NCBI GenBank assembly: GCA_040389365.1
Contig: JAZKAB010000003.1
Span: 7,357-71,356, forward strand
DNA length: 64,000 nt
Direction of reading: 5' to 3'
Origin: Patescibacteria group bacterium
GTDB lineage: Bacteria; Patescibacteriota; Minisyncoccia; Phycocordibacterales; UBA9973
Below are positions 1 through 64,000 of the stretch, one piece after another. The first letter of the stretch is position 1; every line of letters starts with the position of its first letter. Under the pieces are notes generated by a model. That model had not been told where the DNA came from. It saw only the letters and a program-made list of their open reading frames with translations, and made no database searches. Both the position numbers and the translations under genes were made by a program.

Positions 1-46
1 TTCATGTTGCATGGTTTTTCCACACACTACTACGCCACCCTTCTTT

Positions 47-1927
47 TTACAACCGCTCTGGATTCTCTTCGATAAGATACGGAAAGTGCAGCGATGTCAG
101 GAAACCTGCCAGCCCAGGCCCTTCTTCTTCAATATAGGTCGGCACTGTCTTTATAATCCATGTCACCAATACCTTCATGCTGCCAATGCTGATGCGGCGC
201 GCTGGCATCATGGTTGCCTCCATGTTTTTGAAATACTCTTGCACCTTTTCTATAACGCTGAGGCGATAGCCTTCGGGTACGGTTATGCTCACTTTTACAA
301 TGCTGCCGTAGGGCGGGTAGCCGATTTCCTGGCGCAGCAGCAGCTCGTCATGAATGATGGCGTTGATCTTCTGCGTCTCAAGCTGCTTGATCGTCGGAAA
401 GTCAGCCTGTCGCGTGAAGAGCAATACGCCGTCAGAGACGCGCTCGTTGCATTCCATGACAATGCGCAGCATGTTTTCAGTCGTATACAGCGACGGCACT
501 GACAGCAGGCGGTCGAAGAAGGGGAAGAGGCAGTAGTTAATATTCTTCAGGAATGGCAATACCTTGATGGTGCCAATAATTATTGAAAACTTCTGCTTCT
601 CGCTGAGTGCGAGCAGCTGGGTAATACTGGCGCTGTCAGGGGTGAGGTCGTCATCGATAGTCGTTACAACGTCAGCGCCAACAAGCGCTGATACTGCATC
701 TCGAATTGCTTCGGTGCCGATTGAGACAGGCGTAATGTTCCAGCTGCCGCAATAGCTGCAGGTGTGCGTAGGCGGCAGCGTGGCAGTGCAGTGCGTGCAG
801 ACGAAGTAGCGCTCCTCGGCGCCTTGGGCGTTTCTTCTATTTTTCAGGACCATTGGCAAGCCGCAGATTTCGCAGGTCACGATCGTGCCGCAGTCGCTGC
901 AGCGCGACAGGGGAGCCACGCCCTTTCTGCTGGCATAGATATAGAGCCGCTTCTTTTTCTTCATCGCATGGCGAATAATCTCGATCACCTCAGTCGGCAA
1001 GACGCTGCGATACGGCTCTACGGGGACGACATGCAGCTTGTCGGGAATGAAGGTGCGCGGCAAATGCGTTTTCTTGGTGCGCTCCAGCGTTTCAAAGCGC
1101 GGGATAGTATCGCCCCAATAGATATGCAGCTTTGCTGCCTTGGCAAACGCGCCTAAGAATATGCGCAGGTCAGTCTTGAAGCGGTCGCTGGTCTTGTACA
1201 GGTTTGAGCTTTCATCCTCAACGATAACTTCGCCGATGTCATGCCGCGGCAAGACGCTGAAGCCTGGCGTCGCGAAGATGATAAGCGGCCGGTCGCTCTG
1301 CTTGATCAGCACGAATGCGCCGCGCAGATCGCGCTTCGTTGTCTTGCTGTGCACGATGACGGCATGCTTTGAGATGCCTTTTTCCAAGAGCGCATGCCAT
1401 TGTTCCAGGTGCTTGATGGTTGGCGCAATGAAGAGCACGCTTTTCTTTGCGGCGAATGCGGTGCGTATAAGGCGCTTGTAGTTGTCGGAGCGCTCAAGCA
1501 TGGTGCCGATAACAGCGTCTTCTTCATAGGAATTTTTTTCTATTGTCTGCTCTTCTGCCAGCGTCACGATCTTTTCTGGAGAAACGTATTCAAACAGGCT
1601 TTGCGGCATGACTGCAGCTGCAATGGCGCCGAGCGGGCTCAATGTCTTTGCCGCTGTTTCCTGCAGGCCGTCAATCACCGCGCCAAGCAGCGGCACGTAG
1701 CCAACGGTGCTGTGTATTTTCTTCAATGCAAACGATGCCTGCTTGATCGCCGCCTTGCCTTCGGTTAGGCTTTGGCATTGCGCGATGATGGCGTTGATTT
1801 TCTGCTTGCCAAACGGCACTGAGACAATGGTACCCGCGTCAAGCAGCTCCGCGCTGAAGTATGTCAGCGTATCGAACGGAAGGCCTCTGCTTATCGGGAT
1901 AACAGTTGCTATATACATAAAGGCCAC
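47..1927 (-). CDS. priA: primosomal protein N' (PriA replication-restart helicase), 626 aa
   Basis: ORF track 47..1927(-). C-terminal double Cys4 zinc cluster (CSDCG..CEICG / CTHC..CSYCG) and overall PriA layout. Start is GTG at 1927 or ATG 9 nt downstream. Confidence 0.7.
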   Translation of the reverse strand: MAFMYIATVIPISRGLPFDTLTYFSAELLDAGTIVSVPFGKQKINAIIAQCQSLTEGKAAIKQASFALKKIHSTVGYVPLLGAVIDGLQETAAKTLSPLGAIAAAVMPQSLFEYVSPEKIVTLAEEQTIEKNSYEEDAVIGTMLERSDNYKRLIRTAFAAKKSVLFIAPTIKHLEQWHALLEKGISKHAVIVHSKTTKRDLRGAFVLIKQSDRPLIIFATPGFSVLPRHDIGEVIVEDESSNLYKTSDRFKTDLRIFLGAFAKAAKLHIYWGDTIPRFETLERTKKTHLPRTFIPDKLHVVPVEPYRSVLPTEVIEIIRHAMKKKKRLYIYASRKGVAPLSRCSDCGTIVTCEICGLPMVLKNRRNAQGAEERYFVCTHCTATLPPTHTCSYCGSWNITPVSIGTEAIRDAVSALVGADVVTTIDDDLTPDSASITQLLALSEKQKFSIIIGTIKVLPFLKNINYCLFPFFDRLLSVPSLYTTENMLRIVMECNERVSDGVLLFTRQADFPTIKQLETQKINAIIHDELLLRQEIGYPPYGSIVKVSITVPEGYRLSVIEKVQEYFKNMEATMMPARRISIGSMKVLVTWIIKTVPTYIEEEGPGLAGFLTSLHFPYLIEENPERL

Positions 1928-1945
1928 TATACTATAGTCATTCGC

Positions 1946-2965
1946 ATGTGGAAACTTCCGGGCAACAAGAAAATAGGCATTGACCTTGGCACGGCCAATA
2001 CATTGGTATTTATGGCTGGAAAAGGCATCGTATTGAACGAGCCGACAGTCGTTGCTGTTAACCGCACCACCCGCTCTATCGAGGCAATTGGCAATGATGC
2101 CAAAGACATGATCGGCAAGACGCCTGACTCAGTATCAGTGCATCGCCCGATGCAGGACGGTGCCATTGCAAACTACACCGTAACGTATGCCATGCTGCAC
2201 CATTTCATCAGCAAGGCATTGGGCCGCACGTCATTGTTCAAGCCCGACGTGTTGGTATCAGTGCCCGTTGGCATAACCTCAACCGAGCGACGTGCAGTTA
2301 TTGAGGCGACGATGAAAGCTGGCGCGCGCACTGCGATTATTGTGAAGGAGCCAATCTTGGCGGCGCTTGGCGCAGGCGTGCCGATCAACGAGCCGCGCGG
2401 CTGCATGATTATTGATAGCGGCGGCGGTACGACTGACGTTGCAGTTATTTCATTGGGCGGCATCATTGCCTCAACGTCGGTGAAGTGCGCGGGCAACAAG
2501 TTCGACCAGGCCATCATCGATTATATTCGCCATACCTATAACGTTGCCATTGGCGACCAGACTGCAGAGGAAATAAAGAAGACATTGTGCTCTGCATTGC
2601 CCGTATCTCCAGACGTGTCAGGCGACATCAAGGGTCGCGACATGGTGACAGGGTTGCCAAAGACGCTGACTATAACAACAAACGAATTGGTGAAGGCGAT
2701 TCAGTATGAGCTTGAGATTATTATCAAGGCCATCAAGACGGTATTAGAAAACACGCCGCCAGAATTAGCCTCAGACATTATCGACTATGGCATTGTCATG
2801 ACTGGAGGCACATCGAGCCTGGCTCATCTGCCAGAGCTCATCGAGCAGCAGACGGGCGTGAAGGTGCGCGTTGCTGACGATCCGCTGTATTGCGTGGTAA
2901 AGGGAACAGGCGTATTGCTCGGACACCTTGACGATTACAAGCGCTCAATTCTCGCAAAGCGATAG
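1946..2965 (+). CDS. mreB: rod-shape determining actin homolog MreB, 339 aa
   Basis: N-terminus IGIDLGTANTLVF and the DSGGGTTD phosphate-2 motif. TATAGT -10 hexamer 7 nt upstream of the ATG. Confidence 0.9.
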   Translation: MWKLPGNKKIGIDLGTANTLVFMAGKGIVLNEPTVVAVNRTTRSIEAIGNDAKDMIGKTPDSVSVHRPMQDGAIANYTVTYAMLHHFISKALGRTSLFKPDVLVSVPVGITSTERRAVIEATMKAGARTAIIVKEPILAALGAGVPINEPRGCMIIDSGGGTTDVAVISLGGIIASTSVKCAGNKFDQAIIDYIRHTYNVAIGDQTAEEIKKTLCSALPVSPDVSGDIKGRDMVTGLPKTLTITTNELVKAIQYELEIIIKAIKTVLENTPPELASDIIDYGIVMTGGTSSLAHLPELIEQQTGVKVRVADDPLYCVVKGTGVLLGHLDDYKRSILAKR

Positions 2966-2966
2966 T

Positions 2967-3587
2967 ATGAACATTGCAGCCATACATGAGCGCGCGCCGC
3001 AAAAGACATTCCTGGCCCAGGGCAATGAAGCAGCATTTGCTGCATTGATTGAAAGCGCAGCGGTGCAGTATCCGCTCACCAATGTCATTGCCGTCCCTCG
3101 CTTTACTATTGATCATGCCAAGACCATTGTTGCGTATATAAATGAAGGTACTGGGGAAGCGCGCCTCTTGCTGTGTTTCTTTTCAATATTCTCTCCTGAT
3201 GCGGCTGAAGTGTTACTGAAGTCCTTGGAAGAGCCCGATATTGATACGACAGTCGTATTAATGACGCCGTATCCGTACCTGGTTCCTGCAACGATTCGAT
3301 CTCGAACGATGCTGATACATACTGATGCTGTTGCGGTATCAGAAATTGCCAAGGGTATTTCTCGGGAAGGCATGCTGGCGCAGATCAAGGAAGAGTTTGC
3401 CAGCGATGCAGAAGAAGATGCAGCAACAAGACGGGCAAAGGCAGTACAGCTGCTCGACATGCTCGAAGCGCATGTTCGAACGACTCCTGCAAAGGCAGCA
3501 ATTGTTTATAAGGCAAAAGACATGCTGTTCAAGGCGAACCTTCCGACAAAATACATTTTAGAATATGCAGCGAGCATGGTGCTATAA
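2967..3587 (+). CDS. holB: DNA polymerase III delta'-like clamp-loader subunit (degenerate AAA+), ~206 aa
   Basis: LLKSLEEP and TIRSRT (sensor-2-like) motifs typical of delta/delta' subunits. ATG at 2967 immediately after the mreB stop. Confidence 0.5.
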   Translation: MNIAAIHERAPQKTFLAQGNEAAFAALIESAAVQYPLTNVIAVPRFTIDHAKTIVAYINEGTGEARLLLCFFSIFSPDAAEVLLKSLEEPDIDTTVVLMTPYPYLVPATIRSRTMLIHTDAVAVSEIAKGISREGMLAQIKEEFASDAEEDAATRRAKAVQLLDMLEAHVRTTPAKAAIVYKAKDMLFKANLPTKYILEYAASMVL

Positions 3588-3642
3588 AAAAATAACCCCG
3601 AAAGGGATTATTGGTTTTTGAAGCTTTTATCAGCGATTTTTT

Positions 3643-4023
3643 TTATACAGCGGGCGCAGTTCTCCAGGGGGCTGTAATTTTTTCATATTGCTGCCGCAGG
3701 GAAGCAGTCGACCCTTTGTACATCTTAGCGCTTGTAAGATAAAAAGTGTCGCTTGTTTCGTATTTAGTATCAGCGCTTGCTTTTAGTACTAAAAAAACTG
3801 GCTCGGCCGAGATGCCTAGCGCTGCATCTACAAAAATCATATTCTCGTCAGTTTCTTCGATTGCCGGAACTCTTTCAAAAGATTGTATGGTGAAAGCAGT
3901 CCTGTCATCTCCAATAAAACAGATAATATAATTGCTGTTAAAGCATGCCGCTACATAGCAGCCTAGGGTTTTAGGAAGGCCCGTAACGTTAATTTCTTCT
4001 TTTTGCGCAAGGTGCTGTTCCAT
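3643..4023 (-). CDS. hypothetical protein (~127 aa from internal Met MEQHLAQ...)
   Basis: ORF track 3643..4173(-). The longer version would overlap frr, so the internal Met at 4023 is preferred. No recognisable motif. Confidence 0.35.
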   Translation of the reverse strand: MEQHLAQKEEINVTGLPKTLGCYVAACFNSNYIICFIGDDRTAFTIQSFERVPAIEETDENMIFVDAALGISAEPVFLVLKASADTKYETSDTFYLTSAKMYKGSTASLRQQYEKITAPWRTAPAV

Positions 4024-4095
4024 ATTTTTTTTCTGCAATATAGGGTTTTTGGGAGCAAAAAGCAAACAAGCACCCATATGGTATACTGCACTCCT

Positions 4096-4632
4096 ATGTA
4101 CGATATACAACCTTTCAAACAAGAAGCTAAGCAGGCGCAGGAATGGCTTGCAAAAGAATATTCGCAAATCCATACCGGCCGTGCAGCGCCCGCACTGCTT
4201 GATGGCGTATCAGTTGAAGCATACGGCTCATTCCAGCCCTTGAAAAACGTTGCATCAACAACTATCGAAGACCCTAAGACGCTTCGCGTCGTGCCATGGG
4301 ACAAGGGCCAGATCAAGGATATCGAGCGCGCACTGTATGCAGCTGACCTTAACTTCTCGATTGCCGTTGACGATGCCGGCATCCGCGTTATTATCCCGGC
4401 CCTCACTACAGAAACTCGCCAGAAGCTGGTAAAGATTGCAAAGGAGCGCCTTGAAGACGCCCGCATCACCATTCGCAAGGCACGCGAAGCGATGCTGAGC
4501 GATCTGAAAGATCAGAAGCTGCCAGAAGACATGATGCGCAACGCCAAAGACGACGTGCAAACGCAGGTTGACGGAGCCAATAGCGACCTGGAAGGCCTGT
4601 TTAATAAAAAGGAGGCAGAAATCCTCAGCTAG
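4096..4632 (+). CDS. frr: ribosome recycling factor
   Basis: SQIHTGRAAPALLDGVSVEAYGS matches the RRF hallmark (KIRTGRAsPslLD). TATACT -10 sits 8 nt upstream of ATG 4096, suggesting a leaderless transcript. Confidence 0.85.
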   Translation: MYDIQPFKQEAKQAQEWLAKEYSQIHTGRAAPALLDGVSVEAYGSFQPLKNVASTTIEDPKTLRVVPWDKGQIKDIERALYAADLNFSIAVDDAGIRVIIPALTTETRQKLVKIAKERLEDARITIRKAREAMLSDLKDQKLPEDMMRNAKDDVQTQVDGANSDLEGLFNKKEAEILS

Positions 4633-4634
4633 TC

Positions 4635-5699
4635 ATGACTATCATTATCTTCATTCTCGTACTGCTCGTTACCGTCATTGCGCATGAATGGGGGCATTTC
4701 TACGTTGCTCGCAAGAGCGGCATGACTGTTGAAGAGTTCGGCTTCGGCATTCCGCCGCGCCTTTTCTCTTGGAAAAAAGGCGGGACAACGTATTCTATTA
4801 ACGCGCTGCCGATTGGCGGGTTCGTAAAGATTGCGGGAGAGAATGGGTTTGAAGATCCAGCTATTGATGCAACGCCTAAAGACAAGCAGTTTGAATCAAA
4901 GCCATGGTACCTGAAGAGCGCAGTGCTTGTTGCGGGCGTAGTCTGCAATATTCTTCTTGCCATTGTCTTGTTTACCGTGGCGTATGCCATCGGCATGCCT
5001 GTTGCGATGGAAGGAGGCACGCCTACGGTTATCAACGTTGTATCAGGATCTCCGGCTGCAAAGAGCGGCCTTGAGGTTGGCGATGTTATTACGGGCGTTT
5101 CGGTCGGTTCAGCTGCCATTGCCGCTGCTCCAAGCACTGAGACCGTGCACGATGCCATTGTTGCCAATGACGGGAACGTGGTATTGAGCGTGAAGCGGGG
5201 GAATAAGGATGTTCCGTTTACCATTGTTCCTGAAGGTACGGGAAGCGCGCGCGTGATTGGCATCGCAATCGAGCCAGTATCGCAGCAGCGCCTGCCGCTC
5301 TTTAGGGCATTTACTGCTGCAGTGCAGCAGACCATCAGCATGGCTGGTCAGATCTTTAGTACACTGGGCAGTCTGATTGCTGGAATCTTTACCCCGAACA
5401 ATACTGCAAGCGCGCTTGTGGGCCCTGTCGGGCTAGCAAAGGAGGTGGGAAGCGCTGCAAGCATTGGCTTTACATATCTCTTGGCGTTTACGGCTGCAAT
5501 TTCAGTAAACCTGGCAGTATTGAACATTATGCCATTTCCAGCCCTTGATGGCGGGCGACTGGTAGTGGTGCTGCTCGAGGCGATTACCAAGCGAAAGTTT
5601 TCCCAGAAAACCGTTGGCATTATTCACGCAATCGGCTTTATCGTGCTTTTGGGCCTCATGGTATTTTTAACAGTAGGGGATGTGCGCAAGCTATTTTAA
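4635..5699 (+). CDS. rseP: RseP-family site-2 zinc metalloprotease (M50) with PDZ domain
   Basis: HEWGHF HExxH motif in the first TM, a PDZ-like middle region, and a C-terminal LDGG motif. GGAGG Shine-Dalgarno precedes the ATG. Confidence 0.85.
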   Translation: MTIIIFILVLLVTVIAHEWGHFYVARKSGMTVEEFGFGIPPRLFSWKKGGTTYSINALPIGGFVKIAGENGFEDPAIDATPKDKQFESKPWYLKSAVLVAGVVCNILLAIVLFTVAYAIGMPVAMEGGTPTVINVVSGSPAAKSGLEVGDVITGVSVGSAAIAAAPSTETVHDAIVANDGNVVLSVKRGNKDVPFTIVPEGTGSARVIGIAIEPVSQQRLPLFRAFTAAVQQTISMAGQIFSTLGSLIAGIFTPNNTASALVGPVGLAKEVGSAASIGFTYLLAFTAAISVNLAVLNIMPFPALDGGRLVVVLLEAITKRKFSQKTVGIIHAIGFIVLLGLMVFLTVGDVRKLF

Positions 5700-5715
5700 T
5701 CCTGTCCCACTGCTC

Positions 5716-5743
5716 TTGACAAAAGTTTGACTTTTTTTATATC
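5716..5743 (+). promoter_or_regulatory. sigma-70-like promoter TTGACA-16-TATATC upstream of the 5789 gene
   Basis: Consensus -35 TTGACA and a TATATC -10 hexamer in the 90-nt intergenic region after rseP. Confidence 0.4.
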
Positions 5744-5788
5744 CATGATAAAGTATAGACTATATCAATAGTATAAACACACAGACAC

Positions 5789-6823
5789 ATGGCAACTATC
5801 AGTTTTAAACCTAAACAAGTCACAAAGCGCCTGCTCTCAAACCTGCAGGACCGCGCGCATGACATTATCGTCAACCGCTACGGGCTTGAAGACAATGCTG
5901 ACTCGAAAACACTCGAGGCAATTGGCAAGAAATACGGCATCACTCGAGAGCGCGTTCGCCAGATCGAGAATGCTGCGCTTGCAGCAATCCGCAAGAGTGA
6001 CAGCTTCAAGGCTGAGACCAAGGTATTTGGCGAGCTTCAGGAACTGGTAAAGGTGATGGGCAGCATGGTGCATGAAGACGACTTCCTTTCCTACGTGTCT
6101 AAGGACAAGGCAGTACAGAACCATATTCGCTTCTACATGGTGCTTGGCGAAGAATTCGAAAAGCTGAAAGAAGACGATCATTTCCAGACTCGCTGGACTG
6201 TTGACCAGGAATTGTCTGAAGTTATCCATGACGCACTGCACAAGGTATACAAGAGCCTTGATGACAAGGAGCTTCTTAGCGAAGATGACCTTGTGACTCG
6301 CTTCCTTGAAGAATTGAAGGGCGTAGCCGTTCAGTACAAGAACGAAGAGGTTGCTCGCCGATGGCTGAACATCTCAAAGAAAATTGGCGTTAACCCGCTT
6401 GGCGAATGGGGTCCGTCTGATTCTCAGAACATCAAGACTCGCGGCATTAAGGACTATGCCTTTCTTATGATGCGCAAGCACGGCTCTCCAATGCACTTCC
6501 GCGAAGTCGCAAAGGCTATCGTCGATACGTTCGGTCGCAAGACGCATGTTGCAACGACTCACAACGAGCTGATCAAGGATCCCCGCTTCGTGCTTGTTGG
6601 CCGCGGCTACTACGCGTTGTCAGAATGGGGCTACAAGCCTGGCGTTGTGCGCGACGTGATCAAGGAAATTCTTGTAAAGGAAGGCCCGCTTACCAAAGAA
6701 GACGTCGTTGACCGCGTATTGAAGGAGCGCTTCCTGAAGAAGAACACGATTCTGGTGAATCTTCAGAATGCAAAATACTTTACCAAGCTAGAAAACGGTA
6801 CCTATACCGTTGCGAAGAAATAG
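5789..6823 (+). CDS. sigma-70 region-4 HTH + C-terminal HARE-HTH (RNAP delta-like) domain protein, 344 aa
   Basis: N-terminus TLEAIGKKYGITRERVRQIENAALAAIRK is a textbook sigma-70 region 4.2. C-terminus FREVAKAI...HNELIKDPRFVLVGRGYYALSEWGY matches the HARE-HTH fold of the RNAP delta subunit. Confidence 0.6.
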   Translation: MATISFKPKQVTKRLLSNLQDRAHDIIVNRYGLEDNADSKTLEAIGKKYGITRERVRQIENAALAAIRKSDSFKAETKVFGELQELVKVMGSMVHEDDFLSYVSKDKAVQNHIRFYMVLGEEFEKLKEDDHFQTRWTVDQELSEVIHDALHKVYKSLDDKELLSEDDLVTRFLEELKGVAVQYKNEEVARRWLNISKKIGVNPLGEWGPSDSQNIKTRGIKDYAFLMMRKHGSPMHFREVAKAIVDTFGRKTHVATTHNELIKDPRFVLVGRGYYALSEWGYKPGVVRDVIKEILVKEGPLTKEDVVDRVLKERFLKKNTILVNLQNAKYFTKLENGTYTVAKK

Positions 6824-6826
6824 CCT

Positions 6827-7537
6827 ATGGCTGATGCTCCAGCAAGCGGCGGCGGTAGCGGATGGGGCGCGCTAGAGGTTATTCTCGCGCTCGTACTCGC
6901 TATTGGCCTTATCTCAACCCTTACTGGAAATCCTATAACGCCTATATTCGGACCGAGCAAGACAGGCAGCAGCGCTAAGAGCGCGGCTGCAACAAAAGGT
7001 ACAGCCTATGGCTGTACTGTTGTCGTTTCTGAGCCTTCTCCAAAGGAAAAGATTGGCAGCGAGGTAAAAGTGTCAGGCACGATCAGTGCTTGCGCTGATG
7101 GAGGCAGCTCATTCCCGAAGACTATCTATGCGCAAGTCGTAGACAGCAAGGGTACCGTATTGTCAGTATTGACGCCATTGCCAATCTCAAAGAATTTCTT
7201 TGGCGAAGTGCGCTTTTCAGCAGCGGTGACGTTGTCAGGCATTGCGCGCTCATCGAATGCAACGCTTATCATCACCGGTCCGGCAACTGATACTGCAAAG
7301 TCTGCAAATATTCGCGTTGCAATTACCTTGAAGACGGGCATTGCCGCTCCTGCTCCTATCAATACTGATGCAAACTTTGTTCCTGCAGCAGGATACATGC
7401 CAACTGCAACTCCTACCCCTGCTCCTACGCAGCCGCAGCCCGTATACACTCCTCCTCAGCAGGTTTCTCCTGTTGAGCAGACGCCTCCTCCAAGCACTGG
7501 TTCTGGAAATGGCGGCGGTACCGGTACGACTTTTTAA
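6827..7537 (+). CDS. membrane-anchored secreted protein with Pro/Thr/Gln-rich C-terminal tail
   Basis: One N-terminal TM helix (LEVILALVLAIGLISTL), then a low-complexity PTPAPTQPQP tail ending in a GSGNGGGTGTTF repeat. No LPXTG or pilin motif. Confidence 0.5.
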   Translation: MADAPASGGGSGWGALEVILALVLAIGLISTLTGNPITPIFGPSKTGSSAKSAAATKGTAYGCTVVVSEPSPKEKIGSEVKVSGTISACADGGSSFPKTIYAQVVDSKGTVLSVLTPLPISKNFFGEVRFSAAVTLSGIARSSNATLIITGPATDTAKSANIRVAITLKTGIAAPAPINTDANFVPAAGYMPTATPTPAPTQPQPVYTPPQQVSPVEQTPPPSTGSGNGGGTGTTF

Positions 7538-7561
7538 ACACTCAATGGTATACTATATGCC

Positions 7562-8827
7562 ATGCAGCAAACCATTGCTCCCACATTCATTTCGCAACTG
7601 ATCGGCGTTATCATTGCGCTCCCAATACTTTCATATCTTGCCTGGAACTTATGGATGTCATACATCCAGACGCTTTTCATAGACTCGCTTAAATGGACGC
7701 TGCTTGAAATCAAGCCGCCGAAAGAAGTCTTCAAGTCGCCGTTGGCGATGGAGCTGGTATTGAACTCGCTGTATCAGACCGGAGGTCATGGCAACTGGAT
7801 GCAGAAATACTGGGGCGGGGCAGTGCGCAACTGGTTCTCGCTAGAAATTGTCTCTATAGAAGGGTCAATTCATTTTTATATTCGCACCGCAACAAAATTC
7901 AAGAGCATTATTCAGTCGCAGATCTATGCGCAGTATCCGCAGGCTGAGGTGACGGAAGTTGAAGACTATACTGCAGCAGTGCCTGACTTTACCAAAGACG
8001 GTCCTATTGGACTATGGGGTACGAAGCTCGTGCTTACCAAAGACGATCCGTATCCAATCAAGACCTATATTGACTTCGGTCTTGACCGTGCGGTCGGCTC
8101 GCTTGATGAAGAGCAGCGTATTGACCCTATAACCCCCATGCTTGAATTCATGGGCTCAATTGGCATAGGAGAGCAGATCTGGTTCCAGATCATCGTGCGT
8201 GCCGATACCAAGCGCTTTACCGTAACGAAGGGCGGCGTCGAAGAGAGCGGCAAAAGCTGGACCGACAAGGCCAAGGAGGTTATCAAGACATTCAATGACA
8301 GCCTGAATGAAAAGGATAAGGAGGGAAAGACGATTGCAACTCGTCGCGCAACAAGAGGCGAGCAGGGCGTCATCGAGGCGATCGAGCGCAATGCCAGCAA
8401 GTTCGGCTTTGATGCCGGCATTCGCACTATCTATATCACCAAGAAAGACAAGTTCGATGCAAATCGCATTGCCGGATTGACGGGCATGGTGCGCCAGTAC
8501 AGCTCGAGCGATTTCAACAGCTTCAAGCCTGACGGCGCGACAGCGTTTGATTTCCCGTGGCAGGACATTACCGGCAGGAAGATCGTAAAGGCTAAGCAGG
8601 GCATTTTGGATGCATACAAGGCTCGTGCCTATTTCTATGGCGGCTTTGACCTTATCAAGCCTAAAAAGTATTTTACCTATCCAGAAAAATCTGGCGACAA
8701 GCCGTTCATTCTTTCAACAGAAGAGCTTGCAACCATGTTCCATCTTCCTGGTCGCGTGGCTGAAACGCCAAGCTTCGTACGCATTGAGGCAACTAAGGCT
8801 GAGCCTCCAGCAAACTTGCCAGTATAG
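7562..8827 (+). CDS. hypothetical N-terminally membrane-anchored protein, 421 aa
   Basis: One TM helix near the N-terminus and a large soluble domain with no motif I can name. TATACT -10 7 nt upstream of the ATG. Confidence 0.5.
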   Translation: MQQTIAPTFISQLIGVIIALPILSYLAWNLWMSYIQTLFIDSLKWTLLEIKPPKEVFKSPLAMELVLNSLYQTGGHGNWMQKYWGGAVRNWFSLEIVSIEGSIHFYIRTATKFKSIIQSQIYAQYPQAEVTEVEDYTAAVPDFTKDGPIGLWGTKLVLTKDDPYPIKTYIDFGLDRAVGSLDEEQRIDPITPMLEFMGSIGIGEQIWFQIIVRADTKRFTVTKGGVEESGKSWTDKAKEVIKTFNDSLNEKDKEGKTIATRRATRGEQGVIEAIERNASKFGFDAGIRTIYITKKDKFDANRIAGLTGMVRQYSSSDFNSFKPDGATAFDFPWQDITGRKIVKAKQGILDAYKARAYFYGGFDLIKPKKYFTYPEKSGDKPFILSTEELATMFHLPGRVAETPSFVRIEATKAEPPANLPV

Positions 8828-8828
8828 T

Positions 8829-9731
8829 ATGCGACCTTCTCTCCAGCGGGGCTTCATTCGAAGCGCGCTCCTAATATTAGCGCTCGGCACTGTGCTTTTC
8901 GTGAGCGCGTACAATGCATTCGTTGCTGCGCCGTCTGCATTTCCGGCACAGTATCATTTAACTGTCTCAAGCGGCGACAACGTGCGCACCATTTCAGAAC
9001 AGCTGTCTAGCGACGACGCAATCAAGTCAAAGCGCGCGTTTGAAATACTGATGACAGCACTGGGCAGCGACAAGAGCGTGAGCGAGGGCGAGTATTCGTT
9101 CGAGCAGCCGACGTCTTTGATAGGCATTGCATTGCGGCTGTCAGGCAAGGAGTTTGGCACCATGAAGCAGAAGGTGACATTTCCTGAAGGGTATACGAAT
9201 AAGGAAATGGCTGCTCGGCTTGCAGCAGTCTTTCCTGACTTTGATACCGCCGGCTTTCTTGCCCTTGCTGCAAAAGATCAGGGCATGCTCTTTCCTGATA
9301 CGTATTCATTCTTCCCAACGCCGCGGCCAGAGACTGTCGTTACGGCAATGAAGAACAATTACGAAAAGAAGATTCTGCCAATCCGTCCTGAAATACAGGC
9401 AACAGGAAGAAGCGAGCAGTCAATTATTATTATGGCTTCAATTATAGAAAAAGAAGCGAAGGGCGTCGAAGACAGTCCTGTCATTGCCGGCATTCTCTGG
9501 AAGCGATTGCAGCAAGGCATGCTATTGCAGGTTGATGCAGCGCCGGTTACCTATGCAAAAAAAGGCTTGCCGGCTGACCCGATCGGCAATCCTGGCCTTC
9601 GCGCGATCACTGCCGTGCTTTATCCCACAAGCTCTTCTTTTGTCTACTATTTACACGATCGCACGGGCGCAATACACTATGCATCTACCTACGCGCAGCA
9701 TGCGCAGAATATTAAGAAGTATTTACAATAA
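8829..9731 (+). CDS. mltG: endolytic murein transglycosylase MltG (YceG family)
   Basis: Signal-anchor start MRPSLQRGFIRSALLILALG plus the YceG hallmark TFPEGYTNKEMAARLA. The ORF-track N-terminal extension (8610..) is an artefact of the missing in-frame stop. Confidence 0.75.
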   Translation: MRPSLQRGFIRSALLILALGTVLFVSAYNAFVAAPSAFPAQYHLTVSSGDNVRTISEQLSSDDAIKSKRAFEILMTALGSDKSVSEGEYSFEQPTSLIGIALRLSGKEFGTMKQKVTFPEGYTNKEMAARLAAVFPDFDTAGFLALAAKDQGMLFPDTYSFFPTPRPETVVTAMKNNYEKKILPIRPEIQATGRSEQSIIIMASIIEKEAKGVEDSPVIAGILWKRLQQGMLLQVDAAPVTYAKKGLPADPIGNPGLRAITAVLYPTSSSFVYYLHDRTGAIHYASTYAQHAQNIKKYLQ

Positions 9732-9732
9732 C

Positions 9733-10275
9733 ATGATCCTCTCACAAACACTTGCATTCGTAGACGTTGAAACAACCGGCCTTAACAGCGATATCGCTGA
9801 GATTATTGAGCTGGGCGTTGTATTGGCAAAGCTCAAAGACGGCGAGCTCGTTGTCGTTGACCAATTGGACGTGAAGATTCGCCCAGAGCATATAGAAACT
9901 GCAGAGCCTGCGGCATTGAGGGTTAATAACTACAACGAGGCCGACTGGCTGTTTGCGGTGTCATTGCAGGATGCAATGAAGACATTTGCCGACAAGACAG
10001 ACGGGGCGGTGTTCGTGGCGCACAATGTCGTATTCGACTATGGCTTTATCGATCGCGCATTCAAGAATACGGGTGTTGAAAACCGCATGCACTATCACAA
10101 GCTCGATACGATTGCCATGGCATTTGGCATCCTGCACGACCAGGATGACATGAACAAGTTCTCCCTCAAGGCATTGTGCGAATACTATGGCATTGAGAAC
10201 AAGAAGGCGCATTCAGCCTTTGCTGACGCCTATGCGACGTATGAGGTGTTCAAGAAGCTTTTGAAGCTGAAATAG
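9733..10275 (+). CDS. DnaQ-like 3'-5' exonuclease (DEDDh, pol III epsilon-like)
   Basis: LAFVDVETTGL (Exo I) and HSAFADAYAT (Exo III) motifs. Start MILSQ immediately after the mltG stop. Confidence 0.75.
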   Translation: MILSQTLAFVDVETTGLNSDIAEIIELGVVLAKLKDGELVVVDQLDVKIRPEHIETAEPAALRVNNYNEADWLFAVSLQDAMKTFADKTDGAVFVAHNVVFDYGFIDRAFKNTGVENRMHYHKLDTIAMAFGILHDQDDMNKFSLKALCEYYGIENKKAHSAFADAYATYEVFKKLLKLK

Positions 10276-10283
10276 CGTTGCAT

Positions 10284-10311
10284 TTGACATTCCTATTTCT
10301 TACAGTATAGT
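10284..10311 (+). promoter_or_regulatory. promoter TTGACA-16-TATAGT
   Basis: Near-consensus hexamers upstream of the orphan gene at 10338. Confidence 0.45.
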
Positions 10312-10337
10312 AAGAAAAACATTTAAATACTTAGACA

Positions 10338-10946
10338 ATGGTAAAAGGAAACTATAGAGTTATTTCAGTATTTTCGCGTTCCGAAAAGCTTTTTGACGAC
10401 TATCCCTATCGGAAGTTTTATATGATTGACGAGGGGAACGTTGAAATAAGAGGCGTTGAAGAGTTTGCGCAGTATGTGGAGGCCGACTTCAGTGAGTTGT
10501 ACTTTAGGAATCGCCTTATTCCCACTACTCGAAAGGTAGTCACTATTTCTCTTGATAAGGAAAGTAGCGATACCGGCATGCAACTGTATCAAGGAAGGGA
10601 AAGAGGCATCGATTCAGTTCCGGTGTATGATACTGTTCCTCGTAACATTGATTATGATGGTATAGTAGTAGACCTGATGCTATCTCGGTCTGGCCGGCAT
10701 CGTCATGCAACTGAAAAATATCAGCCTCATGGGTTGGGAATCGTTGCATGGGCAGTCTTGCATAACATCCCTGTTGGGCTTGTGTATGAGGATGAGGGTA
10801 ATGCGGATTTTAGAAGATCAAACTTCTGGATTGAATCAGTATTGGATACGCTCGCAACCCATTCCATGTGCTATGGCAATAGAATTCCTTCAGGAAACAT
10901 TAATGATGTGTGCCGCGAAATGAGAGAGCTGCTTACGCAGCAATAA
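10338..10946 (+). CDS. hypothetical protein, 202 aa (monocistronic)
   Basis: Own promoter and a strong terminator. No recognisable motif. Confidence 0.5.
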   Translation: MVKGNYRVISVFSRSEKLFDDYPYRKFYMIDEGNVEIRGVEEFAQYVEADFSELYFRNRLIPTTRKVVTISLDKESSDTGMQLYQGRERGIDSVPVYDTVPRNIDYDGIVVDLMLSRSGRHRHATEKYQPHGLGIVAWAVLHNIPVGLVYEDEGNADFRRSNFWIESVLDTLATHSMCYGNRIPSGNINDVCREMRELLTQQ

Positions 10947-10966
10947 AGCCTTCGGGCTTTTTTTAT
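10946..10966 (+). terminator. rho-independent terminator AAGCC-TTCG-GGCTT + T-run
   Basis: Perfect hairpin followed by TTTTTT directly after the stop codon. Confidence 0.7.
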
Positions 10967-10985
10967 TGTATGTTAGTATCCTGAT

Positions 10986-12041
10986 GTGGAGAAGAAAAAG
11001 AAAATTTTTGTCGGGATCTCAGGCGGCGTAGACAGTTCAGTGTCTGCATATTTGCTGCAGCAGCAAGGGTATGACGTTCAGGGTATTTTCGTGAAGACAT
11101 GGGCGCCAGACTGGGTGCCGTGCACATGGGTAGATGAAAAGAGGGATGCAATGCGCATTTGTGCGGCATTAGATATCCCTTTTCATTTTCTCGATGCGAC
11201 AGAAGAATACAAGCATGGCGTCGCTGACTATATGATCAGCGAGTATCGCGCGGGCAGAACGCCCAACCCAGATGTCTTGTGCAACAAGATCATCAAGTTT
11301 GGGGCGATGTGGCAGTATGCCAAGGTGCAGGGTGCTGATGGTATCGCAACGGGGCACTATGCACAGGTACATGACCGAGTGCTGATAAAAGGCGCTGATG
11401 GGGCAAAAGATCAGGCGTATTTCTTATGGATGATAGAAAAGGAATTGTTGGGCCAGATTATCTTTCCGATTGGCCACCTGCAGAAGTCCGAGGTGCGTGC
11501 CATTGCAGAAAAGGCAGGGCTATTTACCGCAACAAAGAAAGACAGTCAGGGCATCTGCTTCTTGGGAGAAATCGACATGAAAGATTTTCTGCGGCACTAT
11601 ATTGATCAGAAGCCCGGCCCTGTATTGAATGAAGAAGGCAAGACGGTGGGCGAGCATGATGGCGTCTGGTTCTATACATTAGGAGAGCGCCACGGTTTCC
11701 GCATTACCGAGCACAATGTTCATAGGGAGCCGTGTTATATCGTCGGGAAAGACATAGAAAACAATACCCTTACGGTTGCGAAGGCAGCTCAAAAGACTGA
11801 GGCAAAAGAGGGAAGCATGACAGTGTCATTGCGAGACGTTAATTGGTTTAGCAATCCAGATATTTCCAAGAAATACACTGGCCAGATTAGATATCATGGG
11901 CAGCTGCTGCCAGTATCATTCGTTAATGACTACACTGTTGAGATATTTACTACAGAACAAATGCCATTAGGGCAGTCATTGGTTGTCTATGACGGAGATA
12001 TTGTAATAGGAGGCGGTGTCATTGACTTTTTGGTTATTTAG
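10986..12041 (+). CDS. mnmA: tRNA 2-thiouridylase MnmA
   Basis: PP-loop FVGISGGVDSSV and conserved Cys residues. GTG start per the ORF track. Confidence 0.85.
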   Translation: MEKKKKIFVGISGGVDSSVSAYLLQQQGYDVQGIFVKTWAPDWVPCTWVDEKRDAMRICAALDIPFHFLDATEEYKHGVADYMISEYRAGRTPNPDVLCNKIIKFGAMWQYAKVQGADGIATGHYAQVHDRVLIKGADGAKDQAYFLWMIEKELLGQIIFPIGHLQKSEVRAIAEKAGLFTATKKDSQGICFLGEIDMKDFLRHYIDQKPGPVLNEEGKTVGEHDGVWFYTLGERHGFRITEHNVHREPCYIVGKDIENNTLTVAKAAQKTEAKEGSMTVSLRDVNWFSNPDISKKYTGQIRYHGQLLPVSFVNDYTVEIFTTEQMPLGQSLVVYDGDIVIGGGVIDFLVI

Positions 12042-12076
12042 TGATATAGTGTGCCAAATATTTAAAACTAAAGAAC

Positions 12077-12280
12077 ATGAAAAAATACTTATTTGTAGCA
12101 GCAATATTGCTGCTCATAAGCGGTACCTTTACAGGGTGCGCTTGCTATGGATATAACAGCAATGCCCACGGATATGAAATGTGGCCGCAAAACAATGGCC
12201 AATATTATTACCCGTACGCAACCCAGGCTGCAGCTGCTGCCGGATTGGGCGGCGGCTATTATCCGTCCCCACGGTATTAA
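12077..12280 (+). CDS. small secreted Tyr/Gly/Asn-rich lipoprotein-like peptide, 67 aa
   Basis: Signal peptide MKKYLFVAAILLLISGTFTGC with a lipobox-like FTGC. Mature ~44-aa peptide CACYGYNSNAHGY...GQYYYPY...GGGYYPSPRY. Confidence 0.4.
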   Translation: MKKYLFVAAILLLISGTFTGCACYGYNSNAHGYEMWPQNNGQYYYPYATQAAAAAGLGGGYYPSPRY

Positions 12281-12282
12281 TA

Positions 12283-12840
12283 ATGGCAGAGACCTTATTC
12301 AAATCGCACATCATTAGACAATGGTGTGCTTTTTTATTTCCTGCCCTCATGCGCTATACTGTCGGCATGACTGCAATATTGACGAACGTTATTTATGTAA
12401 AATTATTCATGGCAATGGTATTGGGCATGGTGCTCGGCGTTGAGCGCTTTGTCGCGCACAAGACGGCTGGCATGCGCACGTATACTCTGGTATCGCTTGG
12501 TGCCGCAATGTTCGTCATTATCTCGCAGATGGTAGCTGAGCTTTATAATATGCCCTATACCTTCCATCTTATTGCGGCTATTATCTCCGCAGCGGGCTTT
12601 CTGGGCGTTGGCTCGATCATTCGCAGCGACATGAAGGTTATCGGCATTACAACTGCAACCGGCCTTTGGGTTGCAACGGGCATAGGCATGGCCTGCGGCT
12701 TTGGGTTTTATGAGCTGGCGGCAATCGTTACGATGCTTACCATGTTTGCATTTATTGTGCTGTGGTTTGTCGAGCGACAGATCAACAAGCTGTCTATTAT
12801 GAAAGAAGAGCATAACGTGCCGCTAGAGCCGGAGATGTAG
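12283..12840 (+). CDS. mgtC: MgtC/SapB family membrane protein
   Basis: MVLGMVLGVERFVAHKTAGMRTYTLVSLGAA matches the MgtC N-terminal signature. Start may be at 12283 or 12349. Confidence 0.7.
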   Translation: MAETLFKSHIIRQWCAFLFPALMRYTVGMTAILTNVIYVKLFMAMVLGMVLGVERFVAHKTAGMRTYTLVSLGAAMFVIISQMVAELYNMPYTFHLIAAIISAAGFLGVGSIIRSDMKVIGITTATGLWVATGIGMACGFGFYELAAIVTMLTMFAFIVLWFVERQINKLSIMKEEHNVPLEPEM

Positions 12841-12841
12841 T

Positions 12842-14677
12842 ATGAAGAAAAGCACTGCACAATGGAAAAATGGCAAAGAGCTTTTGGCGTATCTAAATGA
12901 GGCATATAATGTGCTTCATACAGCATATGAAGACTTGTTTTGGACAAGCTATATGGGAGACCATAGCGTCAATGATGCAAAAGACAGGGCGCTTGAAGCG
13001 CGAGACGCATTTCGTACAAACGAAATACTCAAGAAGACAGTAGAGGAATTTATTCCTGCAAGCAAGGGTGAAATAAAAGAACGGCTTGAACACTGGAAGC
13101 TTTTCTTCTCGCTGTATCAGGTTCCTGAACAAGCTAAGGCGATAAAGCAGAAAGTAGATATGCTGGAAAGCTCATTAGGCAAGGTGCGCAGTACGCGCAA
13201 AGAGGGCTATATTGACCCTAAGACAAAGAAGTTCGTAAAGGCATCTGCAAATGCGCTCCGCAGCCTTATTGTTACCAGCGATACAGAGCCGATGCGAAAG
13301 GCTGCCTTTGAAGCCTTGGGTCAGTTAGGTGCTGACTGCATTGCAGACTATATCGTTCTTATCAACACGCTCAATGAGTTTGCCCGTGCATTAGGGTATG
13401 AAGACTTCTTCGCCTACAAGCTGAAGATAGAAGAAGATATGACAAAGAAAGAACTCTTTGCATTGTTTGACACGATTTATGACAAGACAAAGTATGCCTT
13501 TGAAGACATACGAGCGCTTGAAAAGAAAAGCATGCCTGGCCTTCGCAAGCCTTGGAACTATTCGCACATGCTTGCAGGTTCATTCGTAAAAGAGGAAGAC
13601 CAGTATTTTCCCATTGAAGAAATGCTGCCTCGCTGGGGAAAGTCGTTTGCTGCCCTCGGCATCTCATTCCAGGGCTCATCTTTAGTGTTTGACTTGCTAG
13701 ACAGGGAAGGGAAATACAACAATGGCTTTTGCCATTGGCCAGACTTGGTACAGTACAGGGATGCAAAGCGCATTCCAGGTCGTTCTCAGCTTACCTGCAA
13801 TGTTGTACAAGGAATTCCTGGGGAATCGAGCCTTGGGTACTTAACGCTCTTTCATGAGGGCGGCCATGCTGCGCATATCCTTAGTTCAGAGATGAAGGAT
13901 GCCTGCGTCAATCACGAGTACGCCCCAATGACCATGTCATGGGCTGAAACGCAAAGCATGTTTCTGGATACTATGTTCTCAAGCATAGATTGGCTTACAA
14001 GATATGCAAAAAATACAAAGGGAGAAGCATATCCTTTCGAGCTGTATAAGAAAAAGGTAACAGCATTGCAATTTCAGGCTCCATTGTATTTGATGCAAAT
14101 TGTTCGAGTGTCTGCATTTGAACGAGAGCTGTATGAGGCAAAGAACTTAACCAAGGAAAAAGTTATTTCCATTGCGAAGAAAATAACCAAGAAGTATTTT
14201 GACTTTAGCGTAGACAGCTACAACATACTCGAGGTGCCGCACTTGTATTCATGGGAGAGCGCCTGCTCATATCATGGCTATGCGCTCGCAAAGCTTGGCC
14301 TTTCGCAATGGCGAGATTACTTCTATGACAAGTACGGATATATTGTTGATAATCCAAATGTTGGAAAGGAGATGAAAAAAGTGTGGAAATATGCAGGCTC
14401 AAAGACATTTCCTGAATTTATTAAGCTAGCGACTGGCAAGAAACTTTCAGCGCTGCCATATATTAAGAATGTCACGCGTTCAGTTGCCAAGACATTGAAG
14501 ATTGCAGAAGAGCGCATTGCCATTACTGCAAAGAAGCCAATGAGCAAAAAGGCAATAGATCTAGATGCGAAGATTTCGCTTGTCCATGGCAAGGAAACAA
14601 TTGCTACAAACAAGAAGTCGTTTGAAGATATGGCCAAGACCTACGCAGCATGGCTGCAAACCCAAAAGACAAAGTAA
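12842..14677 (+). CDS. pepF: M3-family zinc oligoendopeptidase (PepF-like), 611 aa
   Basis: HEGGHAAH HExxH motif, downstream MSWAETQSMFLD (M3 third-ligand/EAPSQ-like region), and FARALGYEDFFAYKL (M3 conserved block). Confidence 0.65.
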   Translation: MKKSTAQWKNGKELLAYLNEAYNVLHTAYEDLFWTSYMGDHSVNDAKDRALEARDAFRTNEILKKTVEEFIPASKGEIKERLEHWKLFFSLYQVPEQAKAIKQKVDMLESSLGKVRSTRKEGYIDPKTKKFVKASANALRSLIVTSDTEPMRKAAFEALGQLGADCIADYIVLINTLNEFARALGYEDFFAYKLKIEEDMTKKELFALFDTIYDKTKYAFEDIRALEKKSMPGLRKPWNYSHMLAGSFVKEEDQYFPIEEMLPRWGKSFAALGISFQGSSLVFDLLDREGKYNNGFCHWPDLVQYRDAKRIPGRSQLTCNVVQGIPGESSLGYLTLFHEGGHAAHILSSEMKDACVNHEYAPMTMSWAETQSMFLDTMFSSIDWLTRYAKNTKGEAYPFELYKKKVTALQFQAPLYLMQIVRVSAFERELYEAKNLTKEKVISIAKKITKKYFDFSVDSYNILEVPHLYSWESACSYHGYALAKLGLSQWRDYFYDKYGYIVDNPNVGKEMKKVWKYAGSKTFPEFIKLATGKKLSALPYIKNVTRSVAKTLKIAEERIAITAKKPMSKKAIDLDAKISLVHGKETIATNKKSFEDMAKTYAAWLQTQKTK

Positions 14678-14712
14678 ATGGATTATTTATAACTTTCTGA
14701 TACAGTAACTAT

Positions 14713-16452
14713 ATGACAACCCCTGAAATCCGACAGCGATTCCTCGACTTCTTTGCCAAGCGCGGTCATGCAGCAGTGCCCAGCGCTTCTTTGGTGCCGA
14801 AGAATGATCCTTCAGTGCTTTTTAATACCGCAGGCATGCAGCCATTGGTGCCGTATTTGATGGGGCGACCGCATCCGTTAGGCAATCGCCTTGCAAGCAG
14901 CCAGAAGTGCGTGCGTACGGGAGATATTGAAGAAGTGGGTAACCATAAGAACCTGACGTTCTTCGAAATGCTCGGCAATTGGTCTCTCGGCGACTATTTC
15001 AAGGAAGAGGCGATCAAATGGAGCTTTGAGTTCTTAACCTCTAAGGAAGAAGGGCTTGGCCTTGATCCTGCTCGACTGTACGTAACGGTATTCGAAGGCG
15101 ATGAGAATGCTCCCCGTGATATGGAAGCAGTTGAAATCTGGAAGAACTACATTCCTGAACATCGTATTTATTTCCTGCCCGCAAAGAATAACTGGTGGAG
15201 TCCGGGAGACAATGGCCCCTGCGGTCCTGACAGTGAGATGTTCTATGACGTAACGCCAGAGGGCTTGGGTGACATGACGCATGACGAATACGTGGCAGCA
15301 GACGATGTTGGCACGGTCGTTGAGATTTGGAATGACGTATTCATGCAGTATGAGAAGCAGGATGGCGTTGTTGTAGGCAAGCTGGCGCAGAAGAACGTTG
15401 ATACGGGAAGCGGGCTTGAGCGCGTTGCTATGCTTTCTCAAGGCAAGACAAACGTGTATGAGGCCGACATGTTTGCGCCTGTCATGGCTATGATCAAGGA
15501 TCACAGCGAGAACTACACTGAGCGTAATGCGCGCATTATCGCAGACCACCTTCGCTGCGCGCTATTTCTTATCGCTGATGGCGTGACGCCTTCTAACAAG
15601 GATCAGGGCTACATTCTGCGCCGCATCATTCGTCGTGCCGCATTGAAGATGAAGCTGATGAGTACTGACCCTGACATTGCGTATGCGATCCTCACTCACT
15701 ACACTGACTTTTATGCTGAAGCATATCCTGAATTGCTGAAAGGAGACTTGCAGGCAGTATTCAAGACAGAAGAAGAAAAGTTTACCAAAACCTTGCAGAG
15801 CGGTCTTCGTGAGTTTGAAAAGGGCGTTGACCCGTTTATGCTGGCAACGACGTACGGCTTCCCAATTGAAATCACCGAAGAGCTCGCACTGGAAAAGTGC
15901 GTATCAATAGATCGCGATGCGTTTAACGCGCAAATGAAAGCGCACCAGGACGCATCTCGCGCTGGAGCTGCAGCAAAGTTTAAGGGCGGGCTTGCTGATA
16001 CCGGAGAAAAGACAACGCAGCTGCACACTGCACACCACCTCTTGCTAGCAGCATTGCAAAAAGTATTAGGCAAGGAAGTGCATCAGCGCGGCAGCAATAT
16101 CACCGAAGAGCGCTTGCGCATCGACTTTAGCTTTGATCGCAAGATGACTGATGAGGAAAAGGCGGCAGTTGAATTGCAGGTTAACGAATGGATCAATACT
16201 AACCACAAGGTATGCCGCAGAGAAATGCCCCGCGCAGAAGCGGAGCAGATTGGCGCAGAAATGGAGTTTGGCACCAAGTATCCTGATGTTGTCAGCGTAT
16301 ACATGATTGAAGACGCAGCTGGGAATGCTATCTCAAAAGAATTCTGTGGCGGCCCGCACGTTGAAGAGACTAAGGGCTTGGGAGTGTTTAAGATACAGAA
16401 GGAAGAAGCGGTGGCTGCAGGGATTCGAAGAATCAAGGCAACGCTTTCATAA
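14713..16452 (+). CDS. alaS: alanine--tRNA ligase, short form (579 aa) lacking the C-Ala domain
   Basis: N-terminus EIRQRFLDFFAKRGHAAVPSASLVPKNDPSVLFNTAGMQP is canonical AlaRS. Editing-domain HTAHHLL (HxxxH) and CGGPHV zinc motifs are present. The protein ends ~300 aa short of typical AlaRS. Confidence 0.85.
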   Translation: MTTPEIRQRFLDFFAKRGHAAVPSASLVPKNDPSVLFNTAGMQPLVPYLMGRPHPLGNRLASSQKCVRTGDIEEVGNHKNLTFFEMLGNWSLGDYFKEEAIKWSFEFLTSKEEGLGLDPARLYVTVFEGDENAPRDMEAVEIWKNYIPEHRIYFLPAKNNWWSPGDNGPCGPDSEMFYDVTPEGLGDMTHDEYVAADDVGTVVEIWNDVFMQYEKQDGVVVGKLAQKNVDTGSGLERVAMLSQGKTNVYEADMFAPVMAMIKDHSENYTERNARIIADHLRCALFLIADGVTPSNKDQGYILRRIIRRAALKMKLMSTDPDIAYAILTHYTDFYAEAYPELLKGDLQAVFKTEEEKFTKTLQSGLREFEKGVDPFMLATTYGFPIEITEELALEKCVSIDRDAFNAQMKAHQDASRAGAAAKFKGGLADTGEKTTQLHTAHHLLLAALQKVLGKEVHQRGSNITEERLRIDFSFDRKMTDEEKAAVELQVNEWINTNHKVCRREMPRAEAEQIGAEMEFGTKYPDVVSVYMIEDAAGNAISKEFCGGPHVEETKGLGVFKIQKEEAVAAGIRRIKATLS

Positions 16453-16454
16453 TT

Positions 16455-16492
16455 ACGTAAAAAGCCCTCAGTTGAGGGCTTTTTACGTAATT
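16455..16492. terminator. bidirectional hairpin terminator, extended perfect palindrome TTACGTAAAAAGCCCTCA-GT-TGAGGGCTTTTTACGTAA
   Basis: 18-nt perfect inverted repeat with A/T runs on both sides. Confidence 0.7.
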
Positions 16493-16508
16493 GACTTAGA
16501 AGGATAAT

Positions 16509-16871
16509 ATGGGTACAGTGTTAAAAAAACGCACTATGAGTTACTTAGAAGACGTATACGAAAAGCTTCCTCAGGAAATTAAAGACGTTCTATTGTTTGA
16601 AGAAATGAAATATTTCATCTTTAATGGGCCTAAACCACTCGCCTGCATCAAAGAGTATATGGTTGCGCACCCTGAATTGGACAAAGACACTATGGCTGTT
16701 TGTACAATCCGCATGCTAAGAAACCTTGCTGTTGAAAGAGGCATTGCAACCGAGCAGGATTTGGAAAAAGGCCATGAAAGGGTCATTGATGATGTGCTAG
16801 GATGGCTTACGAAGCATGAATCAGAAATTGTCGCTGAGGTTGCGAAGAGAAAGATGATACAAGGTAATTAA
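16509..16871 (+). CDS. hypothetical protein, 120 aa
   Basis: Intact ORF between the terminator and the next gene. No motif. Confidence 0.4.
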   Translation: MGTVLKKRTMSYLEDVYEKLPQEIKDVLLFEEMKYFIFNGPKPLACIKEYMVAHPELDKDTMAVCTIRMLRNLAVERGIATEQDLEKGHERVIDDVLGWLTKHESEIVAEVAKRKMIQGN

Positions 16872-16949
16872 TAATTGACCCTGGAAAATATTCCAGGGTT
16901 TTTATGTATAAACTTTATCTATTCATTCGTATGCTGCTATACTATACGC

Positions 16950-18110
16950 ATGTCTTCCAAAGCACGTGCGATTGCTGTCTTTGATATTAGTTCCAGTAGC
17001 GTAGGCGGCGCTCATGCGCTGATAGATGCAAGCGGCTCAGCTGCTGCAGTTACTTTTCTCGTGCAAGAACGACGCGATAGCGGGCTTGATGAAGAGCTTA
17101 ACATCGAGCGCTTCGTTGAAGATAGCGCCAAGGCGCTTGAAGTGGTAATTGATCAGGTACGCACTGCAGACGTGCATCACCCTGAATATATCCAGGTGGT
17201 ACTGAGCTCTCCGTGGTATACCTCGCTTACCCGCACTATTACTTACTCTAAAACGACTATCTTTACCTGCACCAAGCGACTCGTTGATTCCTTGATTGAA
17301 AAGGAGATCGCATTTCTGCTCAAGGATCCTGCGATAGCGGGCACTGCATTTGGCGACGGCTTCAAGGTTGCCGAGCAGCAACTGTCAAACGTTCTGCTTA
17401 ATGGCTATGAGTCTAACGATCCGTATGGAAAAAAGGCACAGACACTCGAATTGACGCTTATGGTGACGCTGATTCCGGATATTGTAGCAGAGCGTTTTAC
17501 CAGCATACTGCGCCGTAGCTATGGCGACCGCACTATAAACGTTACGACCGGCGTGCATGCTGCATTCGTGTCGCTGCGGGACAATGGCGGCATTGAAAGC
17601 CCCTGCGTCATTATCGATGTGGGCGAAGAGGTGACTGACGTTGCAGTGGTAAAGAATAACGGCCTGCAGTCACAGCATTCGTTCCCTATAGGAACATACG
17701 AGCTGTATCGCGCATTGGGCGCGGTAACGAAGAGCACTGCACAGGCACGAGCGCTCGTTGAGGGCTATCGCCTCAAGAAGCTTACGCCTTCAAACGTGCG
17801 CATTGTCGAGAAGGCACTGCAGGCATTTTCTCAGAAATGGATAGAAAGCTGCCGATCGGTCGTCGAAGCGGTGCATGACGGCATGCGCATGCCGTCGCAG
17901 TATTATATTTCTGCTGACCAGCGCTTTGAGGCAATCTTTCCGGCCCTTATCAGTACTGATGCATTTTTGCAACACGGTACAGTCTCGCAATCCATCAATG
18001 CTACCTTTATTACCGCAGCACAGTTGTCTGCAGGCATAAAGACTGCCAGCGCAGAACAGCCTGATGCGTCGCTTGCCATAGGAGCGCTTTTTAGCGAGCG
18101 CTTGCTATAA
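16950..18110 (+). CDS. actin-like ATPase (FtsA/PilM-like), ~386 aa
   Basis: IAVFDISSSSVGGAHA (phosphate-1-like) and VIIDVGEEVTDVAVV (phosphate-2-like) of the ASKHA fold. TATACT -10 6 nt upstream of ATG 16950. Confidence 0.5.
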   Translation: MSSKARAIAVFDISSSSVGGAHALIDASGSAAAVTFLVQERRDSGLDEELNIERFVEDSAKALEVVIDQVRTADVHHPEYIQVVLSSPWYTSLTRTITYSKTTIFTCTKRLVDSLIEKEIAFLLKDPAIAGTAFGDGFKVAEQQLSNVLLNGYESNDPYGKKAQTLELTLMVTLIPDIVAERFTSILRRSYGDRTINVTTGVHAAFVSLRDNGGIESPCVIIDVGEEVTDVAVVKNNGLQSQHSFPIGTYELYRALGAVTKSTAQARALVEGYRLKKLTPSNVRIVEKALQAFSQKWIESCRSVVEAVHDGMRMPSQYYISADQRFEAIFPALISTDAFLQHGTVSQSINATFITAAQLSAGIKTASAEQPDASLAIGALFSERLL

Positions 18111-18117
18111 TATTTAT

Positions 18118-19374
18118 ATGAAGCTGTACGACGTTATTCGCAAAGACCATAAGGAGAATGGCATTCCTGATCCTGAGCCGATGCCAGTATATGTGCCGCC
18201 TCCAGTACGGCACGACATTCCCGCGAAGCCTCTTTCCTCGTGGAGAAAAATAGCCGTTATGGCAGGGGCATTGCTGTTCATTGCGCTCTTGTATATTGGC
18301 GGCACGTATTTCGTGCATGCCAAAGTGACCATTACCGAGCGCCACATTCCATTCTCCCTTAACAATACGCAATTGGAGGTGATGAACGAGAAAAATGCCG
18401 ATGCGGGCAGGCTGTCATTTCAAACTATGGTCGTAACCGACAAGGTAACGCGCCAGATATTTGGATCGGCTTTGACTACCAGCACCACCAAGGCTTCTGG
18501 AAAGATTGTCATTTTCAACCAGTACAGCACGAAGGCGCAGACGGTTAAGAGCGGTACGACGGTAACGGGAGCAAATGGGCAAAAGTATGTCATGCAGGCG
18601 ACGGTAACGGTGCCAGGCTTTACTGGCACGGGCACTGCAAAGGCTGCAGGCTCTGCGTCTGTGGGCGTGGTGGCTGCAGGCATTGGTCCCGCATACAACA
18701 CGACCGGCACGACATTTACCATTGCCGGCTGGACTGGTGCCAATGCCAAGGTGTTCTTTGCAAGCTCAGGTCCCATTACCGGCGGCAGCAATGGCGCAAT
18801 GCATGCGCTGACCGAAGCTGACAAAAAGCAGGCAATACAGAACTTGCAAGCAGCGCTGCAGGAGAAGCTGGCACGCCAGACTCGGTCTCAGATTCCTGAG
18901 AACCTCGTTACGTTTCCTGACCTACAATTTACCTCGATTGATACTGGCAGCTTGGTATTGGAAGGCGATACCATTCAGTTCCCGGCAACGCTTGAGGGAA
19001 CGATGGTGTCATACCTCATCCCGCGAGACCTGCTCGAGCGCGCTATTGCCAGCAAGGCCATTAGCGACCATGCATATCCGCACGTGACGATTCCTGACCT
19101 GGGAGCGGTCAAGATCGCGTCAGTATCGCCGTTGCCAACTAATCCGGCCAACATCCCCGAAAGCATTACCATTGCAGTATCAGGACAGGGAACGATCATT
19201 ACCAAGGCCTCGCCGAGCGCTATCCAGCAGGCAGTATTGAGCATTAAGCGCAAGGCATTTACCCAGGCATTGTCTCGCTTTCCGGAGGTTGATACGGCCG
19301 AATACAGCCTGTATCCGTTCTGGGCGCCCTATTTCCCGTACAAGCCAAGCCGCATAACCGTTAAAGTCCAGTAA
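18118..19374 (+). CDS. bitopic membrane protein with Thr/Gly-rich extracytoplasmic domain, 418 aa
   Basis: ~45-aa cytoplasmic N-terminus, one TM (IAVMAGALLFIALLYIGGTYFV), then a T/G-rich beta-like region. Follows the actin-like ATPase gene, so possibly its membrane partner. Confidence 0.5.
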   Translation: MKLYDVIRKDHKENGIPDPEPMPVYVPPPVRHDIPAKPLSSWRKIAVMAGALLFIALLYIGGTYFVHAKVTITERHIPFSLNNTQLEVMNEKNADAGRLSFQTMVVTDKVTRQIFGSALTTSTTKASGKIVIFNQYSTKAQTVKSGTTVTGANGQKYVMQATVTVPGFTGTGTAKAAGSASVGVVAAGIGPAYNTTGTTFTIAGWTGANAKVFFASSGPITGGSNGAMHALTEADKKQAIQNLQAALQEKLARQTRSQIPENLVTFPDLQFTSIDTGSLVLEGDTIQFPATLEGTMVSYLIPRDLLERAIASKAISDHAYPHVTIPDLGAVKIASVSPLPTNPANIPESITIAVSGQGTIITKASPSAIQQAVLSIKRKAFTQALSRFPEVDTAEYSLYPFWAPYFPYKPSRITVKVQ

Positions 19375-19417
19375 ATGCTTGACCCGTTTAGCAAAGTTTA
19401 GTATAGTATCCCAGTCA

Positions 19418-19627
19418 ATGTCAGCACCAGAAGAAACAGTTAAAGGCACCGTGAAGGAAGCGCTTCCAAACACTATGTTTAGAGTGCAAATTAACGGAGG
19501 AGACCTTATTATTGCGTACCTAGCAGGAAAAATGCGGTTGCACCGCATTAAAGTGCTTATAGGCGATACTGTAGAGGTGCTGTTGGATCCATATGGTGGA
19601 AAAGGACGTATTGTCAGAAGAGGATAG
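19418..19627 (+). CDS. infA: translation initiation factor IF-1
   Basis: KGTVKEALPNTMFRVQINGGDLIIAYLAGKMRLHRIKVLIGDTVEVLLDPYGGKGRIVRR aligns along its full length to IF-1. TATAGT -10 10 nt upstream. Confidence 0.9.
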   Translation: MSAPEETVKGTVKEALPNTMFRVQINGGDLIIAYLAGKMRLHRIKVLIGDTVEVLLDPYGGKGRIVRRG

Positions 19628-19657
19628 ATAGTATATACTACTCCGGCTTGAACTTAT

Positions 19658-19768
19658 ATGAAGATAAAATCAACAGTCAAAAAAATGTGCGATAAGTGTA
19701 AGATTGTTAAACGCAATCGCCACTTGCTCGTGATTTGCGATAATCCTAAGCACAAACAGAAACAATAA
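19658..19768 (+). CDS. rpmJ: 50S ribosomal protein bL36 (36 aa)
   Basis: [36 protein letters not shown]. It is below the 60-aa ORF-track cutoff and I found it by manual translation. Its position between infA and rpsM is the conserved one. Confidence 0.85.
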
Positions 19769-19780
19769 AGATCAGAACAT

Positions 19781-20161
19781 ATGCGTATTTTAGGTATAAA
19801 CATTCCAAATGAAAAGCGTCTTGATATCGGACTAACAATCCTGTTCGGTATCGGTCGCGCAACTGCAAACAAGGTGCTTCTTGATGCCGGCGTAACTCCA
19901 GACACTAAGCCTGAAGGACTTACTCTAGATCAGGAAAACACTATTCGAAAGAACATCGAAGACCGCACAATTGAAGGAAACCTTAAGCGTGAAATTTCAG
20001 CGAACGTAAAGCGCTTGAAAGACATTAAGGCATACCGCGGCGTACGTCATATGCGCAAATTACCAGTAAATGGCCAGCGCACCAAAACTAACTCTCGAAC
20101 TGTTCGCGGAAACATTCGAAATACTATGGGAAGTGGCCGTCGTAAAGAAAGTAAAACATAA
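19781..20161 (+). CDS. rpsM: 30S ribosomal protein uS13
   Basis: MRILGINIPNEKRLDIGLTILFGIG matches the uS13 N-terminus. Confidence 0.9.
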   Translation: MRILGINIPNEKRLDIGLTILFGIGRATANKVLLDAGVTPDTKPEGLTLDQENTIRKNIEDRTIEGNLKREISANVKRLKDIKAYRGVRHMRKLPVNGQRTKTNSRTVRGNIRNTMGSGRRKESKT

Positions 20162-20166
20162 TTAGT

Positions 20167-20601
20167 ATGGGAAAGAAACGAATTGCAACTCAAGAAGGAC
20201 AGTTGGTGGATGCTGACAAGCGCGGACGCGCTGTTGGACGTACTCCAAAGAAGAAGCTTACTACAGCTATACTAGCTATTGAGGCTACTTTTAATAATAC
20301 AAAGGCCGTGGTAAGCGACACGAAGGGAAATATCCTTTTCTGGTCTTCATCAGGATCTCTAGGATTCAAGGGCGCAAAGAAGGGAACTCCGTTTGCGGCC
20401 TCAAAGGTTGGCGAAGTGCTTGCTGAAAAGGCAGTAACAGCTGGCATCAAGGAAGTGAACGTTATGGTAAAGGGTGTTGGATCAGGCCGCGAACCGTTGA
20501 TTCGAGCATTCGTTGCCCCAGGTATCGAGCTATTATCAATCAAGGACAAGACTCCGGTACCGCACAACGGTCCGAAGGCGAAGAAGCCTCGAAGAGTTTA
20601 A
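20167..20601 (+). CDS. rpsK: 30S ribosomal protein uS11
   Basis: Conserved uS11 core (AILAIEATFNNTKAVVSD...GSLGFKGAKKGTPFAA). Confidence 0.9.
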   Translation: MGKKRIATQEGQLVDADKRGRAVGRTPKKKLTTAILAIEATFNNTKAVVSDTKGNILFWSSSGSLGFKGAKKGTPFAASKVGEVLAEKAVTAGIKEVNVMVKGVGSGREPLIRAFVAPGIELLSIKDKTPVPHNGPKAKKPRRV

Positions 20602-20613
20602 ACGTAAAAATAT

Positions 20614-21222
20614 ATGATTTTAGGAGCAAAATACAAAATGTGTCGCCGTCTAGGGGCTGGAGTGTTTGAGAAATGTCAGACACCGAAGTACCTATTGTCT
20701 GAGGCTAAGAAGTCTAAGGCTGTTAAGGGCAAGCGCCCTAAGGCACTTTCAGGATACGGCACCCAGCTTATTGAAAAGCAGAAGGTTCGGTTCTCATACG
20801 GCATTAGCGAAAAGCAGCTGTCTAACTACGTGATCCAGGCCAACCAGGTTAAGGGCATGCCCGTTACTGACAAGCTTTTCGAGCAGCTAGAAAACCGTCT
20901 TGATAACGTAGTATATCGCTTGGGCTTTGCGCACACTCGTCGCTTTGCTCGCCAGCTCGTTTCTCATGGCCACTTTACTGTTAATGGAAAGAAGACTACT
21001 ATCCCGTCTCAGACCGTGCACATCGGCGACATCGTTGCGGTGCGCGAAGGATCTCGCAAGAGTCCAATATTTGCTGATTTTACAGCAAAGGTGAAGAACT
21101 ACATTTGGCCAAAATGGCTGAAGTTTACCCCGGAATCACTTCAAGCTGAAGTGGTGTCAAAGCCAAAGAATGAAGAAGCATTTCTTCAGTTGGATACTGT
21201 TCTTGAGTTCTACAGTCGTTAA
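20614..21222 (+). CDS. rpsD: 30S ribosomal protein uS4
   Basis: KMCRRLG N-terminus, the LSGYGTQLIEKQKVRFSYG block, and an S4 RNA-binding domain. Confidence 0.85.
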   Translation: MILGAKYKMCRRLGAGVFEKCQTPKYLLSEAKKSKAVKGKRPKALSGYGTQLIEKQKVRFSYGISEKQLSNYVIQANQVKGMPVTDKLFEQLENRLDNVVYRLGFAHTRRFARQLVSHGHFTVNGKKTTIPSQTVHIGDIVAVREGSRKSPIFADFTAKVKNYIWPKWLKFTPESLQAEVVSKPKNEEAFLQLDTVLEFYSR

Positions 21223-21273
21223 TAGAACACAAAGTTGCACTAATTACAAAATAATGGTACTATATTTCACTAT

Positions 21274-22278
21274 ATGAGCGAGCAAAAAATCATTCTTCCA
21301 TCAAAACCAAAAGCAGTACTAGAAGAGGGCAACAAGGGTGTCTTCGAAATTGACGGTCTAGTGCCTGGCTACGGCTACACACTGGGCAACTCACTACGAC
21401 GCATCATTCTTTCTTCTCTTCCGGGAGCTGCTATTACAGCGGTGAAGATTGACGGCGTATCGCATGAATTTTCTACTATTGAAGGCGTTAAGGAGGATGT
21501 TATTACTCTTTTGCTTAACCTAAAGAATGTTCGCTTCCAGCTTATCGGCGACGAGCCAGTCAAGGTGTCATTTTCTGTAAAGGGACCTAAGATCGTTACT
21601 GCAGCTGATATCAACGCCAAGGGCGCGGTATCTATTTCTAATACTGACCAGTACATTTGCGAAATCACTGGCAAGGCTGCTATCAATGTTGAGCTAACAA
21701 TCGAGCGCGGCCTCGGCTTCGTGCCTCGCGATGCTCATCACAAGCAGAAGGCTGATATCGGTACAATTTTCCTAGATGCAATTTTCTCTCCAATTCGTCG
21801 CGTGAGCTATGACGTAGAGGAAATGCGCGTAGGTGACAAGACTAACTTCAACCGTCTTCGTCTTACAATTGAAACTGATGGTACGCTTTCACCTCGTACA
21901 GCACTTGAAACATCAGTGAATACAATGATCGAGCAGCTTGCAGCTATTGTCTCTGTAGACAGTGGCAAGATCATTGCTGACATACAAGCTCAGACTGCAG
22001 CAAAGGCTCCTGCTATTGAATCAGGAGATTCAGAAGAAGAGACAGCCTCAAGTGATGAAGAATCAGTTGACGTTACTGACGTTCTAAAGAACCGAATTGA
22101 CGGCATTGGCCTTTCAACTCGCACGCTTAATGCGCTTTCAGCGGCTAATATCCGCACTGTTGGTGGCATCGCGCGCAAGCGCGTTGACGACCTTCTAGAA
22201 ATCGATGGCATTGGCGACAAGGGCATTACAGAAATCAAGGAGGCACTCGCTCAGTTTAACTTGTCTTTGAAGGACTAA
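21274..22278 (+). CDS. rpoA: DNA-directed RNA polymerase alpha subunit
   Basis: Alpha-NTD motifs ([23 protein letters not shown]) and an alpha-CTD helix-hairpin-helix ([14 protein letters not shown]). Confidence 0.9.
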   Translation: [334 protein letters not shown]

Positions 22279-22313
22279 TACGGTATAAAGAATACTCGAA
22301 CTAAGAAACTATT

Positions 22314-22667
22314 ATGAGACACCACAACGCTAACAGAAAATTTGGCCGATCAAAGAATCAGCGCAACGCACTTATCAAGGGATTGGAGGCATCTTTGGTG
22401 CAGCACGGTCGCATCATGACGACTGAGGCTAAGGCAAAGGAACTTCGCCCTCATATTGAAAAGCTTGTTACTAAGGCTAAGAACCCAACATTGGCAAACC
22501 GCCGCTTGCTGCTTTCAGGCTTTTATAACAATGAGGCAGTTGTATCTACATTGATCGACAGCATCGCTCCTCGCTTTGCAGATCGCAATGGCGGATACAC
22601 TCGCATCATCAAGCTTGCAGCCCGCAAGGGAGACGCCGCAGCGATGGCAGTAATTGAATTCGTTTAA
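22314..22667 (+). CDS. rplQ: 50S ribosomal protein bL17
   Basis: N-terminal MRHHNANRKFGRS and the bL17 core. Confidence 0.85.
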   Translation: MRHHNANRKFGRSKNQRNALIKGLEASLVQHGRIMTTEAKAKELRPHIEKLVTKAKNPTLANRRLLLSGFYNNEAVVSTLIDSIAPRFADRNGGYTRIIKLAARKGDAAAMAVIEFV

Positions 22668-22671
22668 TCAT

Positions 22672-23016
22672 ATGAACTACACTATTGACGCAACAGAAAA
22701 AACACTAGGACGCCTTGCTTCAGAAGCAGCAGCGCTTCTAATTGGAAAGAACAAGACTGACTTCGCCCGCAACGTGCTTTCAGGCAACACCGTGACTGTG
22801 GTTAACGCAGGCAAGCTTAAGGTTTCTGAAAAGAAGCTGAAGGAAAAGTTCTACACTCGCTACTCTGGCTATCCAGGCGGCTTGAAGGAGCTAAGCATGG
22901 CACATGTGGTTGAGAAGAAGGGATACAGCGAAGCGGTAACTATCGCTATCAAAGGCATGCTTCCAGACAACAAGCTTAAGAAAGGCATGATGAAGGCCCT
23001 TACAGTAACTGAATAA
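22672..23016 (+). CDS. rplM: 50S ribosomal protein uL13
   Basis: IDATEKTLGRLASEAAALL matches the uL13 N-terminus. ATG at 22672 directly after the rplQ stop; the track's TTG at 22654 would overlap rplQ. Confidence 0.8.
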   Translation: MNYTIDATEKTLGRLASEAAALLIGKNKTDFARNVLSGNTVTVVNAGKLKVSEKKLKEKFYTRYSGYPGGLKELSMAHVVEKKGYSEAVTIAIKGMLPDNKLKKGMMKALTVTE

Positions 23017-23020
23017 TATT

Positions 23021-23422
23021 ATGGCAACAACAACTAAGAAAACATACGTAGAGGCAATCGGACGACGCAAGACAGCAACAGCTCGCGTTCGCGTTACAGA
23101 AGCGGCTAAGGCCAGCTATGTAATTAACGACAAGGATCTTGCAACATATTTCCCAACGACTGAGCTGCAGAAGATCGTTACCGACCCATTCAAGATCACT
23201 GACAAGGCATACGCCGTATCAGTGCACGTGAAGGGAAGTGGTATTCACTCTCAGGCAGAAGCAGTTCGCCACGGTATCTCTCGCGTACTTGTGAAAGAAG
23301 ATGAATCTGACAAGACAACCCTCAAGCAGGAAGGTTTCTTGAAGCGTGATCCTCGCTCAAAAGAACGACGAAAATTCGGTCTCAAGAAGGCTCGCAAGGC
23401 CCCACAGTGGTCAAAGCGATAA
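23021..23422 (+). CDS. rpsI: 30S ribosomal protein uS9
   Basis: EAIGRRKTATARVRV start and C-terminal KKARKAPQWSKR. Confidence 0.9.
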   Translation: MATTTKKTYVEAIGRRKTATARVRVTEAAKASYVINDKDLATYFPTTELQKIVTDPFKITDKAYAVSVHVKGSGIHSQAEAVRHGISRVLVKEDESDKTTLKQEGFLKRDPRSKERRKFGLKKARKAPQWSKR

Positions 23423-23431
23423 AGACAAACA

Positions 23432-23458
23432 GCATCCCGAAAGGGATGTTTTTGTTTT
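23432..23458 (+). terminator. rho-independent terminator CATCCC-GAAA-GGGATG + T-run
   Basis: Hairpin plus TTTTTGTTTT after rpsI. Confidence 0.65.
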
Positions 23459-23490
23459 ATGGAGAGGTATAGTAGAATCGTTGTAAAATT

Positions 23491-23688
23491 ATGGAAAAGA
23501 TCAGAGACCCCTACGCAAGGAACCAGGGGCCGCTTGTCCGCATACTCTATGCCTGTACCGAAGAGGAGTGCAGCGCTATCAAGATACGATACCAGCCACT
23601 TTCTGGCGAAAGGAATAAGGACTTTCGGCAATATTGCCCTGAATGCAGGATGATAACGCAGCACGTACAGCATATTCAGCTTCATTAG
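23491..23688 (+). CDS. small zinc-ribbon protein, possibly a divergent ribosomal protein bL33
   Basis: Cys pairs ACTEEEC...YCPECRMITQH resemble zinc-binding bL33 (ACTECG...KKYCPRCxxHTxHxE). An alternative overlapping frame (23459..23653) codes a basic peptide, so coding-frame certainty is low. Confidence 0.3.
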   Translation: MEKIRDPYARNQGPLVRILYACTEEECSAIKIRYQPLSGERNKDFRQYCPECRMITQHVQHIQLH

Positions 23689-23719
23689 TACTGGAGCTTT
23701 TTATATTGACTTTTTTATA

Positions 23720-23747
23720 TTGACACCACGCTTTTATGCTGTAGAGT
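23720..23747 (+). promoter_or_regulatory. promoter TTGACA-16-TAGAGT, with the -35 inside a 13-nt tandem repeat
   Basis: TTTTTATATTGAC occurs twice in tandem at 23698..23724. The second copy supplies TTGACA. Confidence 0.35.
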
Positions 23748-23785
23748 TATGAAAACAATCTCTTTTACACTAAACCCTCAGTATC

Positions 23786-24460
23786 ATGAAAAAGACACTC
23801 ATTGCAGGACTTGTAACCCTGTTCGTATTTTGGGCACATGTATATATGCTCAATACCTTTAATCCAAAAATTGCTTCTGCAACGGCAAGCTTTAACGGCC
23901 TCGGAATGTTTGAACTCACACATGAAAAATCAGTAATCATGTTTGATAACGTGCACCCGCTGCCTTTTATCGGAGAGTGGCAAAAGTATCAAAGTGTTAG
24001 CTTTGTCTCAACGAGCAGCAATATCGCATTCAATATGGGTGACACTATTAGAAATGATGATGCCACGATGTATGCATTTTGCCTTGCGTTCCTGTTCAGT
24101 ATTCTATTAGCCGCAGGGATCCTCCTATCCTGGTTTTTATCTAAAGGCAAGATAATAAGCAAGCAGTGCGACAGCAGGGATTTTGCACATCTTTATTATG
24201 TCGAGCTTGAGCTTGAAGCAGTGCTAAAAAGAAATCCTCTTTTGCGTGCCGAGCTTGCCTGGTTGCCTCTCTTGCTGGGCTTCATGTTTGTTCAGCCATG
24301 GATTTATGGAAACCAAAACTTTTGGCGTTCGTATGTAAGCTGGATATACATTTCAGGCATTATTGTCTACGGCATCCGAAGCCTGTTTCTGCATGCTTTG
24401 GTTAAAACCATTCAGAACTCGCGTGATCAGCACTCTGCTGATACTAAAGCCCTTTCCTAA
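23786..24460 (+). CDS. hypothetical polytopic membrane protein, 224 aa
   Basis: 4-5 predicted TM helices. AT-rich codon usage. Confidence 0.45.
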   Translation: MKKTLIAGLVTLFVFWAHVYMLNTFNPKIASATASFNGLGMFELTHEKSVIMFDNVHPLPFIGEWQKYQSVSFVSTSSNIAFNMGDTIRNDDATMYAFCLAFLFSILLAAGILLSWFLSKGKIISKQCDSRDFAHLYYVELELEAVLKRNPLLRAELAWLPLLLGFMFVQPWIYGNQNFWRSYVSWIYISGIIVYGIRSLFLHALVKTIQNSRDQHSADTKALS

Positions 24461-24475
24461 TAGGGGCTTTTTTTA
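24447..24475 (+). terminator. rho-independent terminator AAGCCCTTT..AGGGGCTTTTTTT
   Basis: Hairpin overlapping the stop codon, followed by a T-run. Confidence 0.6.
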
Positions 24476-24502
24476 TGCCTGATTTTTTGTATAATCAATG
24501 AT

Positions 24503-25123
24503 ATGAAGGATAACGAATACGACGCAGTTGTGCAGTCAGACGAAATTGAGGCGCCCAAGGTTGGCACCGGAGCAGACTTGTCCGGAGACCATGACATGGT
24601 ATTTGAAGCAAGTGACGAAGAGGGGGCTGCGCTTGGCAGCGCCAAGAAAGCTAATGACCTGAAAGAGAAGATCAAGGAACTGCAAAAAGAGAAGCAGGAA
24701 TATCTTGATGGCTGGCAGCGTTCTCGCGCAGACTATGCAAACTTGCAGAAGACAACTGATGACGATCGCAAGCGCATGCGCGCACTGATCGAAGAAAACT
24801 TTATCGAAGACCTCCTGCCAACTATTGATAGCTTTTCAATGGCAATGAGCAACAAGGAAGCGTGGGAAAAGGTTGATGCGAACTGGCGCACCGGCGTTGA
24901 GTATATCTATCAGCAGCTGATGAATACGCTCAAGGAAAGAAACTTCAGCGTCTTTGGAGCTGCAGGGGAAACGTTTGATCCAACGTTGCATGAAGCGGTA
25001 TCTGAAGTTGCGACTGAGGATGCAGCGCTTGAGCATAAAATTGCAGGCGTATTGCAGCAAGGGTACAAGATTGGAGACAATATCTTGCGGGCAGCGCGAG
25101 TGTCGGTGTATACGGTAAGATAA
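24503..25123 (+). CDS. grpE: nucleotide exchange factor GrpE
   Basis: Coiled-coil N-terminus, conserved YLRLRADFDN-like block (QRSRADYANLQKT) and a C-terminal beta domain. Confidence 0.8.
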   Translation: MKDNEYDAVVQSDEIEAPKVGTGADLSGDHDMVFEASDEEGAALGSAKKANDLKEKIKELQKEKQEYLDGWQRSRADYANLQKTTDDDRKRMRALIEENFIEDLLPTIDSFSMAMSNKEAWEKVDANWRTGVEYIYQQLMNTLKERNFSVFGAAGETFDPTLHEAVSEVATEDAALEHKIAGVLQQGYKIGDNILRAARVSVYTVR

Positions 25124-25645
25124 TTATTTTATTAGCTGCGCAAACGCTTCTTCCGTCGCTTCGTCCAGCGTGTCAGTTACAAAGATCATGATCTCGGTCG
25201 AAAGGCCGAGGTCTTTCTTTATATTCATAAACAAATGCTCGAGCGGGTAGGGGGAAATCCAGACCGAGTTTTTTAATAGTATAAAGCCGGCTTTCTTAAG
25301 CAAGTATCGCAATCCGTCGCGCTCAGCCTTTCGGTCTTCAGGCAGGTCGAGCAGGATCACGCGCCACTTGCCATCCCAATTGATATCAAGCACTCCAGTA
25401 TCGGTATCAAGCTTCAGGCTATGCGCTTTGCGCTTGCCTTCGCGCGTAAGGCGCGTATAGGCTTGCTGGCCTGAATGGTGCGTTTCGACTAATCCAGCCT
25501 CTTCTAGGCCCTTCAGAGAGCGCGTAAGGGCATATTTGCCGTCCCCCAGAGAGGTAATGGTTTCAGTCAGTTCAGCAATAGAAACAGCAGGTTTTGCGGT
25601 CAAAAAGGCCAGTATTTTCTTTGAATAGTTCTTTTTGCTTTCCAT
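25124..25645 (-). CDS. PaaX-like winged-helix transcriptional regulator, 173 aa
   Basis: N-terminal wHTH (ILAFLTAKPAVSIAELTE). The C-terminus WDGKWRVILLDLPEDRKAERDGLRYLLKKAGFILLKNSVWISP matches the PaaX C-terminal domain signature. Convergent with grpE, divergent from dnaK. Confidence 0.55.
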   Translation of the reverse strand: MESKKNYSKKILAFLTAKPAVSIAELTETITSLGDGKYALTRSLKGLEEAGLVETHHSGQQAYTRLTREGKRKAHSLKLDTDTGVLDINWDGKWRVILLDLPEDRKAERDGLRYLLKKAGFILLKNSVWISPYPLEHLFMNIKKDLGLSTEIMIFVTDTLDEATEEAFAQLIK

Positions 25646-25683
25646 GCTTGCATACTAGCAAAGAATTGCTATACTATCAACAT

Positions 25684-25717
25684 GTATTTCGCGACCACGA
25701 AATTTATGTAGAAATAC
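25684..25717. promoter_or_regulatory. candidate operator: nested inverted repeats GTATTTCG-CGACCA-CGAAAT..GAAATAC
   Basis: Imperfect palindrome in the divergent regulator/dnaK intergenic region. It is neither CIRCE nor HAIR consensus. Confidence 0.35.
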
Positions 25718-25771
25718 TAAATTACTTGATTATTGGAATTGGAAATTATTAATTAGTTTTTTAAAGAGAAT

Positions 25772-27664
25772 ATGGCAAAAATAATTGGAATTGACCTTGG
25801 AACAACGAACTCAGCTGTCGCAATCATTGAAGGCGGACAGCCAAAAATTATAGAAAATATTGAAGGAGCGCGCACGACGCCTTCTATTGTTGCGCTTGGC
25901 AAGAATGGCGACATTCTGGTTGGCCTTTTGGCAAAGCGCCAGGCGGTGACAAATCCGCAGAACACTATCTACGGCATCAAGCGCTTTATGGGTCATCGTT
26001 ATGACGATCCTGCAATGGAGAAGGTAATTAAGACCTCTCCGTTTAAGGTATCAAAAGGCACTGATGGCGGCGTATTGGTAAATCTTGGCGGCAAGGACTA
26101 TCGTCCGGAAGAGGTGTCAGCAATGATCTTGCAGAAGATCAAGTCAGACGTGGAAGCGAAGCTTGGCGAGAAAATCACCGAAGCAATCATTACCGTGCCT
26201 GCATACTTTAACGATGCGCAGCGCAAGGCAACGAAGGATGCTGGTGCGATCGCTGGACTGGATGTGAAGCGCATCATTAACGAGCCAACTTCAGCTGCAT
26301 TGGCATATGGGCTGAATACGAAGAAAGACGAAAAGATCGTAATCTTTGACCTTGGAGGCGGTACGTTCGACGTGTCAGTGCTCGAAGTATCTAACGACGT
26401 GATCGAGGTGAAGTCTACAGACGGCGACTCGATGATGGGCGGTCGCGATATTGATCTTAAGATCATGAACTGGATCGCAGGCGAATTCAAGAAGCAGTCG
26501 GGCATTGACGTTATGGGTGATCCGCTTGCATTGCAGCGTCTTGATGAGGCAGCGGAAAAGGCAAAGATTGAGCTTTCAACAACGCTTGAAACAGAAATCA
26601 ATATCCCGTTCATCACCTCAACTGATGCAGGCCCACAGCACTTGCTGCTGAAGATTAGCCGCGCGCAGCTTGAAGAGCTAGCCAGCGAATTCGTTACCGC
26701 TTCTATTGATATTACCAAGCGCGCCCTTGATGCCTCAGGCTTCAAGATGGCTGACATCAACGAGGTTATTCTTGTTGGAGGCCAGACTCGCATGCCGAAG
26801 ATTATCGAAGAGGTGAAGAAGCTGTTCGGCAAGGAGCCAAACCTTTCTATCAATCCTGATGAAGTGGTGGCGCTTGGCGCAGCCGTACAGGCTGGCGTCT
26901 TGCAGGGCGACGTGAAAGACGTGCTCTTGCTCGATGTTATCCCGCTATCGCTTGGTATCGAGACTATGGGCGGCGTTGCAACGAAGCTCGTAGAGCGCAA
27001 CACGACAATCCCGTCATCAAAGTCGCAAGTATTCTCAACAGCGTCTGACAACCAGACCTCAGTCGATATTCATATCGTGCAGGGCGAGCGCCCTATGGTG
27101 GCTGACAACAAGTCGCTTGGGCACTTTAATCTTGATGGCATCCCGCCAGCACCGCGAGGCATGCCGCAGATCGAAGTTACCTTTGACGTTGATGCCAACG
27201 GTATCCTGAACGTGAAGGCTAAGGACAAGGCAAGCGGCAAGGAGCAGTCTATTCGTATCGAAGCGTCATCAGGCCTAACGCCAGAAGATATCGAGCGCAT
27301 GAAGAAGGATGCAGAACTGCACGCAAAGGAAGACGAGGAGAAGAAAGCTGTCGCAGATATCAAGAATACTGCCGACATGACTATCTTCACCGCAGAAAAG
27401 TCTCTTCAGGATCACAAGGATGCATTGCCTGAAGAGTTGAAGACTTCAGTTACTGCAAAGATTGCAGAGCTTCGCACTGCCAAGGATGGCACTGACAAGG
27501 CAGCAATCGAGGCAAAGATCCATGAGCTTTCAGCAGAAATGCAGAAGATCGGAGAGCACATGAACAAGGCCAATGCAGAAGCCCAGCCATCCGAAGGAGC
27601 AGTTCCTGAAGGGGAAGTGAAGGATGCTGCTGCGGAGGAAACTCCGGAACAACCGGCTCAATAA
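25772..27664 (+). CDS. dnaK: molecular chaperone DnaK (Hsp70)
   Basis: [18 protein letters not shown], and C-terminal EEVD-less acidic tail. Full length, 630 aa. Confidence 0.95.
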
Positions 27665-27678
27665 GAGTATGAGAACAA

Positions 27679-27706
27679 AAACACCCTAGTAATAGGGTGT
27701 TTTTGT
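27679..27706 (+). terminator. rho-independent terminator ACACCCTA..TAGGGTGTTTTTG
   Basis: Hairpin plus T-run after dnaK. Confidence 0.65.
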
Positions 27707-27765
27707 ATTTGTTGACGCAATAGTGCATTAATGGTAATTTAATAAAAATTAAATCTTTAAATACT

Positions 27766-28053
27766 ATGATGTACCTGCTGTATATGCCATTTATTGGCGT
27801 AATTTTTCTTCTCAAAACTATCTATCGGTTGATCTACTTGCTGCTATGGATAGTATGGAATTTTAAATTTCCTAAAAAGTTTTATTTTAGCCTTCACGAT
27901 GAAGACGATGAGTATAAGTCGTATTACATAGTGCATTCTATTTGGGAAGCACTCAGCACGGTATTTATTGATTCAGATTCCTGGGGAGACGTATGTAACG
28001 AAACAGTGCGACAGCCAGAAGCATGCGATGCCGAGATCGGATTTATGTTCTAA
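27766..28053 (+). CDS. small hypothetical membrane protein, 95 aa
   Basis: AT-rich ORF with one or two hydrophobic helices, between dnaK and dnaJ. Confidence 0.3.
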   Translation: MMYLLYMPFIGVIFLLKTIYRLIYLLLWIVWNFKFPKKFYFSLHDEDDEYKSYYIVHSIWEALSTVFIDSDSWGDVCNETVRQPEACDAEIGFMF

Positions 28054-28065
28054 ATAATTGCAAAC

Positions 28066-28100
28066 TATAAGCCCCTTATATATTATAAGGGGCTTTTTTA
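28066..28100 (+). terminator. rho-independent terminator TATAAGCCCCTTATA..TATAAGGGGCTTTTTTAT
   Basis: Long perfect hairpin plus T-run. Confidence 0.65.
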
Positions 28101-28130
28101 TTTCCCATACTGTGCTATAGTATGCAGACT

Positions 28131-28208
28131 ATGAACAAGAAACGAAAAATTGCTGCAAAAAAGAAGCGCAAGGCAGACGGAAAAACAGTGTCTCTCCGAC
28201 ACCGATAA
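28131..28208 (+). CDS. candidate 25-aa lysine-rich s[28 protein letters not shown]
   Basis: TATAGT -10 9 nt upstream of the ATG. Bracketed by two strong terminators. Highly basic. Confidence 0.25.
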
Positions 28209-28212
28209 TACT

Positions 28213-28242
28213 AAAAGCCCCTCTTTATAGAGGGGCTTTTAT
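28213..28242 (+). terminator. rho-independent terminator AAAAGCCCCTCT..AGAGGGGCTTTT
   Basis: Perfect hairpin plus T-run just before dnaJ. Confidence 0.6.
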
Positions 28243-28258
28243 ATGCTATTATGGCCTT

Positions 28259-29311
28259 ATGAGCAAAGACTATTATGAGATTTTGGGCGTCTCAAAGACT
28301 GCATCGAAAGATGAAATAAAGAAGGCCTTCCACAAGCTTGCCCATAAGCACCATCCGGACAAGAATGGCGGGGACGACAAGAAGTTCAAGGAGGCAAATG
28401 AGGCATACCAAGTGCTTTCTGATGACAGCAAGCGAGCGCAGTATGACCAGTTCGGTTCAGCCGGCCCAAGCATGGGCGGAGGCGGGCAAGGTGGCGGTTT
28501 CGAAGGCTTCGACTTTTCTCAATTCACCCAGGGCGGCTTCGACATGGGAGATATTTTTGGCGATCTGTTTGGCGGAGGCGGCCGACGCAGCCAGCGCGGC
28601 GCAGACTTGCAGACAAGCATTAGTCTTGATTTCAAAGACGCTGTCTTTGGCGTTGAAAAGGAAATTCGCATTACAAAACCTTCAGCCTGCAATACCTGTC
28701 ACGGCAATGGTGCAGAGCCTGGCACTGAATTGCATACCTGCGACAACTGCAAGGGCAGCGGCGTGATCAAGACAGTGCAGCGTACCATCTTGGGCTCTAT
28801 TGCAACAAATCAGGTCTGTCCTAAATGCGATGGCTCTGGAAAGATTCCAAAAGTTGCATGCCATACCTGCAAGGGCAAGGGTGTTGTTAACGAAGCGCGC
28901 ACTATCAAAATATCAGTTCCGTCTGGCATTCAGAACGGAGAAACATTGCGATTGCATGAAATGGGCGAAGCGATGAAGGGCTCGCCCTCGGGCGACTTGT
29001 ATGTGCGCATTCTCGTTGCGCCGCACAAGACAATCGTTCGGCAGCAGTATGATCTTGTTTCAAGCTTGAATATCAAGCTCACCGATGCATTGCTCGGAGC
29101 AGAGCATGTTGTTGAAACGCTTGACGGTCCGGTCAAGGCAACTATTCCTGCTGGTACAAAAGTCGGCGATACGGTAACATTGAAGCAGCACGGCGTGCCG
29201 CATGGTTCAAAGCGTGGCAACTTTATTATCAAACTAAACATAACTCTTCCAGAAAAGCTTTCAAAGCACGCAAAGGAAATGATTGAAGCGCTTAAGAAAG
29301 AGGGACTCTAA
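28259..29311 (+). CDS. dnaJ: chaperone DnaJ (type I: J domain, G/F region, 4x CxxCxGxG zinc finger)
   Basis: HPD motif (HKHHPDKN), four CxxCxGxG repeats, and a C-terminal substrate-binding domain. Confidence 0.9.
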
Positions 29312-29312
29312 T

Positions 29313-30779
29313 ATGGCATCTATTGAAGAACTACGGTCTGACCGATTAAAAAAGAAAACGCTGCTTGAAGAAAAAGGCATCAACCCTTATCCTGCAGACA
29401 CCGGCCGCACCGATACCATTGCTGCGTTTATTGCAGCCTTTGCCACCTACGAGTCGCAGAAAAATACTGTTGCATTGGCGGGACGCATCATGAGCAAGCG
29501 CGGGCAGGGCGGCATAACGTTCTGCGATCTGTATGACGGTACGGGACGAATACAGGCCTTTTTCAAGGCAGATGAGATGGATGCTGCAGCGTACGAGCTG
29601 TTTAACGATACTATTGATATCGGCGACTTTGTTACTATAACCGGCACGGCATACACAACGCAGCGCGGGGCTCAGAGCATTTTTGTCAGCGACTGGAAGA
29701 TGCTAACAAAAAGCCTGCTGCCTATTCCTGACGCGCACTATGGCATGAAGGATGAAGAAGAGCGTTTCAGGAAGCGATACCTTGATATTCTGATGAATGA
29801 AGAGGTGAAGGATATTGTCTACAAGCGTTCTATTTTTTGGAATACGATTCGCCAGTACTTGCTTGAAAAGTCTTTTGTTGAAGTTGAGACGCCGATCCTA
29901 GAAAACACGACAGGCGGCGCTGATGCGCGCCCATTTATTACGCACCACAACGCGCTCGACATCGATGTCTTTCTTCGTATTTCAGCAGGAGAGCTATGGC
30001 AGAAGAAGCTGCTTGTGGCAGGCATTCCTCGCACCTTTGAAATTGGCAGAATTTTTCGAAATGAAGGCATTTCAAACGAGCACCTGCAGGATTATACGCA
30101 GCTTGAATACTACATGGCATACAGCGACTATGTTGAGGGTATGGAGATGACGAAAGAACTCTATTGCCTTATCGCGCAGAAGACATTCGGCAAGACAGTC
30201 TTTAGCATTCGCGGGTATGAGGTAGATTTTGACAAGGAATGGGAAATCTATGATTTCGTGAAAGTAATTGAAGACAATTACGGCATCAATGCGCTTGATA
30301 CAACCCTTGAAGCCATTGAGGCAGCGCTTAAGAAGCACGACATCGCATACGATCCTAAGGGCATGAACGTTGAACGAGGCGTTGATCTTCTTTGGAAAAA
30401 AGTGCGCAAGACATTGTCTGGCCCAGGCTTCCTAATCAATGTGCCGGTATACCTTGAACCGCTTGCAAAGCGCAGTCGCACTAACGGCCAAACGGTGGAA
30501 CGCTTTCAGGTTATTCTGGCTGGCAGCGAAATGGGCAAGGGCTTTAGCGAGCTCAATGATCCTGTTGACCAGCGCTCACGATTCGAGCATCAGCAGGCAT
30601 TGCGCGATGCAGGGGACGACGAGGCGCAGATGGCCGATATGGAGTTCGTAGAGGCACTGGAGCACGGCATGCCGCCAGCATTCGGCTTTGGCCTCTCTGA
30701 GCGACTGTTTAGCTTCCTGATGGACAAGCCAGTGCGAGAAGCGCAGATTTTCCCGCTGATGCGACCAAAAAGCGAATAA
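29313..30779 (+). CDS. lysS: lysine--tRNA ligase (class II)
   Basis: OB-fold N-terminus and class II motifs (FRNEGIS, GGAGIGLSERL..). Start MASIEELRSDRL at 29313. Confidence 0.85.
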   Translation: MASIEELRSDRLKKKTLLEEKGINPYPADTGRTDTIAAFIAAFATYESQKNTVALAGRIMSKRGQGGITFCDLYDGTGRIQAFFKADEMDAAAYELFNDTIDIGDFVTITGTAYTTQRGAQSIFVSDWKMLTKSLLPIPDAHYGMKDEEERFRKRYLDILMNEEVKDIVYKRSIFWNTIRQYLLEKSFVEVETPILENTTGGADARPFITHHNALDIDVFLRISAGELWQKKLLVAGIPRTFEIGRIFRNEGISNEHLQDYTQLEYYMAYSDYVEGMEMTKELYCLIAQKTFGKTVFSIRGYEVDFDKEWEIYDFVKVIEDNYGINALDTTLEAIEAALKKHDIAYDPKGMNVERGVDLLWKKVRKTLSGPGFLINVPVYLEPLAKRSRTNGQTVERFQVILAGSEMGKGFSELNDPVDQRSRFEHQQALRDAGDDEAQMADMEFVEALEHGMPPAFGFGLSERLFSFLMDKPVREAQIFPLMRPKSE

Positions 30780-30781
30780 AT

Positions 30782-30806
30782 AAAAGCCCTTATCGGGCTT
30801 TTATTG
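30782..30806 (+). terminator. rho-independent terminator AAAAGCCCTTATCGGGCTTTT
   Basis: Hairpin plus T-run after lysS. Confidence 0.65.
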
Positions 30807-30849
30807 TTTCTTGTGTTTTTCTTGATAGAGGAGGTGATATACTCTTTGT

Positions 30850-31224
30850 ATGAAGAAGTTGAGCAAGACAACTAAGATGGAATCAGACATTGCAGAGATC
30901 AAAGGGCTCGTGTTGCACCTGGTTAAGAAGGTTGATGCTCATGATGCTAGATTTGACCGACTGGAAGAAAAACTAGACCTATCTGTTTCGGAGCTAGCCA
31001 AGGCAACCGCAAAGGGGTTTGAAGCCGTGGATATTCGCTTTGAGCGAGTTGAAAGCCGACTTGAAAAGGTTGAAAACAGATTAGAGAATGTAGAATCTGA
31101 AGTGAAGGGCATTCGATTTGAAATGAATGAAGGGTTTAAGCAAAACCGCCTTGAAATACTAGATGTGCTTGAAAACTATGTGCGCAAAGACGAGCTAAGC
31201 AAGCTTGTGCTCGGTTCGGCTTAG
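30850..31224 (+). CDS. hypothetical coiled-coil protein, 124 aa
   Basis: Heptad-like repeats (RFDRLEEKLD...RFERVESRLEKVENRLENVESEV). Confidence 0.4.
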   Translation: MKKLSKTTKMESDIAEIKGLVLHLVKKVDAHDARFDRLEEKLDLSVSELAKATAKGFEAVDIRFERVESRLEKVENRLENVESEVKGIRFEMNEGFKQNRLEILDVLENYVRKDELSKLVLGSA

Positions 31225-31225
31225 C

Positions 31226-32596
31226 TTATTGCAGCGTTGTTCCTGCTGCAGTATCAAGCACTTCATACCCTAATCCTTCAAGCTGCTTTCGCAGCTCGTC
31301 AGACTTCGCAAAGTCTTTTACTGAGCGAGCGTTATCGCGCGCTTCAACAAGCAGCTGCGCTTCGGGAGAGATAGAAAACTTCTGCACTGTGTCGAGATTC
31401 AATCCTAATACCGTATCAAAGCACAGGAGCGTAGCCCACGTGTCTTCTTCAGAAACAGCATTGTCTGCAAGCAGTTCCCATACGGTTGCCAATGCTTTGG
31501 CGGTATTTATATCTTCAGACAGGCCTTCTATAAAGGTCTTTTTATATGCCTCGTTGATGGTGCCGATTTCAGCATGGTGCGCGGCAAACTTCTCGAGCTT
31601 CTTAAGCTGCTGTGCGGCAACTTCCAAAGAGTCCCAGGTAAAGTTCAGGGGCTTTCGGTAGCTTGTTTGCATGAACATGAGGCGAGTCGCGAGCGGGTTG
31701 AACTTGCGCGCAGTTATGTCATCCAGCGTGTAGAAATTCTGCTTGCTCTTTGACATCTTTTCTCCCTCAACGTTCAGGAAGTCATGGTGTATCCAGTATC
31801 GTACGAACTGCTTGTGCGTTGCGCATTCGCTCTGCGCAATTTCGTTTTCATGATGTACGGGAATATGGTCAATGCCGCCTGTATGTATGTCGATAGTTTC
31901 TCCAAGATAGTGCATGGCCATGGCTGAACACTCAATATGCCAGCCGGGAAAGCCTTCGCCCCATGGGCTTGGCCAGTACATGGCATGGTCTACAAACTTG
32001 CCAACACGCTTGAACCACAGAGAGAAGTCTGCAGGGTTTTTCTTGTCAGGGTCGATCACAACCTCATCGCGTACTGCTGTTTCCTTGTCGCTGAGCTTTT
32101 GGCCTGAAAGCTCGCCGTAGTGTTCGTCTTTGGTGACGTCAAAATAGATTGCATGAGATGTTTCGTATGCAATGCCTTCTGCCAAGAGCTTCTCAACGAG
32201 CGCAATCATTTGCGGGATATGGTCAGTTGCCTTTGCTTCAATGACGGGCGGCAATACGTTAACAGCTGCCATGGTGTTGTGGAAATAGTCAGTATAGAAC
32301 TGTGCCACACCCCATACGGTCTTTCCCTCGCTCTGCGCCTTCTTCTCAAACTTGTCGTCCCCGGTATCAGAGTCGTTGGTTAGGTGGCCTACGTCGGTGA
32401 TATTCATGACATGCTGTACGTCATAGCCAATCAAGGCTAGTGTGCGGCGCACGATATCATCGCCAATGTACTTTCGCATATGGCCGATGTGCGTGTAGTC
32501 ATAGACTGTCGGGCCGCAGGCATACATTGTCACCACCCCTTCTTGTAAGGGCGCAAATGCTTCTATAGATCGTGACTTGGTATTGTAGAGCTTCAT
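31226..32596 (-). CDS. cysS: cysteine--tRNA ligase
   Basis: HIGH (CGPTVYDYTHIGHMR) and KMSKS motifs. 456 aa. Confidence 0.9.
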   Translation of the reverse strand: MKLYNTKSRSIEAFAPLQEGVVTMYACGPTVYDYTHIGHMRKYIGDDIVRRTLALIGYDVQHVMNITDVGHLTNDSDTGDDKFEKKAQSEGKTVWGVAQFYTDYFHNTMAAVNVLPPVIEAKATDHIPQMIALVEKLLAEGIAYETSHAIYFDVTKDEHYGELSGQKLSDKETAVRDEVVIDPDKKNPADFSLWFKRVGKFVDHAMYWPSPWGEGFPGWHIECSAMAMHYLGETIDIHTGGIDHIPVHHENEIAQSECATHKQFVRYWIHHDFLNVEGEKMSKSKQNFYTLDDITARKFNPLATRLMFMQTSYRKPLNFTWDSLEVAAQQLKKLEKFAAHHAEIGTINEAYKKTFIEGLSEDINTAKALATVWELLADNAVSEEDTWATLLCFDTVLGLNLDTVQKFSISPEAQLLVEARDNARSVKDFAKSDELRKQLEGLGYEVLDTAAGTTLQ

Positions 32597-33387
32597 ATAA
32601 GGAGGGTTGAGATAGTGAGAAGGATAATAATGATACTGAGGATAATAAGCGATGTGAGACGAGCATTGTTCTTTGCCGTCAGGTGCGAGGCATTGGCGCG
32701 CTGCAGGGAATTGAGCAGCAGGTGCTCAGCTTCTATCTTGCTGCAGGCAACCTCATGCTCTGTACTGATGCGACCCGCAATGGCAAGAGCATCTTCTCCA
32801 AAGCATTGCATGCAGGCTGCGCTATATGCTGCAAGTATTGGCCGATGGGAGTCAATCGACTGCTTGAACGACAAGAGCGTGCGGTCTGTCTGAAAGATGC
32901 CCTTAAGCAGCTGTTCTGCATTGGTGTTGAGCAGCGCATGCTCAATGGTACGGACGCGATTGGAAATATGCGACAGGTCTTTGAGTGCGATGGCATAGAC
33001 ATGCTTCATAAGCTCGGCAAAGAGCATGGCACCATCTGTTGGGATCTGATGGTATTCCGGCTTCTCAACATGCTCAAACAGGCTGCCAAAGGCCTTTATA
33101 GCCTCTATGCTGCCAGCATGGGCCGTTATCAGGAACTTCCTGCCGACAATGACCGTTAAGGGGTGTACTGACACCATGGTGCCATTGCTGCTGATACGGG
33201 GAATAGGGAGGTGGATAGAAATGCAATGCTCATATGCTTCAACTGTTTTCAGGGGACTTTCTGAGAATAGTGCCTCTTCAATATGCTTGGCCAGGCCAAA
33301 TTCTTCGCTCAAATGCAGCATTTCTTCCCGAGTTGGCGATTCGAGGTCAATCCAGGCAAGCCCGTGGTAGGTATAGCGGGAAATCAT
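32593..33387 (-). CDS. CorA-like Mg/Co transporter homolog truncated after TM1 (no GMN motif or TM2), 264 aa
   Basis: The N-terminal domain and a single C-terminal TM align with CorA up to NNARLTSLIILSIIIILLTIST (CorA: NKTNEVMKVLTIIATIFMPLT). The ORF stops where YGMNF should follow, overlapping the cysS start. Confidence 0.5.
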   Translation of the reverse strand: MISRYTYHGLAWIDLESPTREEMLHLSEEFGLAKHIEEALFSESPLKTVEAYEHCISIHLPIPRISSNGTMVSVHPLTVIVGRKFLITAHAGSIEAIKAFGSLFEHVEKPEYHQIPTDGAMLFAELMKHVYAIALKDLSHISNRVRTIEHALLNTNAEQLLKGIFQTDRTLLSFKQSIDSHRPILAAYSAACMQCFGEDALAIAGRISTEHEVACSKIEAEHLLLNSLQRANASHLTAKNNARLTSLIILSIIIILLTISTLLI

Positions 33388-33477
33388 TGTAGGTAGTGTA
33401 CCATTTTTCCATTCTTTATCTACCGGCTTGCAAAATATAGGGAAAAGGGTATACTATTGGCTCATAAATCTAAATCT

Positions 33478-33834
33478 ATGGCAACAGCAAAAAAACCAAC
33501 AAAATCAGTATCTGAAGACACATTCGCCGTTATCAAGACAGGCGGAAAGCAGTATCGCGTAGCGGTAGGCGACACGATCACTATCGAGAAGTTCAAGGAC
33601 GAAAGCAAGAAGGGTGATACAGTATCTTTTGACGAAGTATTGCTCGTAGACGATGGTGCAATGACAAACATCGGTACGCCATTGCTTTCAGGCATTGTAG
33701 TTTCAGGAGAAGTTGTTGTCGTAGGACGCGCTCCAAAGGTAACCGTTATCAAGTATAAGCAGAAAAGCCGATACATGAAGAAGAACGGGCACCGACAGCC
33801 ATACATCAAGGTGAAGATCACTGCGATTGCATAA
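33478..33834 (+). CDS. rplU: 50S ribosomal protein bL21 with a ~20-aa N-terminal extension
   Basis: FAVIKTGGKQYRVAVGD core. ATG MATAKK at 33478; the track TTG at 33457 is less likely. Confidence 0.8.
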   Translation: MATAKKPTKSVSEDTFAVIKTGGKQYRVAVGDTITIEKFKDESKKGDTVSFDEVLLVDDGAMTNIGTPLLSGIVVSGEVVVVGRAPKVTVIKYKQKSRYMKKNGHRQPYIKVKITAIA

Positions 33835-33835
33835 T

Positions 33836-33868
33836 AAAAAAAGACCCCTATGGGGTCTTTTTTTTTAT
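33836..33868. terminator. bidirectional terminator AAAAAAGACCCCTATGGGGTCTTTTTTTTT between convergent rplU and recR
   Basis: Perfect hairpin flanked by A-run and T-run. Confidence 0.7.
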
Positions 33869-34461
33869 TCTCGCTTTTTCAATGATGCTTCTAATGATGC
33901 AGGATCTGCATACTCGAGCTCGGCTCCAGTTGAAAGGCCTCGGCCTAGCGTGCTGATAACGATGGTTCCTTGAGCTGGAGCAAGCAGCTCGCGAAGCGCG
34001 CTGTCAGTATGCTCGCCGTTTGGAGTAATTGGAAAGGCCAGAATGATTTCTTCGATAGCAGATTCTTTTTGCATGCGGTCAATAAGTTTTTGAGCATTGG
34101 TGCCCTGAATAATATCTTTTTGCACGATTGGGATAAGACCCCCCAATACAAAGAAAAGACCGTTGTAGTCAGTCCTGCTAAAGCTTTCGATATCCTGGCT
34201 TTTTTCAACAACCAATACCTTGCCCTGGTCTCGATGCTCATCGCTGCAAATGCTGCACAGTCCTGGTACGCCTTCGAAAATGCGAAGACAACGGCTGCAG
34301 GTATTGGCATGGGCGCGTGCTGCAACAAGGGCACGAGAAAGGGAATCAACGTAGCCTTCTTGCTGGGTAAGGATGAAGTATGCGAAACGACGCGCTTGGC
34401 GGTCGCCAATACCCGGGAATTTCAAGAAGAGCTTTGCAAGACGATCAACTGAGTCATTCAT
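33865..34461 (-). CDS. recR: recombination protein RecR
   Basis: HhH N-terminus (LAKLFLKFPGIGDRQARRFAYFIL), C4 zinc finger (CSRC..CSIC) and a Toprim domain. Confidence 0.85.
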   Translation of the reverse strand: MNDSVDRLAKLFLKFPGIGDRQARRFAYFILTQQEGYVDSLSRALVAARAHANTCSRCLRIFEGVPGLCSICSDEHRDQGKVLVVEKSQDIESFSRTDYNGLFFVLGGLIPIVQKDIIQGTNAQKLIDRMQKESAIEEIILAFPITPNGEHTDSALRELLAPAQGTIVISTLGRGLSTGAELEYADPASLEASLKKRE

Positions 34462-34464
34462 AGA

Positions 34465-35850
34465 TTAAAAATCGTCTAGAGAGGCAGCCTTTGCAGGAGG
34501 CATGTGCGCCTTGTCCATGTTAAGGAACGAGGTTGTCTTGCCGTCAAACATGAGCTGCACCATGCCAACTGCACCGTTTCGGTGCTTTTCGATAAGGATT
34601 TCGGTAATGTTGTCCTTCTCGTGCTGCTCCTTGTAGCGGTCTTCGCGGTGAATAAACATCACCAAGTCGGCGTCTTGCTCGATGGAACCAGAGTCTCGAA
34701 GGTCAGACAGGCGAGGGCGGCCGCCACGCGATTCAACCGCACGAGACAGCTGCGATAGCGCCAATACCGGCACATCAAGCTCGCGGGCCAGCTGCTTCAA
34801 TGAGCGGGAGATTTCTGTCACCTGGTTAACCATGTTGTCATAGCTCTTGCTGGTAGTCATAAGCTGCAGATAGTCGATAACGATAAGGCCAAGGCCTTGC
34901 TCGCTCTTCAAGCGGCGCGCAACGGCACGCATCTTAACGATTGAGTTTCCGGCCTGGTCATCAATATAGATAGGCGCCTTTTGCAGGCGGCTGGCTGCTT
35001 CCTGAAGGGCCGTGAAGTGGCCTGGATTAAGGCCGTGACCAGTACGAATGCTCCAGGCATCAACGCGACTCTCAGCTGAGAGCATGCGCTGTACGAGCTG
35101 CTGGGCGCTCATTTCCAATGAGAAGATGCCGACAGGAATACCAGACAAGGCTACGTTTCGCGCCATATCAAGTGCAAATGTCGTCTTTCCCATAGAAGGT
35201 CGAGCGGCTAGGATAATAAGGTCAGACTTTTGCAGTCCGGCAGTCATAGCATCAAGGTCAGCATAGCCAGTTGGCACGCCACGAATCTCGCCCTGGTTTT
35301 CGCTCAGGCGAATAGTCTGCTCCATAGTCTCAATCAATGAAGACTTGATAGAGACGAAGGCATTTTTAACATTCATGCCTGAAGAGATGCGGAAAATGCT
35401 TTTCTCGGCAGTATCAAGAATGTCGGCAACTTCCATTTCGTTCTGGTCATAGGCAATTGTAGCAATGCTTTCTGAGGCATCGATAAGGGAACGAAGAATG
35501 TATTTCTTGTATACGATATCAGCATAGTGCTTGATATTGATGGTTGAAGGCACGTTGCCCATCAGTTCGTTCAGATAGGCATTGCCGCCGATCTCATCAA
35601 GGCATTTCTTCTCCTTCAGCTTGGCTGCAACAGACAATACGTCGATCGGCTCGTTTTTTAAAGACAGCTCGGTAATGGTCTTGTACAGGATGTGATGCTT
35701 TTTAGCATAAAACATTTCCGGAATAAGCAGGTCGACGATGTCATGGATGGCTGCAGGGCGCAGCATCAGCGCGCCAAGTACAGCCTGCTCGGCTTCTAGG
35801 TCGTGCGGGGGAATGCGAAGTGTCGCTGGTGCTCCAGGAGTCTTGTTCAT
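34465..35850 (-). CDS. dnaB: replicative DNA helicase DnaB (no intein)
   Basis: N-terminus PPHDLEAEQAVLGALML and Walker A GARPSMGKTTFAL. Start MNKTPGAPA at 35850. Confidence 0.9.
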   Translation of the reverse strand: MNKTPGAPATLRIPPHDLEAEQAVLGALMLRPAAIHDIVDLLIPEMFYAKKHHILYKTITELSLKNEPIDVLSVAAKLKEKKCLDEIGGNAYLNELMGNVPSTINIKHYADIVYKKYILRSLIDASESIATIAYDQNEMEVADILDTAEKSIFRISSGMNVKNAFVSIKSSLIETMEQTIRLSENQGEIRGVPTGYADLDAMTAGLQKSDLIILAARPSMGKTTFALDMARNVALSGIPVGIFSLEMSAQQLVQRMLSAESRVDAWSIRTGHGLNPGHFTALQEAASRLQKAPIYIDDQAGNSIVKMRAVARRLKSEQGLGLIVIDYLQLMTTSKSYDNMVNQVTEISRSLKQLARELDVPVLALSQLSRAVESRGGRPRLSDLRDSGSIEQDADLVMFIHREDRYKEQHEKDNITEILIEKHRNGAVGMVQLMFDGKTTSFLNMDKAHMPPAKAASLDDF

Positions 35851-35945
35851 TGGCTTTATTGTAGCACTAATACACTGCCAGAAAAAATAAGCAGTATTCC
35901 ACCTCCGACCTTCCAAAAGCCCTTATATTTTGGTATGATATCCCC

Positions 35946-36917
35946 ATGGAATCCCCAAAACCTCGCCTCGTGTCAGGCGTTAAGCCGACCGGCCGCATTC
36001 ATGTTGGAAATTATTTTGGCGCTATCAAGCAGTTTATTGATATGCAGAACGACTATGACGCATTCGTCTTCTTGCCGAATTTGCATGCATTGACTGAAAA
36101 CGTGCTGACAAAAGAGGAATTATTGGAACATACCAATAACGCTGTGTTGGACTATCTCGGCGCAGGCCTTGATCCCGAGAAGGTCACCTTCTTCAAGCAG
36201 TCAGACATTATGGCCCATGCAAACCTTGCATGGGTATTGGACTGTCTGGTGACGGTACCATATTTGATGCGCGCTCATGCGTATAAGGATGCAGAGGCGA
36301 AGGGCAAGGAAATAACTGCCGGAACGTTTATGTACCCGGTATTGATGGCAGCAGATATTCTTTTGTATGATGCAAATGTCGTGCCGGTTGGCAGCGACCA
36401 GAAGCAGCATGTTGAATATGCGCGCGATATCGCTATGAAGTTCAATCATCAGTATGGCGAGCACTTTGTTATTCCTGAGCCGTTGATTCAGGAGGCAACT
36501 GGCATCGTGCCGGGCGTTGACGGCCGCAAGATGTCAAAGAGTTATGGCAATACAATTCCATTGTTTGGCACTGACGAAGAAATCACCAAAGCAGTTATGA
36601 CAGTAGTGACTGACTCTCGAGAAAGGAATGAAGTGAAGAATCCTGACGAGCTGGTGCTGTACCAGATTCATAAGCTATTTAATGCAGATCCTGAATTGCG
36701 CGACCAGTATACGCAAGGTCTAGGGTATGGCGATGCGAAGAAAATGCTAGCAGCAGACATTATCAAATATGTAACGCCAATGAGAGAGCGCCGCGCGCAG
36801 TTTGCTGCTAATCCGAAGCTGGTTGAGCAGATCTTGGTGCAGGGTGCATTCAAGGCCAATGACGCGGCAATGAAGAAGATCTTTGACGTGTACGAGGCGG
36901 TGGGGTTGACGCAATAA
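35946..36917 (+). CDS. trpS: tryptophan--tRNA ligase
   Basis: VSGVKPTGRIHVGNY (HIGH-like) and KMSKS. TATGAT -10 6 nt upstream of the ATG. Confidence 0.85.
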   Translation: MESPKPRLVSGVKPTGRIHVGNYFGAIKQFIDMQNDYDAFVFLPNLHALTENVLTKEELLEHTNNAVLDYLGAGLDPEKVTFFKQSDIMAHANLAWVLDCLVTVPYLMRAHAYKDAEAKGKEITAGTFMYPVLMAADILLYDANVVPVGSDQKQHVEYARDIAMKFNHQYGEHFVIPEPLIQEATGIVPGVDGRKMSKSYGNTIPLFGTDEEITKAVMTVVTDSRERNEVKNPDELVLYQIHKLFNADPELRDQYTQGLGYGDAKKMLAADIIKYVTPMRERRAQFAANPKLVEQILVQGAFKANDAAMKKIFDVYEAVGLTQ

Positions 36918-36918
36918 T

Positions 36919-38745
36919 ATGGAAGATGAAATAGAAGTTAACGATAATTTAAGAGATACTTTTTCAACCGCTAAAAGAGCGGTTGGTTTTGCATACAAGA
37001 ATGAAAAAAGACTCGTAGTATTAACCTTTACATTCGCAATTATCTTAGCGGCTGTTGTCTATCTCCAGGCAACTTCATTTTCCAGTATTGTTAATGAAAT
37101 AGTAAGGATTAAGGAAAATAACCTGGGTATAACCAGAGACCTTATCAATCAGGCTATTCTTCTTGGGGCAACTTTTCTTGTTCCAGCAATTTTGCAAAAC
37201 TTACAGTCTCGGTTTGTAAACGAACTTTCAACAAGGCTAGGAACCCATATCGAAATGCTGCAAATTGATGCGTATTCGGCATTGGATATTGGAACTGTTG
37301 AAGGAACAGAATTTCAGACAAAGCTGCAGCGAGCAAGTAAGTGGGGAACAGGCTCAATTTGGAATGCAGCATATTATGTCCGAATGATCGCTGCAGATAT
37401 CGCAGGCTTTGTTGCATCAGGTTTAGTGTTGTTTTTCATCAATCCATATCTTGTTATCTTGGCGATTGTCGGCGCGTTGCCGTACTATTTTGTTGAAAAT
37501 ATCTATTGCCTGAAGCTATTTCTTCTGTACCATACCCATACAGACGAGAGCCGCATTGGAGGAAATAGAATGCAGTTTTTTAAAGACCCAAAAAAGCTTG
37601 TTGAGATATTGCTTTTTAACATCAAAGGATTGTTTCGAAAGCAAATCAAGGATAATTACGAAATATATGATAACAGCGTTATTAAGGTAGGGCGTCAGCA
37701 GTCCCTTGCGACATTTGGAGCAGATTTTCTTCAGATGGCATGTCTTTTCGCCGCAATTATTTTTGTCACGGTTCAAACTATTAACGGCAATTTGCTCATC
37801 GGATCATTATTTCTAGCCTTTACCGCATACAGAGGGTTTGTAAGTACAAGCCAAGGATTCTTTCAGGATTTTTCAAAGCTAGAAGAGCAGTCACGCTATG
37901 CAAAGCGATGGTTTGATATTTTTGATATTAAGTCAAAAGTTGTTTCAAAGCCTAACGCTGTAAAGCCCGCATGGCTTGTACCGCCACGCATTGAGCTAGA
38001 CAATGTGTCATTTGCCTATCCAGAAAGTGACAAGACAATTCTAAAGAATATTTCAATGACCATTGAAAGCGGAGAAAAGCTTGCAATTGTTGGGCAGAAC
38101 GGTGCAGGAAAGACTACGCTTATTAAGCTTTTATGCAGAGTATATGAACCAACAGAGGGTGCAATTCTAATTGACGGCATTAACCTAAAAGACATCGACC
38201 TAGATTATTGGAGAGAATACCTCGGCGTGCTATTCCAAGATTTCTCTAATTACAATATGACTATTAGGGAGTCTATTGCAATTGCAAAGCCAGATGAGCC
38301 GATTGATGATGAAAAGGTAGTGCTTGCAGCAGAGATGACCGATGCTGACGAATTTATTAAAGAGTTTCCAAACAAATATAACCAGCTTGTATGGAAAGGA
38401 TTTAAGGATGGCGTAGAGCTTTCAAAAGGTCAGTTTCAGCGCATGGCAGTGGCGCGTATCTTCTATAGAGATGCGGCAGTTTCAATTCTCGATGAGCCAA
38501 CATCAGCGATCGATGCTGTTGCAGAGGAAAAAATATTTGACGTGCTTGAGAAGAAAATGGCGGGCAAGACTGTAGTGCTTATTTCTCACCGCTTTAGCAC
38601 TGTTAAGAACGCTGACAAGATTGCGGTTATTGAGCATGGCGAATTGAAAGAAGTCGGGACCCATAAGTCCTTGATGGCCAAGAAAGGCAGATATGAAGAG
38701 CTTTTCAGCATGCAGGCTAACAAGTATTTAGAAACAGAAGCATAG
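36919..38745 (+). CDS. ABC exporter, fused permease-ATPase (608 aa)
   Basis: 6-TM N-terminal half; Walker A GQNGAGKTT, signature LSKGQFQRMAVAR, and Walker B ILDEPTSAID. Confidence 0.85.
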   Translation: MEDEIEVNDNLRDTFSTAKRAVGFAYKNEKRLVVLTFTFAIILAAVVYLQATSFSSIVNEIVRIKENNLGITRDLINQAILLGATFLVPAILQNLQSRFVNELSTRLGTHIEMLQIDAYSALDIGTVEGTEFQTKLQRASKWGTGSIWNAAYYVRMIAADIAGFVASGLVLFFINPYLVILAIVGALPYYFVENIYCLKLFLLYHTHTDESRIGGNRMQFFKDPKKLVEILLFNIKGLFRKQIKDNYEIYDNSVIKVGRQQSLATFGADFLQMACLFAAIIFVTVQTINGNLLIGSLFLAFTAYRGFVSTSQGFFQDFSKLEEQSRYAKRWFDIFDIKSKVVSKPNAVKPAWLVPPRIELDNVSFAYPESDKTILKNISMTIESGEKLAIVGQNGAGKTTLIKLLCRVYEPTEGAILIDGINLKDIDLDYWREYLGVLFQDFSNYNMTIRESIAIAKPDEPIDDEKVVLAAEMTDADEFIKEFPNKYNQLVWKGFKDGVELSKGQFQRMAVARIFYRDAAVSILDEPTSAIDAVAEEKIFDVLEKKMAGKTVVLISHRFSTVKNADKIAVIEHGELKEVGTHKSLMAKKGRYEELFSMQANKYLETEA

Positions 38746-38747
38746 GA

Positions 38748-39095
38748 TTGTCTGTCATGCTGAACTTTAAAGAAGGTACAAAGAAAGGAGCGGTTAAGTA
38801 TTGGCATGCATATGACGGTGATAAAAGAATAGGATATGCGTACATTATTGAAAGTCAGGATCCTAATTTGGGAAAATATTTTTTAATAAATGTGTTTATG
38901 AATAAAACAAGTCAGAGAAAGGGATACGGTTCTCAATTGTTCAGCCGCATAGCTATTCTTAGTGGTTTAAATATGCTGTATGCAAAAAGCAGCAAATCAA
39001 ATACAGGATCTTATAAGGCTGCGTTAAAAGCAGGTTATAGTGAGATTATAAAGCACGCGTTTAAGCAGCGAGTGATGATATGGAAGAAAAACTAA
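38748..39095 (+). CDS. GNAT-like acetyltransferase fragment (C-terminal half only), 115 aa
   Basis: Motif A-like QRKGYGSQLF. Paralogous to the downstream frameshifted copy (shared AYDGDKxxGY). AT-rich. Confidence 0.4.
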   Translation: MSVMLNFKEGTKKGAVKYWHAYDGDKRIGYAYIIESQDPNLGKYFLINVFMNKTSQRKGYGSQLFSRIAILSGLNMLYAKSSKSNTGSYKAALKAGYSEIIKHAFKQRVMIWKKN

Positions 39096-39106
39096 TACCT
39101 ATGATT

Positions 39107-39742
39107 ATAAAAAGGCTAGACAGTCTTGAAAAAATAGAGAATGTAATTGAACAGATGAAACCTGTTGCAACTTTCATGTCGAATCCAGTAATTATTGATA
39201 ATTTCTTATGCTTAAAGATGGTGATATAAGAAGGAAATATTATTCTGCGGAACGTAATAATATTCAGCTGACCATACGTGATTTTTGCGACAAAGATACA
39301 GAAAAATTAGAATTATTTTGGAAGGAGTGGTCAGAGTATAAATCAACTACAAATGAAAAATTTGTCTCACATACTAAAAATGACCAACGCTTTTTTGATT
39401 GAAATTATTCAAATCATTTTTTTTGGAAAGTGTGCCTATGATGGTGACAAGCTGGTAGGGTACACAATTGGAATTAAGAGTGAAGACGGATTGTGCCTCG
39501 GTGCTTTTAATAAGTGTCTGCGTGGGTATACACAATTAGGATTACAGCTTTTTATAGAAAGAATTAAGCAGGCAAAAATGTTAGGTTTCAAAAGAATTTC
39601 TATTGCAATTGTCAACAATGATTTTAAGAAACAATTTAAGAAAAGCGGTGAATATATCCCGATATATGGATATGAACTATATAGAGATGATGATTTTAAA
39701 ACGCTAAGTCCTAATGGCTATACGTCTGTATTGATAAGATAG
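39107..39742 (+). pseudogene. frameshifted GNAT-like acetyltransferase gene (three overlapping frame pieces)
   Basis: Pieces 39107..39238, 39208..39402 and 39353..39742 together would give a ~210-aa GNAT. The frame changes coincide with T6/T8 homopolymer runs (cattttttttgg). Confidence 0.4.
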
Positions 39743-39818
39743 AGCGATCGTCTTTTAATCAAGAATACACATATTTGATTTTATTTAAATATGTGCTATA
39801 ATAATAAAAAATTAAAAG

Positions 39819-40286
39819 ATGAATACAATAGAAATTATTAACAAAGCAGTTCTAACTGAACAGGTGCTTCTACATGGAAGCCCTAAGGTTATAGATGAAA
39901 TTCATCCTCATTATGCTGATGATGAGATGGCAGTTTGCGCTACCCCTTACTCTGAAATCGCAATCTTCATGGCAATTATTAATTCATGCAGACCGGGTAA
40001 TTGTGGTTTTAAATCCACCATTACATCGAAAAAATGTTTTGTGGAATTCATGATTTGCGACCGCATAATTGCTTCATTGCTTTCAAAAGAAGTGGTGGGG
40101 TATGTATATGCGCTTGATTCGCGTGGATTTAGCCTGTGGCGGGGATTTGAATACCGTTCATATGAGCCGCTATACTCGTTGCAAAGATTTACAGTCAAAA
40201 AGGAAAATCTTCCATTTTATCCAATTTTAGGACAGAACACTTATACTGTTACCCTGAAGAGAGAAATGGCAGCTATGTTTAACTAA
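39819..40286 (+). CDS. hypothetical protein, 155 aa (AT-rich islet)
   Basis: Intact ORF with low-GC codon usage. No motif. Confidence 0.4.
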   Translation: MNTIEIINKAVLTEQVLLHGSPKVIDEIHPHYADDEMAVCATPYSEIAIFMAIINSCRPGNCGFKSTITSKKCFVEFMICDRIIASLLSKEVVGYVYALDSRGFSLWRGFEYRSYEPLYSLQRFTVKKENLPFYPILGQNTYTVTLKREMAAMFN

Positions 40287-40287
40287 T

Positions 40288-40318
40288 TAAAAGCCCCTTG
40301 CAAAAGGGCTTTTTTTAT
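40288..40318 (+). terminator. rho-independent terminator AAAAGCCCCTTGCAAAAGGGCTTTTTTT
   Basis: Hairpin plus T-run. Confidence 0.65.
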
Positions 40319-40339
40319 TTCCCAATATCTAGTACTATA

Positions 40340-40548
40340 CAAATACCAATGAACCAGCCGACACTGGGGAGGCGGGGAAGAAAATCCTTCGGGATCGTAG
40401 AACCTCACGGAAGCGCAAGCTTGGTGCACCGCATGCACAGAAAGAGTAAAAAGTAGGGTGGTACCGCGTTTCAGAAAAGAATCGCCCCTGCGAGCTTATT
40501 ATTTATTTATAAGTTCGAAGAGGCGATTTTTGTCTTTTCGGCTCACAC
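40340..40548 (+). ncRNA. T-box riboswitch leader for the downstream aaRS gene
   Basis: Conserved T-box sequence AGGGTGGTACCGCG at ~40455..40468. Followed by a terminator hairpin (AATCGCC...GGCGATTTTTGTCTTTTC) directly upstream of ATG 40552. A TACTAT -10 sits upstream. Confidence 0.65.
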
Positions 40549-40551
40549 ACC

Positions 40552-41844
40552 ATGATACAAAGAACATACATAAAAGATATTCCAAGTCTTGCAGGACAAG
40601 AGGCAACTGTTGTTGGCTTTGCTCAGACTATTCGCGCACAAAGCAAAATTGCATTTTTGATCGTCCGCGACGTAACCGGCATTTTGCAGACTGTAATAAC
40701 AATCGAGCAGCCTGAAGCCTTTGAGATCGCAAAGGAGCTTTCAACTGAATCGGTTGTGAAGGTAACAGGATTGGTAAAGGAGGCAAAGCAGGCGCCTGGC
40801 GGCTTTGAAATTGAAGTCACCAAGATGGAAGTGCTGTCAGTTGCAGATGCCATGCTGCCTATTCCAATCGTCGAGAAGAAGGGCGGGGAAGAAACAGAAG
40901 CGCCGATCCGATTTGATTATCGATGGCTCGACTTGCGCAAGCAGGACAAGCTGCAGATTTTCAAGGTTTGGACTGAGCTTGAAAAGGGCTTTCGCGAATA
41001 TTGGGACAAGAACAACTTCCTAGAAATCTATACGCCTTCATTCATGTCAACGCCATCTGAAACAGGGGCTGAAGTGTTTGAGGTTAATTACTTTGACCGC
41101 AAGGCATACCTGGCGCAGTCACCGCAGTTCTACAAGCAGATGGCCATGGCTTCAGGCTTTGAAAAAGTATTTATTGCAGGGCCAGTATTTCGAGCTGAAT
41201 TGTCATTTACCACTCGCCATCTTACCGAATTTACCGGCTGGGACTTCGAAATGTCATATATCGAATCGCACCATGACCTGATGGATGCAGAAGAGGCAAT
41301 GATCATTTCTGGCTTCACCCGTCTTGCTGCAAAGTTTCCTGAATTGAACATTATCGTTCCTGCATCTCCGTTCCCTCGAATCACTATGGTTGAGGCGAAG
41401 AAGATTCTGGCAGAACGAGGCACGCCAAGCCCTGAAGAGCATGACTTGTCTCCTGAAGAAGAGCGCGCTATCAGCGAGTATGTGCAGGAAACATTCAATC
41501 ATGAATTCGTCTTCATCACCGAATACCATGTATCGAAGAGCGCCTTCTATCACATGCGTACAGAAGATGGCCGCGGCAAGCGTGCCGACTTGCTGTACAA
41601 GGGCATTGAGGTGACAACGCTGGCTCAGCGCGAGCACCGCATCGATATCCTTGAAAAGCAGGCGCTTGAGAAGGGCATGTCGCTTGAGGCGTTGAAAGAC
41701 TATCTGAACTTCTTCCGCTGGGGCTGCCCGCCGCACGGAGGAGCAGGCATTGGTCCTGGAAGATTCATTATGAAAATTCTTGACCTGCCAAACGTGCGCG
41801 AGGCAACATACTTGCCGCGCGACGTGAAGCGCTTGAATCCATAA
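40552..41844 (+). CDS. aspS: class IIb aspartate/asparagine--tRNA ligase (430 aa; AsnRS or archaeal-type AspRS)
   Basis: OB anticodon-binding N-terminus, motif 2 (FRAE), motif 3 (GCPPHGGAGIGPGR). T-box-controlled. Confidence 0.8.
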   Translation: MIQRTYIKDIPSLAGQEATVVGFAQTIRAQSKIAFLIVRDVTGILQTVITIEQPEAFEIAKELSTESVVKVTGLVKEAKQAPGGFEIEVTKMEVLSVADAMLPIPIVEKKGGEETEAPIRFDYRWLDLRKQDKLQIFKVWTELEKGFREYWDKNNFLEIYTPSFMSTPSETGAEVFEVNYFDRKAYLAQSPQFYKQMAMASGFEKVFIAGPVFRAELSFTTRHLTEFTGWDFEMSYIESHHDLMDAEEAMIISGFTRLAAKFPELNIIVPASPFPRITMVEAKKILAERGTPSPEEHDLSPEEERAISEYVQETFNHEFVFITEYHVSKSAFYHMRTEDGRGKRADLLYKGIEVTTLAQREHRIDILEKQALEKGMSLEALKDYLNFFRWGCPPHGGAGIGPGRFIMKILDLPNVREATYLPRDVKRLNP

Positions 41845-41852
41845 GTTTGAGA

Positions 41853-41880
41853 AAAACGCCCAAGTCTGGGCGTTTTTCTT
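41853..41880 (+). terminator. rho-independent terminator AAAAACGCCCAAGTCTGGGCGTTTTTC
   Basis: Hairpin plus T-run. Confidence 0.65.
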
Positions 41881-41915
41881 TTAATACTGTTCCAAAAAGG
41901 CTATAATTACGCCAC

Positions 41916-42692
41916 ATGGAAACTGAAACCGTATTTAAGGTTAAGCAGGAGGCATTTGAGGGGCCTGTTGAAGTGCTGCTTGAGCTGATTGAAAAGCGAA
42001 AGCTGTTCGTTAACGACGTATCGCTCGCTGCGGTAACTGACGACTTTATCCAGTACATGCAGGCAGTCGGCATGCAGGCGGGGGAGACAGCTAACTTTCT
42101 GGCGGTGGCCGCGACGCTTATTCTTATCAAAGCCAGGTCATTGCTACCCAATCTTGAGCTGACCCCTGAGGAAACTGAATCAATTACCAATCTTGAGCGC
42201 CGCGTAGCGCTGTATCAGGTTATTAGTCACATCTCAGCTGAGCTGATCAAAGGGTATGGCAAGAAAGTATCGTTTGAGGGCGTGCGTCGCTTAACGGGTG
42301 TTGTATTTGCTCCTGACGAAAAGCTGACGCTCGCAATGCTGCCGTCTCTTATTGGCGACATGCAGCGCCGCGTGCCCCCAGTTGAGCAAAAGAAGCCGGA
42401 GGCGCGCGTATACAAGACGATTTCAATCTCAGAAGTATTGAATACGCTGCAAGAGCGCATTGAGCGCGCTATGTCGACAAGCTTCAATGCTATTCGCGTT
42501 GCCTCGCCTGATATGGATGAACGCAGCCAGAAGGTCTACACTATCGTCTCATTTCTTGGTATGCTAGAGCTAGTTCGCCGGGGGCTTATTGCTGCAGAGC
42601 AAAACGAGCTGTTTGAAGACATTACGCTGCAGAAGAATGCTGATGCTGTCATTGATCAAAACGCCCCTGTGCCTGAAACACTGTATGAATAA
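41916..42692 (+). CDS. scpA: segregation and condensation protein A (kleisin)
   Basis: ScpA N-terminal block (FEGPVEVLLELIEKRKL..VSLAAVTDDF). TATAAT 7 nt upstream of the ATG. Confidence 0.75.
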   Translation: METETVFKVKQEAFEGPVEVLLELIEKRKLFVNDVSLAAVTDDFIQYMQAVGMQAGETANFLAVAATLILIKARSLLPNLELTPEETESITNLERRVALYQVISHISAELIKGYGKKVSFEGVRRLTGVVFAPDEKLTLAMLPSLIGDMQRRVPPVEQKKPEARVYKTISISEVLNTLQERIERAMSTSFNAIRVASPDMDERSQKVYTIVSFLGMLELVRRGLIAAEQNELFEDITLQKNADAVIDQNAPVPETLYE

Positions 42693-43218
42693 TTCACTAC
42701 CCCAGACAATCGAAAGCATTCTTTTTGCAACAGCAGATGCGTACAGCATTGCGGCACTTGCAAAGCTTTTGAGCGTATCGAATGAAGAGATTGAGGCGGC
42801 AATAGAAATGCTGACGGCATCATTACAAGACCATGCCATGATGGTCGTGCGCCAGGGCGATACCGTTACGCTTGCGACTCGTCCTGAGCATAGCGCTATT
42901 CTTGAAACATTACGAAAGGAAGAATTGCAGAAAGACTTGAGCAAGGCCAGTGCAGAAACGCTTGCAGTTATCGTATACAAGCCTGGGGCAACCAAGGCAG
43001 AGATTGAGCTTGTGCGAGGCGTGAATGCGTCGTATTCATTGCGTGCATTGCAAATCAGAGGCCTTATCGAAACAAAGCCTGCAGGCAGAAGCGTTGGCTA
43101 TTATCCAACGCTTGCACTGCTTGAGTCATATGGCGTATCAGAAGCTGCCGCGTTGCCACAGTATGCTGAGACAGTGCAAAAAATCGCTACGTTATTAGAT
43201 CAGGCGTTAGAGCAATAG
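42685..43218 (+). CDS. scpB: segregation and condensation protein B
   Basis: Tandem wHTH ScpB (IESILFATADAYSIAALAKLL.., AEIELVRGVNASYSLRALQIRGLI). ATGAATAA overlap with the scpA stop. Confidence 0.75.
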   Translation: MNNSLPQTIESILFATADAYSIAALAKLLSVSNEEIEAAIEMLTASLQDHAMMVVRQGDTVTLATRPEHSAILETLRKEELQKDLSKASAETLAVIVYKPGATKAEIELVRGVNASYSLRALQIRGLIETKPAGRSVGYYPTLALLESYGVSEAAALPQYAETVQKIATLLDQALEQ

Positions 43219-43219
43219 C

Positions 43220-44284
43220 ATGTTAGACGCAGTTAAAATTTTTCTCCCAACGACACTGGTATTTATTATTGGCATACTTATTACGCCAACCCTTACCAGT
43301 ATCATGTACAAGCGCAAGCTGTGGAAGAAGAACAATCGCGCTCAGGAGTCTGATATAACAAATAAGGATTTTGCAAACGTGCATGACGGCGCTGCAGAGA
43401 TTGCAACGCCGCGCGTTGGCGGCGTCATTATCTGGCTGTCGGTATTGCTGTGTATTTCTGTGATGTGGGTTATTTCAAAAGCCTTTCCTTCTGACTTGTC
43501 GCAGAAGCTTGATTTCTTTAGCAAGAACCAGACATTGGTGCCATTGGCGGCATTGCTGTTAGGCTCATGGATTGGGCTGGCAGACGACTTGTTTCAGGTG
43601 AAGGGCACGATAGGAGACAGCTCAAGCGATGTCTTGAGCAATCGCTGGGTAAAAATTGGCATGATTGTAGCTATTGGCGTAACGGTGGGCGCATGGTTTT
43701 ATTTCAAGCTGGGTGTCAGCGGCATTGTTATTCCTTTTACTCACACCATCTTCAGCTTTGGCTGGCTGTTTATTCCATTCTTTATTCTTATCCTGCTCGG
43801 CGTTTTTTCAACATCCGTGATTGACGGGCTTGATGGCCTGGCAGGCGGCGTGCTCGCAATCGTCTTTGCAGCCTATGCAGTTATCGGCGCAGTGCAGCAC
43901 CAGGTTGATATTGCGGCCCTCTGCGGCGTTATCTCAGGGGGCATATTGGCCTTTCTGTGGTTCAATATTCCGCCTGCGCGGTTTTATATGGGAGAAACGG
44001 GCATGTTGGGCTTAACTGTTGTATTGACGGTTATTGCCTTTCTAACAAATACCGTATTGCTTTTGCCAATCATCGCACTGCCGCTCACTGCAACAACTGC
44101 CTCAGTTATTATTCAAATTGTCGGATACAAGTACTTCGGCCATCGTCGCGTATTCAAGATTGCGCCGCTGCATCATCATTTTCGCGCTATGGGCTGGTCA
44201 AAGGAAAAGGTTGTCATGCGATACTGGGTCGTATCGATCATTGCTGCAATTGTTGGCGTCGTATTAGTGATTCTGAGCCAATAG
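43220..44284 (+). CDS. mraY: phospho-N-acetylmuramoyl-pentapeptide transferase MraY
   Basis: 10-TM layout with GLADDLFQVKG and IDGLDGLAGG Asp-rich motifs. Confidence 0.8.
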   Translation: MLDAVKIFLPTTLVFIIGILITPTLTSIMYKRKLWKKNNRAQESDITNKDFANVHDGAAEIATPRVGGVIIWLSVLLCISVMWVISKAFPSDLSQKLDFFSKNQTLVPLAALLLGSWIGLADDLFQVKGTIGDSSSDVLSNRWVKIGMIVAIGVTVGAWFYFKLGVSGIVIPFTHTIFSFGWLFIPFFILILLGVFSTSVIDGLDGLAGGVLAIVFAAYAVIGAVQHQVDIAALCGVISGGILAFLWFNIPPARFYMGETGMLGLTVVLTVIAFLTNTVLLLPIIALPLTATTASVIIQIVGYKYFGHRRVFKIAPLHHHFRAMGWSKEKVVMRYWVVSIIAAIVGVVLVILSQ

Positions 44285-44285
44285 C

Positions 44286-45404
44286 ATGGTTGTTGTAAAG
44301 CCCAAACAATTTGATACGTACTTTTTCGGCATTGTTATTCTTATTACCCTGATCGGCATATTTTCATTCGTGTCTGCATCGCTTGGCATCTTGGCGCAAA
44401 GCGAAACGAAATTTTACGGCGTATTGTTCGGCCAGATTGTGCTTGGCTTTATCGGCGGCCTCGGCGCATTGTGGCTGGCGACAAAGATCCCGTATCACTT
44501 CTGGCGCAACTATGCATTTTTCATATTTATCATGACGCTTATCGTCACGCTTGCGGTATTCATACCAGGCCTCGGCTTTTCGCACGGCGGCGCTCGCCGC
44601 TGGATTTCAGTGCTTGGCGTATCGTTTCAGCCCGCAGAAGTGTTGAAGCTTGGATTTGTAACCTATTTTGCAGCCTGGCTTGCCTGGACCAGCAAGAAGG
44701 AGCAGGAATTCAAGTACAAGCTCTTGCCGCTTATTATCATGCTCAGCCTTGTTGCAGGCGTACTGCTCTTGCAGCCTGATACCAAGAGCCTTGTGCTTAT
44801 CACTGCAGCAGCCTGCAGCATGCTCTTTGTATCGGGGGTGTCATGGAAAAAGATCCTGGGCATTATCGGCGTTGGTCTTGTCGGCATTGTCATGCTGGCA
44901 TTTGCGCGCCCATATTTGATGAATCGCATCAAGACGTATATAAACCCTTCGGCAGATTCGCGCGGATCTTCATACCAGCTGCAGCAAGGTCTTATCGCAA
45001 TTGGCAGCGGCGGTATCTTTGGCCGAGGGCTGGGACAGAGCGTGCAGAAGTTTAACTATCTGCCTGAGCCTCAAGGCGACTCTATCTATGCCGTTATCGG
45101 AGAAGAGTTTGGCTTTATCGGCAGCGCACTGCTTGTTGTCCTGTATGTCTTTCTTTCTATCAGAGGGTTCAAAATTGCCATGCAGGCCAGAGACATGTTT
45201 GGCCAATACCTTGTTGTTGGCATTATTACGCTGCTGTTGGCGCAGTCGTTTCTAAATATGGCATCGCTTGTTGGCCTCTTTCCACTTACGGGAGTGCCGC
45301 TGGTATTTATCAGCCAAGGGGGAACCTCGCTTCTCATTGCACTGTTTGCTTCAGGCATGGTGTTGAACGTTTCGAGGTATCAGAAGAAATTGAAGGAGGA
45401 ATAA
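44286..45404 (+). CDS. ftsW: SEDS peptidoglycan glycosyltransferase FtsW/RodA
   Basis: 10-TM SEDS protein. Lies between mraY and murG. Confidence 0.8.
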   Translation: MVVVKPKQFDTYFFGIVILITLIGIFSFVSASLGILAQSETKFYGVLFGQIVLGFIGGLGALWLATKIPYHFWRNYAFFIFIMTLIVTLAVFIPGLGFSHGGARRWISVLGVSFQPAEVLKLGFVTYFAAWLAWTSKKEQEFKYKLLPLIIMLSLVAGVLLLQPDTKSLVLITAAACSMLFVSGVSWKKILGIIGVGLVGIVMLAFARPYLMNRIKTYINPSADSRGSSYQLQQGLIAIGSGGIFGRGLGQSVQKFNYLPEPQGDSIYAVIGEEFGFIGSALLVVLYVFLSIRGFKIAMQARDMFGQYLVVGIITLLLAQSFLNMASLVGLFPLTGVPLVFISQGGTSLLIALFASGMVLNVSRYQKKLKEE

Positions 45405-45407
45405 AAG

Positions 45408-45438
45408 AACCCGCTACGTATGTAGCGGGATTTTTTAA
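45408..45438. terminator. hairpin terminator AAGAACCCGCTACGTATGTAGCGGGATTTTTT
   Basis: Perfect hairpin plus T-run between ftsW and the convergent minus-strand gene. Confidence 0.6.
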
Positions 45439-45998
45439 TGAACAATGCGAAACTCCGTAGGCTTTCGGATAGAAAATATCGTGAGGACGGCACTAAAGCT
45501 CATTGTTGCGGCAGGGTATAGCCATTCTTCAACACTCGTATCCTTAGCAGCAAGAAGCGAAAGGAGGCTGGCAACTATAAACATGCAATATACTTTTGTT
45601 GCGCCCGGATCCGGACTAATGAATGTATCCCTCATTAGAGGATACGCCGATATCACTACTGCAGCAGTACTGGCAATAGTAGTTGCATTGTCTCCCATGA
45701 AATACCATACTATCAGGCAGATGCAGACTCCAACAGCGGTCACTGTATCCGTTAGTCCCCACGAGATTTCTTTCTTCACAAAAAGCAAAATGCTCATGGC
45801 AAGGGAAGTAAATACGTAGATCCCCGAAAGATAGTAATTGCCGTGTTGATTTATGATGGCAATAGTGGTAATGACATCCAGCATGGTCCAGAGGATCCAG
45901 GTTGAGAAATTCTGCTTCAATCCTTTCCAGACAGCGATAAAGAGGGGAATATTGGCAACTAGGCCAACAATTGCACCGAGTATTTTGAGTTTTTCCAT
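45435..45998 (-). CDS. hypothetical 6-TM membrane protein, 187 aa
   Basis: Hydrophobic throughout. Inserted on the opposite strand between ftsW and murG. Confidence 0.5.
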   Translation of the reverse strand: MEKLKILGAIVGLVANIPLFIAVWKGLKQNFSTWILWTMLDVITTIAIINQHGNYYLSGIYVFTSLAMSILLFVKKEISWGLTDTVTAVGVCICLIVWYFMGDNATTIASTAAVVISAYPLMRDTFISPDPGATKVYCMFIVASLLSLLAAKDTSVEEWLYPAATMSFSAVLTIFSIRKPTEFRIVH

Positions 45999-46088
45999 GT
46001 TAAATAATTTTTGATATTACATCATTTAAACGTTAAAAAGTCAACTCATATTGTGATTGCTGCTTAAAATAGCTACAATACATGCACT

Positions 46089-47222
46089 ATGAAAATCCTA
46101 TTGATTGGCGGGGGAACAGGCGGGCACTTCTATCCGCTCATTGCCATTGCTGAAGAGCTTAACCGAATCGCTGACGAAGAAAAGATTGCCAACTTCAAGC
46201 TCTATTTCATGTCTGATGCGCCATATAACACTAAAGAACTTGAAGAGCAGTTCATAACCTTTATTCCAATCACTGCCGGTAAGCTGCGCATCTATTTCTC
46301 ATGGCAGAACTTTATCGACATCTTCAAGACTGCATTCGGCACTATTAGCGCGATCTTCAAGCTCTTTAGCCTGTACCCTGACGTTATCATCAGCAAGGGC
46401 GGCTATGCTGCCTTCCCAACGCTTGTTGCCGCACGTATCTTGCGTATTCCAGTCATTATTCACGAGTCAGATACCGTGCCAGGCCGCGTAAACAAATGGT
46501 CAGGCAAGTTTGCCCGACGCATTGCCTTGTCATATCCGGAAGCAGCAAGCTTCTTTGACCAGAAAAGAGTGGCGGTGACTGGTCAGCCAGTGCGCAAGTC
46601 GGTTGCCTTTGTCGCTACAGAGGGCGCCAAGGCATTCTTTGAGCTTGATTCAACTATTCCTACTATCGGCATTACCGGCGGCTCTCTCGGCTCAAAGATT
46701 ATCAATGACAGCATTACAACTATAGCTTCTGAGCTCGTACAGCACTATCAGATTATTCATCAGACAGGCATCAAGAACTACGAAGAGGTAAAGACAGATG
46801 CTGCGGTATTGCTGGGTGACGATACCAAGCGAACTCGATATAAAATCTTTCCGTACTTTAACGACCTCCAGACAAAGATGTTCGGCGGCGCTTCAGACAT
46901 TATCATTTCTCGCGCCGGCTCAGCGTTGTTTGAAATTGCAGCCTGGGGCAAGCCCTCAATCATTATTCCGGGCAGCGCGGCAATATTTCATGGCGATCAC
47001 CAGCGCAAGAATGCCTATCATTATGCCCGCATTGGCGCATGCGTCGTGATTGAAGAGGCAAACCTCACTCCGTCAGTATTGAAGAGTGAAATCGACAACC
47101 TGCTGCAGCACAAAGACCATTACGACGCCATGGCAGCTCGCGCAAAGTCGTTTTATAACCCCGATGCGGCGCGCCTTATTGCCGCAGAAGCAATAACAAT
47201 CTCTTTAGAACATGAGCAATAG
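46089..47222 (+). CDS. murG: UDP-GlcNAc:lipid I GlcNAc transferase MurG
   Basis: MKILLIGGGTGGHFYPLIAIAEEL G-loop and the GT28 C-terminal domain. Confidence 0.85.
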   Translation: MKILLIGGGTGGHFYPLIAIAEELNRIADEEKIANFKLYFMSDAPYNTKELEEQFITFIPITAGKLRIYFSWQNFIDIFKTAFGTISAIFKLFSLYPDVIISKGGYAAFPTLVAARILRIPVIIHESDTVPGRVNKWSGKFARRIALSYPEAASFFDQKRVAVTGQPVRKSVAFVATEGAKAFFELDSTIPTIGITGGSLGSKIINDSITTIASELVQHYQIIHQTGIKNYEEVKTDAAVLLGDDTKRTRYKIFPYFNDLQTKMFGGASDIIISRAGSALFEIAAWGKPSIIIPGSAAIFHGDHQRKNAYHYARIGACVVIEEANLTPSVLKSEIDNLLQHKDHYDAMAARAKSFYNPDAARLIAAEAITISLEHEQ

Positions 47223-48951
47223 TCCTGAACCAGCAAAAACGCCTAGTATTTTTTCAATATTGGCATCATATCGCGGAATAATTATCTTTTTGATTGTATT
47301 GACCCTTGCAGGCAATGCTATCACTATTGCCATTCCGCAGCTTGTTGCAACTGCAATCGACCAGTTTATTGCCGGCGCTTTCCAGTCGCAAAAGACGCTT
47401 ATCGTATTTCTTGCGGCAGCAATTGGCATTTTTATCTTTACCTATATTCAAAGCATCGTACAAACCTATGCGTCTGAGCGCGTTGCGAGAGACATGCGCA
47501 ACAAGGTTATGGCAAAGGTGTCGCAGCAGAACTTTTCGTACGTGCAGCAGACCAGCCCTTCAGTATTGCTTACTAACCTTACTTCAGACATAGACGCGCT
47601 AAAGACATTCGTTGCGCAGGCGGTGTCGTCAATGGTGTCATCGTTGTTTATCATCATTGGTGTTTCAGTACTGATGCTGATGATCGACTGGAAGCTGGCG
47701 CTTATGGTATTGGCAATTATCCCTATCATCGGCGGCGCATTCGGCTTCGTATTGGGCAAAGTGCGGCCGCTCTTCGGCGTTATCCAGTCCGTTATCGACC
47801 GCCTCAACAAGGTTATCAATGAAAGCATCCTGGGCGCAGCGTTAATACGCGTGCTGAACTCGCACAAGCAGGAATATGACAAGTTTATGGCTGTGAACAG
47901 CGATGCTCGCGATAACGGATACAAGATACTGTCATTCTTTGCCGCCCTTATCCCGCTCATTATTTTTATTGCCAACGCTGCAGTTGTCGTGGTGCTTATT
48001 GTCGGAGGCCGCGCAGTTATCAATGACGCTATGAGCATTGGAGACTTTACTGCATTCAATGCATATATCGCCATTCTTATTTTCCCGATCATTATGATCG
48101 GCTTCATGAGCACGATTATCGCTCGTGCGAGCGCCTCATACCAGCGCATCCATGCCGTACTGTCTGCGCCGCTTGCAGAAGAAAAGGGAACTGTCACTGC
48201 AGCCCTGACAGGCGCTATTACAGTGAGCGATATATCATTATTGTTTGGCGAAAAGGAAGCGCTTAAAAAGGTTTCTTTCAGCATCGCTCCAGGCACCAAG
48301 AATGCCATTATTGGCCCTACCGCGGCCGGCAAAACGCAATTGCTGTATGTTATGACCGGATTGCTGACTCCAGGTACAGGGACAGTGCAGTATGACGGAC
48401 TGTCGCTTGAAGAATATGACCAGCATGCACTGCATGAGCAGATCGGCTTCGTCTTTCAGGATAGCGTTATCTTTAACACGTCAGTGAAGGAAAACATCGC
48501 ATTCAGCACGACCGTGACTGACGAGTCATTGCAAAAGGCAATCGGCACAGCCGAACTTGGCAAGCTCATTGAATCGCTGCCGCATGGCTTGGAAGAGCTG
48601 ATTTCAGAGCGCGGTACAAACCTCTCAGGAGGTCAGAAGCAGCGCATTATGCTTGCGCGCGCCTTAGCGCTCAATCCCCGTATCCTGTTTCTTGATGACT
48701 TTACCGCTCGCGTTGATACGCAGACGGAGCAGAGTATTCTTGCAAACGTGCAGAAGAACTACCCTGACCTGACACTTGTCTCAATTACGCAAAAGATTGC
48801 TGCAATAGAAGCATACGACAACATTATCGTTATCATGGAAGGCGAGCTGCTTGCGCAAGGGACGCATAAGGAGCTTATGCAGCGCTCTCCTGAATACGTC
48901 CAGATTTACCAGTCTCAGCAAAGTACCGAACACTATGAACTACAAGCTTGA
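47212..48951 (+). CDS. ABC exporter half-transporter (permease-ATPase), 579 aa
   Basis: 6 TM, Walker A GPTAAGKTQL, signature LSGGQKQRIMLARAL, Walker B LFLDDFT (degenerate D-loop). Confidence 0.8.
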   Translation: MSNSPEPAKTPSIFSILASYRGIIIFLIVLTLAGNAITIAIPQLVATAIDQFIAGAFQSQKTLIVFLAAAIGIFIFTYIQSIVQTYASERVARDMRNKVMAKVSQQNFSYVQQTSPSVLLTNLTSDIDALKTFVAQAVSSMVSSLFIIIGVSVLMLMIDWKLALMVLAIIPIIGGAFGFVLGKVRPLFGVIQSVIDRLNKVINESILGAALIRVLNSHKQEYDKFMAVNSDARDNGYKILSFFAALIPLIIFIANAAVVVVLIVGGRAVINDAMSIGDFTAFNAYIAILIFPIIMIGFMSTIIARASASYQRIHAVLSAPLAEEKGTVTAALTGAITVSDISLLFGEKEALKKVSFSIAPGTKNAIIGPTAAGKTQLLYVMTGLLTPGTGTVQYDGLSLEEYDQHALHEQIGFVFQDSVIFNTSVKENIAFSTTVTDESLQKAIGTAELGKLIESLPHGLEELISERGTNLSGGQKQRIMLARALALNPRILFLDDFTARVDTQTEQSILANVQKNYPDLTLVSITQKIAAIEAYDNIIVIMEGELLAQGTHKELMQRSPEYVQIYQSQQSTEHYELQA

Positions 48952-50686
48952 TACCTCAACCGAAAAGTCATCGCTCATCAAGGCGCTTAAGAAGCTGCTG
49001 CCGTATTTGAAGGGCGAGAACGCAAAGCTCGTTATTGCTTTTGCTGCCATTATTATCAATTCCGGCTTGCTGCTCTTGTCGCCATTGCTTGTTGGACAGG
49101 CCGTCAACAGATTTATATTGACCAAGCAGCCTGACGGCATGCTTGCGTACAGCGCGCTCATCATGGGCGTATTCGTGCTTGCGGCTGGCGCCAATTACAT
49201 TCAGTCAAAGGTTATGGGAGGCGTGGGTCAGCGGTTGCTGTTTACGCTTCGCAATGCCATCTTTACCAAGCTGCAGAAGCTGCCAATTGCATTCTTCAAT
49301 CAGAACAAGGCCGGAGACTTGATCTCTCGAATCAATAGCGATACTGACAATCTTAATAACTTCTTCTCGCAGTCGCTTATGCAGTTTATCGGAAACGTCT
49401 TTGTGATTATCGGCGCTACCGTGTTTATTCTTGCAATCAACCTCAAGCTAGGGCTTGCTGCTCTTGTTCCGCTTGTTGTTGTACTGGTTATTACCCGAGT
49501 GCTTTCTCCATGGATCAAGCGACGCAATGCCAAGAGCCTGCAGCAGGTTGGCAGCATGAGCGCTGAGATTCAGGAAAGCCTCGGCAATTTCAAGGCAATT
49601 GTCGCGTTCAACCGCAGAGACTATTTCCGAGAGAAATTTAGCGAAGCGAACCTTAGAAACTTCACTACGGCTATACGCGCAGGCTTCGCGAACAATATTT
49701 TTATTGCGCTCTATGGCTTTGCTGCGAGCGCAGCCCAGCTCATTGTATTGCTCTACGGCATTCACCTGATCGTTATCGGCAATTTCACTATCGGCTTCCT
49801 TATCAGCTACCTTTCATACGTGACGAGACTGTATGACCCGCTGAGGCAGATGGGAACGCTCTGGGCAACATTCCAGACAGCTATGGCAAGCCTTGACCGC
49901 ATTACTGCCATCACGGCGCTTGAAAACGACATGCCGCAGCTTGAAGCGTCTTCTGAAGCAGCAATACCGACGCTGCTGTCATTCCAGCATGTTGGCTTTG
50001 CATACCCTGAAGGAAAAAAGGTGTTGCATGACATCTCTTTCTCGCTGCAGCCAGGCAAGACCTATGCATTGGTCGGCCCGACAGGCGGCGGCAAGACAAC
50101 AACTGCTTCATTGATGGCGAGACTCTTTGATCCGACAGAAGGAACCATTACCTTTGAAGGAAAAGACATACGAACATTCTCTCCTGAAGAGCGAGTGCAG
50201 AAAATCGGCTTTATTCTGCAGGAACCATTCCTCTTTACCGGCACTGTTGGAGAAAATATTTTCTATGCTAATGATCGATATGCCACACAGACGCAGGAAC
50301 AGTATGCTGCAGCGCTTGAGGCTGCCGGGCTTTCTGCGCTTGTTGCTCAGTTTGAAGAGGGACTGGCTACGCCCGTATCGCACAACGGAGAAAGCATCAG
50401 CCTCGGACAGCGACAGCTGATCGCATTCATGCGCGCCGTATTGCGCACCCCTGACATTATTATTCTAGACGAGGCAACTGCAAACATTGATACTGTCACC
50501 GAGCACTTGCTGCAGCAGGTTATCGACAAGCTGCCTGAAAAGACAACTCGCGTTATCATTGCGCACCGTCTCAACACCATTCAGAATGCTGATGAGATAT
50601 TCTTTGTAAATGGCGGATCGGTAACTCCTGCTGGATCGCTTGATCATGCGATGGAGATGCTAATGCATGCAAAGAGAAGCAGTTAA
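48935..50686 (+). CDS. ABC exporter half-transporter partner, ~583 aa
   Basis: Start MNYKLDTSTEK overlaps the upstream stop by 17 nt. Walker A GPTGGGKTT, signature ISLGQRQLIAFMRAV, Walker B IILDEATANID. Likely a heterodimer with the preceding gene. Confidence 0.8.
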   Translation: MNYKLDTSTEKSSLIKALKKLLPYLKGENAKLVIAFAAIIINSGLLLLSPLLVGQAVNRFILTKQPDGMLAYSALIMGVFVLAAGANYIQSKVMGGVGQRLLFTLRNAIFTKLQKLPIAFFNQNKAGDLISRINSDTDNLNNFFSQSLMQFIGNVFVIIGATVFILAINLKLGLAALVPLVVVLVITRVLSPWIKRRNAKSLQQVGSMSAEIQESLGNFKAIVAFNRRDYFREKFSEANLRNFTTAIRAGFANNIFIALYGFAASAAQLIVLLYGIHLIVIGNFTIGFLISYLSYVTRLYDPLRQMGTLWATFQTAMASLDRITAITALENDMPQLEASSEAAIPTLLSFQHVGFAYPEGKKVLHDISFSLQPGKTYALVGPTGGGKTTTASLMARLFDPTEGTITFEGKDIRTFSPEERVQKIGFILQEPFLFTGTVGENIFYANDRYATQTQEQYAAALEAAGLSALVAQFEEGLATPVSHNGESISLGQRQLIAFMRAVLRTPDIIILDEATANIDTVTEHLLQQVIDKLPEKTTRVIIAHRLNTIQNADEIFFVNGGSVTPAGSLDHAMEMLMHAKRSS

Positions 50687-50695
50687 TCGCAATAG

Positions 50696-50730
50696 AAAAA
50701 CACCCTGATGACCAGGGTGTTTTTTGTTCG
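50696..50730. terminator. hairpin terminator AAAAACACCCTGATGACCAGGGTGTTTTTTG
   Basis: Perfect hairpin plus T-run between convergent genes. Confidence 0.65.
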
Positions 50731-50735
50731 GTATT

Positions 50736-51593
50736 TTATTTCCTTGAAAGAAAGCCGTATCGCTTTGAGTAGACAAAGGTTCCTGCAGCGCCTATAAAGA
50801 ATACCTGCGCAGAATAATAGACCCAGAGCAGAAGACCGACAATTGATCCCGCAGCGCCATAGGCTGTCGTTGTCCCGAATGAGGCGATATACCAGGTAAT
50901 GAGGAATTTCCCGATAAGAAACAGTGCAGAGGTTGCAAGTGCTCCCCAAAACAGCTCTTCCCTCGGCAGCTTGGTATTCGGCAGTATGCGATAGACGATG
51001 CCAAACAATAGCGTGCCGCCAGCAAGCGTAACTAATACATTGAAAGCTGCGAGCACTATGTCATTTTGCAATATGCCGGGGAGGGAGTAGTGGAAGAATG
51101 ACATGAAGACGCTAAAGGCAACTACAAACAGAAACAGCAAGCCGAATAGTAAAATAAGAGAGAGTGCCAAAAGGCGATCTTTGATAAAATTAAGCAGCTT
51201 TATGCGAGTGCTTTCTTTTGGAACTCTGCCCGACGTATCCCAAAGCTCATCGAGGTCAGTATCAAGCTCTGCGAGCACGCCTAGCGCTGCAACAGTGAGC
51301 AGTATCCCGCCAATAATGGCTGTAAGAACGCCAGTATGGCTTCTATACGCGCTATTAATAAGCGTTTGAATAATAACCGCTAGGTTAGGGCCAACTGCCA
51401 AGCTTAGTGTCTTGCCAACAACCTGCGTTGTCGTCTGCTTGTCAAAGATGGTGCGCACGATTGCGATAAGCAGGATAAATAGGGGCGCAATTGAAAAGAT
51501 CGTGTAGTACGAAATAGCGGCGCCCATGCGTGACGCTCGTTTCTTTTGCCAATGCGCAAAGGTGTCTCGTGCCAGAATCGCTATCTTACTCAT
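50736..51593 (-). CDS. yihY: YihY/BrkB family inner-membrane protein
   Basis: GAAISYYTIFSIAPLFILLIA N-terminal motif and 6 TM. Start at internal Met MSKIAIL (51593); the longer track ORF to 51731 overlaps the acidic sORF. Confidence 0.65.
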   Translation of the reverse strand: MSKIAILARDTFAHWQKKRASRMGAAISYYTIFSIAPLFILLIAIVRTIFDKQTTTQVVGKTLSLAVGPNLAVIIQTLINSAYRSHTGVLTAIIGGILLTVAALGVLAELDTDLDELWDTSGRVPKESTRIKLLNFIKDRLLALSLILLFGLLFLFVVAFSVFMSFFHYSLPGILQNDIVLAAFNVLVTLAGGTLLFGIVYRILPNTKLPREELFWGALATSALFLIGKFLITWYIASFGTTTAYGAAGSIVGLLLWVYYSAQVFFIGAAGTFVYSKRYGFLSRK

Positions 51594-51813
51594 TGTCCTT
51601 GCTGTCGCGGTCTCCTTCAAGCTCCTGCTGAAGCTCGTCTTTTGCGCCGTCTTGGCCTGCAAAGCTTTCTTCGCTCTGATCCTGCTCGATTGCGTCAAGC
51701 GGCTCGCCATCCTTGCCGTCAATCTGATCAAGATCCTCTAGATTTGCATATTCTGCGTTAGTATCAATCTCCTGATGCACAGGTGTCTTTTTTACGTTGT
51801 CGTCTTCATTCAT
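51586..51813 (-). CDS. small highly acidic protein, 75 aa
   Basis: D/E-rich (EDLDQIDGKDGEPLDAIEQDQSEE). Ends 8 nt inside the yihY start, so possible translational coupling. Confidence 0.3.
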   Translation of the reverse strand: MNEDDNVKKTPVHQEIDTNAEYANLEDLDQIDGKDGEPLDAIEQDQSEESFAGQDGAKDELQQELEGDRDSKDNE

Positions 51814-51883
51814 ATGCCTTCCTCAATTAATTGCTATACCTAAAGTATATACGAAAAGCCTAAAATATGCTTTACTGCTATAT

Positions 51884-52135
51884 ATGCATGATCACACAAA
51901 CAGAGCCCTTATTATCCTAATGATCGTTATTATTATAATTGTCGCAATTATCCTCTTTGTACCACGAGGCTATTATTACTACCCAGCAAACATTGGCACG
52001 ACTCGCGTACAGCGCACCGTGCCTGTTACGACAATACGCCCTGCAGTTATCGAGACTCATAGCTATACCACAACTCCCGTTACGACATACCAGCAGACAA
52101 CGACAACTGAGACAACTAATACCTCATCTCAATAG
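51884..52135 (+). CDS. small Tyr/Thr-rich single-TM protein (~83 aa)
   Basis: MHDHTNRALIILMIVIIIIVAIILFVPRGYYYYPAN...TTTTETTNTSSQ. Shares a YYYP motif with the 12077 peptide. Confidence 0.3.
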   Translation: MHDHTNRALIILMIVIIIIVAIILFVPRGYYYYPANIGTTRVQRTVPVTTIRPAVIETHSYTTTPVTTYQQTTTTETTNTSSQ

Positions 52136-53966
52136 CAGCAAGAAACACACTCATTCGATCTCGCTCAGCAAGCGCTATCTTAACCGCATGCTCAAGGGGA
52201 GCAATGAGATCCCAAAGAAAGGCTACGTCAGAAATGACCGTAGTCTTTTTTAATGCACTTTTAGCAAATGCGCAATGTGCAGCGATCAGAGCTGAGCAAT
52301 GATCGATCTCATGCTGCCAAAAGAGCTCCTGCAGCTCCTGCTCGTCTTTTGCAAGATCGATTTGCCTTCCTTTTTTCCATGCACGAAGCATATGAGCGCT
52401 CACGCTGTTAAGAAATCCGTTCTGCAGATCAAGCAGCCAGTCATGCGCATCGTCATTGAGCTGGCGCGCGATGAGATAGTGGATGAAGAATTCTTGCAGT
52501 ATGGCCGCGTCGCCACCCCGATGAGCCAGCATGCAGGCAAATAGTATTGGTATTGCATGGCCGAGCGACTTTTGCGCCAGTACCGCATAGTCGCCATAGT
52601 CAGGCAACGCTTCTGGAAGCACGAGTACATTATTCGCATTTTCTATACGGCACTGCTCATACTCCCAGGCAGTTGCTCCTGCAATGCCAGAAAGTATGTT
52701 TGAAAATAACCGCGTGTCGACCTGAAAAGAGGTGATAATTGTCTCTACCTTTCTAACGCAAAGTATTGCCAAAGGCAATAAGCCAACCGCATCTTCGCCA
52801 TCGACAATGTCGTCGCATATGCCATAGCCGATCCAGCCCAGTACTCCAAGCGCAGAAAGAGAAATAGCATTTTCTTCAGGAAGAAGCTGGGATGAAAAGC
52901 GATAGGGCAGCAAGACTACGTCGGACATATCCAAGGCATTCATTGCGTTGTCTAACTGCTGTTGTATCGCAGGAGAAGAATCGCTAAAAAGCGCTGAACA
53001 GTGCTGCCGTACTGCAGTTATAAGGTGAGGGTCAGTCTGCTCTGTGTTCGAGTGTCCTGAATATTGTATGGTCTTTTCGTATAGCGCAAGCGCCTCAACA
53101 CAGCATGCGCTTAGATGGGCACTGCAGCTGCTATGTACAGGGAATCCTTCTGCATACGATTCAATTATAAAGGGCGACTGAGGCCATTGCCCATCGACTG
53201 AAGAGTCGAGCAGGAATTGCACTCCTTCAGATACCTCAGTAGCTGAAACTCCCAGTCGCAACAGCGAAGATACAGCAAGCGCAGTACGCAGCGGCGTATC
53301 CCAATGACCGTTGCTGTTTCTTCTACCTACTATCTGCCTAACAAGCACATTCTTATCATGCCCCGCGTATGCTCTTGATATAAAATATAGTACGACAATA
53401 GGATCGTCATAATACTTAGATGCATGCGATTCGCTTAGGCATTGCTTCTCAATATATTTATCAAGTGTCTGCTGCTGAATTCCAAGCGACGCAAGCAGAA
53501 AAGCAATAGTGCTGTTAACAACCACATCGATATCATGCCACTCTGGCGACCGAGCATCGAGTATCCATGTTTGATATGGCCCGCCCGGCTTCTCCTCGTT
53601 GGCGATAAGCAATTGAGCCAGTCGTGCTAGATGCGTTTCAGTTACAAGCTCAGGCTGAAAGGAGTGAATAGCAAGCAGTGCAAGCGCCGTATCATCAAGA
53701 TCGTCAGGGTACGGCACAGAGGCTTCTTCGTCAGAGCCCCTTTGCCAATAATTGCAGGAAGAGGCATTGCTGAGCTGAGACAAGAGAAACCGGGCAGCCT
53801 TGTCTCGCATAGCGCTGTCAGAAACTGCAGTGCAGATAAGACTTGTATAGAATGTTGTAGGTTTGCCCTGGTCGCTTAGGAACGAACCGTTGCCTTGCTG
53901 CTGGGAGGCAATAAAGCGTAGCGCATCATTGCGCACCCTGTTTATGCGTCGTGTTTGGTCTGTCAT
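52116..53966 (-). CDS. two-domain terpene-synthase-like protein: N-terminal class II cyclase-like alpha/alpha-toroid domain (DxDDTA) + C-terminal squalene/phytoene-synthase-like class I domain (two Asp-rich motifs), ~617 aa
   Basis: PYPDDLDDTALALLAI matches the class II terpene cyclase DxDDTA protonation motif. QW-like repeats QQQGNGSF, NSNGHWDT, DGQWPQ are present. C-terminal motifs YGICDDIVDGED and IARQLNDDAHDWLLDLQNG align to trans-IPPS head-to-head motifs (PSY: RRTDELVDG / QLTNILRDVGEDARRG). The track ORF extends to 54167; the start at Met MTDQTRR (53966) overlaps the kinase 3' end by 41 nt. Confidence 0.55.
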   Translation of the reverse strand: MTDQTRRINRVRNDALRFIASQQQGNGSFLSDQGKPTTFYTSLICTAVSDSAMRDKAARFLLSQLSNASSCNYWQRGSDEEASVPYPDDLDDTALALLAIHSFQPELVTETHLARLAQLLIANEEKPGGPYQTWILDARSPEWHDIDVVVNSTIAFLLASLGIQQQTLDKYIEKQCLSESHASKYYDDPIVVLYFISRAYAGHDKNVLVRQIVGRRNSNGHWDTPLRTALAVSSLLRLGVSATEVSEGVQFLLDSSVDGQWPQSPFIIESYAEGFPVHSSCSAHLSACCVEALALYEKTIQYSGHSNTEQTDPHLITAVRQHCSALFSDSSPAIQQQLDNAMNALDMSDVVLLPYRFSSQLLPEENAISLSALGVLGWIGYGICDDIVDGEDAVGLLPLAILCVRKVETIITSFQVDTRLFSNILSGIAGATAWEYEQCRIENANNVLVLPEALPDYGDYAVLAQKSLGHAIPILFACMLAHRGGDAAILQEFFIHYLIARQLNDDAHDWLLDLQNGFLNSVSAHMLRAWKKGRQIDLAKDEQELQELFWQHEIDHCSALIAAHCAFAKSALKKTTVISDVAFLWDLIAPLEHAVKIALAERDRMSVFLAAIEMRY

Positions 53967-55407
53967 GGGTAGCGAGAAGAGGAATTCGGATGATAAATGT
54001 TGTGCCTTTATTCTCAGTACTAGTAACGGCAATAGATCCCTTGAAATAGCGCTCGATAATTTCTTTTGTCTGCGACAGGCCAATTCCAGTGCCCTTGCTG
54101 TAAGACTTGGTAGTGAAGAGCGGGTTGAAAATCGAGCCAATATGGTCTGGCGATATGCCGCAGCCATTGTCTCGAATGATAAGCACTATGCCATTTTTAT
54201 TTGATGCTTTTCTTAACAAAATATTAACGATACTCGTGCGATTGTTATTCTCGCATGCATCAACTGCATTCATGAGCAAATTGAGCACTGTCTGATAGAA
54301 CTTAAGCGCCGGGCCGTGCAGCTCAATTGCATCTTTGGCCTTGAATCGAAACTGTACCGATGCCTCTCGCGCCCTAAATTGCAGCATATCCATCGCATCG
54401 CGAATTTCTTTCTCAGGAGAGAAGACACTATGCGCGTCATCGCTTGCAATCTGCTTGCGCACTGACTGTATATGGTTTCCTAAGCGCTTGCTTGCTGCAA
54501 CTGCCTTGCCAACATACTGCTGCACTTCTGGCAAATGTTCCGGTGAGCCTTCCAGGCGAGAAACGTTAATGACAACGACATTGAGCACATTCATCAGGTC
54601 ATGAAATATGCCCGAAGAAAGCTTGCCGAATTCCGCAAAGCGGTACAGCTGCGAAACCTTGTCTTCCTGAGCCCCTTTCAATTCTCTGGTGCGCTCTTCA
54701 ACTTTGATTTCCAACAAGTTTCTTTCTTCAAGCAGTGCCTTTTCTGAGGCGCGTGCCCGCTTGAGCGAACGCTCAATCTCTCTATTCGAAAGCCAGGAAA
54801 CGCCAGTTATGACAAACAGCACGACTGAGAGCTCGAACGGATCGCTGATGCTTATCGGCGCATGCTTCCATGCTAATACTGGATTTATAACCGCATGCAG
54901 CTGAAGATACGTAATGCCGATAATTGAAAGCGCAATGACGGAAGCTGCCAGAAACGCAAAGCGAGTCGAGATCAGAATGCTCGATATGACAATAATCACA
55001 ATGTAGCTGATAGTTACCAGCGGCAGCTCAACGCCCCAATGGATTGCGCCATAAGTCGTAAGCACAAAGTAGAAGAGGAGGAATATAAGGCCAGAAGTTT
55101 TGTAATAGCCCTTTCGGGACAGGAGCAGCAGGGAACCAAATACCAAAATAAACAGATTGAAGCTTATGAGAGATATGCCGTGGTAATGTGCGCCTTGCTT
55201 AATGGTATCTATTGCAATGATGCTGTGCAGGAAAAGCAGAAAGGGGATTATGCAGCACAGAATAGTGTTGAGAATAAACTCATACCGCTGCGTATCTTCA
55301 TCAGATGATTTCGGCGCTATGAAAGCTGCATACATATACTCAATACTGCGCCCGAATAAGCTTTCGGAAAATGAGCGGAGTTTTCTTATTCTAGGGCGAG
55401 TATTCAT
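53926..55407 (-). CDS. sensor histidine kinase (polytopic membrane N-terminus, HisKA, HATPase_c)
   Basis: ~6 N-terminal TM helices, an H-box region (SSGIFHDLMNVLN), and G-boxes (IRDNGCGI, GTGIGLSQTKEII). Confidence 0.8.
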   Translation of the reverse strand: MNTRPRIRKLRSFSESLFGRSIEYMYAAFIAPKSSDEDTQRYEFILNTILCCIIPFLLFLHSIIAIDTIKQGAHYHGISLISFNLFILVFGSLLLLSRKGYYKTSGLIFLLFYFVLTTYGAIHWGVELPLVTISYIVIIVISSILISTRFAFLAASVIALSIIGITYLQLHAVINPVLAWKHAPISISDPFELSVVLFVITGVSWLSNREIERSLKRARASEKALLEERNLLEIKVEERTRELKGAQEDKVSQLYRFAEFGKLSSGIFHDLMNVLNVVVINVSRLEGSPEHLPEVQQYVGKAVAASKRLGNHIQSVRKQIASDDAHSVFSPEKEIRDAMDMLQFRAREASVQFRFKAKDAIELHGPALKFYQTVLNLLMNAVDACENNNRTSIVNILLRKASNKNGIVLIIRDNGCGISPDHIGSIFNPLFTTKSYSKGTGIGLSQTKEIIERYFKGSIAVTSTENKGTTFIIRIPLLATHDRPNTTHKQGAQ

Positions 55408-55426
55408 TATAGGTAGCGAGCTGTTG

Positions 55427-55633
55427 CTATTCGTCTCCAGCCCACGGGGTAAAGGCGGACTGCTGGTAGGCGGCAGCTCTTATGGAGTCTGCGCTGCGCG
55501 CCGAAGGGTCAATGAGCATGCGCTCGATTGCTTTTTTCATACTGAAGAATGATACAGGCTGCGAGCTATTCGACAATAGCTCGAAGTCCAGTGTATACAA
55601 ACGCATATCAATTGGAACCGAAGATTTTATCAT
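55427..55633 (-). CDS. 68-aa hydrophilic sORF translationally coupled (TAATG) to the response-regulator gene
   Basis: MIKSSVPIDMRLYTLDFELLSNSSQPV... Start overlaps the RR stop codon. Ends 20 nt before the kinase ATG. Confidence 0.4.
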   Translation of the reverse strand: MIKSSVPIDMRLYTLDFELLSNSSQPVSFFSMKKAIERMLIDPSARSADSIRAAAYQQSAFTPWAGDE

Positions 55634-56307
55634 TATTTCATCAAGTCTATCTTGTATCCTCTTCCTGCAACGCTATGAATAAGCTTGGTCTTGTCCTTAT
55701 GCTCGATCTTCTTGCGCAGGTTCAGGATATGAGTCTCAATAGTATTAGAAAACGGATCCAAGTCAACATCCCAAATATGCTCCATCAGCATGCCTCTGGT
55801 AACGACAACGCCAGCGTGCTTCATAAGATATTCAAGCAGCGAAAATTCCTTGCGGGTAAGGTACACGGGAACGCCTGACCGAGATGCGGTTTGCCGAATG
55901 GTATCGAGCTCAAGATCGTCAAGCGTGAGAATTGACTGCTGCATCATAACCGGGCGCCGTACGACGGCCTGAATGCGGGCATAGATTTCGTCAAAGTACA
56001 GCGGCTTGGAGACATAATCATCGGCTCCAATAGTGAGCCCTCGAACCTTGTAGGGAACAGCGTCAGTAACAGATATCATTATGACTCTCGTATTCTTTCC
56101 GTTTTCCCTTATTTCTTCCAGTACTGAAAATCCGTTCATGTCAGGCAGGCCATAGTCAAGAAGGATAACATCATAGTCATTGGTCTTGGCAAGGTATACG
56201 CCTTTCTTTCCTGTGCCGACGCAGTCAACTGCAATGCCTTTTTCTAATAATCGCTCAGTTAGGAATAATTGCGTGTCTTTGTCGTCCTCGATAATCAGTA
56301 TTCTCAT
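55633..56307 (-). CDS. OmpR/PhoB-family response regulator
   Basis: Receiver domain (MRILIIEDD, conserved D in VILLDYGLPDMNG) and a C-terminal winged-helix Trans_reg_C. ATG at 56307 preferred over the track TTG at 56340. Confidence 0.85.
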   Translation of the reverse strand: MRILIIEDDKDTQLFLTERLLEKGIAVDCVGTGKKGVYLAKTNDYDVILLDYGLPDMNGFSVLEEIRENGKNTRVIMISVTDAVPYKVRGLTIGADDYVSKPLYFDEIYARIQAVVRRPVMMQQSILTLDDLELDTIRQTASRSGVPVYLTRKEFSLLEYLMKHAGVVVTRGMLMEHIWDVDLDPFSNTIETHILNLRKKIEHKDKTKLIHSVAGRGYKIDLMK

Positions 56308-56396
56308 ATTGGTGTGCTCAAAGTATAAAATACTGAGCAAGAAAAATCGACATAAAACCGTGCATAACTAGCCTAAAACCTTTATCTTTTCTTGAT

Positions 56397-56425
56397 TTGA
56401 CAAATGAGCCAATATTTCATATTAT
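56397..56425 (+). promoter_or_regulatory. promoter TTGACA-17-TATTAT for the marR operon; palindrome AGTTTAGCTAAGT near the start codon
   Basis: Consensus -35, good -10. TTAGCTAA is a palindrome core overlapping the 5'UTR (candidate MarR operator). Confidence 0.4.
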
Positions 56426-56458
56426 TCGAAATGCTAATAGTTAGTTTAGCTAAGTAAT

Positions 56459-56887
56459 ATGAAGCAATCAAAAGAAACATTCGACATACAAGAATTTCAA
56501 GATTTGTTATATCTTTTCAAGAAGACCTTTAGCGCCCTGTATAAGAAGGAGACCAGCGGCCTGCACTGCTCGGCTTCGCATATGGAAATCATGCATTATA
56601 TTGCCGAGCACGACTCAGCCAGCATGAAAGACTTGGCCGGATATCTTCGCATTACGCCGCCCTCAGTCACCACGCTCATTGATGCAATGGTTGAAAACGG
56701 CCTCGTGCGACGTGAAGCAGCTGCAGCAGACCGGCGCACCGTTCGCGTGTCGCTGACGCCGAAGGCAACCAGCACATACAAGCAGCTGCAAAAAAAGAAA
56801 ACCATCTTGCTCGCTAAACTGCTAAAGAAAATAAGCACCGAACAGAAAGAACAGTTATCAGCAATTATCAAAGCACTCGTACAATAA
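56459..56887 (+). CDS. MarR-family transcriptional regulator
   Basis: wHTH with LRITPPSVTTLIDAMVENGLVRR. Confidence 0.8.
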   Translation: MKQSKETFDIQEFQDLLYLFKKTFSALYKKETSGLHCSASHMEIMHYIAEHDSASMKDLAGYLRITPPSVTTLIDAMVENGLVRREAAAADRRTVRVSLTPKATSTYKQLQKKKTILLAKLLKKISTEQKEQLSAIIKALVQ

Positions 56888-56888
56888 T

Positions 56889-57863
56889 ATGAAACATTTT
56901 TTTACAACCCCAAAGACCGCCATTCCATTCGTTGCAGCAATTGCAATCATTATTGGCATTATCGGATTTCAAACGCTCGGCAAAGCCCCTGCAGTATCAT
57001 TGCCTGACAACACTCAGACGCTTAACGGCACCGTCGTTACAAACTCTTCCGATGACGTATACGACCTCGCTTTTCCCAATGCAGGACGCGTCGCGTCAGT
57101 ATCCGTGAAGGTTGGCGACCATGTTGCCAAGGGCGAAACGCTCGCTACGCTCGATGCAGGAGCTGCGCTTGGCGCAGTAACGCAGGCAAAAGGAGCGCTT
57201 GAGCTTGCCCAGGCGCAATATGCCTCTCAAGACGTGCAGTATGCCAATGCTAAGAAGCAGCAGGATGTACTGGTACAGAATGCATACCGCACGATGCTTT
57301 CAAGCGGACTGACTGCAACGCCGTCAGTTCAGGATGACAATCATCTTCCAGCAATTTCAGGAACGTATGCGTGCGGCAACGAAGGCAGCTACGAAGTATC
57401 GACCTATCCCTCTGGCGCAACTTCTGGCTTTTCATTTACCTATACAGGCCTTGAAAAAGGCGGCGGTCAGGTAACGTTCAGCACCCCTCAGCCGCTCGGC
57501 AGCTGCGGCCTCTTCATTCAGTTCGCGCAAGGCTTTGCTGGCGCGACCAAATGGACTGTCGCGATTCCAAACACCAAGTCGGCAAGCTACGTAACTAACA
57601 AGAATGCCTATGACCTTGCTGTATCAACCCGAGATCAGGTACTCAACCAGTATGCGGCTAACCTGGGAGAAAATTCAAACGCAAACACCGCCAAGGCGGC
57701 AGTTGCGAGCGCCCAGGGCGTATACCAGGCAGCGCTTGGAGCGTACAAGAACAATGTTATTGCTGCTCCAATCGGAGGCACGGTAACATTCATTGACGCA
57801 GACCTTAAGACCGGACAGTCAGTATTGGCAAACAAGGCAATTATTAGCATCTCAACAAAATAA
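56889..57863 (+). CDS. HlyD/EmrA-family periplasmic adaptor (membrane fusion protein), 324 aa
   Basis: N-terminal TM, biotinyl-lipoyl-like hairpin (GRVASVSVKVGDHVAKGETLATLD), coiled coil. Confidence 0.65.
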   Translation: MKHFFTTPKTAIPFVAAIAIIIGIIGFQTLGKAPAVSLPDNTQTLNGTVVTNSSDDVYDLAFPNAGRVASVSVKVGDHVAKGETLATLDAGAALGAVTQAKGALELAQAQYASQDVQYANAKKQQDVLVQNAYRTMLSSGLTATPSVQDDNHLPAISGTYACGNEGSYEVSTYPSGATSGFSFTYTGLEKGGGQVTFSTPQPLGSCGLFIQFAQGFAGATKWTVAIPNTKSASYVTNKNAYDLAVSTRDQVLNQYAANLGENSNANTAKAAVASAQGVYQAALGAYKNNVIAAPIGGTVTFIDADLKTGQSVLANKAIISISTK

Positions 57864-57865
57864 AT

Positions 57866-58501
57866 ATGGAAGAATCAACAAAGAAAAGCGTATTTGCCCA
57901 ACCGGGCGTTCAGGCCGTCACGGGAATGCTCGTTATCGCATTGCTGCTCGGCGGCGCATTGTATTGGAAGGCGCAATCAACGCATATAAGCATTGAAAAG
58001 TCAGTTATTACGGCACCGACTATTGCAATCGGCCCTCAGGCCGGAGGCATTCTTGCTGAAGTATACGTGCGCCCAGGCGATACAGTATCAGCAAGCCAGC
58101 AGGTTGCGCGCGTAGGATCTGAAGTATTGTCTGCAGCAGTTGCAGGCACTGTCATCAGCGTGCAGAACACGCCGGGACAGGTGGTGATGCCGGGAGCGGC
58201 AGTAGTAGCAATGATCGTACCGTCTGAGCTTCGAGTTGTCGGCACTATAGCCGAAGACAAGGGGCTGAGAGACATTGCAGTCGGGCAGCCCGTCTCCTTT
58301 ACCGTCGACGCATTCGGCAGCACTGAGTACACTGGTATCGTTGACGAGGTAAGCCCAACGTCTGACGAGTCTGGCGTAGCATTCAGCATTTCAGACAAGC
58401 GCGAGGTCAAGAGCTTCGCCATCAAGGTGCGATTCGACACGGCTGCGCATCCTGAATTCAAGAACGGCATGTCAGCCAAGATGAACGTCTATATAAAATA
58501 A
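57866..58501 (+). CDS. HlyD-family adaptor protein (short), 211 aa
   Basis: N-terminal TM, lipoyl-like motif (GILAEVYVRPGDTVSASQQVARV), C-terminal beta-barrel region. Confidence 0.6.
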   Translation: MEESTKKSVFAQPGVQAVTGMLVIALLLGGALYWKAQSTHISIEKSVITAPTIAIGPQAGGILAEVYVRPGDTVSASQQVARVGSEVLSAAVAGTVISVQNTPGQVVMPGAAVVAMIVPSELRVVGTIAEDKGLRDIAVGQPVSFTVDAFGSTEYTGIVDEVSPTSDESGVAFSISDKREVKSFAIKVRFDTAAHPEFKNGMSAKMNVYIK

Positions 58502-58502
58502 T

Positions 58503-59999
58503 ATGGAAGAAGGGGAGAAGACAGAAAAGAAGAGCAATCTCCGCTGGTGGATTCTGCTGACAGTTATTGTCGGCACGTTTCTTGGCCGTCTTGACCAGAC
58601 CATCGTTAACCTGGCATTGCCCGATATCATTAATGACTTCGGCATTAGCGTAAGCGCAGCCGGCTGGATTGCGACGGCGTACATCCTCGCCAATGCAGTG
58701 TTCGTGCCTATCTGGGGCAAGCTGGGCGACACAATCGGCCGCAAGAAGGTATATATCTTAGGGTTCGGCATCTTCATTGTTGGCTCAGTGCTCGCAGGCT
58801 TTGCCTGGAACCTGCCGTCAATGATTGTTTTTCGAGTCATTCAGGCAATTGCCGGATCAGCAGACTATCCGACAGCCATGGCAATCTTGGCTGTTACGTT
58901 TCGAGAGGGAAAAGAACGCGCGCAAGCGCTCGGCATCTGGTCGAGCTCTTTTGCTGCGGCCAGCGTATTCGGCCCGCTCTTGGGCGGCCCATTGATCGAC
59001 AGCTTTGGCTGGCGCTCAGTCTTTCTTATCAATCTGCCTGTCGGCATTATCGGCCTTCTTATGGCCATGCGCTTTATCAACGAATCACGTTCCGAAAAGA
59101 AGCCGGAGCACTTTGACTGGTGGGGGGCAGTAACATTAGGAGGCATGCTTTCTGCATTGGTGTTGGTATTAGACAAAGGGAGCGAATGGGGCTGGGTATC
59201 GGCAACGAGCATGCTCTGCTATTTCAGCATCGTCGTTCTGACTGCGCTCTTTATCCGCATCGAGCAGCGAGTGCCAGAACCTATCGTCGACCTGCGCTTC
59301 TTCAAGATTCCTGCATTCGTCAATACGCTGATAAACAATTTTGTGGTATTCATGGGCATGATGGGCGGGCTGTTCCTGCTGCCGGTATTTGCGCAGACGT
59401 TCCTCGGGTACAATGCAACGCAGACAGGCTATCTCTTTATGCCTATGGCTGCAGCCCTAATGCTTGCCGCGCCGATTGGCGGCGCCATGATGGGCAAAGT
59501 GCAGACGCGCTACGTTATCTTCGCAAGTACATTGGTTGCAGCGCTCGGACTGTTCCTGTTTTCATTCCTCGATCCGAAGTCTACCGCGCTTGATATCATG
59601 ATTCCGCTGAGCATCATGGCCTTCGGCCTTGGCTTCGGCATGGCGCAGCGCACGAACGTTATCGCGTCAGTTGTCGATCCGCATGAAATCGGCATCGCGT
59701 CATCGATTTTAGCATTGGCGCGAAACGTTGCCGGAGCATTCGGCATCGCAGTGTTCGGCACTATTCTAACGAATCGTATTAGCCACAACATATTGAGCAT
59801 CAACAGCTTCAGTATCTTGCGCAGCCACCTGCCGCTTGATATTCAAAAGTACATTGCGCTGGTTGAGCTCAAGGCGCAGATCAACGCGTACAATTACGTA
59901 TTCGTTATCGCCAGCCTTATCGTTGCAATTGGCGCATTTGCCATCCTGAGCCTGAAGCTCAAGAACGAGCGAAGAGACGTGACGGTGCATGTAGAATAA
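58503..59999 (+). CDS. MFS drug:H+ antiporter (DHA2/EmrB-like, 14 TM)
   Basis: MFS motif A GKLGDTIGRKKV, 14 predicted TM helices, 498 aa. Confidence 0.85.
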   Translation: MEEGEKTEKKSNLRWWILLTVIVGTFLGRLDQTIVNLALPDIINDFGISVSAAGWIATAYILANAVFVPIWGKLGDTIGRKKVYILGFGIFIVGSVLAGFAWNLPSMIVFRVIQAIAGSADYPTAMAILAVTFREGKERAQALGIWSSSFAAASVFGPLLGGPLIDSFGWRSVFLINLPVGIIGLLMAMRFINESRSEKKPEHFDWWGAVTLGGMLSALVLVLDKGSEWGWVSATSMLCYFSIVVLTALFIRIEQRVPEPIVDLRFFKIPAFVNTLINNFVVFMGMMGGLFLLPVFAQTFLGYNATQTGYLFMPMAAALMLAAPIGGAMMGKVQTRYVIFASTLVAALGLFLFSFLDPKSTALDIMIPLSIMAFGLGFGMAQRTNVIASVVDPHEIGIASSILALARNVAGAFGIAVFGTILTNRISHNILSINSFSILRSHLPLDIQKYIALVELKAQINAYNYVFVIASLIVAIGAFAILSLKLKNERRDVTVHVE

Positions 60000-60008
60000 G
60001 GCGGCTGA

Positions 60009-60036
60009 TTGACAAAAAGCTCTTATAGAATAGTAT
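60009..60036 (+). promoter_or_regulatory. promoter TTGACA-16-TAGTAT for the arginine kinase gene
   Basis: Consensus -35 and TAnnnT -10, ~30 nt upstream of the ATG. Confidence 0.4.
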
Positions 60037-60066
60037 TATTTTGAAATCCATATTAAACTGTTCATT

Positions 60067-61080
60067 ATGATTGAAATTGTAGAAGAAACGATGCTTATGA
60101 AAAAGCATTGCACTGAAGAAGTGCAGGAAGAATTAAAAGATGTAGTCACCCCTCATGGGTGGACGCTGGAAAAGGCTATTCAGTCAGGAATTGATAATCC
60201 TGACTCAAGCATTGGCGTGTATGCAGGGGATCCTGAATCGTATGATCAGCTTGCACCGTTATTTGACCCTATTATTAAGGAGTACCACAAGTACGACATG
60301 AGCGGTCACAAAAGTGATTTTTCACTTGAAGGGCTGAGTGTTGAAAACCTGGATCCGGAAGGCAAGTATGTAGTATCTACGCGCATTCGCGTAGGAAGAA
60401 ACTTTGCAAAGTTTGCTTTTCCTTCAGCTATTTCTACAGAAGACCGAGAGGCTTTGGAGAAAGAGATTGTTGCTGTTCTTGAACAGCTTCCAGGCGAGTT
60501 AAAAGGCCGTTACATTCCATTGGAAGGCATGTCTCCATCTGACACCGACCAAATGATCACGGATCATTTCTTGTTTAAGCAGGGAGATCGCTTCTTGGAA
60601 AGTGCGGGCGTTAATCGCGATTGGCCAAAAAATCGCGGTATCTTCTTTTCAGAAAACAAGAAATTTCTTGTATGGGTTTCTGAAGAAGATAGCATGCGCA
60701 TCATTAGCATGCAGCAGGGTGCTGACATTGCAGAGGTATTCATGCGATTGAAGACAGCGCTTGATTTTATCAATGAGCACATTCAGTTTGCATTTGATTC
60801 AGTTCGAGGGTATTACACGACATGTCCTACCAATCTCGGAACTGCAATGAGAGCTTCAGTGCACATCAAGATTCCTAAGTTCTCTAACCGAGAGAACTTC
60901 AAGGCAATTTGCGGAACGCTCGGCTTGTCTATTCGCGGGATTCATGGAGAACATTCTGAATCAAGCGATGGCATTTACGACATTTCAAACAAGCGCCGTT
61001 TGGGCATTTCTGAAAGAGAAATTTACGAGCAGCTATACGCTGGCGTAAAGAAGCTTATTGAGATCGAATCTTCGCTGTAA
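60067..61080 (+). CDS. phosphagen (arginine) kinase, animal-type ATP:guanido phosphotransferase, 337 aa
   Basis: CPTNLGT active-site signature. NEEDxxRIISMQ-like SEEDSMRIISMQ, DHFLFKQGDRFL, GEHSESSDGIYDISNKRRLG and an N-terminal guanidino-specificity region (SIGVYAGDPESY..LFDPIIKEYH) align to arthropod arginine kinase. This is a full two-domain AK, not a McsB-type protein arginine kinase. Confidence 0.85.
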   Translation: MIEIVEETMLMKKHCTEEVQEELKDVVTPHGWTLEKAIQSGIDNPDSSIGVYAGDPESYDQLAPLFDPIIKEYHKYDMSGHKSDFSLEGLSVENLDPEGKYVVSTRIRVGRNFAKFAFPSAISTEDREALEKEIVAVLEQLPGELKGRYIPLEGMSPSDTDQMITDHFLFKQGDRFLESAGVNRDWPKNRGIFFSENKKFLVWVSEEDSMRIISMQQGADIAEVFMRLKTALDFINEHIQFAFDSVRGYYTTCPTNLGTAMRASVHIKIPKFSNRENFKAICGTLGLSIRGIHGEHSESSDGIYDISNKRRLGISEREIYEQLYAGVKKLIEIESSL

Positions 61081-61091
61081 TTAAAAAAATA

Positions 61092-61120
61092 AAACCCGTC
61101 CTTAAAAGGCGGGTTTTTTA
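61092..61120. terminator. bidirectional terminator AAAACCCGTCCTTAAAAGGCGGGTTTTTT
   Basis: Hairpin with A-run and T-run between convergent genes. Confidence 0.6.
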
Positions 61121-61121
61121 T

Positions 61122-61637
61122 TTACACTAGCATGGGAACTATTCGATAGAGCTCTTCATAAAATGATAATTTTTCAAAATTAAGTATCTTGATGAACTCT
61201 TCCCACATGTGCTCAATGGCAAACTGAATATTCTTTTGCCGATAGCTATTCTTCCGGTCATGCTTAGTGCACTCAGCGGCTACGTCGGAACAGAACTTAA
61301 GGATATCAATGTAGCCTTCTTTCGGATTCCAAATTTTTGCATGCATAGAAATATCTACGGTAAACAGTTCGCCGAGCTTCAGAATATTAACCATAATATG
61401 GCCTGAGGCTACTATAAGCGGGTACTGCACATCGGGCAGTATGTCGTACAGGACTTTTTCTGATTCTGTAAGAAACTCATACATTTTTTGATATACCTGC
61501 AATAAACAATGCTTTGCGATAAAAATAGTTTTTTCCTCATCGCTGAGCTTCCCTAGCTGAGGGTAATGCTCTTCCGTAAACAAGTAATGAGTTGCAATAT
61601 AGTCCTTTGCTTCTTCAAGAGTGTTGATATGCTCCAT
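61122..61637 (-). CDS. hypothetical protein, 171 aa (AT-rich)
   Basis: Intact ORF with low GC. No motif. Confidence 0.4.
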   Translation of the reverse strand: MEHINTLEEAKDYIATHYLFTEEHYPQLGKLSDEEKTIFIAKHCLLQVYQKMYEFLTESEKVLYDILPDVQYPLIVASGHIMVNILKLGELFTVDISMHAKIWNPKEGYIDILKFCSDVAAECTKHDRKNSYRQKNIQFAIEHMWEEFIKILNFEKLSFYEELYRIVPMLV

Positions 61638-61725
61638 ATTTATATTGTAATGATTTTCTTTAATCTATAGTATTTTAAAAGACTGTCAATAGTTTTCTAG
61701 TGATTATGTACGCTATACTCACCCT

Positions 61726-62205
61726 ATGAAAGCAACAATCCAAACAACAAAAGGCCCTATTTTACTTGAATTATTCGACACCTTGGCACCTAACACTGCC
61801 GCTAACTTTGCCAAGCTTGCAAAAGAAGGCTTTTATGACGGGGTGAAATTCCACCGCGTTATCGAAGGCTTTATGATCCAGTGCGGCGATCCATTGACCA
61901 AAGACGATACTCAGAGCGGCATGTGGGGAACAGGAGGCCCTGGATACAAGTTTGAAGACGAGATTCATGCCGAAAACCATAACCTTGCAGGCACTATCGC
62001 AATGGCTAACTCGGGCCCAAACACGAACGGCAGCCAGTTTTTCATTAACACCAATGACAACCTGTTTCTTGATCCAAAGCATACCGTATTTGGGAAAGTA
62101 ATCGATGGAATGGAAACAGTTACTGAAATCGAGCGCACCCAGACGACGCCTTCAGACCGGCCAGTTGAGCCAATCTCAATAGCGGGCATTGCAATAGAGG
62201 AATAA
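61726..62205 (+). CDS. ppiB: cyclophilin-type peptidyl-prolyl cis-trans isomerase
   Basis: FHRVIEGFMIQCGDP and the NSGPNTNGSQFFI signature. TATACT 6 nt upstream of the ATG. Confidence 0.9.
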   Translation: MKATIQTTKGPILLELFDTLAPNTAANFAKLAKEGFYDGVKFHRVIEGFMIQCGDPLTKDDTQSGMWGTGGPGYKFEDEIHAENHNLAGTIAMANSGPNTNGSQFFINTNDNLFLDPKHTVFGKVIDGMETVTEIERTQTTPSDRPVEPISIAGIAIEE

Positions 62206-62206
62206 T

Positions 62207-62235
62207 AAAAGGGCATACTTAAAAGTATGCCCTTT
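62207..62235. terminator. bidirectional terminator AAAAGGGCATACTTAAAAGTATGCCCTTT
   Basis: Perfect hairpin between convergent ppiB and the ECF sigma gene. Confidence 0.65.
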
Positions 62236-62791
62236 GTACGTACGGGGTCATTTTAATAATGCCCAAGCGAATTCTGGTTTTAACAGTATTGACATTAACG
62301 CCCATCGCCTCAGCAATCTCCTTGTCCCTCATGCCTTTATAGACGCGCAGGCTTAAAGAATCGCGAAAGACCGGATCGAGCTTGCGAATGCAGGCTGCCA
62401 CATGCTCCTCGCGCTGCTTTTCCTGAAGCTGGAGCTCTGGATCAGTATCGCTCCATAATGCAGGATGCATCCAGGAGTCTTTCTCGAGATCCTCAACATT
62501 TAACCCTTGCTCGTGCATTTCTCTCCGCATGTTAATCGCGCGACGGTAATTGGTTCTCAAGATCCATCCGATAAATTTCCCCGACTCTTCATACGAGCCA
62601 TTTTTAAGGGCTAAAAAGATAGCCACTAGGGTGTCTTGCGCAACGTCTTCTGCAAGCCTGCGGCATTTTACTACATTGAAGGCGCTAGCCTTTAGGATGC
62701 TGCAATACCGTTCTGAAATAACATTGAATGCGTTGTTGTCGCCAGAGCAAAACGCTCGGACAAGCTGGTCGTCGGTTAGGTTGCTTTTCAT
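62219..62791 (-). CDS. ECF-type sigma-70 family factor
   Basis: Region 2 (FIGWILRTNYRRAIN) and region 4 (EIAEAMGVNVNTVKTRIRLG). Confidence 0.8.
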   Translation of the reverse strand: MKSNLTDDQLVRAFCSGDNNAFNVISERYCSILKASAFNVVKCRRLAEDVAQDTLVAIFLALKNGSYEESGKFIGWILRTNYRRAINMRREMHEQGLNVEDLEKDSWMHPALWSDTDPELQLQEKQREEHVAACIRKLDPVFRDSLSLRVYKGMRDKEIAEAMGVNVNTVKTRIRLGIIKMTPYVQRAYF

Positions 62792-62856
62792 ATGTTAATA
62801 GTTTTTCTTAAGCCTACTCCGCTGGAAAAGTAAGTCAAGAGGTATATACTTAGGGA

Positions 62857-63111
62857 ATGAAAAAGCTTTGGTTCAAGCGCAAGACATACGGCTGGGGATG
62901 GACGCCCGCAACAGCAGAAGGCTGGCTTGTCTTGGCTATCTATATGGTAAGCCTACTACTGATACTGTATGTATTTAGAGCATATGGTCTTTCTTCTGTA
63001 CTTACAACCATCTTATTCTTAACCCTTTCGGCTGGATTGATAGCTGTAACAGCTGTCACAGGAGAAAAGCCCCGCTGGCAATGGGGAAATAAAGGAAGGG
63101 AAGATTTTTAA
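62857..63111 (+). CDS. small 2-TM membrane protein, 84 aa
   Basis: Two hydrophobic helices. TATACT 6 nt upstream of the ATG. Confidence 0.4.
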   Translation: MKKLWFKRKTYGWGWTPATAEGWLVLAIYMVSLLLILYVFRAYGLSSVLTTILFLTLSAGLIAVTAVTGEKPRWQWGNKGREDF

Positions 63112-63134
63112 GGCACGAAGCGTATAATAGAAAG

Positions 63135-63713
63135 ATGCTCGAATCACCCATCATGCATCTTTCTGATGAAATGCTTGTCATTGAGGCCAAGAAAGATCAG
63201 CAGCACTTCGCGGTGCTGGTTGATCGCTATGTGCCCAAGCTGACGCACTATATACGCCGCCGCAGTGCTGCGACGCCGCATGATATTGATGATTTGCTGC
63301 AGAATATTTTTATAAAGGTGTGGCGCAATATCAATGAGTATGACACCTCGTTGCTATTTTCTTCGTGGATATACCGCATTGCGCATAATGAAATGATTGA
63401 CTGGTACCGGCGAGAGAAGCGGCGCTCAACATTGTCGCTTGACGACGAGGCGCAGAACATCGTCTCGAAGCTCTTTGCAGAAGAAGACTTAGTCGCGCAA
63501 TTTAGCAGCCAGGAGCAGAGAGCGCAAATCAAGGAAGCCCTGGGTACGCTCGACGACAAGTACAAGGAAATACTGCTGCTGCGATTCTTTGAAGACAAGT
63601 CGTACGAGGAGATAGGGGACATTCTCCGCATCCCGCCCGGCACGGTGGCAGTACGGATCAATCGCGCAAAGAAGCAATTACAAAAAAGCCTTACAGACTA
63701 TGGAACACACTAA
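63135..63713 (+). CDS. ECF-type sigma-70 family factor
   Basis: Region 2 (LLQNIFIKVWRNINEYD..FSSWIYRIAHNEMIDWYRR) and region 4 (YEEIGDILRIPPGTVAVRINRAKKQL). Confidence 0.85.
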   Translation: MLESPIMHLSDEMLVIEAKKDQQHFAVLVDRYVPKLTHYIRRRSAATPHDIDDLLQNIFIKVWRNINEYDTSLLFSSWIYRIAHNEMIDWYRREKRRSTLSLDDEAQNIVSKLFAEEDLVAQFSSQEQRAQIKEALGTLDDKYKEILLLRFFEDKSYEEIGDILRIPPGTVAVRINRAKKQLQKSLTDYGTH

Positions 63714-64000
63714 TACAACTGAAAAGATTCTTTCTGCAATCGAAGACAAGCAGATTACCCCATTGCCGAAATGGTACTTTACCGCGCGCAACAGCGCGCT
63801 GTGGCTACCAGGCATTGTAACAACATTGTTGGGCGCCTATACCATCGCAGGCGTGCTGTATGGCATCCTGCATGCAGAATGGGACAATGGCATATACATA
63901 GAGCATGGCAACCCCTTGTTTCTTATCGCCGCTATCCCGTTGTTATGGGTTATCTCATTCGGCGTCTTCTGCGTCATGAGCACGACGCTCTTGCGCAAGA
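63700..64000 (+). CDS. putative anti-sigma factor / membrane protein (partial; continues past the window end)
   Basis: ATG overlaps the sigma gene stop (…TATGGAACACACTAA). Short cytoplasmic N-terminus, then TM helices. Confidence 0.45.
   Translation, partial: MEHTNTTEKILSAIEDKQITPLPKWYFTARNSALWLPGIVTTLLGAYTIAGVLYGILHAEWDNGIYIEHGNPLFLIAAIPLLWVISFGVFCVMSTTLLRK

Follow-up and report, generated by a model that had tools for sequence, protein, structure and literature searches.

At positions 5789-6823 on the forward strand of the 64-kb stretch of DNA analysed here (the window) lies an open reading frame that begins with ATG and encodes a 344-aa protein, which we call X. The start at 5789 is supported by the N-terminal motif MxxIxFKPKQVTK, which is kept across X homologues. 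The features of the locus are as follows (coordinates, strand, feature, basis).

5716..5721, +, TTGACA hexamer, earlier taken for the -35 element; 11 bp upstream of the conserved -35
5727..5754, +, conserved predicted sigma-70-type promoter of X, TTGACT-16-TGnTAAAGT: -35 TTGACT at 5727-5732, 16-nt spacer, extended -10 TG at 5746-5747, TAAAGT at 5749-5754 (consensus scan; conserved in orthologue loci)
5789..6823, +, coding sequence of X, a sigma region 4/four winged-helix protein (ORF list, Pfam, homologues, AF2)
5810..6013, +, sigma-70 region 4 (4.1 + 4.2), aa 8-75 (PF04545; Foldseek; conserved -35 contact positions)
6017..6199, +, winged helix 1 (WH1), aa 77-137, variable, slightly acidic (AF2 secondary structure; hhalign)
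6206..6415, +, winged helix 2 (WH2), aa 140-209, variable (AF2; hhalign)
6446..6628, +, winged helix 3 (WH3), the HARE-HTH, aa 220-280, basic, the most conserved module (PF05066; Foldseek)
6647..6811, +, winged helix 4 (WH4), aa 287-341, conserved, basic, HARE-like (AF2; hhalign)
6827..7537, +, small membrane protein, single-pass and Pro-rich in its tail, which begins 3 nt past the X stop; a lineage-specific insertion
7562..8827, +, DUF8128 single-pass membrane protein, 421 aa, with an N-terminal transmembrane (TM) helix (precomputed PF26449 on orthologues)
8829..9731, +, YceG/MltG gene, starting 1 nt past the DUF8128 stop (Pfam YceG)

Pfam profiles detect two domains in X, both above their gathering scores. 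Sigma70_r4 (PF04545) matches aa 15-69 (E=1.1e-12; 47.7 bits, cut-off 24.1) and HARE-HTH (PF05066) matches aa 220-280 (E=5.3e-10; 40.0 bits, cut-off 25.9); Sigma70_r1, r2 and r3 found no Pfam match, nor did any alpha-CTD-like domain. The NCBIfam models for RpoD, RpoS and SigA align to X only at their last ~60 positions and score far below their cut-offs. [quoted passage not shown] It erred in the layout of the protein, placing the HARE-HTH in the C-terminal ~80 aa, when another winged helix in fact follows the domain, and describing two RNAP-associated modules. The AF2 model (pLDDT 90.4, pTM 0.73, no segment with pLDDT <50) instead has five modules, region 4 and four tandem winged helices, rather than two joined by a linker. 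Residues 286-344 form a folded winged helix with a net charge of +5. The winged helices are mutually related by profile comparison (hhalign: WH1 with WH2, 82.8%; WH2 with WH4, 88.7%; WH3 with WH4, 92.6%, E=4.7e-7), and among 126 representatives of the family the conserved, basic modules are region 4, WH3 and WH4 (median net charges +5, +4 and +5). Whole-protein Foldseek matches are to tandem winged-helix scaffold proteins.

The family is very large. Homologues about 340 aa long number more than 8000, those with a named source all coming from Parcubacteria/Paceibacteria, and a relative is present in at least 561 GTDB species representatives. An exact-sequence search for the window protein gave no match, and homologues 94% and 70% identical to it took its place. 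Lengths are uniform (320-390 aa) with region 4 at the N-terminus; region 4 is kept in 126/126 representatives and HARE-HTH in 121/126 (Pfam; 31-51% identity). Since homologues are uniformly ~340 aa with identical architecture, we rule out that X is a truncated sigma factor or an assembly artefact, an origin that the sequence-only reading had raised. Nelson & Stegen 2015 (PMC4508563, Table S1) list a 'sigma70/sigma32' core family in 15/17 Parcubacteria genomes, adjoining an uncharacterised protein found in 17/17; a separate rpoD (annotated as primary sigma, COG0568) adjoins dnaG in 14/17. By synteny, the X family appears to be the second 'sigma70/sigma32' gene of that table. X is thus a conserved, Parcubacteria-wide core protein, and an uncharacterised one.

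The region 4 of X resembles that of the group 1/2 sigma factors (RpoD/SigA), with a complete 4.1 + 4.2 helix-turn-helix and every -35-contact residue conserved. RpoD models of NCBIfam score it at 53 bits and the ECF model at 31, and the PDB sequence matches of X are to sigma-A region 4 only. In Foldseek comparisons it is 42% identical to S. aureus sigma-A region 4, and sigma region 4 structures, including region 4/beta-flap chimeras, superpose on it at an rmsd of 1.2-2.0 A. Mapping E. coli sigma-70 numbering onto X via PDB sequence-search alignments, we found the equivalents of R554, R562, L573, T583, R584, E585, R586, R588 and Q589 to be 90-100% conserved in the 126 representatives. Recognition of the -35 element by these sigma-70 residues is established, as in the T. 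aquaticus sigma-A region 4/-35 DNA structure 1KU7. At the -35 contact positions of X itself, R53, R55 and Q58 occur in 126/126 representatives and E54, R57, R30 and L42 in 125/126. Neighbouring positions, equivalent to the activator contacts K593, R596 and K597, are variable.

The HARE-HTH domain had been read as that of the RNAP delta subunit, which holds in part. Delta chains are among the closest solved structures to WH3 (8x6g_E, 9a6y_A, 7f75_L and 6zca_D; Foldseek rmsd 2.5-3.8 A, 19-23% identity), and delta is the top match of a PDB profile search with WH3, at a marginal E=0.047; querying the PDB with the C-terminal half of X as a single sequence gave no meaningful match. However, the delta C-terminal region carries a net charge of -47 (PMC7749165), and X has no such acidic tail and reaches only 24.1 bits against the NCBIfam delta model TIGR04567 (cut-off 42). 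On these grounds we reject X as a delta subunit.

Addressing the genomic setting, we found that the next conserved gene after X encodes DUF8128 on the same strand in 122/131 loci (72/76 window-like, 50/55 diverse), counts that rest on related genomes and lack phylogenetic independence. In the diverse set the two genes are -31 to +284 nt apart, and stop and start often overlap or nearly abut. The window DUF8128 protein itself has no match in the Pfam copy searched, NCBIfam, PADLOC or the PDB. The small membrane protein between them has only a weak Pfam match, to Gmad2; it also occurs in close relatives and is missing from this position in Azam-, Portnoy-, Giovannoni-, Sung- and Taylorbacteria loci. 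Further downstream, a soluble VirD4-like ATPase follows DUF8128 in 25/39 diverse loci, X lying two genes upstream of it. In the window lineage the tight packing of the apparent operon ends with the YceG/MltG gene, and it is this gene's position that the ATPase takes in other clades; adjacency to the ATPase was found in 0/63 loci of the window-like clade, and the 64-kb window encodes none. Upstream neighbours vary by clade (rseP, bipA, dus, secF, ftsW, leuS). One protein, P0175, joins SecF to X and was considered as a Rosetta-stone link; we set it aside as a fusion that most likely arose by read-through or in gene calling, since secF lies immediately upstream of X in those clades. X is unlinked to RNAP genes; rpoA is found 15 kb from it, in the usual rpsD-rpoA setting, and an approximate E. 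coli RpoD query found no rpoD in the window or the orthologue loci.

Two further roles were rejected. The downstream membrane proteins would be candidate anti-sigma factors, but their cytoplasmic N-termini are too short for this (~15 residues before the TM helix in the small protein, ~8 in DUF8128); nor does the locus have the features of an ECF sigma/membrane anti-sigma pair, as X lacks region 2 and DUF8128 lacks a known anti-sigma domain. An anti-phage defence system was also dismissed: the sole PADLOC match is to the region 4 part of MzaA, DUF8128 has none, and the X locus is syntenic with housekeeping genes.

The promoter assigned by the sequence-only reading, TTGACA (5716-5721)-16-TATATC (5738-5743), does exist, but this promoter, there called clean, is not the one that orthologous loci keep. 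They conserve TTGACT-16-TGnTAAAGT, and the upstream TTGACA hexamer has no matching -10 in diverged loci. The pattern TTGAC-16/17-TGnTAnnnT stands upstream of the X orthologue in essentially all window-like loci and, at strict stringency, in 30/81 diverse loci, 25 of those 30 with the TG; TTGAC-type -35 elements are in use in the window genome. In the window-like clade, a tandem TTGAC lies 10-12 bp upstream of the -35 in 28/81 matches to X's own promoter and in 0/161 other promoter-like sites of the same loci. Only one other tandem TTGAC occurs in the 64-kb window, a count no different from shuffles. None of the 30 X promoters of the diverse clade has the tandem hexamer, and we reject a family-wide autoregulatory site, the arrangement being restricted to the window-like clade.

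Taken together, X heads an apparent operon, DUF8128 is its conserved partner and, in most lineages outside the window clade, an ATPase follows; we therefore propose, tentatively and with less than even confidence, that X is a TTGACA-type DNA-binding adaptor or regulator of the DUF8128 membrane module. The region 4 module would read a TTGACA-like hexamer in duplex DNA in the fashion of a primary sigma, as its contact residues suggest. The conserved, basic WH3 and WH4 may contribute further DNA contacts, and the variable WH1 and WH2 could be connectors or partner-binding modules. X would then be the DNA-recognition or adaptor subunit of a membrane-anchored, DNA-translocase-like module, physically associated with DUF8128 and the VirD4/TrwB-type ATPase, and might also regulate its own operon. 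Several observations count against an adaptor. Sigma region 4 (beta-flap) and the delta N-terminal domain (beta' shelf/jaw) are precedents for binding to RNAP rather than DNA (PMC7749165), the ATPase is non-adjacent in the window clade, where the operon runs into mltG, and a helix-turn-helix protein at the head of an operon is just as classically a plain transcriptional regulator.

A rival view, which we consider somewhat unlikely, is that X is simply a transcriptional regulator, its region 4 binding -35-type hexamers and the protein having no physical role in the DUF8128/ATPase module. Its targets could be its own operon promoter (autoregulation) or many promoters (global occlusion or competition with sigma-A). 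The invariant -35 contact residues would suit this, as would the position of X at the head of an operon behind a conserved predicted sigma-70-type promoter and the second TTGAC one helical turn upstream of the -35; CPR genomes are, moreover, generally held to be poor in transcription factors. The tandem hexamer, however, is not family-wide, five modules of helix-turn-helix type without a sensor domain would be odd for a local regulator, the frequent overlap or near-abutment of X and DUF8128 is more typical of complex subunits, and the fold matches are to tandem winged-helix scaffolds. Binding to RNAP, which underlies the roles offered by the sequence-only reading (sigma mimic, decoy, delta-like factor), is the premise of another explanation that we rate as doubtful; the strongest evidence from gene context points away from it, to an operon partnership of X with DUF8128 and the VirD4-like ATPase. 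On this explanation region 4 would sit on the beta-flap tip and/or the -35 and HARE-HTH on the beta' shelf/jaw as in delta, with X modulating initiation or recycling, or tethering RNAP to the membrane module. The likeness of its region 4 to group-1 sigma factors in score and fold, beta-flap chimeras included, and the place of delta among the best structural matches to WH3 and as its top, marginal profile match are consistent with this, and the delta N-terminal domain binds the RNAP beta' shelf/jaw rather than DNA (PMC7749165). Against it stand the missing acidic tail and the sub-threshold delta score, the low identity to delta and marginal profile E value, the lack of linkage to RNAP genes, a conserved neighbour that is a membrane protein, and the strict conservation of base-contact residues, which flap binding would not need. 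The boldest combination, in which X couples promoter DNA or RNAP to a membrane-anchored VirD4-like translocase (DUF8128 plus ATPase), region 4 engaging the promoter and HARE-HTH the polymerase, is decidedly improbable. If true, it would constitute an unrecognised Parcubacteria core machine joining -35-type recognition to DNA pumping, with possible uses such as handling the chromosome, moving DNA out of or into the cell, or clearing transcription complexes.

RNA is a very improbable ligand, although one of the best tandem matches to WH3-WH4 is the C-terminal winged-helix array of SelB bound to SECIS RNA, and X could by that analogy act post-transcriptionally. The TM-scores of the SelB match are low (about 0.4) and its rmsd is about 6 A, the region 4 of X keeps DNA-specific contact residues, and HARE-HTH is elsewhere associated with DNA or RNAP. 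Scarcely credible is a split sigma, in which the Parcubacterial primary sigma would lack a functional region 4 and X would provide one in trans. Indirectly in its favour, the region 4 of X looks like that of a housekeeping sigma and these genomes plainly use -35 elements, but the four additional winged helices would be superfluous for such a role, and a separate rpoD lies by dnaG in most of the Parcubacteria genomes tabulated (PMC4508563). We know of no precedent for a split arrangement, in any case.

Parcubacteria make up a very large uncultured part of the CPR and have tiny genomes, with few core genes that lack a known function; X is among these. Annotations have called it a second sigma factor (COG0568), assigned it to the RNAP delta subunit (IMG) or used the generic name 'sigma factor-like HTH protein' (NCBI), and all three are unsuitable. 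Once X is seen to be region 4 followed by four winged helices, the number of sigma factors counted in Parcubacteria is corrected. Patescibacterial VirD4 homologues are numerous and mostly away from virB4, and their exaptation to other roles has been raised as a possibility (PMC12102498); the operon that links X with DUF8128 and orphan VirD4-like ATPases offers a way into the question of why Patescibacteria have thousands of coupling-protein homologues distant from type IV secretion genes. X is also a natural example of a sigma region 4 that is free of the rest of the factor and keeps its -35-reading residues intact, and its binding to DNA or RNAP can be tested with recombinant protein.

Compared with known systems, X departs from the RpoD/SigA type in lacking regions 1.1-3 and hence core binding, -10 recognition and DNA melting; with nothing to bind the core or read the -10, it cannot serve as a sigma factor. 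Furthermore, region 4 is N-terminal in X and C-terminal in sigma, and in X four winged helices follow it. X shares the HARE-HTH winged helix with the delta subunit (RpoE) of Firmicutes. In delta, however, this domain is N-terminal and precedes a polyanionic disordered region, whereas in X it is internal, one of four winged helices, and the sequence past it is charged +5; X also belongs to another phylum and another gene context. Since X nearly always adjoins a membrane protein gene, and often also that of a DNA-pump-like ATPase, it is probably neither a sigma factor nor an RNAP delta subunit. Bacterial HARE-HTH proteins that mix features of the RNA polymerase alpha subunit and sigma were reportedly described by Aravind & Iyer in 2012 (Cell Cycle 11:119); if so, the combination of a sigma helix-turn-helix with HARE-HTH has probably been noted before. 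Those proteins have the Pfam domain in common with X, which lacks an alpha-CTD-like domain. A literature search found nothing specific to the X family and, as far as it went, no description of the array of four winged helices, of the family's core status in Parcubacteria or of its linkage to DUF8128 and VirD4.

Consecutive winged-helix arrays like that of X occur in its whole-protein Foldseek matches RPC62/Rpc82, TFIIE/F, Dcc1, ScpB and UFL1-DDRGK1; TM-scores are only 0.15-0.25 and sequence similarity is absent, so this likeness is one of architecture and not evidence of homology. By analogy, the proposed adaptor would resemble TraM/TrwA, which act with TraD/TrwB in type IV coupling, a sequence-reading DNA-binding protein thus being paired with a pumping ATPase of the VirD4/FtsK-HerA type. 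TraM and TrwA have folds of the ribbon-helix-helix or tetramerisation types, different from that of X, and X loci have no relaxase or oriT context. FtsK offers a further analogy with X: there a winged-helix gamma domain reads sequence for a pumping ATPase.

The 344-aa protein studied here (X) carries sigma-70 region 4 (R4) without the core regions of a sigma factor, as the sequence-only reading had claimed.

5789..6823, + strand: coding sequence of X, 344 aa

Pfam places Sigma70_r4 at aa 15-69 (47.7 bits versus a cut-off of 24.1) and HARE-HTH at aa 220-280 (40.0 bits versus 25.9). Both proposed domains thus received the profile support that had been suggested as a check, and the peptides cited for them are found in the translation. 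The Pfam search of the 344-aa protein detected no other sigma regions, alignments to NCBIfam sigma models (RpoD, RpoS, SigA, and others) are confined to the models' last ~60 positions, and a PDB sequence search matched sigma-A region 4 only. The HARE-HTH domain does not form the C-terminal ~80 aa as proposed, because a further winged helix (WH4, aa 287-341) follows it. The NCBIfam delta-subunit model TIGR04567 scored 24.1 bits, below its cut-off of 42.

A search of 5.8 billion proteins returned at least 8000 matches, the best 120 of which are 329-359 aa long (nearly all 341-346) with the same two Pfam domains. This large family of like-length, like-domain homologues rules out a truncated sigma factor or assembly fragment. 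A query without R4 (aa 72-344) against 1.84 billion 50%-identity representatives gave 1145, 783, and 391 matches at E values of 1e-3, 1e-10, and 1e-30, respectively; among the matches listed, nearly all are 320-390 aa long, with alignments starting near residue 75-120. In a set of 126 representatives (31-51% identity to X), Sigma70_r4 occurs in 126 and HARE-HTH in 121. Relatives occur in at least 561 species (one representative genome per GTDB species), and the best 80 of these are labeled nearly all as Paceibacterota, Nomurabacteria, Minisyncoccia, Patescibacteria, or 'Saccharibacteria' MAG, a few merely as 'bacterium'. Named members include Nomura-, Niyogi-, Giovannoni-, Taylor-, Azam-, Portnoy-, Sung-, and Torokbacteria. 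The family is called 'sigma factor-like helix-turn-helix DNA-binding protein' by NCBI, 'HTH HARE-type domain-containing protein' by UniRef, and 'DNA-directed RNA polymerase delta subunit' by IMG; 'hypothetical' is also in use. Overall, X is a five-module HTH protein that is core to Parcubacteria.

An AlphaFold2 model from a 114-sequence alignment (pLDDT 90.4, pTM 0.73) contains no disordered segments and resolves R4 and four tandem winged helices (WH1-WH4), each with a helix-helix-helix-hairpin layout.

Modules of X, with median net charge and mean top-residue frequency over the 126 representatives
Region 4, aa 8-75: +5; 0.51
WH1, aa 77-137: -2; 0.34
WH2, aa 140-209: 0; 0.33
WH3 (the Pfam HARE-HTH), aa 220-280: +4; 0.68
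WH4, aa 287-341: +5; 0.56

Profile-profile comparison relates the winged helices to one another (WH3 to WH4, 92.6%; WH2 to WH4, 88.7%; WH1 to WH2, 82.8%).

The R4 residues are strongly constrained. By alignment to E. coli RpoD, R22, R30, L42, E43, and T52 of X correspond to sigma-70 R554, R562, L573, E574, and T583, and R53, E54, R55, R57, and Q58 to R584, E585, R586, R588, and Q589. The ten equivalent positions reportedly contact the -35 element in structure 1KU7, in which T. aquaticus sigma-A R4 is bound to DNA. R53, R55, and Q58 are invariant among the 126 representatives; E54, R57, R30, and L42 are kept in 125, T52 in 121, and R22 in 113. The activator-contact positions K593, R596, and K597 (sigma-70 numbering) vary freely across the same set. 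Selection for reading of a TTGACA-like hexamer would be expected to leave such a pattern.

The promoter proposed for X, TTGACA-16-TATATC, is present, but orthologues keep a different element.

5716-5721, + strand: upstream hexamer TTGACA, proposed as -35
5738-5743, + strand: TATATC, proposed as -10, 16 nt from TTGACA and ending in C instead of the T of a -10 element
5727-5732 and 5746-5754, + strand: conserved element, TTGACT, 16 nt, TG-n-TAAAGT

The conserved element, found when the upstream regions of ~80 orthologues were compared without alignment, is a predicted extended -10 promoter. Its layout, as TTGAC-17-TGnTAnnnT, recurs at strict stringency in 30 of 81 loci of other Parcubacteria (the diverse clade), 25 of those with the TG. 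The upstream hexamer lies 11 bp 5' of the conserved -35. The resulting tandem TTGAC accompanies 28 of 81 own-promoter matches among close relatives (the window-like clade) but none of the 161 other promoter-like sites at those loci, counts that are not phylogenetically independent. A -10 partner for the upstream hexamer was not found in diverged loci. The tandem is absent from the diverse clade, so it belongs to a single clade rather than to the family as a whole. The tandem (5716-5732; loci L005-L084) could be a candidate clade-specific autoregulatory site for X's own R4. Across the window, the + strand has 75 copies of TTGAC and the - strand 47, an excess that may simply follow from + strand gene predominance.

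The gene content of the window is typical of a Parcubacterial housekeeping region. The genes priA, mreB, holB, frr, and rseP precede X, and a small membrane protein, DUF8128 (PF26449), mltG, an RNase T-like exonuclease, and mnmA follow; farther along are rpsD-rpoA, grpE-dnaK-dnaJ, dnaB, recR, and several aminoacyl-tRNA synthetases.

6827-7537: small membrane protein, 236 aa, only in the window-like clade
7562-8827: DUF8128, single-pass membrane protein

The gaps from X through mltG are 3, 24, and 1 nt, suggesting a single operon. The 236-aa protein begins with a transmembrane helix near its N-terminus and has a tail rich in Pro and Thr; it also matches an Ig-like domain (Gmad2) weakly. DUF8128 has one, N-terminal, transmembrane helix, and the positive-inside rule predicts that its bulk is cytoplasmic; searches of a local Pfam copy, NCBIfam, PADLOC, and the PDB gave no match for it. 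Elsewhere in the window, the alpha C-terminal domain (PF03118, 52 bits) is clearly present in the product of rpoA (21274-22278). A statement in PMC8321222, citing Nelson & Stegen 2015, has this domain lost in Parcubacteria; contrary to it, the domain is kept in at least the window's lineage. A small PaaX_M (Cas2-like) protein (25124-25645, - strand) is encoded between grpE and dnaK, in the opposite orientation.

Neighbors 5' of X differ by clade (rseP, bipA, dus, secF, ftsW, leuS), and DUF8128 follows X in every sampled clade. Across 170 loci, DUF8128 is downstream in 72/76 of the window-like and 50/55 of the diverse clade, the latter with gaps of -31 to +284 nt. A soluble ATPase of the VirD4/TrwB/HerA type, bearing a treble-clef zinc finger, comes next after DUF8128 in Azam-, Portnoy-, Giovannoni-, and Sungbacteria. 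By count, a VirD4-like ATPase follows DUF8128 in 25/39 diverse and 0/63 window-like loci.

DUF8128 plus VirD4-like ATPase in four loci
L085 (Azambacteria), 9097-12143
L086, 9193-12724
L087, 8038-11357
L089 (Sungbacteria), 4511-7984

X and DUF8128, with or without the ATPase, apparently form a conserved operon. A PaaX_M protein similar to that of the window lies ~1.2 kb 3' of the ATPase in L089 (9172-9678). One database protein, P0175 (659 aa, ENA metagenome), fuses SecF to an R4/HARE protein; secF lies directly 5' of X in Portnoy- and Sungbacteria, so the fusion is probably not real but an artefact of read-through or gene calling.

We tentatively favor X as a DNA-recognition adaptor that binds TTGACA-like duplex DNA and acts together with DUF8128 and the ATPase. 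R4 would provide the specificity, the basic WH3 and WH4 would assist binding, and X may also regulate its own operon. That X is a plain transcriptional regulator, local or global, is possible but rather doubtful. The RNAP-bound accessory factor originally proposed seems unlikely; precedents exist in sigma R4, which binds the beta-flap, and in the N-terminal domain of delta, which binds the beta' shelf/jaw (PMC7749165), but flap binding by itself would not require such residue conservation. RNA binding is highly improbable. Least probable of all is that X supplies region 4 in trans to a truncated RpoD; by synteny, a genuine rpoD lies elsewhere in the genome.

The family appears to have been tabulated before. 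Across 17 Parcubacteria genomes, two core families are assigned to COG0568 in Table S1 of Nelson & Stegen 2015 (PMC4508563). In genome O210 the first is gene 0064, beside rpoB (0061), rpoC (0062), and dnaG (0063). The second ('sigma70/sigma32') lies in the run frr (0269), rseP (0268), typA (0267), 0266, an 'uncharacterized conserved protein' (0264, 17/17 genomes), and UPF0755/YceG (0263). The order from 0269 to 0263 is that of the window; by synteny, the second 'sigma' is the X family and 0264 is DUF8128. Parcubacteria sigma-factor counts are therefore probably inflated by one. PMC12102498 describes VirD4 homologues in Patescibacteria as abundant and for the most part away from virB4, with exaptation to other functions as a possibility; it makes no mention of a sigma-like or HTH neighbor. 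Nothing found in the searchable literature describes the array of four winged helices, the strict retention of the -35-reading residues, the family's core status in Parcubacteria, or its linkage to DUF8128 and the ATPase. Sigma70_r4 and HARE-HTH are both known, and their combination is already recorded in databases. Aravind & Iyer reportedly mentioned HARE-HTH proteins with sigma-factor features in 2012.

Among known structures (Foldseek versus PDB), R4 matches sigma R4 at an rmsd of 1.2-2.0 A, and whole X matches, only weakly, tandem winged-helix proteins, among them UFL1-DDRGK1, Dcc1, and RPC62. WH3-WH4 modeled apart (pLDDT 89.1) matches RNAP delta chains 8x6g_E, 9a6y_A, 7f75_L, and 6zca_D (rmsd 2.5-3.8 A, 19-23% identity), as well as the Rok winged helix and the SelB winged-helix array. 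S. aureus delta is the top match in a PDB-sequence profile search, yet at E=0.047 only. X differs from sigma factors in lacking their core regions and from delta in lacking its tail. The ATPase lacks the N-terminal transmembrane domain usual in VirD4/TrwB, and together with DUF8128 it looks like a split coupling protein without virB4 linkage.

Follow-up and report, generated by a model that had tools for sequence, protein, structure and literature searches.

Gene organization of the locus

The 64-kb window, the whole stretch of DNA that was analysed, carries four co-directional genes on its minus strand. They encode a response regulator (RR) of the OmpR/PhoB type, a small peptide, a sensor histidine kinase and a bifunctional enzyme, here termed X. 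The open reading frames are as an earlier note on this DNA described them, and the operon-like unit that it claimed is borne out. The RR gene (55633..56307) encodes 224 amino acids when read from the ATG at 56307, or 235 if translation begins at a TTG further upstream, at 56340. The RR stop and the start of a 68-amino-acid open reading frame (55427-55633) have the sequence TAATG in common, as reported, and this small frame is separated from the kinase ATG by 19 nt rather than 20. The kinase gene (53926..55407; 493 amino acids) overlaps the terminal gene by the expected 41 nt, kinase stop included. Gene X (52116..53966) encodes 616 and not 617 amino acids: the start claimed at 53969 is a Pro codon, and the true ATG is at 53966. 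Residue numbers of X count from this Met, and alignment outputs are one higher.

Enzyme X has two domains, both on the same strand as the other genes. The N-domain (residues 1-304; 53055..53966) is a single-beta-domain class II terpene cyclase, and the C-domain (residues 313-616; 52119..53030) is a prenyltransferase-like domain of the trans-IPPS fold.

A conserved peptide with a single Trp

The small open reading frame was treated as incidental in the earlier note, but its last 37 codons (55427..55540) encode a peptide, MKKAIERMLIDPSARSADSIRAAAYQQSAFTPWAGDE, that is conserved in nearly all related loci, which makes this frame the key element of the cassette. The N-terminal extension that makes up the rest of the 68-amino-acid frame displays no conservation in these loci. 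A homologous small frame was found in the spacer between the RR and kinase genes in all six loci first examined. The peptide was then detected with an HMM in 71 of 80 species-representative loci, and in two further loci by eye.

The 74 unique peptides are 34-41 amino acids long and form a nearly gapless alignment. All have the same layout, which consists of a conserved leader, xxLTDxxxR, a variable middle region and an invariant Trp near the C-terminus. All 74 have this Trp in the same alignment column, and 72 contain no other Trp; in 58 the residue before it is Pro, and 1-7 residues come after it. The middle region of many peptides is hydrophobic and rich in Ala, Leu and Val. In the window peptide, Trp33 (codon at 55442..55444) is the sole Trp and the proposed prenyl acceptor. 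A C-terminal Trp is also a feature of ComX (PMC4008528), StheX (10.64898/2026.08.29.745113) and PalX (PMC10853753); the window peptide does not match the ComX family, PF05952. A conserved Trp-containing precursor peptide would explain the presence of both the enzyme and the kinase.

The kinase and response regulator

The RR displays Pfam Response_reg (8.8e-26) and Trans_reg_C (1.4e-24) domains, and its matches in NCBIfam are at subfamily level only. GerE is below cutoff (E 0.0073), and the DNA-binding domain is of the OmpR type and not the LuxR type.

The kinase has approximately six hydrophobic segments at residues 41-203 in a hydropathy scan and no large extracytoplasmic domain. This membrane part is followed by a coiled linker, an H-box (FHDLMN) and a HATPase_c domain (5.5e-21). 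Pfam also gives a weak match to 6TM_PilS. HisKA_3 (PF07730) is not matched by the kinase, and a weak HisKA match (PF00512) is found in its relatives. Orthologous kinases of five other loci have the membrane domain in common, at 36-56% identity. A membrane domain of about six helices without a large external domain fits what is expected of a receptor for a lipophilic peptide, and receptors of the ComP type are also made up of successive transmembrane helices (PMC4008528).

The class II cyclase domain of X

As had been proposed, the N-domain is a true class II terpene cyclase and has the DxDD acid; fold, motif and profile homology agree. It displays the alpha/alpha-toroid beta-domain fold and contains PYPDDLDDTALALLAI, the DxDD region that the earlier note pointed out. 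The general-acid motif, DDLDDT, is at residues 88-93 (53688..53705). In an alignment of 71 homologues (26-83% identity), D89 and D91 are invariant, and D91 aligns with D323, the catalytic residue of drimenol synthase (AsDMS; PMC12232559). The family profile finds the PDB sequences 9mhs_B (E 1.8e-17) and 9m7d_A (E 4.6e-16); the single sequence scores 15.6 bits against Pfam SQHop_cyclase_C, under the 26.1-bit cutoff. QW-like repeats had also been suggested, and two such motifs are present in the family consensus, QxxxGxF near residue 23 and YLxxxQxxGxW near residue 255.

The N-domain is predicted to cyclise its substrate by protonation. In AsDMS the phosphate is held by R368, R370 and R415 (PMC12232559), a three-Arg site that is specific to AsDMS and not general to class II cyclases. 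At these positions X has the near-invariant residues W143, D145 and P184. Judged from the alignment, this replacement suggests a different substrate head group and would fit a substrate that has no free diphosphate, such as a prenylated peptide.

The isoprenoid-synthase-fold domain of X

The C-domain has an all-helical isoprenoid-synthase fold with two conserved Asp-rich motifs, again in agreement with the original proposal; both CDDIVDGED and QLNDDAHDWLLDLQNG are present. The fold is closest to those of trans-polyprenyl diphosphate synthases (e.g., 3mzv, 3tc1 and 1wmw) and of the indole prenyltransferase Ord1 (9v4g). The first motif, DDIVDGE, is at residues 385-391 (52794..52814) and the second, QLNDDAHDWLLD, at residues 502-513 (52428..52463). 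Among the 71 homologues, D385 and D389 of the first motif are invariant and its second Asp varies; position 391, E in X, has an acidic residue in 94% of sequences. In the second motif Q502, D505, D506, D509 and D513 never vary, H508 and W510 hardly do, and the preceding position, 501, is always basic. Loss of the Asp residues in homologues had been named as grounds for abandoning the enzyme assignment. All three Asp motifs of X, that of the N-domain included, are instead invariant, and such conservation at 26-83% identity is, as the alignment indicates, far beyond chance.

The arrangement D385-x3-D389 corresponds to a FARM, and Q502-x2-D505-D506-x2-D509 to a SARM DDxxD with a preceding Gln. 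In trans-IDS-like Trp prenyltransferases, a Gln shortly before the SARM is described as the feature that recognises Trp (PMC13290415). The C-domain has only three conserved basic positions: R405, K/R466 and R/K501. In IPPS proteins the sequence RRG follows the first Asp motif; it is absent from the C-domain of X.

No significant match to the C-domain was found in comparisons with ComQ, PalQ, Ord1, polyprenyl_synt, Pfam, NCBIfam or PDB sequences, the profile search of PDB sequences giving no IPPS match. PF00348 is not matched by the window protein and is reached by one of 24 family members at E 0.0028, under threshold. The likeness to squalene/phytoene synthases suggested in the earlier note does not hold, as there is no match to PF00494 and no structural similarity to SQS, CrtM or PSY. 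Assignment of the C-domain as a prenyltransferase is thus a prediction based on fold, motifs and gene context.

Sub-threshold matches to Terpene_syn_C_2 are seen in three of 24 C-domains. The spacing of the second motif, D-x3-D-x3-D, is that of the class I (N/D)Dxx(S/T)xxxE triad (motif as given in PMC12232559). A full second DDxxD with further Asp residues at +4 and +8 could point to ionisation chemistry of the class I type instead.

Conservation, linkage and distribution

Relatives of X are encoded in at least 281 species-representative genomes, and in the sequence searches run they are found only in Patescibacteria (CPR bacteria), across which the cassette is conserved. With the C-domain profile, 1.84 billion proteins yield 1,912 clusters at 50% identity, and protein clusters of this identity level with profile E values up to 1e-30 number more than 1,200.

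The link to a dedicated two-component system, also part of the earlier description, is real and conserved. Among 66 species-representative loci with enough upstream sequence, 62 have the kinase gene directly next to X, 64 have the peptide and 56 have an orthologous regulator upstream of the kinase. The peptide is situated between regulator and kinase in 51, and the four parts are together in at least 51. The kinase gene abuts or overlaps X, with overlaps of 4-44 nt in all loci examined. The outer neighbours of the cassette differ between loci, and the same parts remain together in three rearranged loci (L058, L061 and L082). In one locus, L045, the peptide is directly upstream of X and there is no two-component system. 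The cell-wall genes MraY, FtsW and MurG are near the cassette in the window and in locus L001. The neighbourhood of the cassette has no conserved gene for an exporter, a leader peptidase or immunity.

In 18 of 83 loci the gene next to X encodes a canonical polyprenyl synthetase (PF00348, E 2.4e-49), and the two genes often overlap by 4 nt. The neighbouring synthetase would supply the prenyl donor, and its presence speaks against chain elongation by the C-domain of X. Among the approximately 45 open reading frames of the window, no gene for isoprenoid precursors or an IPPS was found. It had been argued that a reduced genome is unlikely to invest in isoprenoid chemistry. This argument is weak, given the adjacent synthetase and the mevalonate-pathway and IPPS genes that CPR bacteria carry (PMC6107057).

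Relation to known systems

The domain architecture was thought to be undescribed. However, maturases in which a trans-IDS-like prenyltransferase is fused to an MstE-like cyclase were reported in 2024, the ChrPC-type bifunctional RiPP maturases (Hubrich et al., Chem 2024, as summarised in PMC13290415). On the description in the accessible text of that source, to which the comparison is confined, ChrPC resembles X in several ways. Prenyltransferase and monodomain class II cyclase are parts of one polypeptide, the gene for a ribosomal peptide with a Trp accompanies that of the enzyme, and the second Asp-rich motif is closely preceded by a conserved Gln. X has its cyclase at the N-terminus and its transferase at the C-terminus. 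Unlike what that text describes for ChrPC, the peptide here is short (34-41 amino acids) with its own conserved leader, and the cassette is tied to a histidine kinase and RR and was found only in Patescibacteria in the searches run.

ComQXPA (PMC4008528, PMC5331326) also has an IPPS-fold enzyme, a variable small precursor with Trp near the C-terminus, a polytopic kinase and an RR, encoded by four adjacent genes on one strand with frequent overlaps. The gene order is Q-X-P-A in ComQXPA and A-X-P-Q here. ComQ is a single-domain PF00348 protein with a degenerate NDxxx second motif, whereas X matches neither PF00348 nor the NCBIfam ComQ family, has a full DDxxD and carries the additional cyclase domain. 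ComX is 52-73 amino acids long, belongs to PF05952 and has its Trp within the last 5-10 residues; in the peptides described here the Trp is 1-7 residues from the C-terminus. ComP is of the HisKA_3 type and ComA of the LuxR/GerE type. As the present kinase is non-HisKA_3 and the regulator OmpR-type, they are not homologous to ComP and ComA beyond the superfamily level. A census in 2014 found no ComQXPA-type loci outside Firmicutes (PMC4008528).

In PalPXQ of Paenibacillus alvei (PMC10853753) and StheQ-StheX of Sphaerobacter (10.64898/2026.08.29.745113), a Trp prenyltransferase of the IPPS superfamily is encoded beside a precursor with a C-terminal or near-C-terminal Trp, and PalPXQ includes a histidine kinase as well. 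PalQ and StheQ lack the cyclase domain of X, and their precursors differ from the present peptide, PalX being of the NHLP type and StheX 69 amino acids in length; no sequence similarity of these enzymes to X is detectable.

The N-domain is of the type represented by MstE (PDB 6sbb), a monodomain class II cyclase, and by AsDMS (PDB 9mhs/9m7d; PMC12232559, PMC12365925). In AsDMS the class II beta domain is joined to a HAD phosphatase and in X to an IPPS-fold domain, and the head group bound is probably different, the phosphate-binding Arg residues being replaced by W, D and P. Trans-polyprenyl synthases and Ord1 resemble the C-domain in fold but not significantly in sequence, and in many loci X has a separate canonical IPPS next door.

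Proposed function and alternatives

The best reading, by analogy, is that of a pheromone/RiPP cassette comparable to ComQXPA, with a maturase like the ChrPC-type prenyltransferase-cyclase fusions. On balance, the locus probably represents a four-gene peptide-signal cassette consisting of RR, 37-amino-acid precursor, polytopic membrane kinase and bifunctional maturase X. X most likely attaches an isoprenoid to the single Trp of the neighbouring peptide and cyclises it. The resulting product is probably perceived by the membrane kinase and regulator, and the cassette would then be a candidate cell-to-cell signalling system.

In the proposed mechanism, the C-domain would bind an allylic prenyl diphosphate (C10-C20) via Mg2+ held by D385/D389 and D505/D506/D509, and would transfer the prenyl group to the indole of Trp33, as ComQ, PalQ and the ChrPC P domain do. 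D91 of the N-domain would then protonate the distal double bond of the attached chain and bring about cyclisation, as in the C domains of ChrPC and NctPC. After removal of the leader, xxLTDxxxR, the lipophilic terpenoid-peptide would leave the cell. The six-helix membrane domain of the kinase would sense this product and the kinase would phosphorylate the OmpR-type regulator, which would change transcription, probably also of the cassette itself.

The same enzymology could also yield an effector. The product might be a RiPP that acts as a membrane-active antimicrobial, a host-membrane anchor or an adhesion factor for episymbiosis, with the two-component system only regulating or auto-inducing its formation, as NisRK does for nisin. 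Known ChrPC and NctPC products are treated as RiPP natural products in the accessible text of PMC13290415, the middle region of many peptides is suitably hydrophobic, and L045 has peptide and X without a two-component system. An effector is nevertheless unlikely, as the kinase is so regularly adjacent to X and stays with the peptide even where loci are rearranged, the neighbourhood has no conserved immunity or transporter genes, and the compact four-gene unit resembles ComQXPA (PMC4008528). The model of the earlier note, quite improbable now, has X as a free-terpenoid synthase, a class II cyclase joined to a class I or head-to-head (SQS/PSY-like) enzyme. X would form a specialised terpenoid or membrane lipid under its own two-component control, and the small open reading frame would be irrelevant. 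The invariant DxDD and Asp-rich motifs, the class I triad spacing (PMC12232559), the sub-threshold Terpene_syn_C_2 matches and the adjacent polyprenyl synthetase all fit this model.

Two further readings give X a different task. It may combine a prenyl-diphosphate synthase with a class II cyclase, as fungal PvCPS does, the C-domain converting IPP and DMAPP to FPP or GGPP and the N-domain forming a drimenyl- or copalyl-type diphosphate. An IPPS that binds two diphosphate substrates is expected to have more than three conserved basic positions, and X has only three. The separate canonical synthetase in an operon with X in many loci would be redundant, PF00348 is not matched and the peptide is left unexplained, all of which makes this reading very improbable. 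Least credible is that X is a non-catalytic or lipid-sensing kinase accessory, one that binds, for example, undecaprenyl or other polyprenyl phosphates, reports envelope status and is translationally coupled to give a stoichiometric complex. The kinase/X overlaps are in keeping with such coupling, and MraY, FtsW and MurG are nearby in two loci. The general-acid and metal-binding Asp residues, however, are invariant across 26-83% identity, which argues for catalysis; moreover, the outer neighbourhood is not conserved, and the peptide and adjacent IPPS are unexplained.

The signalling reading can be extended to a peptide-pheromone quorum-sensing system throughout the Patescibacteria phylum. A cyclase-prenyltransferase would place a cyclised terpenoid on the only Trp, and an intramembrane-sensing kinase and OmpR-type regulator would read it, as a non-homologous counterpart of ComQXPA. 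This wider proposal is tentative, though it could well be correct. Patescibacteria comprise a large share of bacterial diversity and live attached to other microbes, and little is known of how their behaviour is regulated; in recent overviews of their biology nothing was found on quorum sensing, two-component systems or prenylation. The enzyme type is known, and the Patescibacteria-wide, two-component-linked version appears to be undescribed in the literature searched. With its presence in at least 281 species-level genomes, the cassette represents a major uncharacterised module of the group. If the proposal is true, signalling between CPR cells, or between symbiont and host, gains a candidate that can be tested directly. 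It would be the first dedicated system of cell-cell signalling to be proposed for episymbionts of this ultrasmall size, and a second, independently assembled case of ComQXPA logic outside Firmicutes. The variable peptide cores could then define pherotypes, and the family would provide a large natural library of terpenoid-peptide conjugates together with compact two-domain maturases for peptide lipidation. Reduced genomes would, in addition, put isoprenoid chemistry to uses beyond the cell-wall lipid carrier.

The region upstream of the peptide gene

A perfect 8-bp inverted repeat, GAGCTATT-GTCG-AATAGCTC, is found on the minus strand at 55563..55582, between the RR gene and the peptide start. 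It overlaps a weak promoter-like site, TTGTCG-16-TATCAT (55576-55549), and is a possible operator, promoter or hairpin. A strong Shine-Dalgarno sequence, GAAAGGAGGTGA, stands before the peptide ATG in more than 20 loci. A TCGAATA core situated 32-42 nt upstream of the peptide ATG is found again in 10 related loci, and a related GGTCGA motif is present in other loci, those without the Shine-Dalgarno sequence.

Gene layout of the cassette

The four minus-strand ORFs of the earlier note are all present as described: a response regulator (RR), a 68-aa ORF, a histidine kinase and a terminal enzyme gene, X. The RR (55633-56307, minus strand; 224 aa from its ATG) is OmpR-type, with matches to Response_reg (8.8e-26) and Trans_reg_C (1.4e-24). 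Its stop overlaps the start of the 68-aa ORF in TAATG, and the kinase (53926-55407, minus strand; 493 aa, HATPase_c 5.5e-21) overlaps X by 41 nt, both as previously stated. Two boundaries shift slightly. The gap between the end of the 68-aa ORF and the kinase ATG is 19 nt rather than 20, and X (52116-53966, minus strand) starts at the ATG at 53966, not at 53969, to give a product of 616 aa. Every motif quoted in the note is found in this product, for which a protein search finds an identical entry on record from a Patescibacteria metagenome-assembled genome.

The putative precursor peptide

The short ORF is the decisive part of the locus. Its last 37 codons (55427-55540, minus strand) encode the peptide MKKAIERMLIDPSARSADSIRAAAYQQSAFTPWAGDE. 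In a comparison of six loci, with X proteins 28-100% identical, each RR-kinase spacer contains an ORF of the same type, 35-38 aa long. An HMM from these six loci finds a matching ORF in most of 90 loci, almost always between the RR and the kinase and on the same strand; after one iteration it is positive in 71 of 80 species-representative loci. Inspection by eye added two further peptides, in L054 and L088. The other seven loci comprise six that are cut off upstream and L051, which has about 1.3 kb of upstream sequence and no adjacent kinase.

The 74 unique peptides are 34-41 aa long and align almost without gaps. They have in common a leader, M-x-x-[LIV]-[LIV]-x-x-[LIV]-L-T-[DSN]-x-x-x-R, which is followed by a variable middle. 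A Trp occupies one aligned column in all 74 and is the sole Trp in 72; Pro precedes it in 58, and 1-7 residues follow it. A strong Shine-Dalgarno sequence, GAAAGGAGGTGA, lies ahead of the peptide ATG in more than 20 loci. With its conserved leader, variable middle, invariant Trp and strong Shine-Dalgarno sequence, the short ORF is, on this pattern, a real gene built like a modified-peptide precursor. That it extends the kinase at the N-terminus, or arises from faulty annotation, is rejected: the N-terminus of the kinase is of full length without it, and the conservation of the peptide is in a different frame, behind a Shine-Dalgarno sequence of its own.

A perfect inverted repeat, GAGCTATT-GTCG-AATAGCTC (55563-55582, minus strand), is located 23-42 nt upstream of the peptide ATG. 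It is recorded in the window, in L001, L010-L017 and L032 and in others, and 10 related loci keep its TCGAATA core at -32 to -42. Many other loci, those without a Shine-Dalgarno sequence, display a related motif, (A)AAGGTCGA(A/G), upstream of the peptide gene. The inverted repeat may act as an operator for the RR, as a promoter element or as an RNA hairpin; candidate sites for RR binding are the palindrome GAGCTATTGTCGAATAGCTC and, ahead of the peptide gene, the GGTCGA motif. A scan for promoters and terminators performed no better than shuffled controls, and the predicted RNA fold of the RR-peptide spacer is marginal (z = -1.9).

The two domains of enzyme X

A protein search detected 74 full-length relatives of X, about 600-670 aa long, all unnamed or annotated as "hypothetical"; those with a named source are all Patescibacterial. 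In an alignment of 71 sequences with 26-83% identity (residues numbered here from the true Met; the alignment outputs are one higher), invariant positions are D89 and D91 of PYPDDLDDT, D385 and D389 of the first Asp motif, and Q502, D505, D506, D509 and D513 of the second. An AlphaFold2 model built from the same alignment is confident and displays two domains (pLDDT 94, pTM 0.86). Searches of the whole protein against Pfam and NCBIfam gave a sub-threshold match to SQHop_cyclase_C only, with no match in the C-terminal half.

The N-domain (residues 1-304) is assigned as a class II cyclase domain. D91 aligns to D323, the general acid of the drimenol synthase AsDMS, and the aromatic lining of the AsDMS pocket is kept; the phosphate-binding R368, R370 and R415 of AsDMS are replaced by W, D and P. 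Since the acid and the aromatic residues are retained, the domain is by its sequence a real class II cyclase domain, and since the Arg residues are replaced, it probably does not hold a free diphosphate in the manner of AsDMS.

The C-domain (residues 313-616) has features of the isoprenoid-synthase superfamily. It has no significant match in Pfam, NCBIfam or PDB sequences, and because the hits of a profile search across all PDB sequences were no better than noise (E above 0.1), the assignment had to rest on structure. Sub-threshold matches among the 24 family members scanned all lie within the superfamily: Terpene_syn_C_2 in three, and polyprenyl_synt, Terpene_synth_C and FPPsyn in one each. 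SQS_PSY is not matched in any of the 24, even below threshold. The conserved pattern resembles the site at which an IPPS-type enzyme binds its allylic diphosphate: it combines D-x3-D with R/K-Q-x2-DDxxD, and a (K/R)S pair stands 39 residues ahead of the second motif. This supports an isoprenoid enzyme of the alpha fold that carries two Asp motifs, and does not support the earlier note's alignment to squalene/phytoene synthases. Assignment as SQS/PSY or as a class I cyclase is judged unlikely on the fold ranking together with the absent profile matches.

In a word-indexed protein search the C-domain profile found only Patescibacteria proteins and fragments; ChrPC, ComQ and other outside relatives lay beyond its reach. 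Against 1.84 billion proteins it matched 1,912 clusters at 50% identity; among the matches listed, almost all of the 150 best of these clusters have the fused length.

Linkage and spread

The cassette is widespread and biologically interesting. In a scan of one genome per species, at least 281 genomes carry a relative of X. Complete genomes with the cassette include CP025011.1 and OZ246417.1. The 80 loci retrieved are from Paceibacterota, Saccharibacteria and Nomura-, Levyi-, Davies-, Morani-, Doudna-, Shapiro- and Colwellbacteria, together with some bins of doubtful label. Sixty-six loci have 3.3 kb or more of upstream sequence; among them the kinase abuts X in 62, the peptide is present in 64 and the regulator in 56, and the peptide lies between regulator and kinase in 51. 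The kinases are orthologous and have a six-helix membrane domain in common; the outer neighbours of the cassette vary by locus. One Saccharimonadales group has a different order (kinase and peptide leftwards, X rightwards, RR leftwards), with the same parts still adjacent. L045 retains the peptide alone, directly upstream of X. A kinase that appears broken into two ORFs, possibly by frameshift or pseudogenisation, lies upstream of X in L034 and L056, where peptide and X are intact.

Clustering of all ORFs from 83 loci revealed one further recurrent neighbour, a canonical polyprenyl synthetase (PF00348, E 2.4e-49), in 18 (including L020, L026, L036, L039, L046, L066, L070, L075, L078, L086, L087 and L090). 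It is usually directly downstream of X, often with a 4-nt overlap with the X stop, and is absent from the window's own locus.

Comparison with known systems and proposed mechanism

In the Bacillus pheromone locus ComQXPA, ComP/ComA sense a ComX peptide that ComQ has prenylated on its Trp (PMC4008528, PMC5331326). Related Trp-prenylation pairs are PalQ/PalX, with the kinase PalP (PMC10853753), and StheQ/StheX (10.64898/2026.08.29.745113). The cassette likewise has an enzyme of the IPPS fold and a small peptide whose Trp lies near the C-terminus, along with a polytopic kinase and a regulator. Unlike ComQXPA, however, it has no match to PF00348, PF05952 or HisKA_3 and only a sub-threshold match to GerE; the gene order also differs, and the RR is OmpR-type. 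By homology it is not a ComQXPA locus. By analogy it would work like one, though put together from other family members.

NctPC and ChrPC (Hubrich et al., 2024; described in a 2026 review, PMC13290415) each join a prenyltransferase domain to an MstE-like (monodomain class II) cyclase domain. In ChrPC a trans-IDS-like transferase domain prenylates Trp with C10-C20 donors, and the cyclase domain then cyclises the chain; the review names as the mark of Trp recognition a conserved Gln that immediately precedes the second Asp motif (PMC13290415). This Gln is invariant in X. By an architecture-level definition X fits the ChrPC-type maturases, and the enzyme type has been known since 2024. No paper was found that joins ComQ or ComQXPA with Patescibacteria, nor a relevant one on terpene cyclases and Patescibacteria. 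The primary 2024 ChrPC/NctPC paper may list CPR homologues. Two recent overviews of Patescibacteria biology do not mention quorum sensing, two-component systems or prenylation.

From the matched ComQXPA components, the ChrPC-type fusion and the invariant Gln, a three-step scheme is proposed, whereby the C-domain of X would prenylate Trp33 of the peptide, the N-domain would cyclise the attached chain, and the lipophilic product would be the ligand of the adjacent kinase. Two features agree with this order: the N-domain has lost the diphosphate-binding Arg residues, and in some loci a separate canonical IPPS is encoded beside X. The same chemistry could instead yield an effector lipopeptide whose production the two-component system merely regulates; sequence cannot separate this from the signalling scheme, and it is regarded as a less likely alternative.

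Other readings leave parts of the locus unaccounted for. The free-terpenoid synthase of the earlier note is improbable, as it leaves the peptide unexplained. That X combines an IPPS with a cyclase, as in PvCPS, explains neither the peptide nor the adjacent IPPS and is very improbable. Least credible is a lipid-sensing accessory protein of the kinase, in which both the peptide and the invariant catalytic residues would have no explanation.

Neighbouring genes in the window

Pfam scans of about 45 other window ORFs detected no mevalonate, MEP, IPPS or UppS genes. At 4003-5699 (plus strand) frr is directly followed by a gene for an RseP-type M50 protease. In other bacteria this pair is often separated by uppS, cdsA and dxr, all of which are missing here.

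Divergent from the cassette, at 56459-59999 (plus strand), are genes for a MarR regulator, two YknX-like periplasmic adaptor proteins and an MFS transporter. The arrangement is also found in L001, where X is 43% identical, and not in more distant loci. These genes may form an efflux system able to export the peptide in this clade, or may be unrelated. A 112-aa ORF with a hydrophobic segment (51797-52135, plus strand) converges on X and overlaps its 3' end by 20 nt; gene callers place an 83-aa product at this site, and a small family of about 84 aa occupies the same place in four loci.

The 337-aa product of 60067-61080 (plus strand) carries the two phosphagen (arginine/creatine) kinase domains (ATP-gua_PtransN 3.3e-25, ATP-gua_Ptrans 1.8e-71). 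Two-domain phosphagen kinases are typical of eukaryotes and rare in bacteria, so that one in a reduced Patescibacteria genome is unexpected. The stretch 38000-40300 has a GC content of 0.36, compared with about 0.47 elsewhere, and may be acquired DNA; two small ORFs within it (39353-39742 and 39819-40286) belong to no Pfam family.

Follow-up and report, generated by a model that had tools for sequence, protein, structure and literature searches.

The window, i.e. the whole 64-kb stretch of DNA that was analysed, contains on its forward strand a gene for a 337-aa protein (60067-61080) that was recognized as a phosphagen kinase from the list of open reading frames, Pfam and a search of the PDB. 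Its ATG start codon (60067) is conserved in its relatives. The protein has an N-terminal alpha-helical domain (PF02807, residues 9-71, 3.3e-25) and a C-terminal catalytic domain (PF00217, residues 130-336, 1.8e-71), together with all four of the motifs quoted in the initial annotation: CPTNLGT (residues 253-259), DHFLFKQGDRFL (residues 166-177), SEEDSMRIISMQ (residues 205-216) and GEHSESSDGIYDISNKRRLG (residues 294-313). Solved arginine kinases match it at 1e-90 to 1e-104 per domain, and the best single-domain matches in the PDB are all arginine kinases, which upholds the earlier identification of an animal-type arginine kinase. Judged by its sequence, this open reading frame is a real and canonical two-domain phosphagen kinase of the arginine kinase type, which would catalyze the reaction ATP + L-arginine <-> ADP + N-phospho-L-arginine (EC 2.7.3.3). 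The protein is identical to an NCBI entry labelled 'MAG: phosphagen kinase [Patescibacteria group bacterium]', in agreement with the small-genome bacterial host that had been proposed; a bacterium of the Patescibacteria (candidate phyla radiation) apparently carries an intact gene for an animal-type arginine kinase. Bacterial arginine kinases are already known, but their occurrence in Patescibacteria was not found in the literature, and a literature search returned no link between the two.

The neighbors of the kinase gene are genes for a major facilitator superfamily (MFS) transporter, a 171-aa orphan protein and a cyclophilin. Elsewhere the window encodes PriA, MreB, RRF, ribosomal proteins, RpoA, GrpE, DnaK, several aminoacyl-tRNA synthetases, DnaB, MraY, FtsW and MurG; no genes of arginine metabolism or transport were found in its 64 kb.

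Transcription signals and the convergent partner gene

The initial annotation had given the kinase gene a promoter and terminator of its own, and both were recovered. The promoter (60009-60036, forward strand) is of the sigma-70 type, TTGACA-16-TAGTAT, with 10 of 12 matches in a consensus scan, and is the window's only perfect occurrence of TTGACA-N16-TAnnAT, against a chance expectation of 0.10 in 64 kb. Its -35 and -10 elements recur upstream of the kinase gene in at least 10 loci whose upstream genes are unrelated, and upstream homology starts abruptly at ATTGACA. Cross-locus alignment revealed a conserved AT-rich 5' leader (60037-60066, forward strand; AAAT.TATATTAAA.T..GTTC.TTATG) in which no Shine-Dalgarno sequence is visible and to which no Rfam family was matched. 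Compared with five other loci, the window shows 73-84% identity over promoter and leader together; immediately upstream of the -35 element, identity in the same comparison is 15-26%, and synonymous sites of the coding region are approximately 21-32% identical. Downstream, the scan located a bidirectional intrinsic terminator (61091-61117; A-tract, G+C stem of 10 pairs and T-tract, predicted folding energy -15.8 kcal/mol) that is common to both convergent genes. An equivalent hairpin lies 3' of the kinase gene in 14 of 14 related loci examined, and all sub-threshold Rfam matches near the kinase gene fall on the hairpin in the window. The earlier description of a locus bracketed by terminators was correct for this element between the convergent genes, but the scan detected none between the MFS transporter stop codon (59999) and the promoter (60009), and the next terminator (62208-62235) is past the cyclophilin gene. 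The kinase gene would form a transcription unit of one gene, running from a strong and conserved sigma-70 promoter to the intrinsic terminator.

The 171-aa orphan protein (61122-61637, reverse strand), predicted to be all-alpha, is encoded convergently to the kinase and has a promoter of its own (61662-61689, reverse strand; TTGACA-16-TAGATT, 10 of 12 matches in the scan); a TTGAC-type -35 element and a TA..(A/G)T-type -10 element occupy the same position upstream of its homologs in the other four genomes. Against Pfam, NCBIfam, PHROGs and the PDB, neither sequence nor profile searches with the protein and its family gave a significant match, the best of the weak matches being phrog_176 'tail terminator' (E 0.003, one member only) and 1yqh (E 0.12), and two AlphaFold2 runs gave models of low confidence (pLDDT 51 and 44.5). 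The family amounts to 8 clusters among 5.8 billion, yet its length is conserved (171-172 aa), its pN (0.36) is far below its pS (0.88), and H43, C44, E60, K61, H99 and W103 are invariant. It has been seen only next to the arginine kinase gene and only in contexts of the Patescibacteria type. In each of the five genomes whose context could be read, the two genes are convergent, with a gap of 33-41 nt, and the pair is found at four different positions; in relatives, the kinase gene directly follows rpsI or aspS. At the window's rpsI-grpE junction no kinase remnant was found, and no direct or inverted repeats, which would mark a mobile element, flank the cassette. What survives of the 'islet' of the initial annotation is a self-contained two-gene cassette, differently placed in related genomes, and the kinase and the 171-aa protein may be functionally linked.

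Active site and substrate specificity

All of the catalytic and substrate-binding residues examined, including the reactive cysteine of CPTNLGT, have their counterparts in the protein. R126, E225, R229, C271 and R280 of the shrimp and Limulus arginine kinases correspond to R108, E207, R211, C253 and R262; H284, R309, E314 and R330 correspond to H266, R290, E295 and R311; and D62, S63, G64, V65, Y68 and R193, associated with the specificity loop, correspond to D46, S47, S48, I49, Y52 and R175. In an alignment of 81 members of the clade to which the kinase belongs (see below), R108, E207, R211, R262, R290, E295 and R311 are invariant, as are the equivalents of D62, S63, Y68 and R193, and C253 is found in 80 members, the other having a gap at this position.

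Arginine is the probable substrate, on the basis of the loop residues and of characterized relatives that are at most approximately 67% identical to this kinase. A phosphagen kinase whose physiological substrate is another guanidino compound, perhaps an undescribed one, is an unlikely alternative that draws on the small number of loop residues that set specificity in these enzymes. G64 is replaced by Ser (Asn in 18 members of the clade, which has Ser or Asn here) and V65 by Ile; in addition, R312 is replaced by His, and the match to taurocyamine kinase still reaches 1e-80 per domain in the PDB search. However, the specificity loop (D46-S47-S48-I49-G50-V51-Y52) is full-length and aligns without gaps to the shrimp and Anthopleura arginine kinases, whereas that of taurocyamine kinase is different and carries a deletion. 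Among the 81 members, the two variable loop positions are most often occupied by the residues seen here, S48 and I49, and Ser at 64 and His at 312 are likewise found in domain 2 of the Anthopleura enzyme, which was deposited as an arginine kinase. The conservation of the S63, Y68, D62 and R193 equivalents, the PDB ranking and a sister clade that includes the arginine kinases of Myxococcus, with a M. xanthus member described in the literature, also argue for arginine.

Relatives, residence and the McsB alternative

In a distance-based neighbor-joining tree of 335 domains (100 bootstraps; deeper nodes without resolution), the kinase falls within a clade of 82 clusters (97% bootstrap) that takes in every match labelled Patescibacteria, Paceibacterota or Nomurabacteria. 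Most members have no taxon label, so that the assignment of the whole clade to Patescibacteria (Paceibacteria-like) would follow from the labelled members and from gene contexts. The sister group of this clade is that of the Myxococcota arginine kinases (joint support 90%; Myxococcota monophyly 80%), and the kinase is placed outside the Myxococcota ('cluster B') clade rather than nested within it. Representatives clustered at 50% identity, among which no listed match is more than 56% identical to the kinase, include no close representative of the Patescibacteria clade and did not resolve it as a separate group; they served only as outgroup diversity. The nearest relatives are about 80 clusters whose taxon labels, where there are any, are all Patescibacteria, followed by Myxococcota, and not animals.

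The initial annotation had regarded the gene and its neighbor as a visibly AT-richer islet of foreign origin. Recent horizontal acquisition from an animal or another eukaryote on such an islet is highly improbable, and largely refuted. It is true that GC is 0.40-0.43 at 60-62 kb versus 0.52 directly upstream, that phosphagen kinases have a patchy distribution among bacteria (PMC6429109), and that the cassette, with its own promoter and terminator, varies in position. Measured against the 63 open reading frames of the window, however, the kinase gene (GC 0.435, GC3 0.432, z -1.1) and the 171-aa gene (GC3 0.448, z -0.9) lie within about one standard deviation at third codon positions, and ribosomal protein genes in the window have GC3 equal to or below that of the pair. 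The overall GC of the 171-aa gene is low because its GC2 is 0.23, i.e. because of its amino acid composition, and the true low-GC stretch of the window is at 36.9-40.3 kb. Across loci of the Patescibacteria clade, the GC3 of the kinase gene (0.22-0.50) broadly tracks the GC of its flanks (0.34-0.50). The nearest 80 or so clusters are 70-85% identical and all of their taxon labels are Patescibacteria, whereas eukaryotic sequences reach only about 50%, and no relatives were found in viral contigs.

Divergence from a close relative, L010, was compared for the kinase and four core genes of the window. The kinase (85% amino acid identity, dN/dS 0.059, dS 1.75) has diverged about as much as DnaK (91%, 0.067, 1.07), RpoA (92%, 0.047, 1.12), AspRS (84%, 0.066, 1.62) and GrpE (76%, 0.078, 2.15), and was therefore already present in the common ancestor of the two genomes. 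By these comparisons the gene is a long-resident one, common to many related bacteria, and neither a recent import nor a contaminant; vertical inheritance within the Patescibacteria lineage is part of the interpretation favored below.

A protein-arginine kinase like McsB, which would tag proteins for degradation or regulate a repressor, is very improbable indeed, as the initial annotation had held. McsB of the Bacillota has a homologous catalytic domain (PF00217), and that of the present kinase reaches the McsB models of NCBIfam at 1e-22 to 1e-44; several homologs are labelled 'protein-arginine kinase' by JGI pipelines, and grpE, dnaK and dnaJ are close to the kinase gene in some relatives. 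Nevertheless, the NCBIfam scores are far below their cut-offs (152.6 bits versus 385 for the best model; 80-143 bits versus 381-679 for the others), and McsB in the PDB matches at 1e-30, over residues 94-336 only, versus approximately 1e-100 for arginine kinases. McsB lacks PF02807, has a C-terminal domain for dimerization and phosphoarginine binding, and acts together with McsA and ClpC; the present kinase possesses PF02807, the bearer of the specificity loop for free arginine, and no mcsA, clpC or ctsR was found beside it among the loci examined. As for eukaryotic contamination or a chimeric assembly, the identity of about 50% to animal arginine kinases is outweighed by an intronless reading frame with a bacterial promoter and intrinsic terminator, by flanking genes that are all ordinary bacterial genes, and by the presence of the kinase gene in independent assemblies (contigs of up to 405-458 kb) beside rpsI, aspS and rmuC, and this explanation is refuted by context.

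Possible role and comparison with known arginine kinases

Members of the candidate phyla radiation have tiny genomes, usually lack a respiratory chain and depend on hosts, and a phosphoarginine reserve is a strategy otherwise tied to animal muscle and protist cilia. The most likely role of the kinase, by analogy with the eukaryotic physiology from which it is borrowed, would be that of an energy buffer: a phosphoarginine reserve may buffer the ATP of a small cell with a probably weak and intermittent supply of energy. The interpretation that is probably correct as a whole is that of a functional arginine kinase of a large, well-supported Patescibacteria clade, long resident and vertically inherited, expressed as a single-gene unit for ATP buffering and, in one sub-lineage that includes the present genome, always paired tail to tail with the all-alpha orphan, the pair having apparently changed chromosomal position as a unit. 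The enzyme family, the intact active site, purifying selection, the conservation of promoter and terminator, the clade structure and synteny are the observed portion of this interpretation. A conserved and strongly promoted arginine kinase under purifying selection of housekeeping level suggests that some candidate phyla radiation bacteria keep a phosphoarginine reserve, and bears on how these bacteria manage energy.

A more speculative proposal, put forward tentatively and with considerable doubt, is that kinase and orphan make up, in this sub-lineage, a dedicated phosphoarginine module of two components that moves around the chromosome as a unit and in which the orphan, with its invariant His-Cys, Glu-Lys, His and Trp residues, regulates the kinase or acts on phosphoarginine, e.g. 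as a phosphoarginine-dependent switch or a hydrolase. If so, host-dependent cells could store energy between feeding episodes.

In the published view, bacterial arginine kinases are rare, belong almost only to Proteobacteria with one other genus, Oceanithermus, and may be acquisitions from eukaryotes (PMC11492440, PMC6429109). The canonical enzymes of Desulfotalea psychrophila, Sulfurovum, Moritella and Oceanithermus (clusters A and B') are patchily distributed (PMC11492440, PMC6429109), and none of these adjoins the present clade by name in the tree, whose representatives are partly nameless. Those of Desulfotalea and Myxococcus have been characterized, the latter being important for fruiting body and spore formation (PMC11492440). 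M. xanthus Ark belongs to 'cluster B' (Suzuki 2013, Fraga 2019, as summarised in PMC11492440). Like the present kinase, Myxococcota enzymes such as Ark are single-copy proteins, approximately 340 aa long, in which both domains and the catalytic residues are the same, and they are 56-67% identical to it; unlike it, they belong to large-genome, respiring, social bacteria rather than an ultra-small one, and the 171-aa partner was seen only in contexts of the Patescibacteria type. The existence of a deep clade with about 80 clusters, in another phylum and sister to Myxococcota, adds weight to a long bacterial history of arginine kinases and provides new test material for the debate on their eukaryotic origin.

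The invertebrate arginine kinases (Limulus, Litopenaeus and Anthopleura; PDB 1M15, 4BG4 and 4RF6) are approximately 48-51% identical to the present kinase over the whole length (shrimp enzyme and each of the two Anthopleura domains), which implies the same fold, and share with it Cys271, Glu225, Glu314, five phosphate-binding arginines and a specificity loop of the arginine type. The bacterial kinase differs from the arthropod enzymes in lacking approximately 16 N-terminal residues (in the alignment, its residue 9 stands opposite residue 25 of the chain), and from invertebrate enzymes in the G64S substitution, in R312H, which it has in common with Anthopleura, and in being the product of a bacterial gene under a sigma-70 promoter.

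Enzyme family, active site and proposed role

The 337-aa ORF at 60067-61080 on the forward strand contains all of the motifs quoted by the initial annotation, whose assignment to arginine kinase rather than McsB is upheld. The protein has both an N-terminal domain (PF02807, 3e-25) and a catalytic domain (PF00217, 2e-71), and arginine kinases are its best matches in the PDB: the two-domain enzyme of Anthopleura (approximately 1e-98 to 1e-104 for each of its domains) and the enzymes of shrimp, Limulus and other arthropods (1e-99 to 1e-90), with creatine kinases at approximately 1e-75. A protein-arginine kinase of the McsB type is excluded, as McsB matches only the catalytic part (approximately 1e-30 in the PDB) and the McsB models of NCBIfam, which have cut-offs of 381-679 bits, give it 80-153 bits. 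Thus, the gene encodes a canonical phosphagen kinase. Databases already annotate it and its homologues as phosphagen kinase or arginine kinase, the NCBI record of the identical protein reading 'MAG: phosphagen kinase [Patescibacteria group bacterium]'.

Shrimp arginine kinase (its sequence taken from the HMMER alignment, with catalytic-residue numbering that we take to be that of the Limulus reference structure) was aligned with 101 single-domain homologues. The active site of the query is intact, with R108 (R126 in shrimp), R175 (R193), E207 (E225), R211 (R229), C253 (C271), R262 (R280), H266 (H284), R290 (R309), E295 (E314) and R311 (R330). Across the 81 closest homologues, the catalytic Cys, the two Glu and every Arg are invariant. 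The specificity loop aligns without gaps (D46, S47, S48, I49, G50, V51 and Y52 = shrimp D62, S63, G64, V65, G66, I67 and Y68), and at its variable positions the same 81 homologues most often carry the residues of the query (S48, I49 and V51). The two departures of the query, G64>S and R312>H, are shared with domain 2 of the Anthopleura enzyme, whereas taurocyamine kinase has an unlike loop, shorter by one residue. On the evidence of these residues, the gapless loop and the Anthopleura parallels, arginine is the best-supported candidate substrate.

Arginine kinases move the gamma-phosphate of ATP reversibly onto the guanidino nitrogen of free L-arginine; phosphoarginine builds up while ATP is abundant and, once ATP runs short, serves to remake it from ADP. 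Small host-dependent cells are probably for the most part fermentative, and in such a cell phosphoarginine would probably buffer an intermittent ATP supply. The 64 kb window contains no arginine-metabolism genes.

Relatives, descent and base composition

Beyond the identical protein, the query has homologues at 69-84% identity in more than 80 other clusters (clustered at 90% identity); the few that bear names are Paceibacterota, Pacebacteria or Nomurabacteria, and three GTDB genome loci with the gene carry the labels Paceibacterota, Nomurabacteria and (uncultured) Saccharibacteria. Next closest are the Myxococcota (63-67% in Archangium and Vitiosangium, 56-59% in Myxococcus and Corallococcus), and eukaryotic sequences reach approximately 50% at most. 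In a neighbor-joining tree of 335 kinase domains (100 bootstraps), the query falls in a clade of 82 clusters (97% bootstrap) that joins the Myxococcota clade (80%) with 90% support, the deeper nodes being without resolution. A second small group of arginine kinases (homologues P0097, P0113, P0117 and P0118, 56-60% identical to the query, one labelled Paceibacterota) lies outside the 82-member clade at a position that the tree does not resolve, which points to more than one lineage of the enzyme in Patescibacteria.

Among bacteria, the arginine kinases of Desulfotalea psychrophila and Myxococcus xanthus (PMC11492440) and of Sulfurovum have been characterised; reviews name Proteobacteria and Oceanithermus as the carriers among bacteria, and describe a debate, not yet settled, over whether the origin is ancient or by acquisition from eukaryotes (PMC11492440, PMC6429109). 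A full-text literature search found nothing relevant that links arginine kinase or phosphagen to Patescibacteria, the candidate phyla radiation or Parcubacteria. The gene represents a new phylum-level home for an enzyme already known.

The initial annotation was largely right in its observation, but its reading of the gene and its 171-aa neighbour as a foreign low-GC islet is wrong. Against 63 window ORFs (window mean GC 47.4%), the kinase gene has GC 0.435 and GC3 0.432 (z = -1.1). For the 171-aa gene, GC3 is 0.448 (z = -0.9), its low overall GC being an amino-acid-content effect (GC2 = 0.23); neither gene bears a compositional signature of recent import. Several ribosomal-protein genes of the window have GC3 equal to or below that of the kinase gene, which ranges in GC3 from 0.22 to 0.50 across loci of the Patescibacteria clade and broadly tracks flank GC (0.34-0.50), deviating both ways. 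As a candidate for recently acquired DNA, the kinase region ranks behind 36919-40286, the true low-GC stretch of the window (GC3 z -1.8 to -2.8), with an ABC transporter gene (36919-38745, GC 0.40, z -1.8) and two orphan ORFs that have no Pfam match (39353-39742, GC 0.32, z -2.8; 39819-40286, GC 0.38, z -2.4).

Comparison with L010, a locus from a close relative, gives amino-acid identities of 87-96% for ribosomal proteins, 92% for RpoA, 91% for DnaK, 84% for AspRS and 76% for GrpE. The kinase is 85% identical, with dN/dS 0.059 and dS 1.75, inside both ranges of those core genes for which they were computed (0.047-0.078 and 1.07-2.15; RpoA, DnaK, AspRS and GrpE). It was therefore already present in the common ancestor of the two genomes and is under strong, housekeeping-level purifying selection. 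No relatives were found in viral contigs.

The transcription unit and its convergent partner

The claim that the kinase gene has a promoter and terminator of its own proved correct. The promoter, TTGACA-16-TAGTAT (60009-60036, +), matches the consensus at 10 of 12 positions, and no second perfect TTGACA-N16-TAnnAT occurs in the 64 kb window (0.10 expected by chance). Its -35, spacing and -10 (TAGTATTAT), with the AT-rich leader, recur 5' of the kinase gene in at least 10 other loci, where the upstream genes are unrelated to one another and the likeness starts sharply at ATTGACA. Promoter and leader of the window are 73-84% identical to those of five other loci, versus 15-26% just upstream of the -35 and only about 21-32% at synonymous sites of the coding region, which places both under selection and pins the start codon to ATG 60067. 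The leader (60037-60066, and its equivalents in related loci L001-L016) is conserved nearly base for base as AAAT.TATATTAAA.T..GTTC.TTATG; it contains no recognisable Shine-Dalgarno sequence, matches no Rfam family, and may act in translation initiation or in regulation. A hairpin with an A-tract before and a T-tract after it (61091-61117) is the terminator of both convergent genes, and an equivalent lies 3' of the kinase gene in all 14 related loci folded. "Bracketed by terminators" is incorrect, as nothing terminator-like lies between the stop of the MFS transporter gene (59999) and the promoter (60009). The transcription unit is independent and apparently strong.

The 171-aa ORF (61122-61637, -) lies tail-to-tail with the kinase gene. 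Searches with its product gave no match in Pfam, NCBIfam or the PDB, and those against PHROG gave weak and isolated ones only; among 5.8 billion clusters, a profile search yielded a family of just eight members, all of 171-172 aa save one truncated at a contig end. In all five genomes with readable context (the window, L004, L010, L017/L028 and L030), the partner is convergent with the kinase gene across a gap of 33-41 nt and has its own TTGAC-type promoter. The kinase gene often occurs without it (L001, L002, L003, L006, L008, L012-L016). The partner is under purifying selection (pN 0.36 versus pS 0.88), with H43, C44, E60, K61, H99 and W103 invariant; two AlphaFold2 models are all-helical and of low confidence (pLDDT 51 and 44.5). 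It is an obligate orphan neighbour of the kinase gene, an unexplained extra alongside the conserved promoter and leader; that it takes part in the kinase's function is speculative.

Genomic settings

Four settings of the pair occur among the five genomes. It lies between rpsI and grpE in L010 and L017/L028, and between the genes of an MFS transporter and a cyclophilin in the window. In L030 an exo/endonuclease-phosphatase-family gene is next to it on the side of the kinase gene, with an 80-aa gene and a DEAD-box helicase on that of the partner, and in L004 its surroundings are hypothetical genes. As the tail-to-tail arrangement is constant while the settings differ, the pair is evidently a stable cassette that has been relocated. 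No repeats flank it. In the more distant L006 and L012, the grpE-dnaK-dnaJ-aspS neighbourhood is the same, and the kinase gene follows aspS without the partner. The rpsI-grpE junction of the window (23423-24502) has no kinase remnant, and holds instead a 224-aa orphan ORF (23786-24460) with its own TTGACA-16-TAGAGT promoter, terminators on its flanks and no homologue found in L010; upstream of it, at approximately 23490-23687, is a short Cys-rich ORF. L030 has an IS200/IS605-type Y1 transposase gene (1220-1858) near the cassette, approximately 2 kb away and not adjacent, which could be relevant to its movement; none was seen in the other loci.

Eukaryotic-like flanking genes, which the initial annotation had held would count against it, are absent from the window, the remainder of which is ordinary bacterial housekeeping: PriA-like, MreB, RRF, RseP-like protease, MltG/YceG, MnmA, AlaRS, an rpsM-rpsK-rpsD-rpoA-rplM-rpsI cluster, GrpE, DnaK, DnaJ, AspRS, CysRS, two more aminoacyl-tRNA synthetases, CorA, DnaB, ScpA, MraY, FtsW, MurG, ABC exporters, HlyD-like proteins, the MFS transporter, cyclophilin and two ECF-type sigma factors. 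The sigma factor genes (62219-62791, -; 63135-63713, +) flank a small ORF (62857-63111) resembling a two-pass membrane protein; 62219-63713, which adjoins the cyclophilin gene, is possibly a sigma/anti-sigma arrangement. On the 405-kb contig of L006, whose kinase belongs to the Patescibacteria clade, a CBASS-like pair (10652-12177; a CD-NTase C-terminal domain and a Cap15-type effector) is located approximately 4 kb downstream of the kinase gene.
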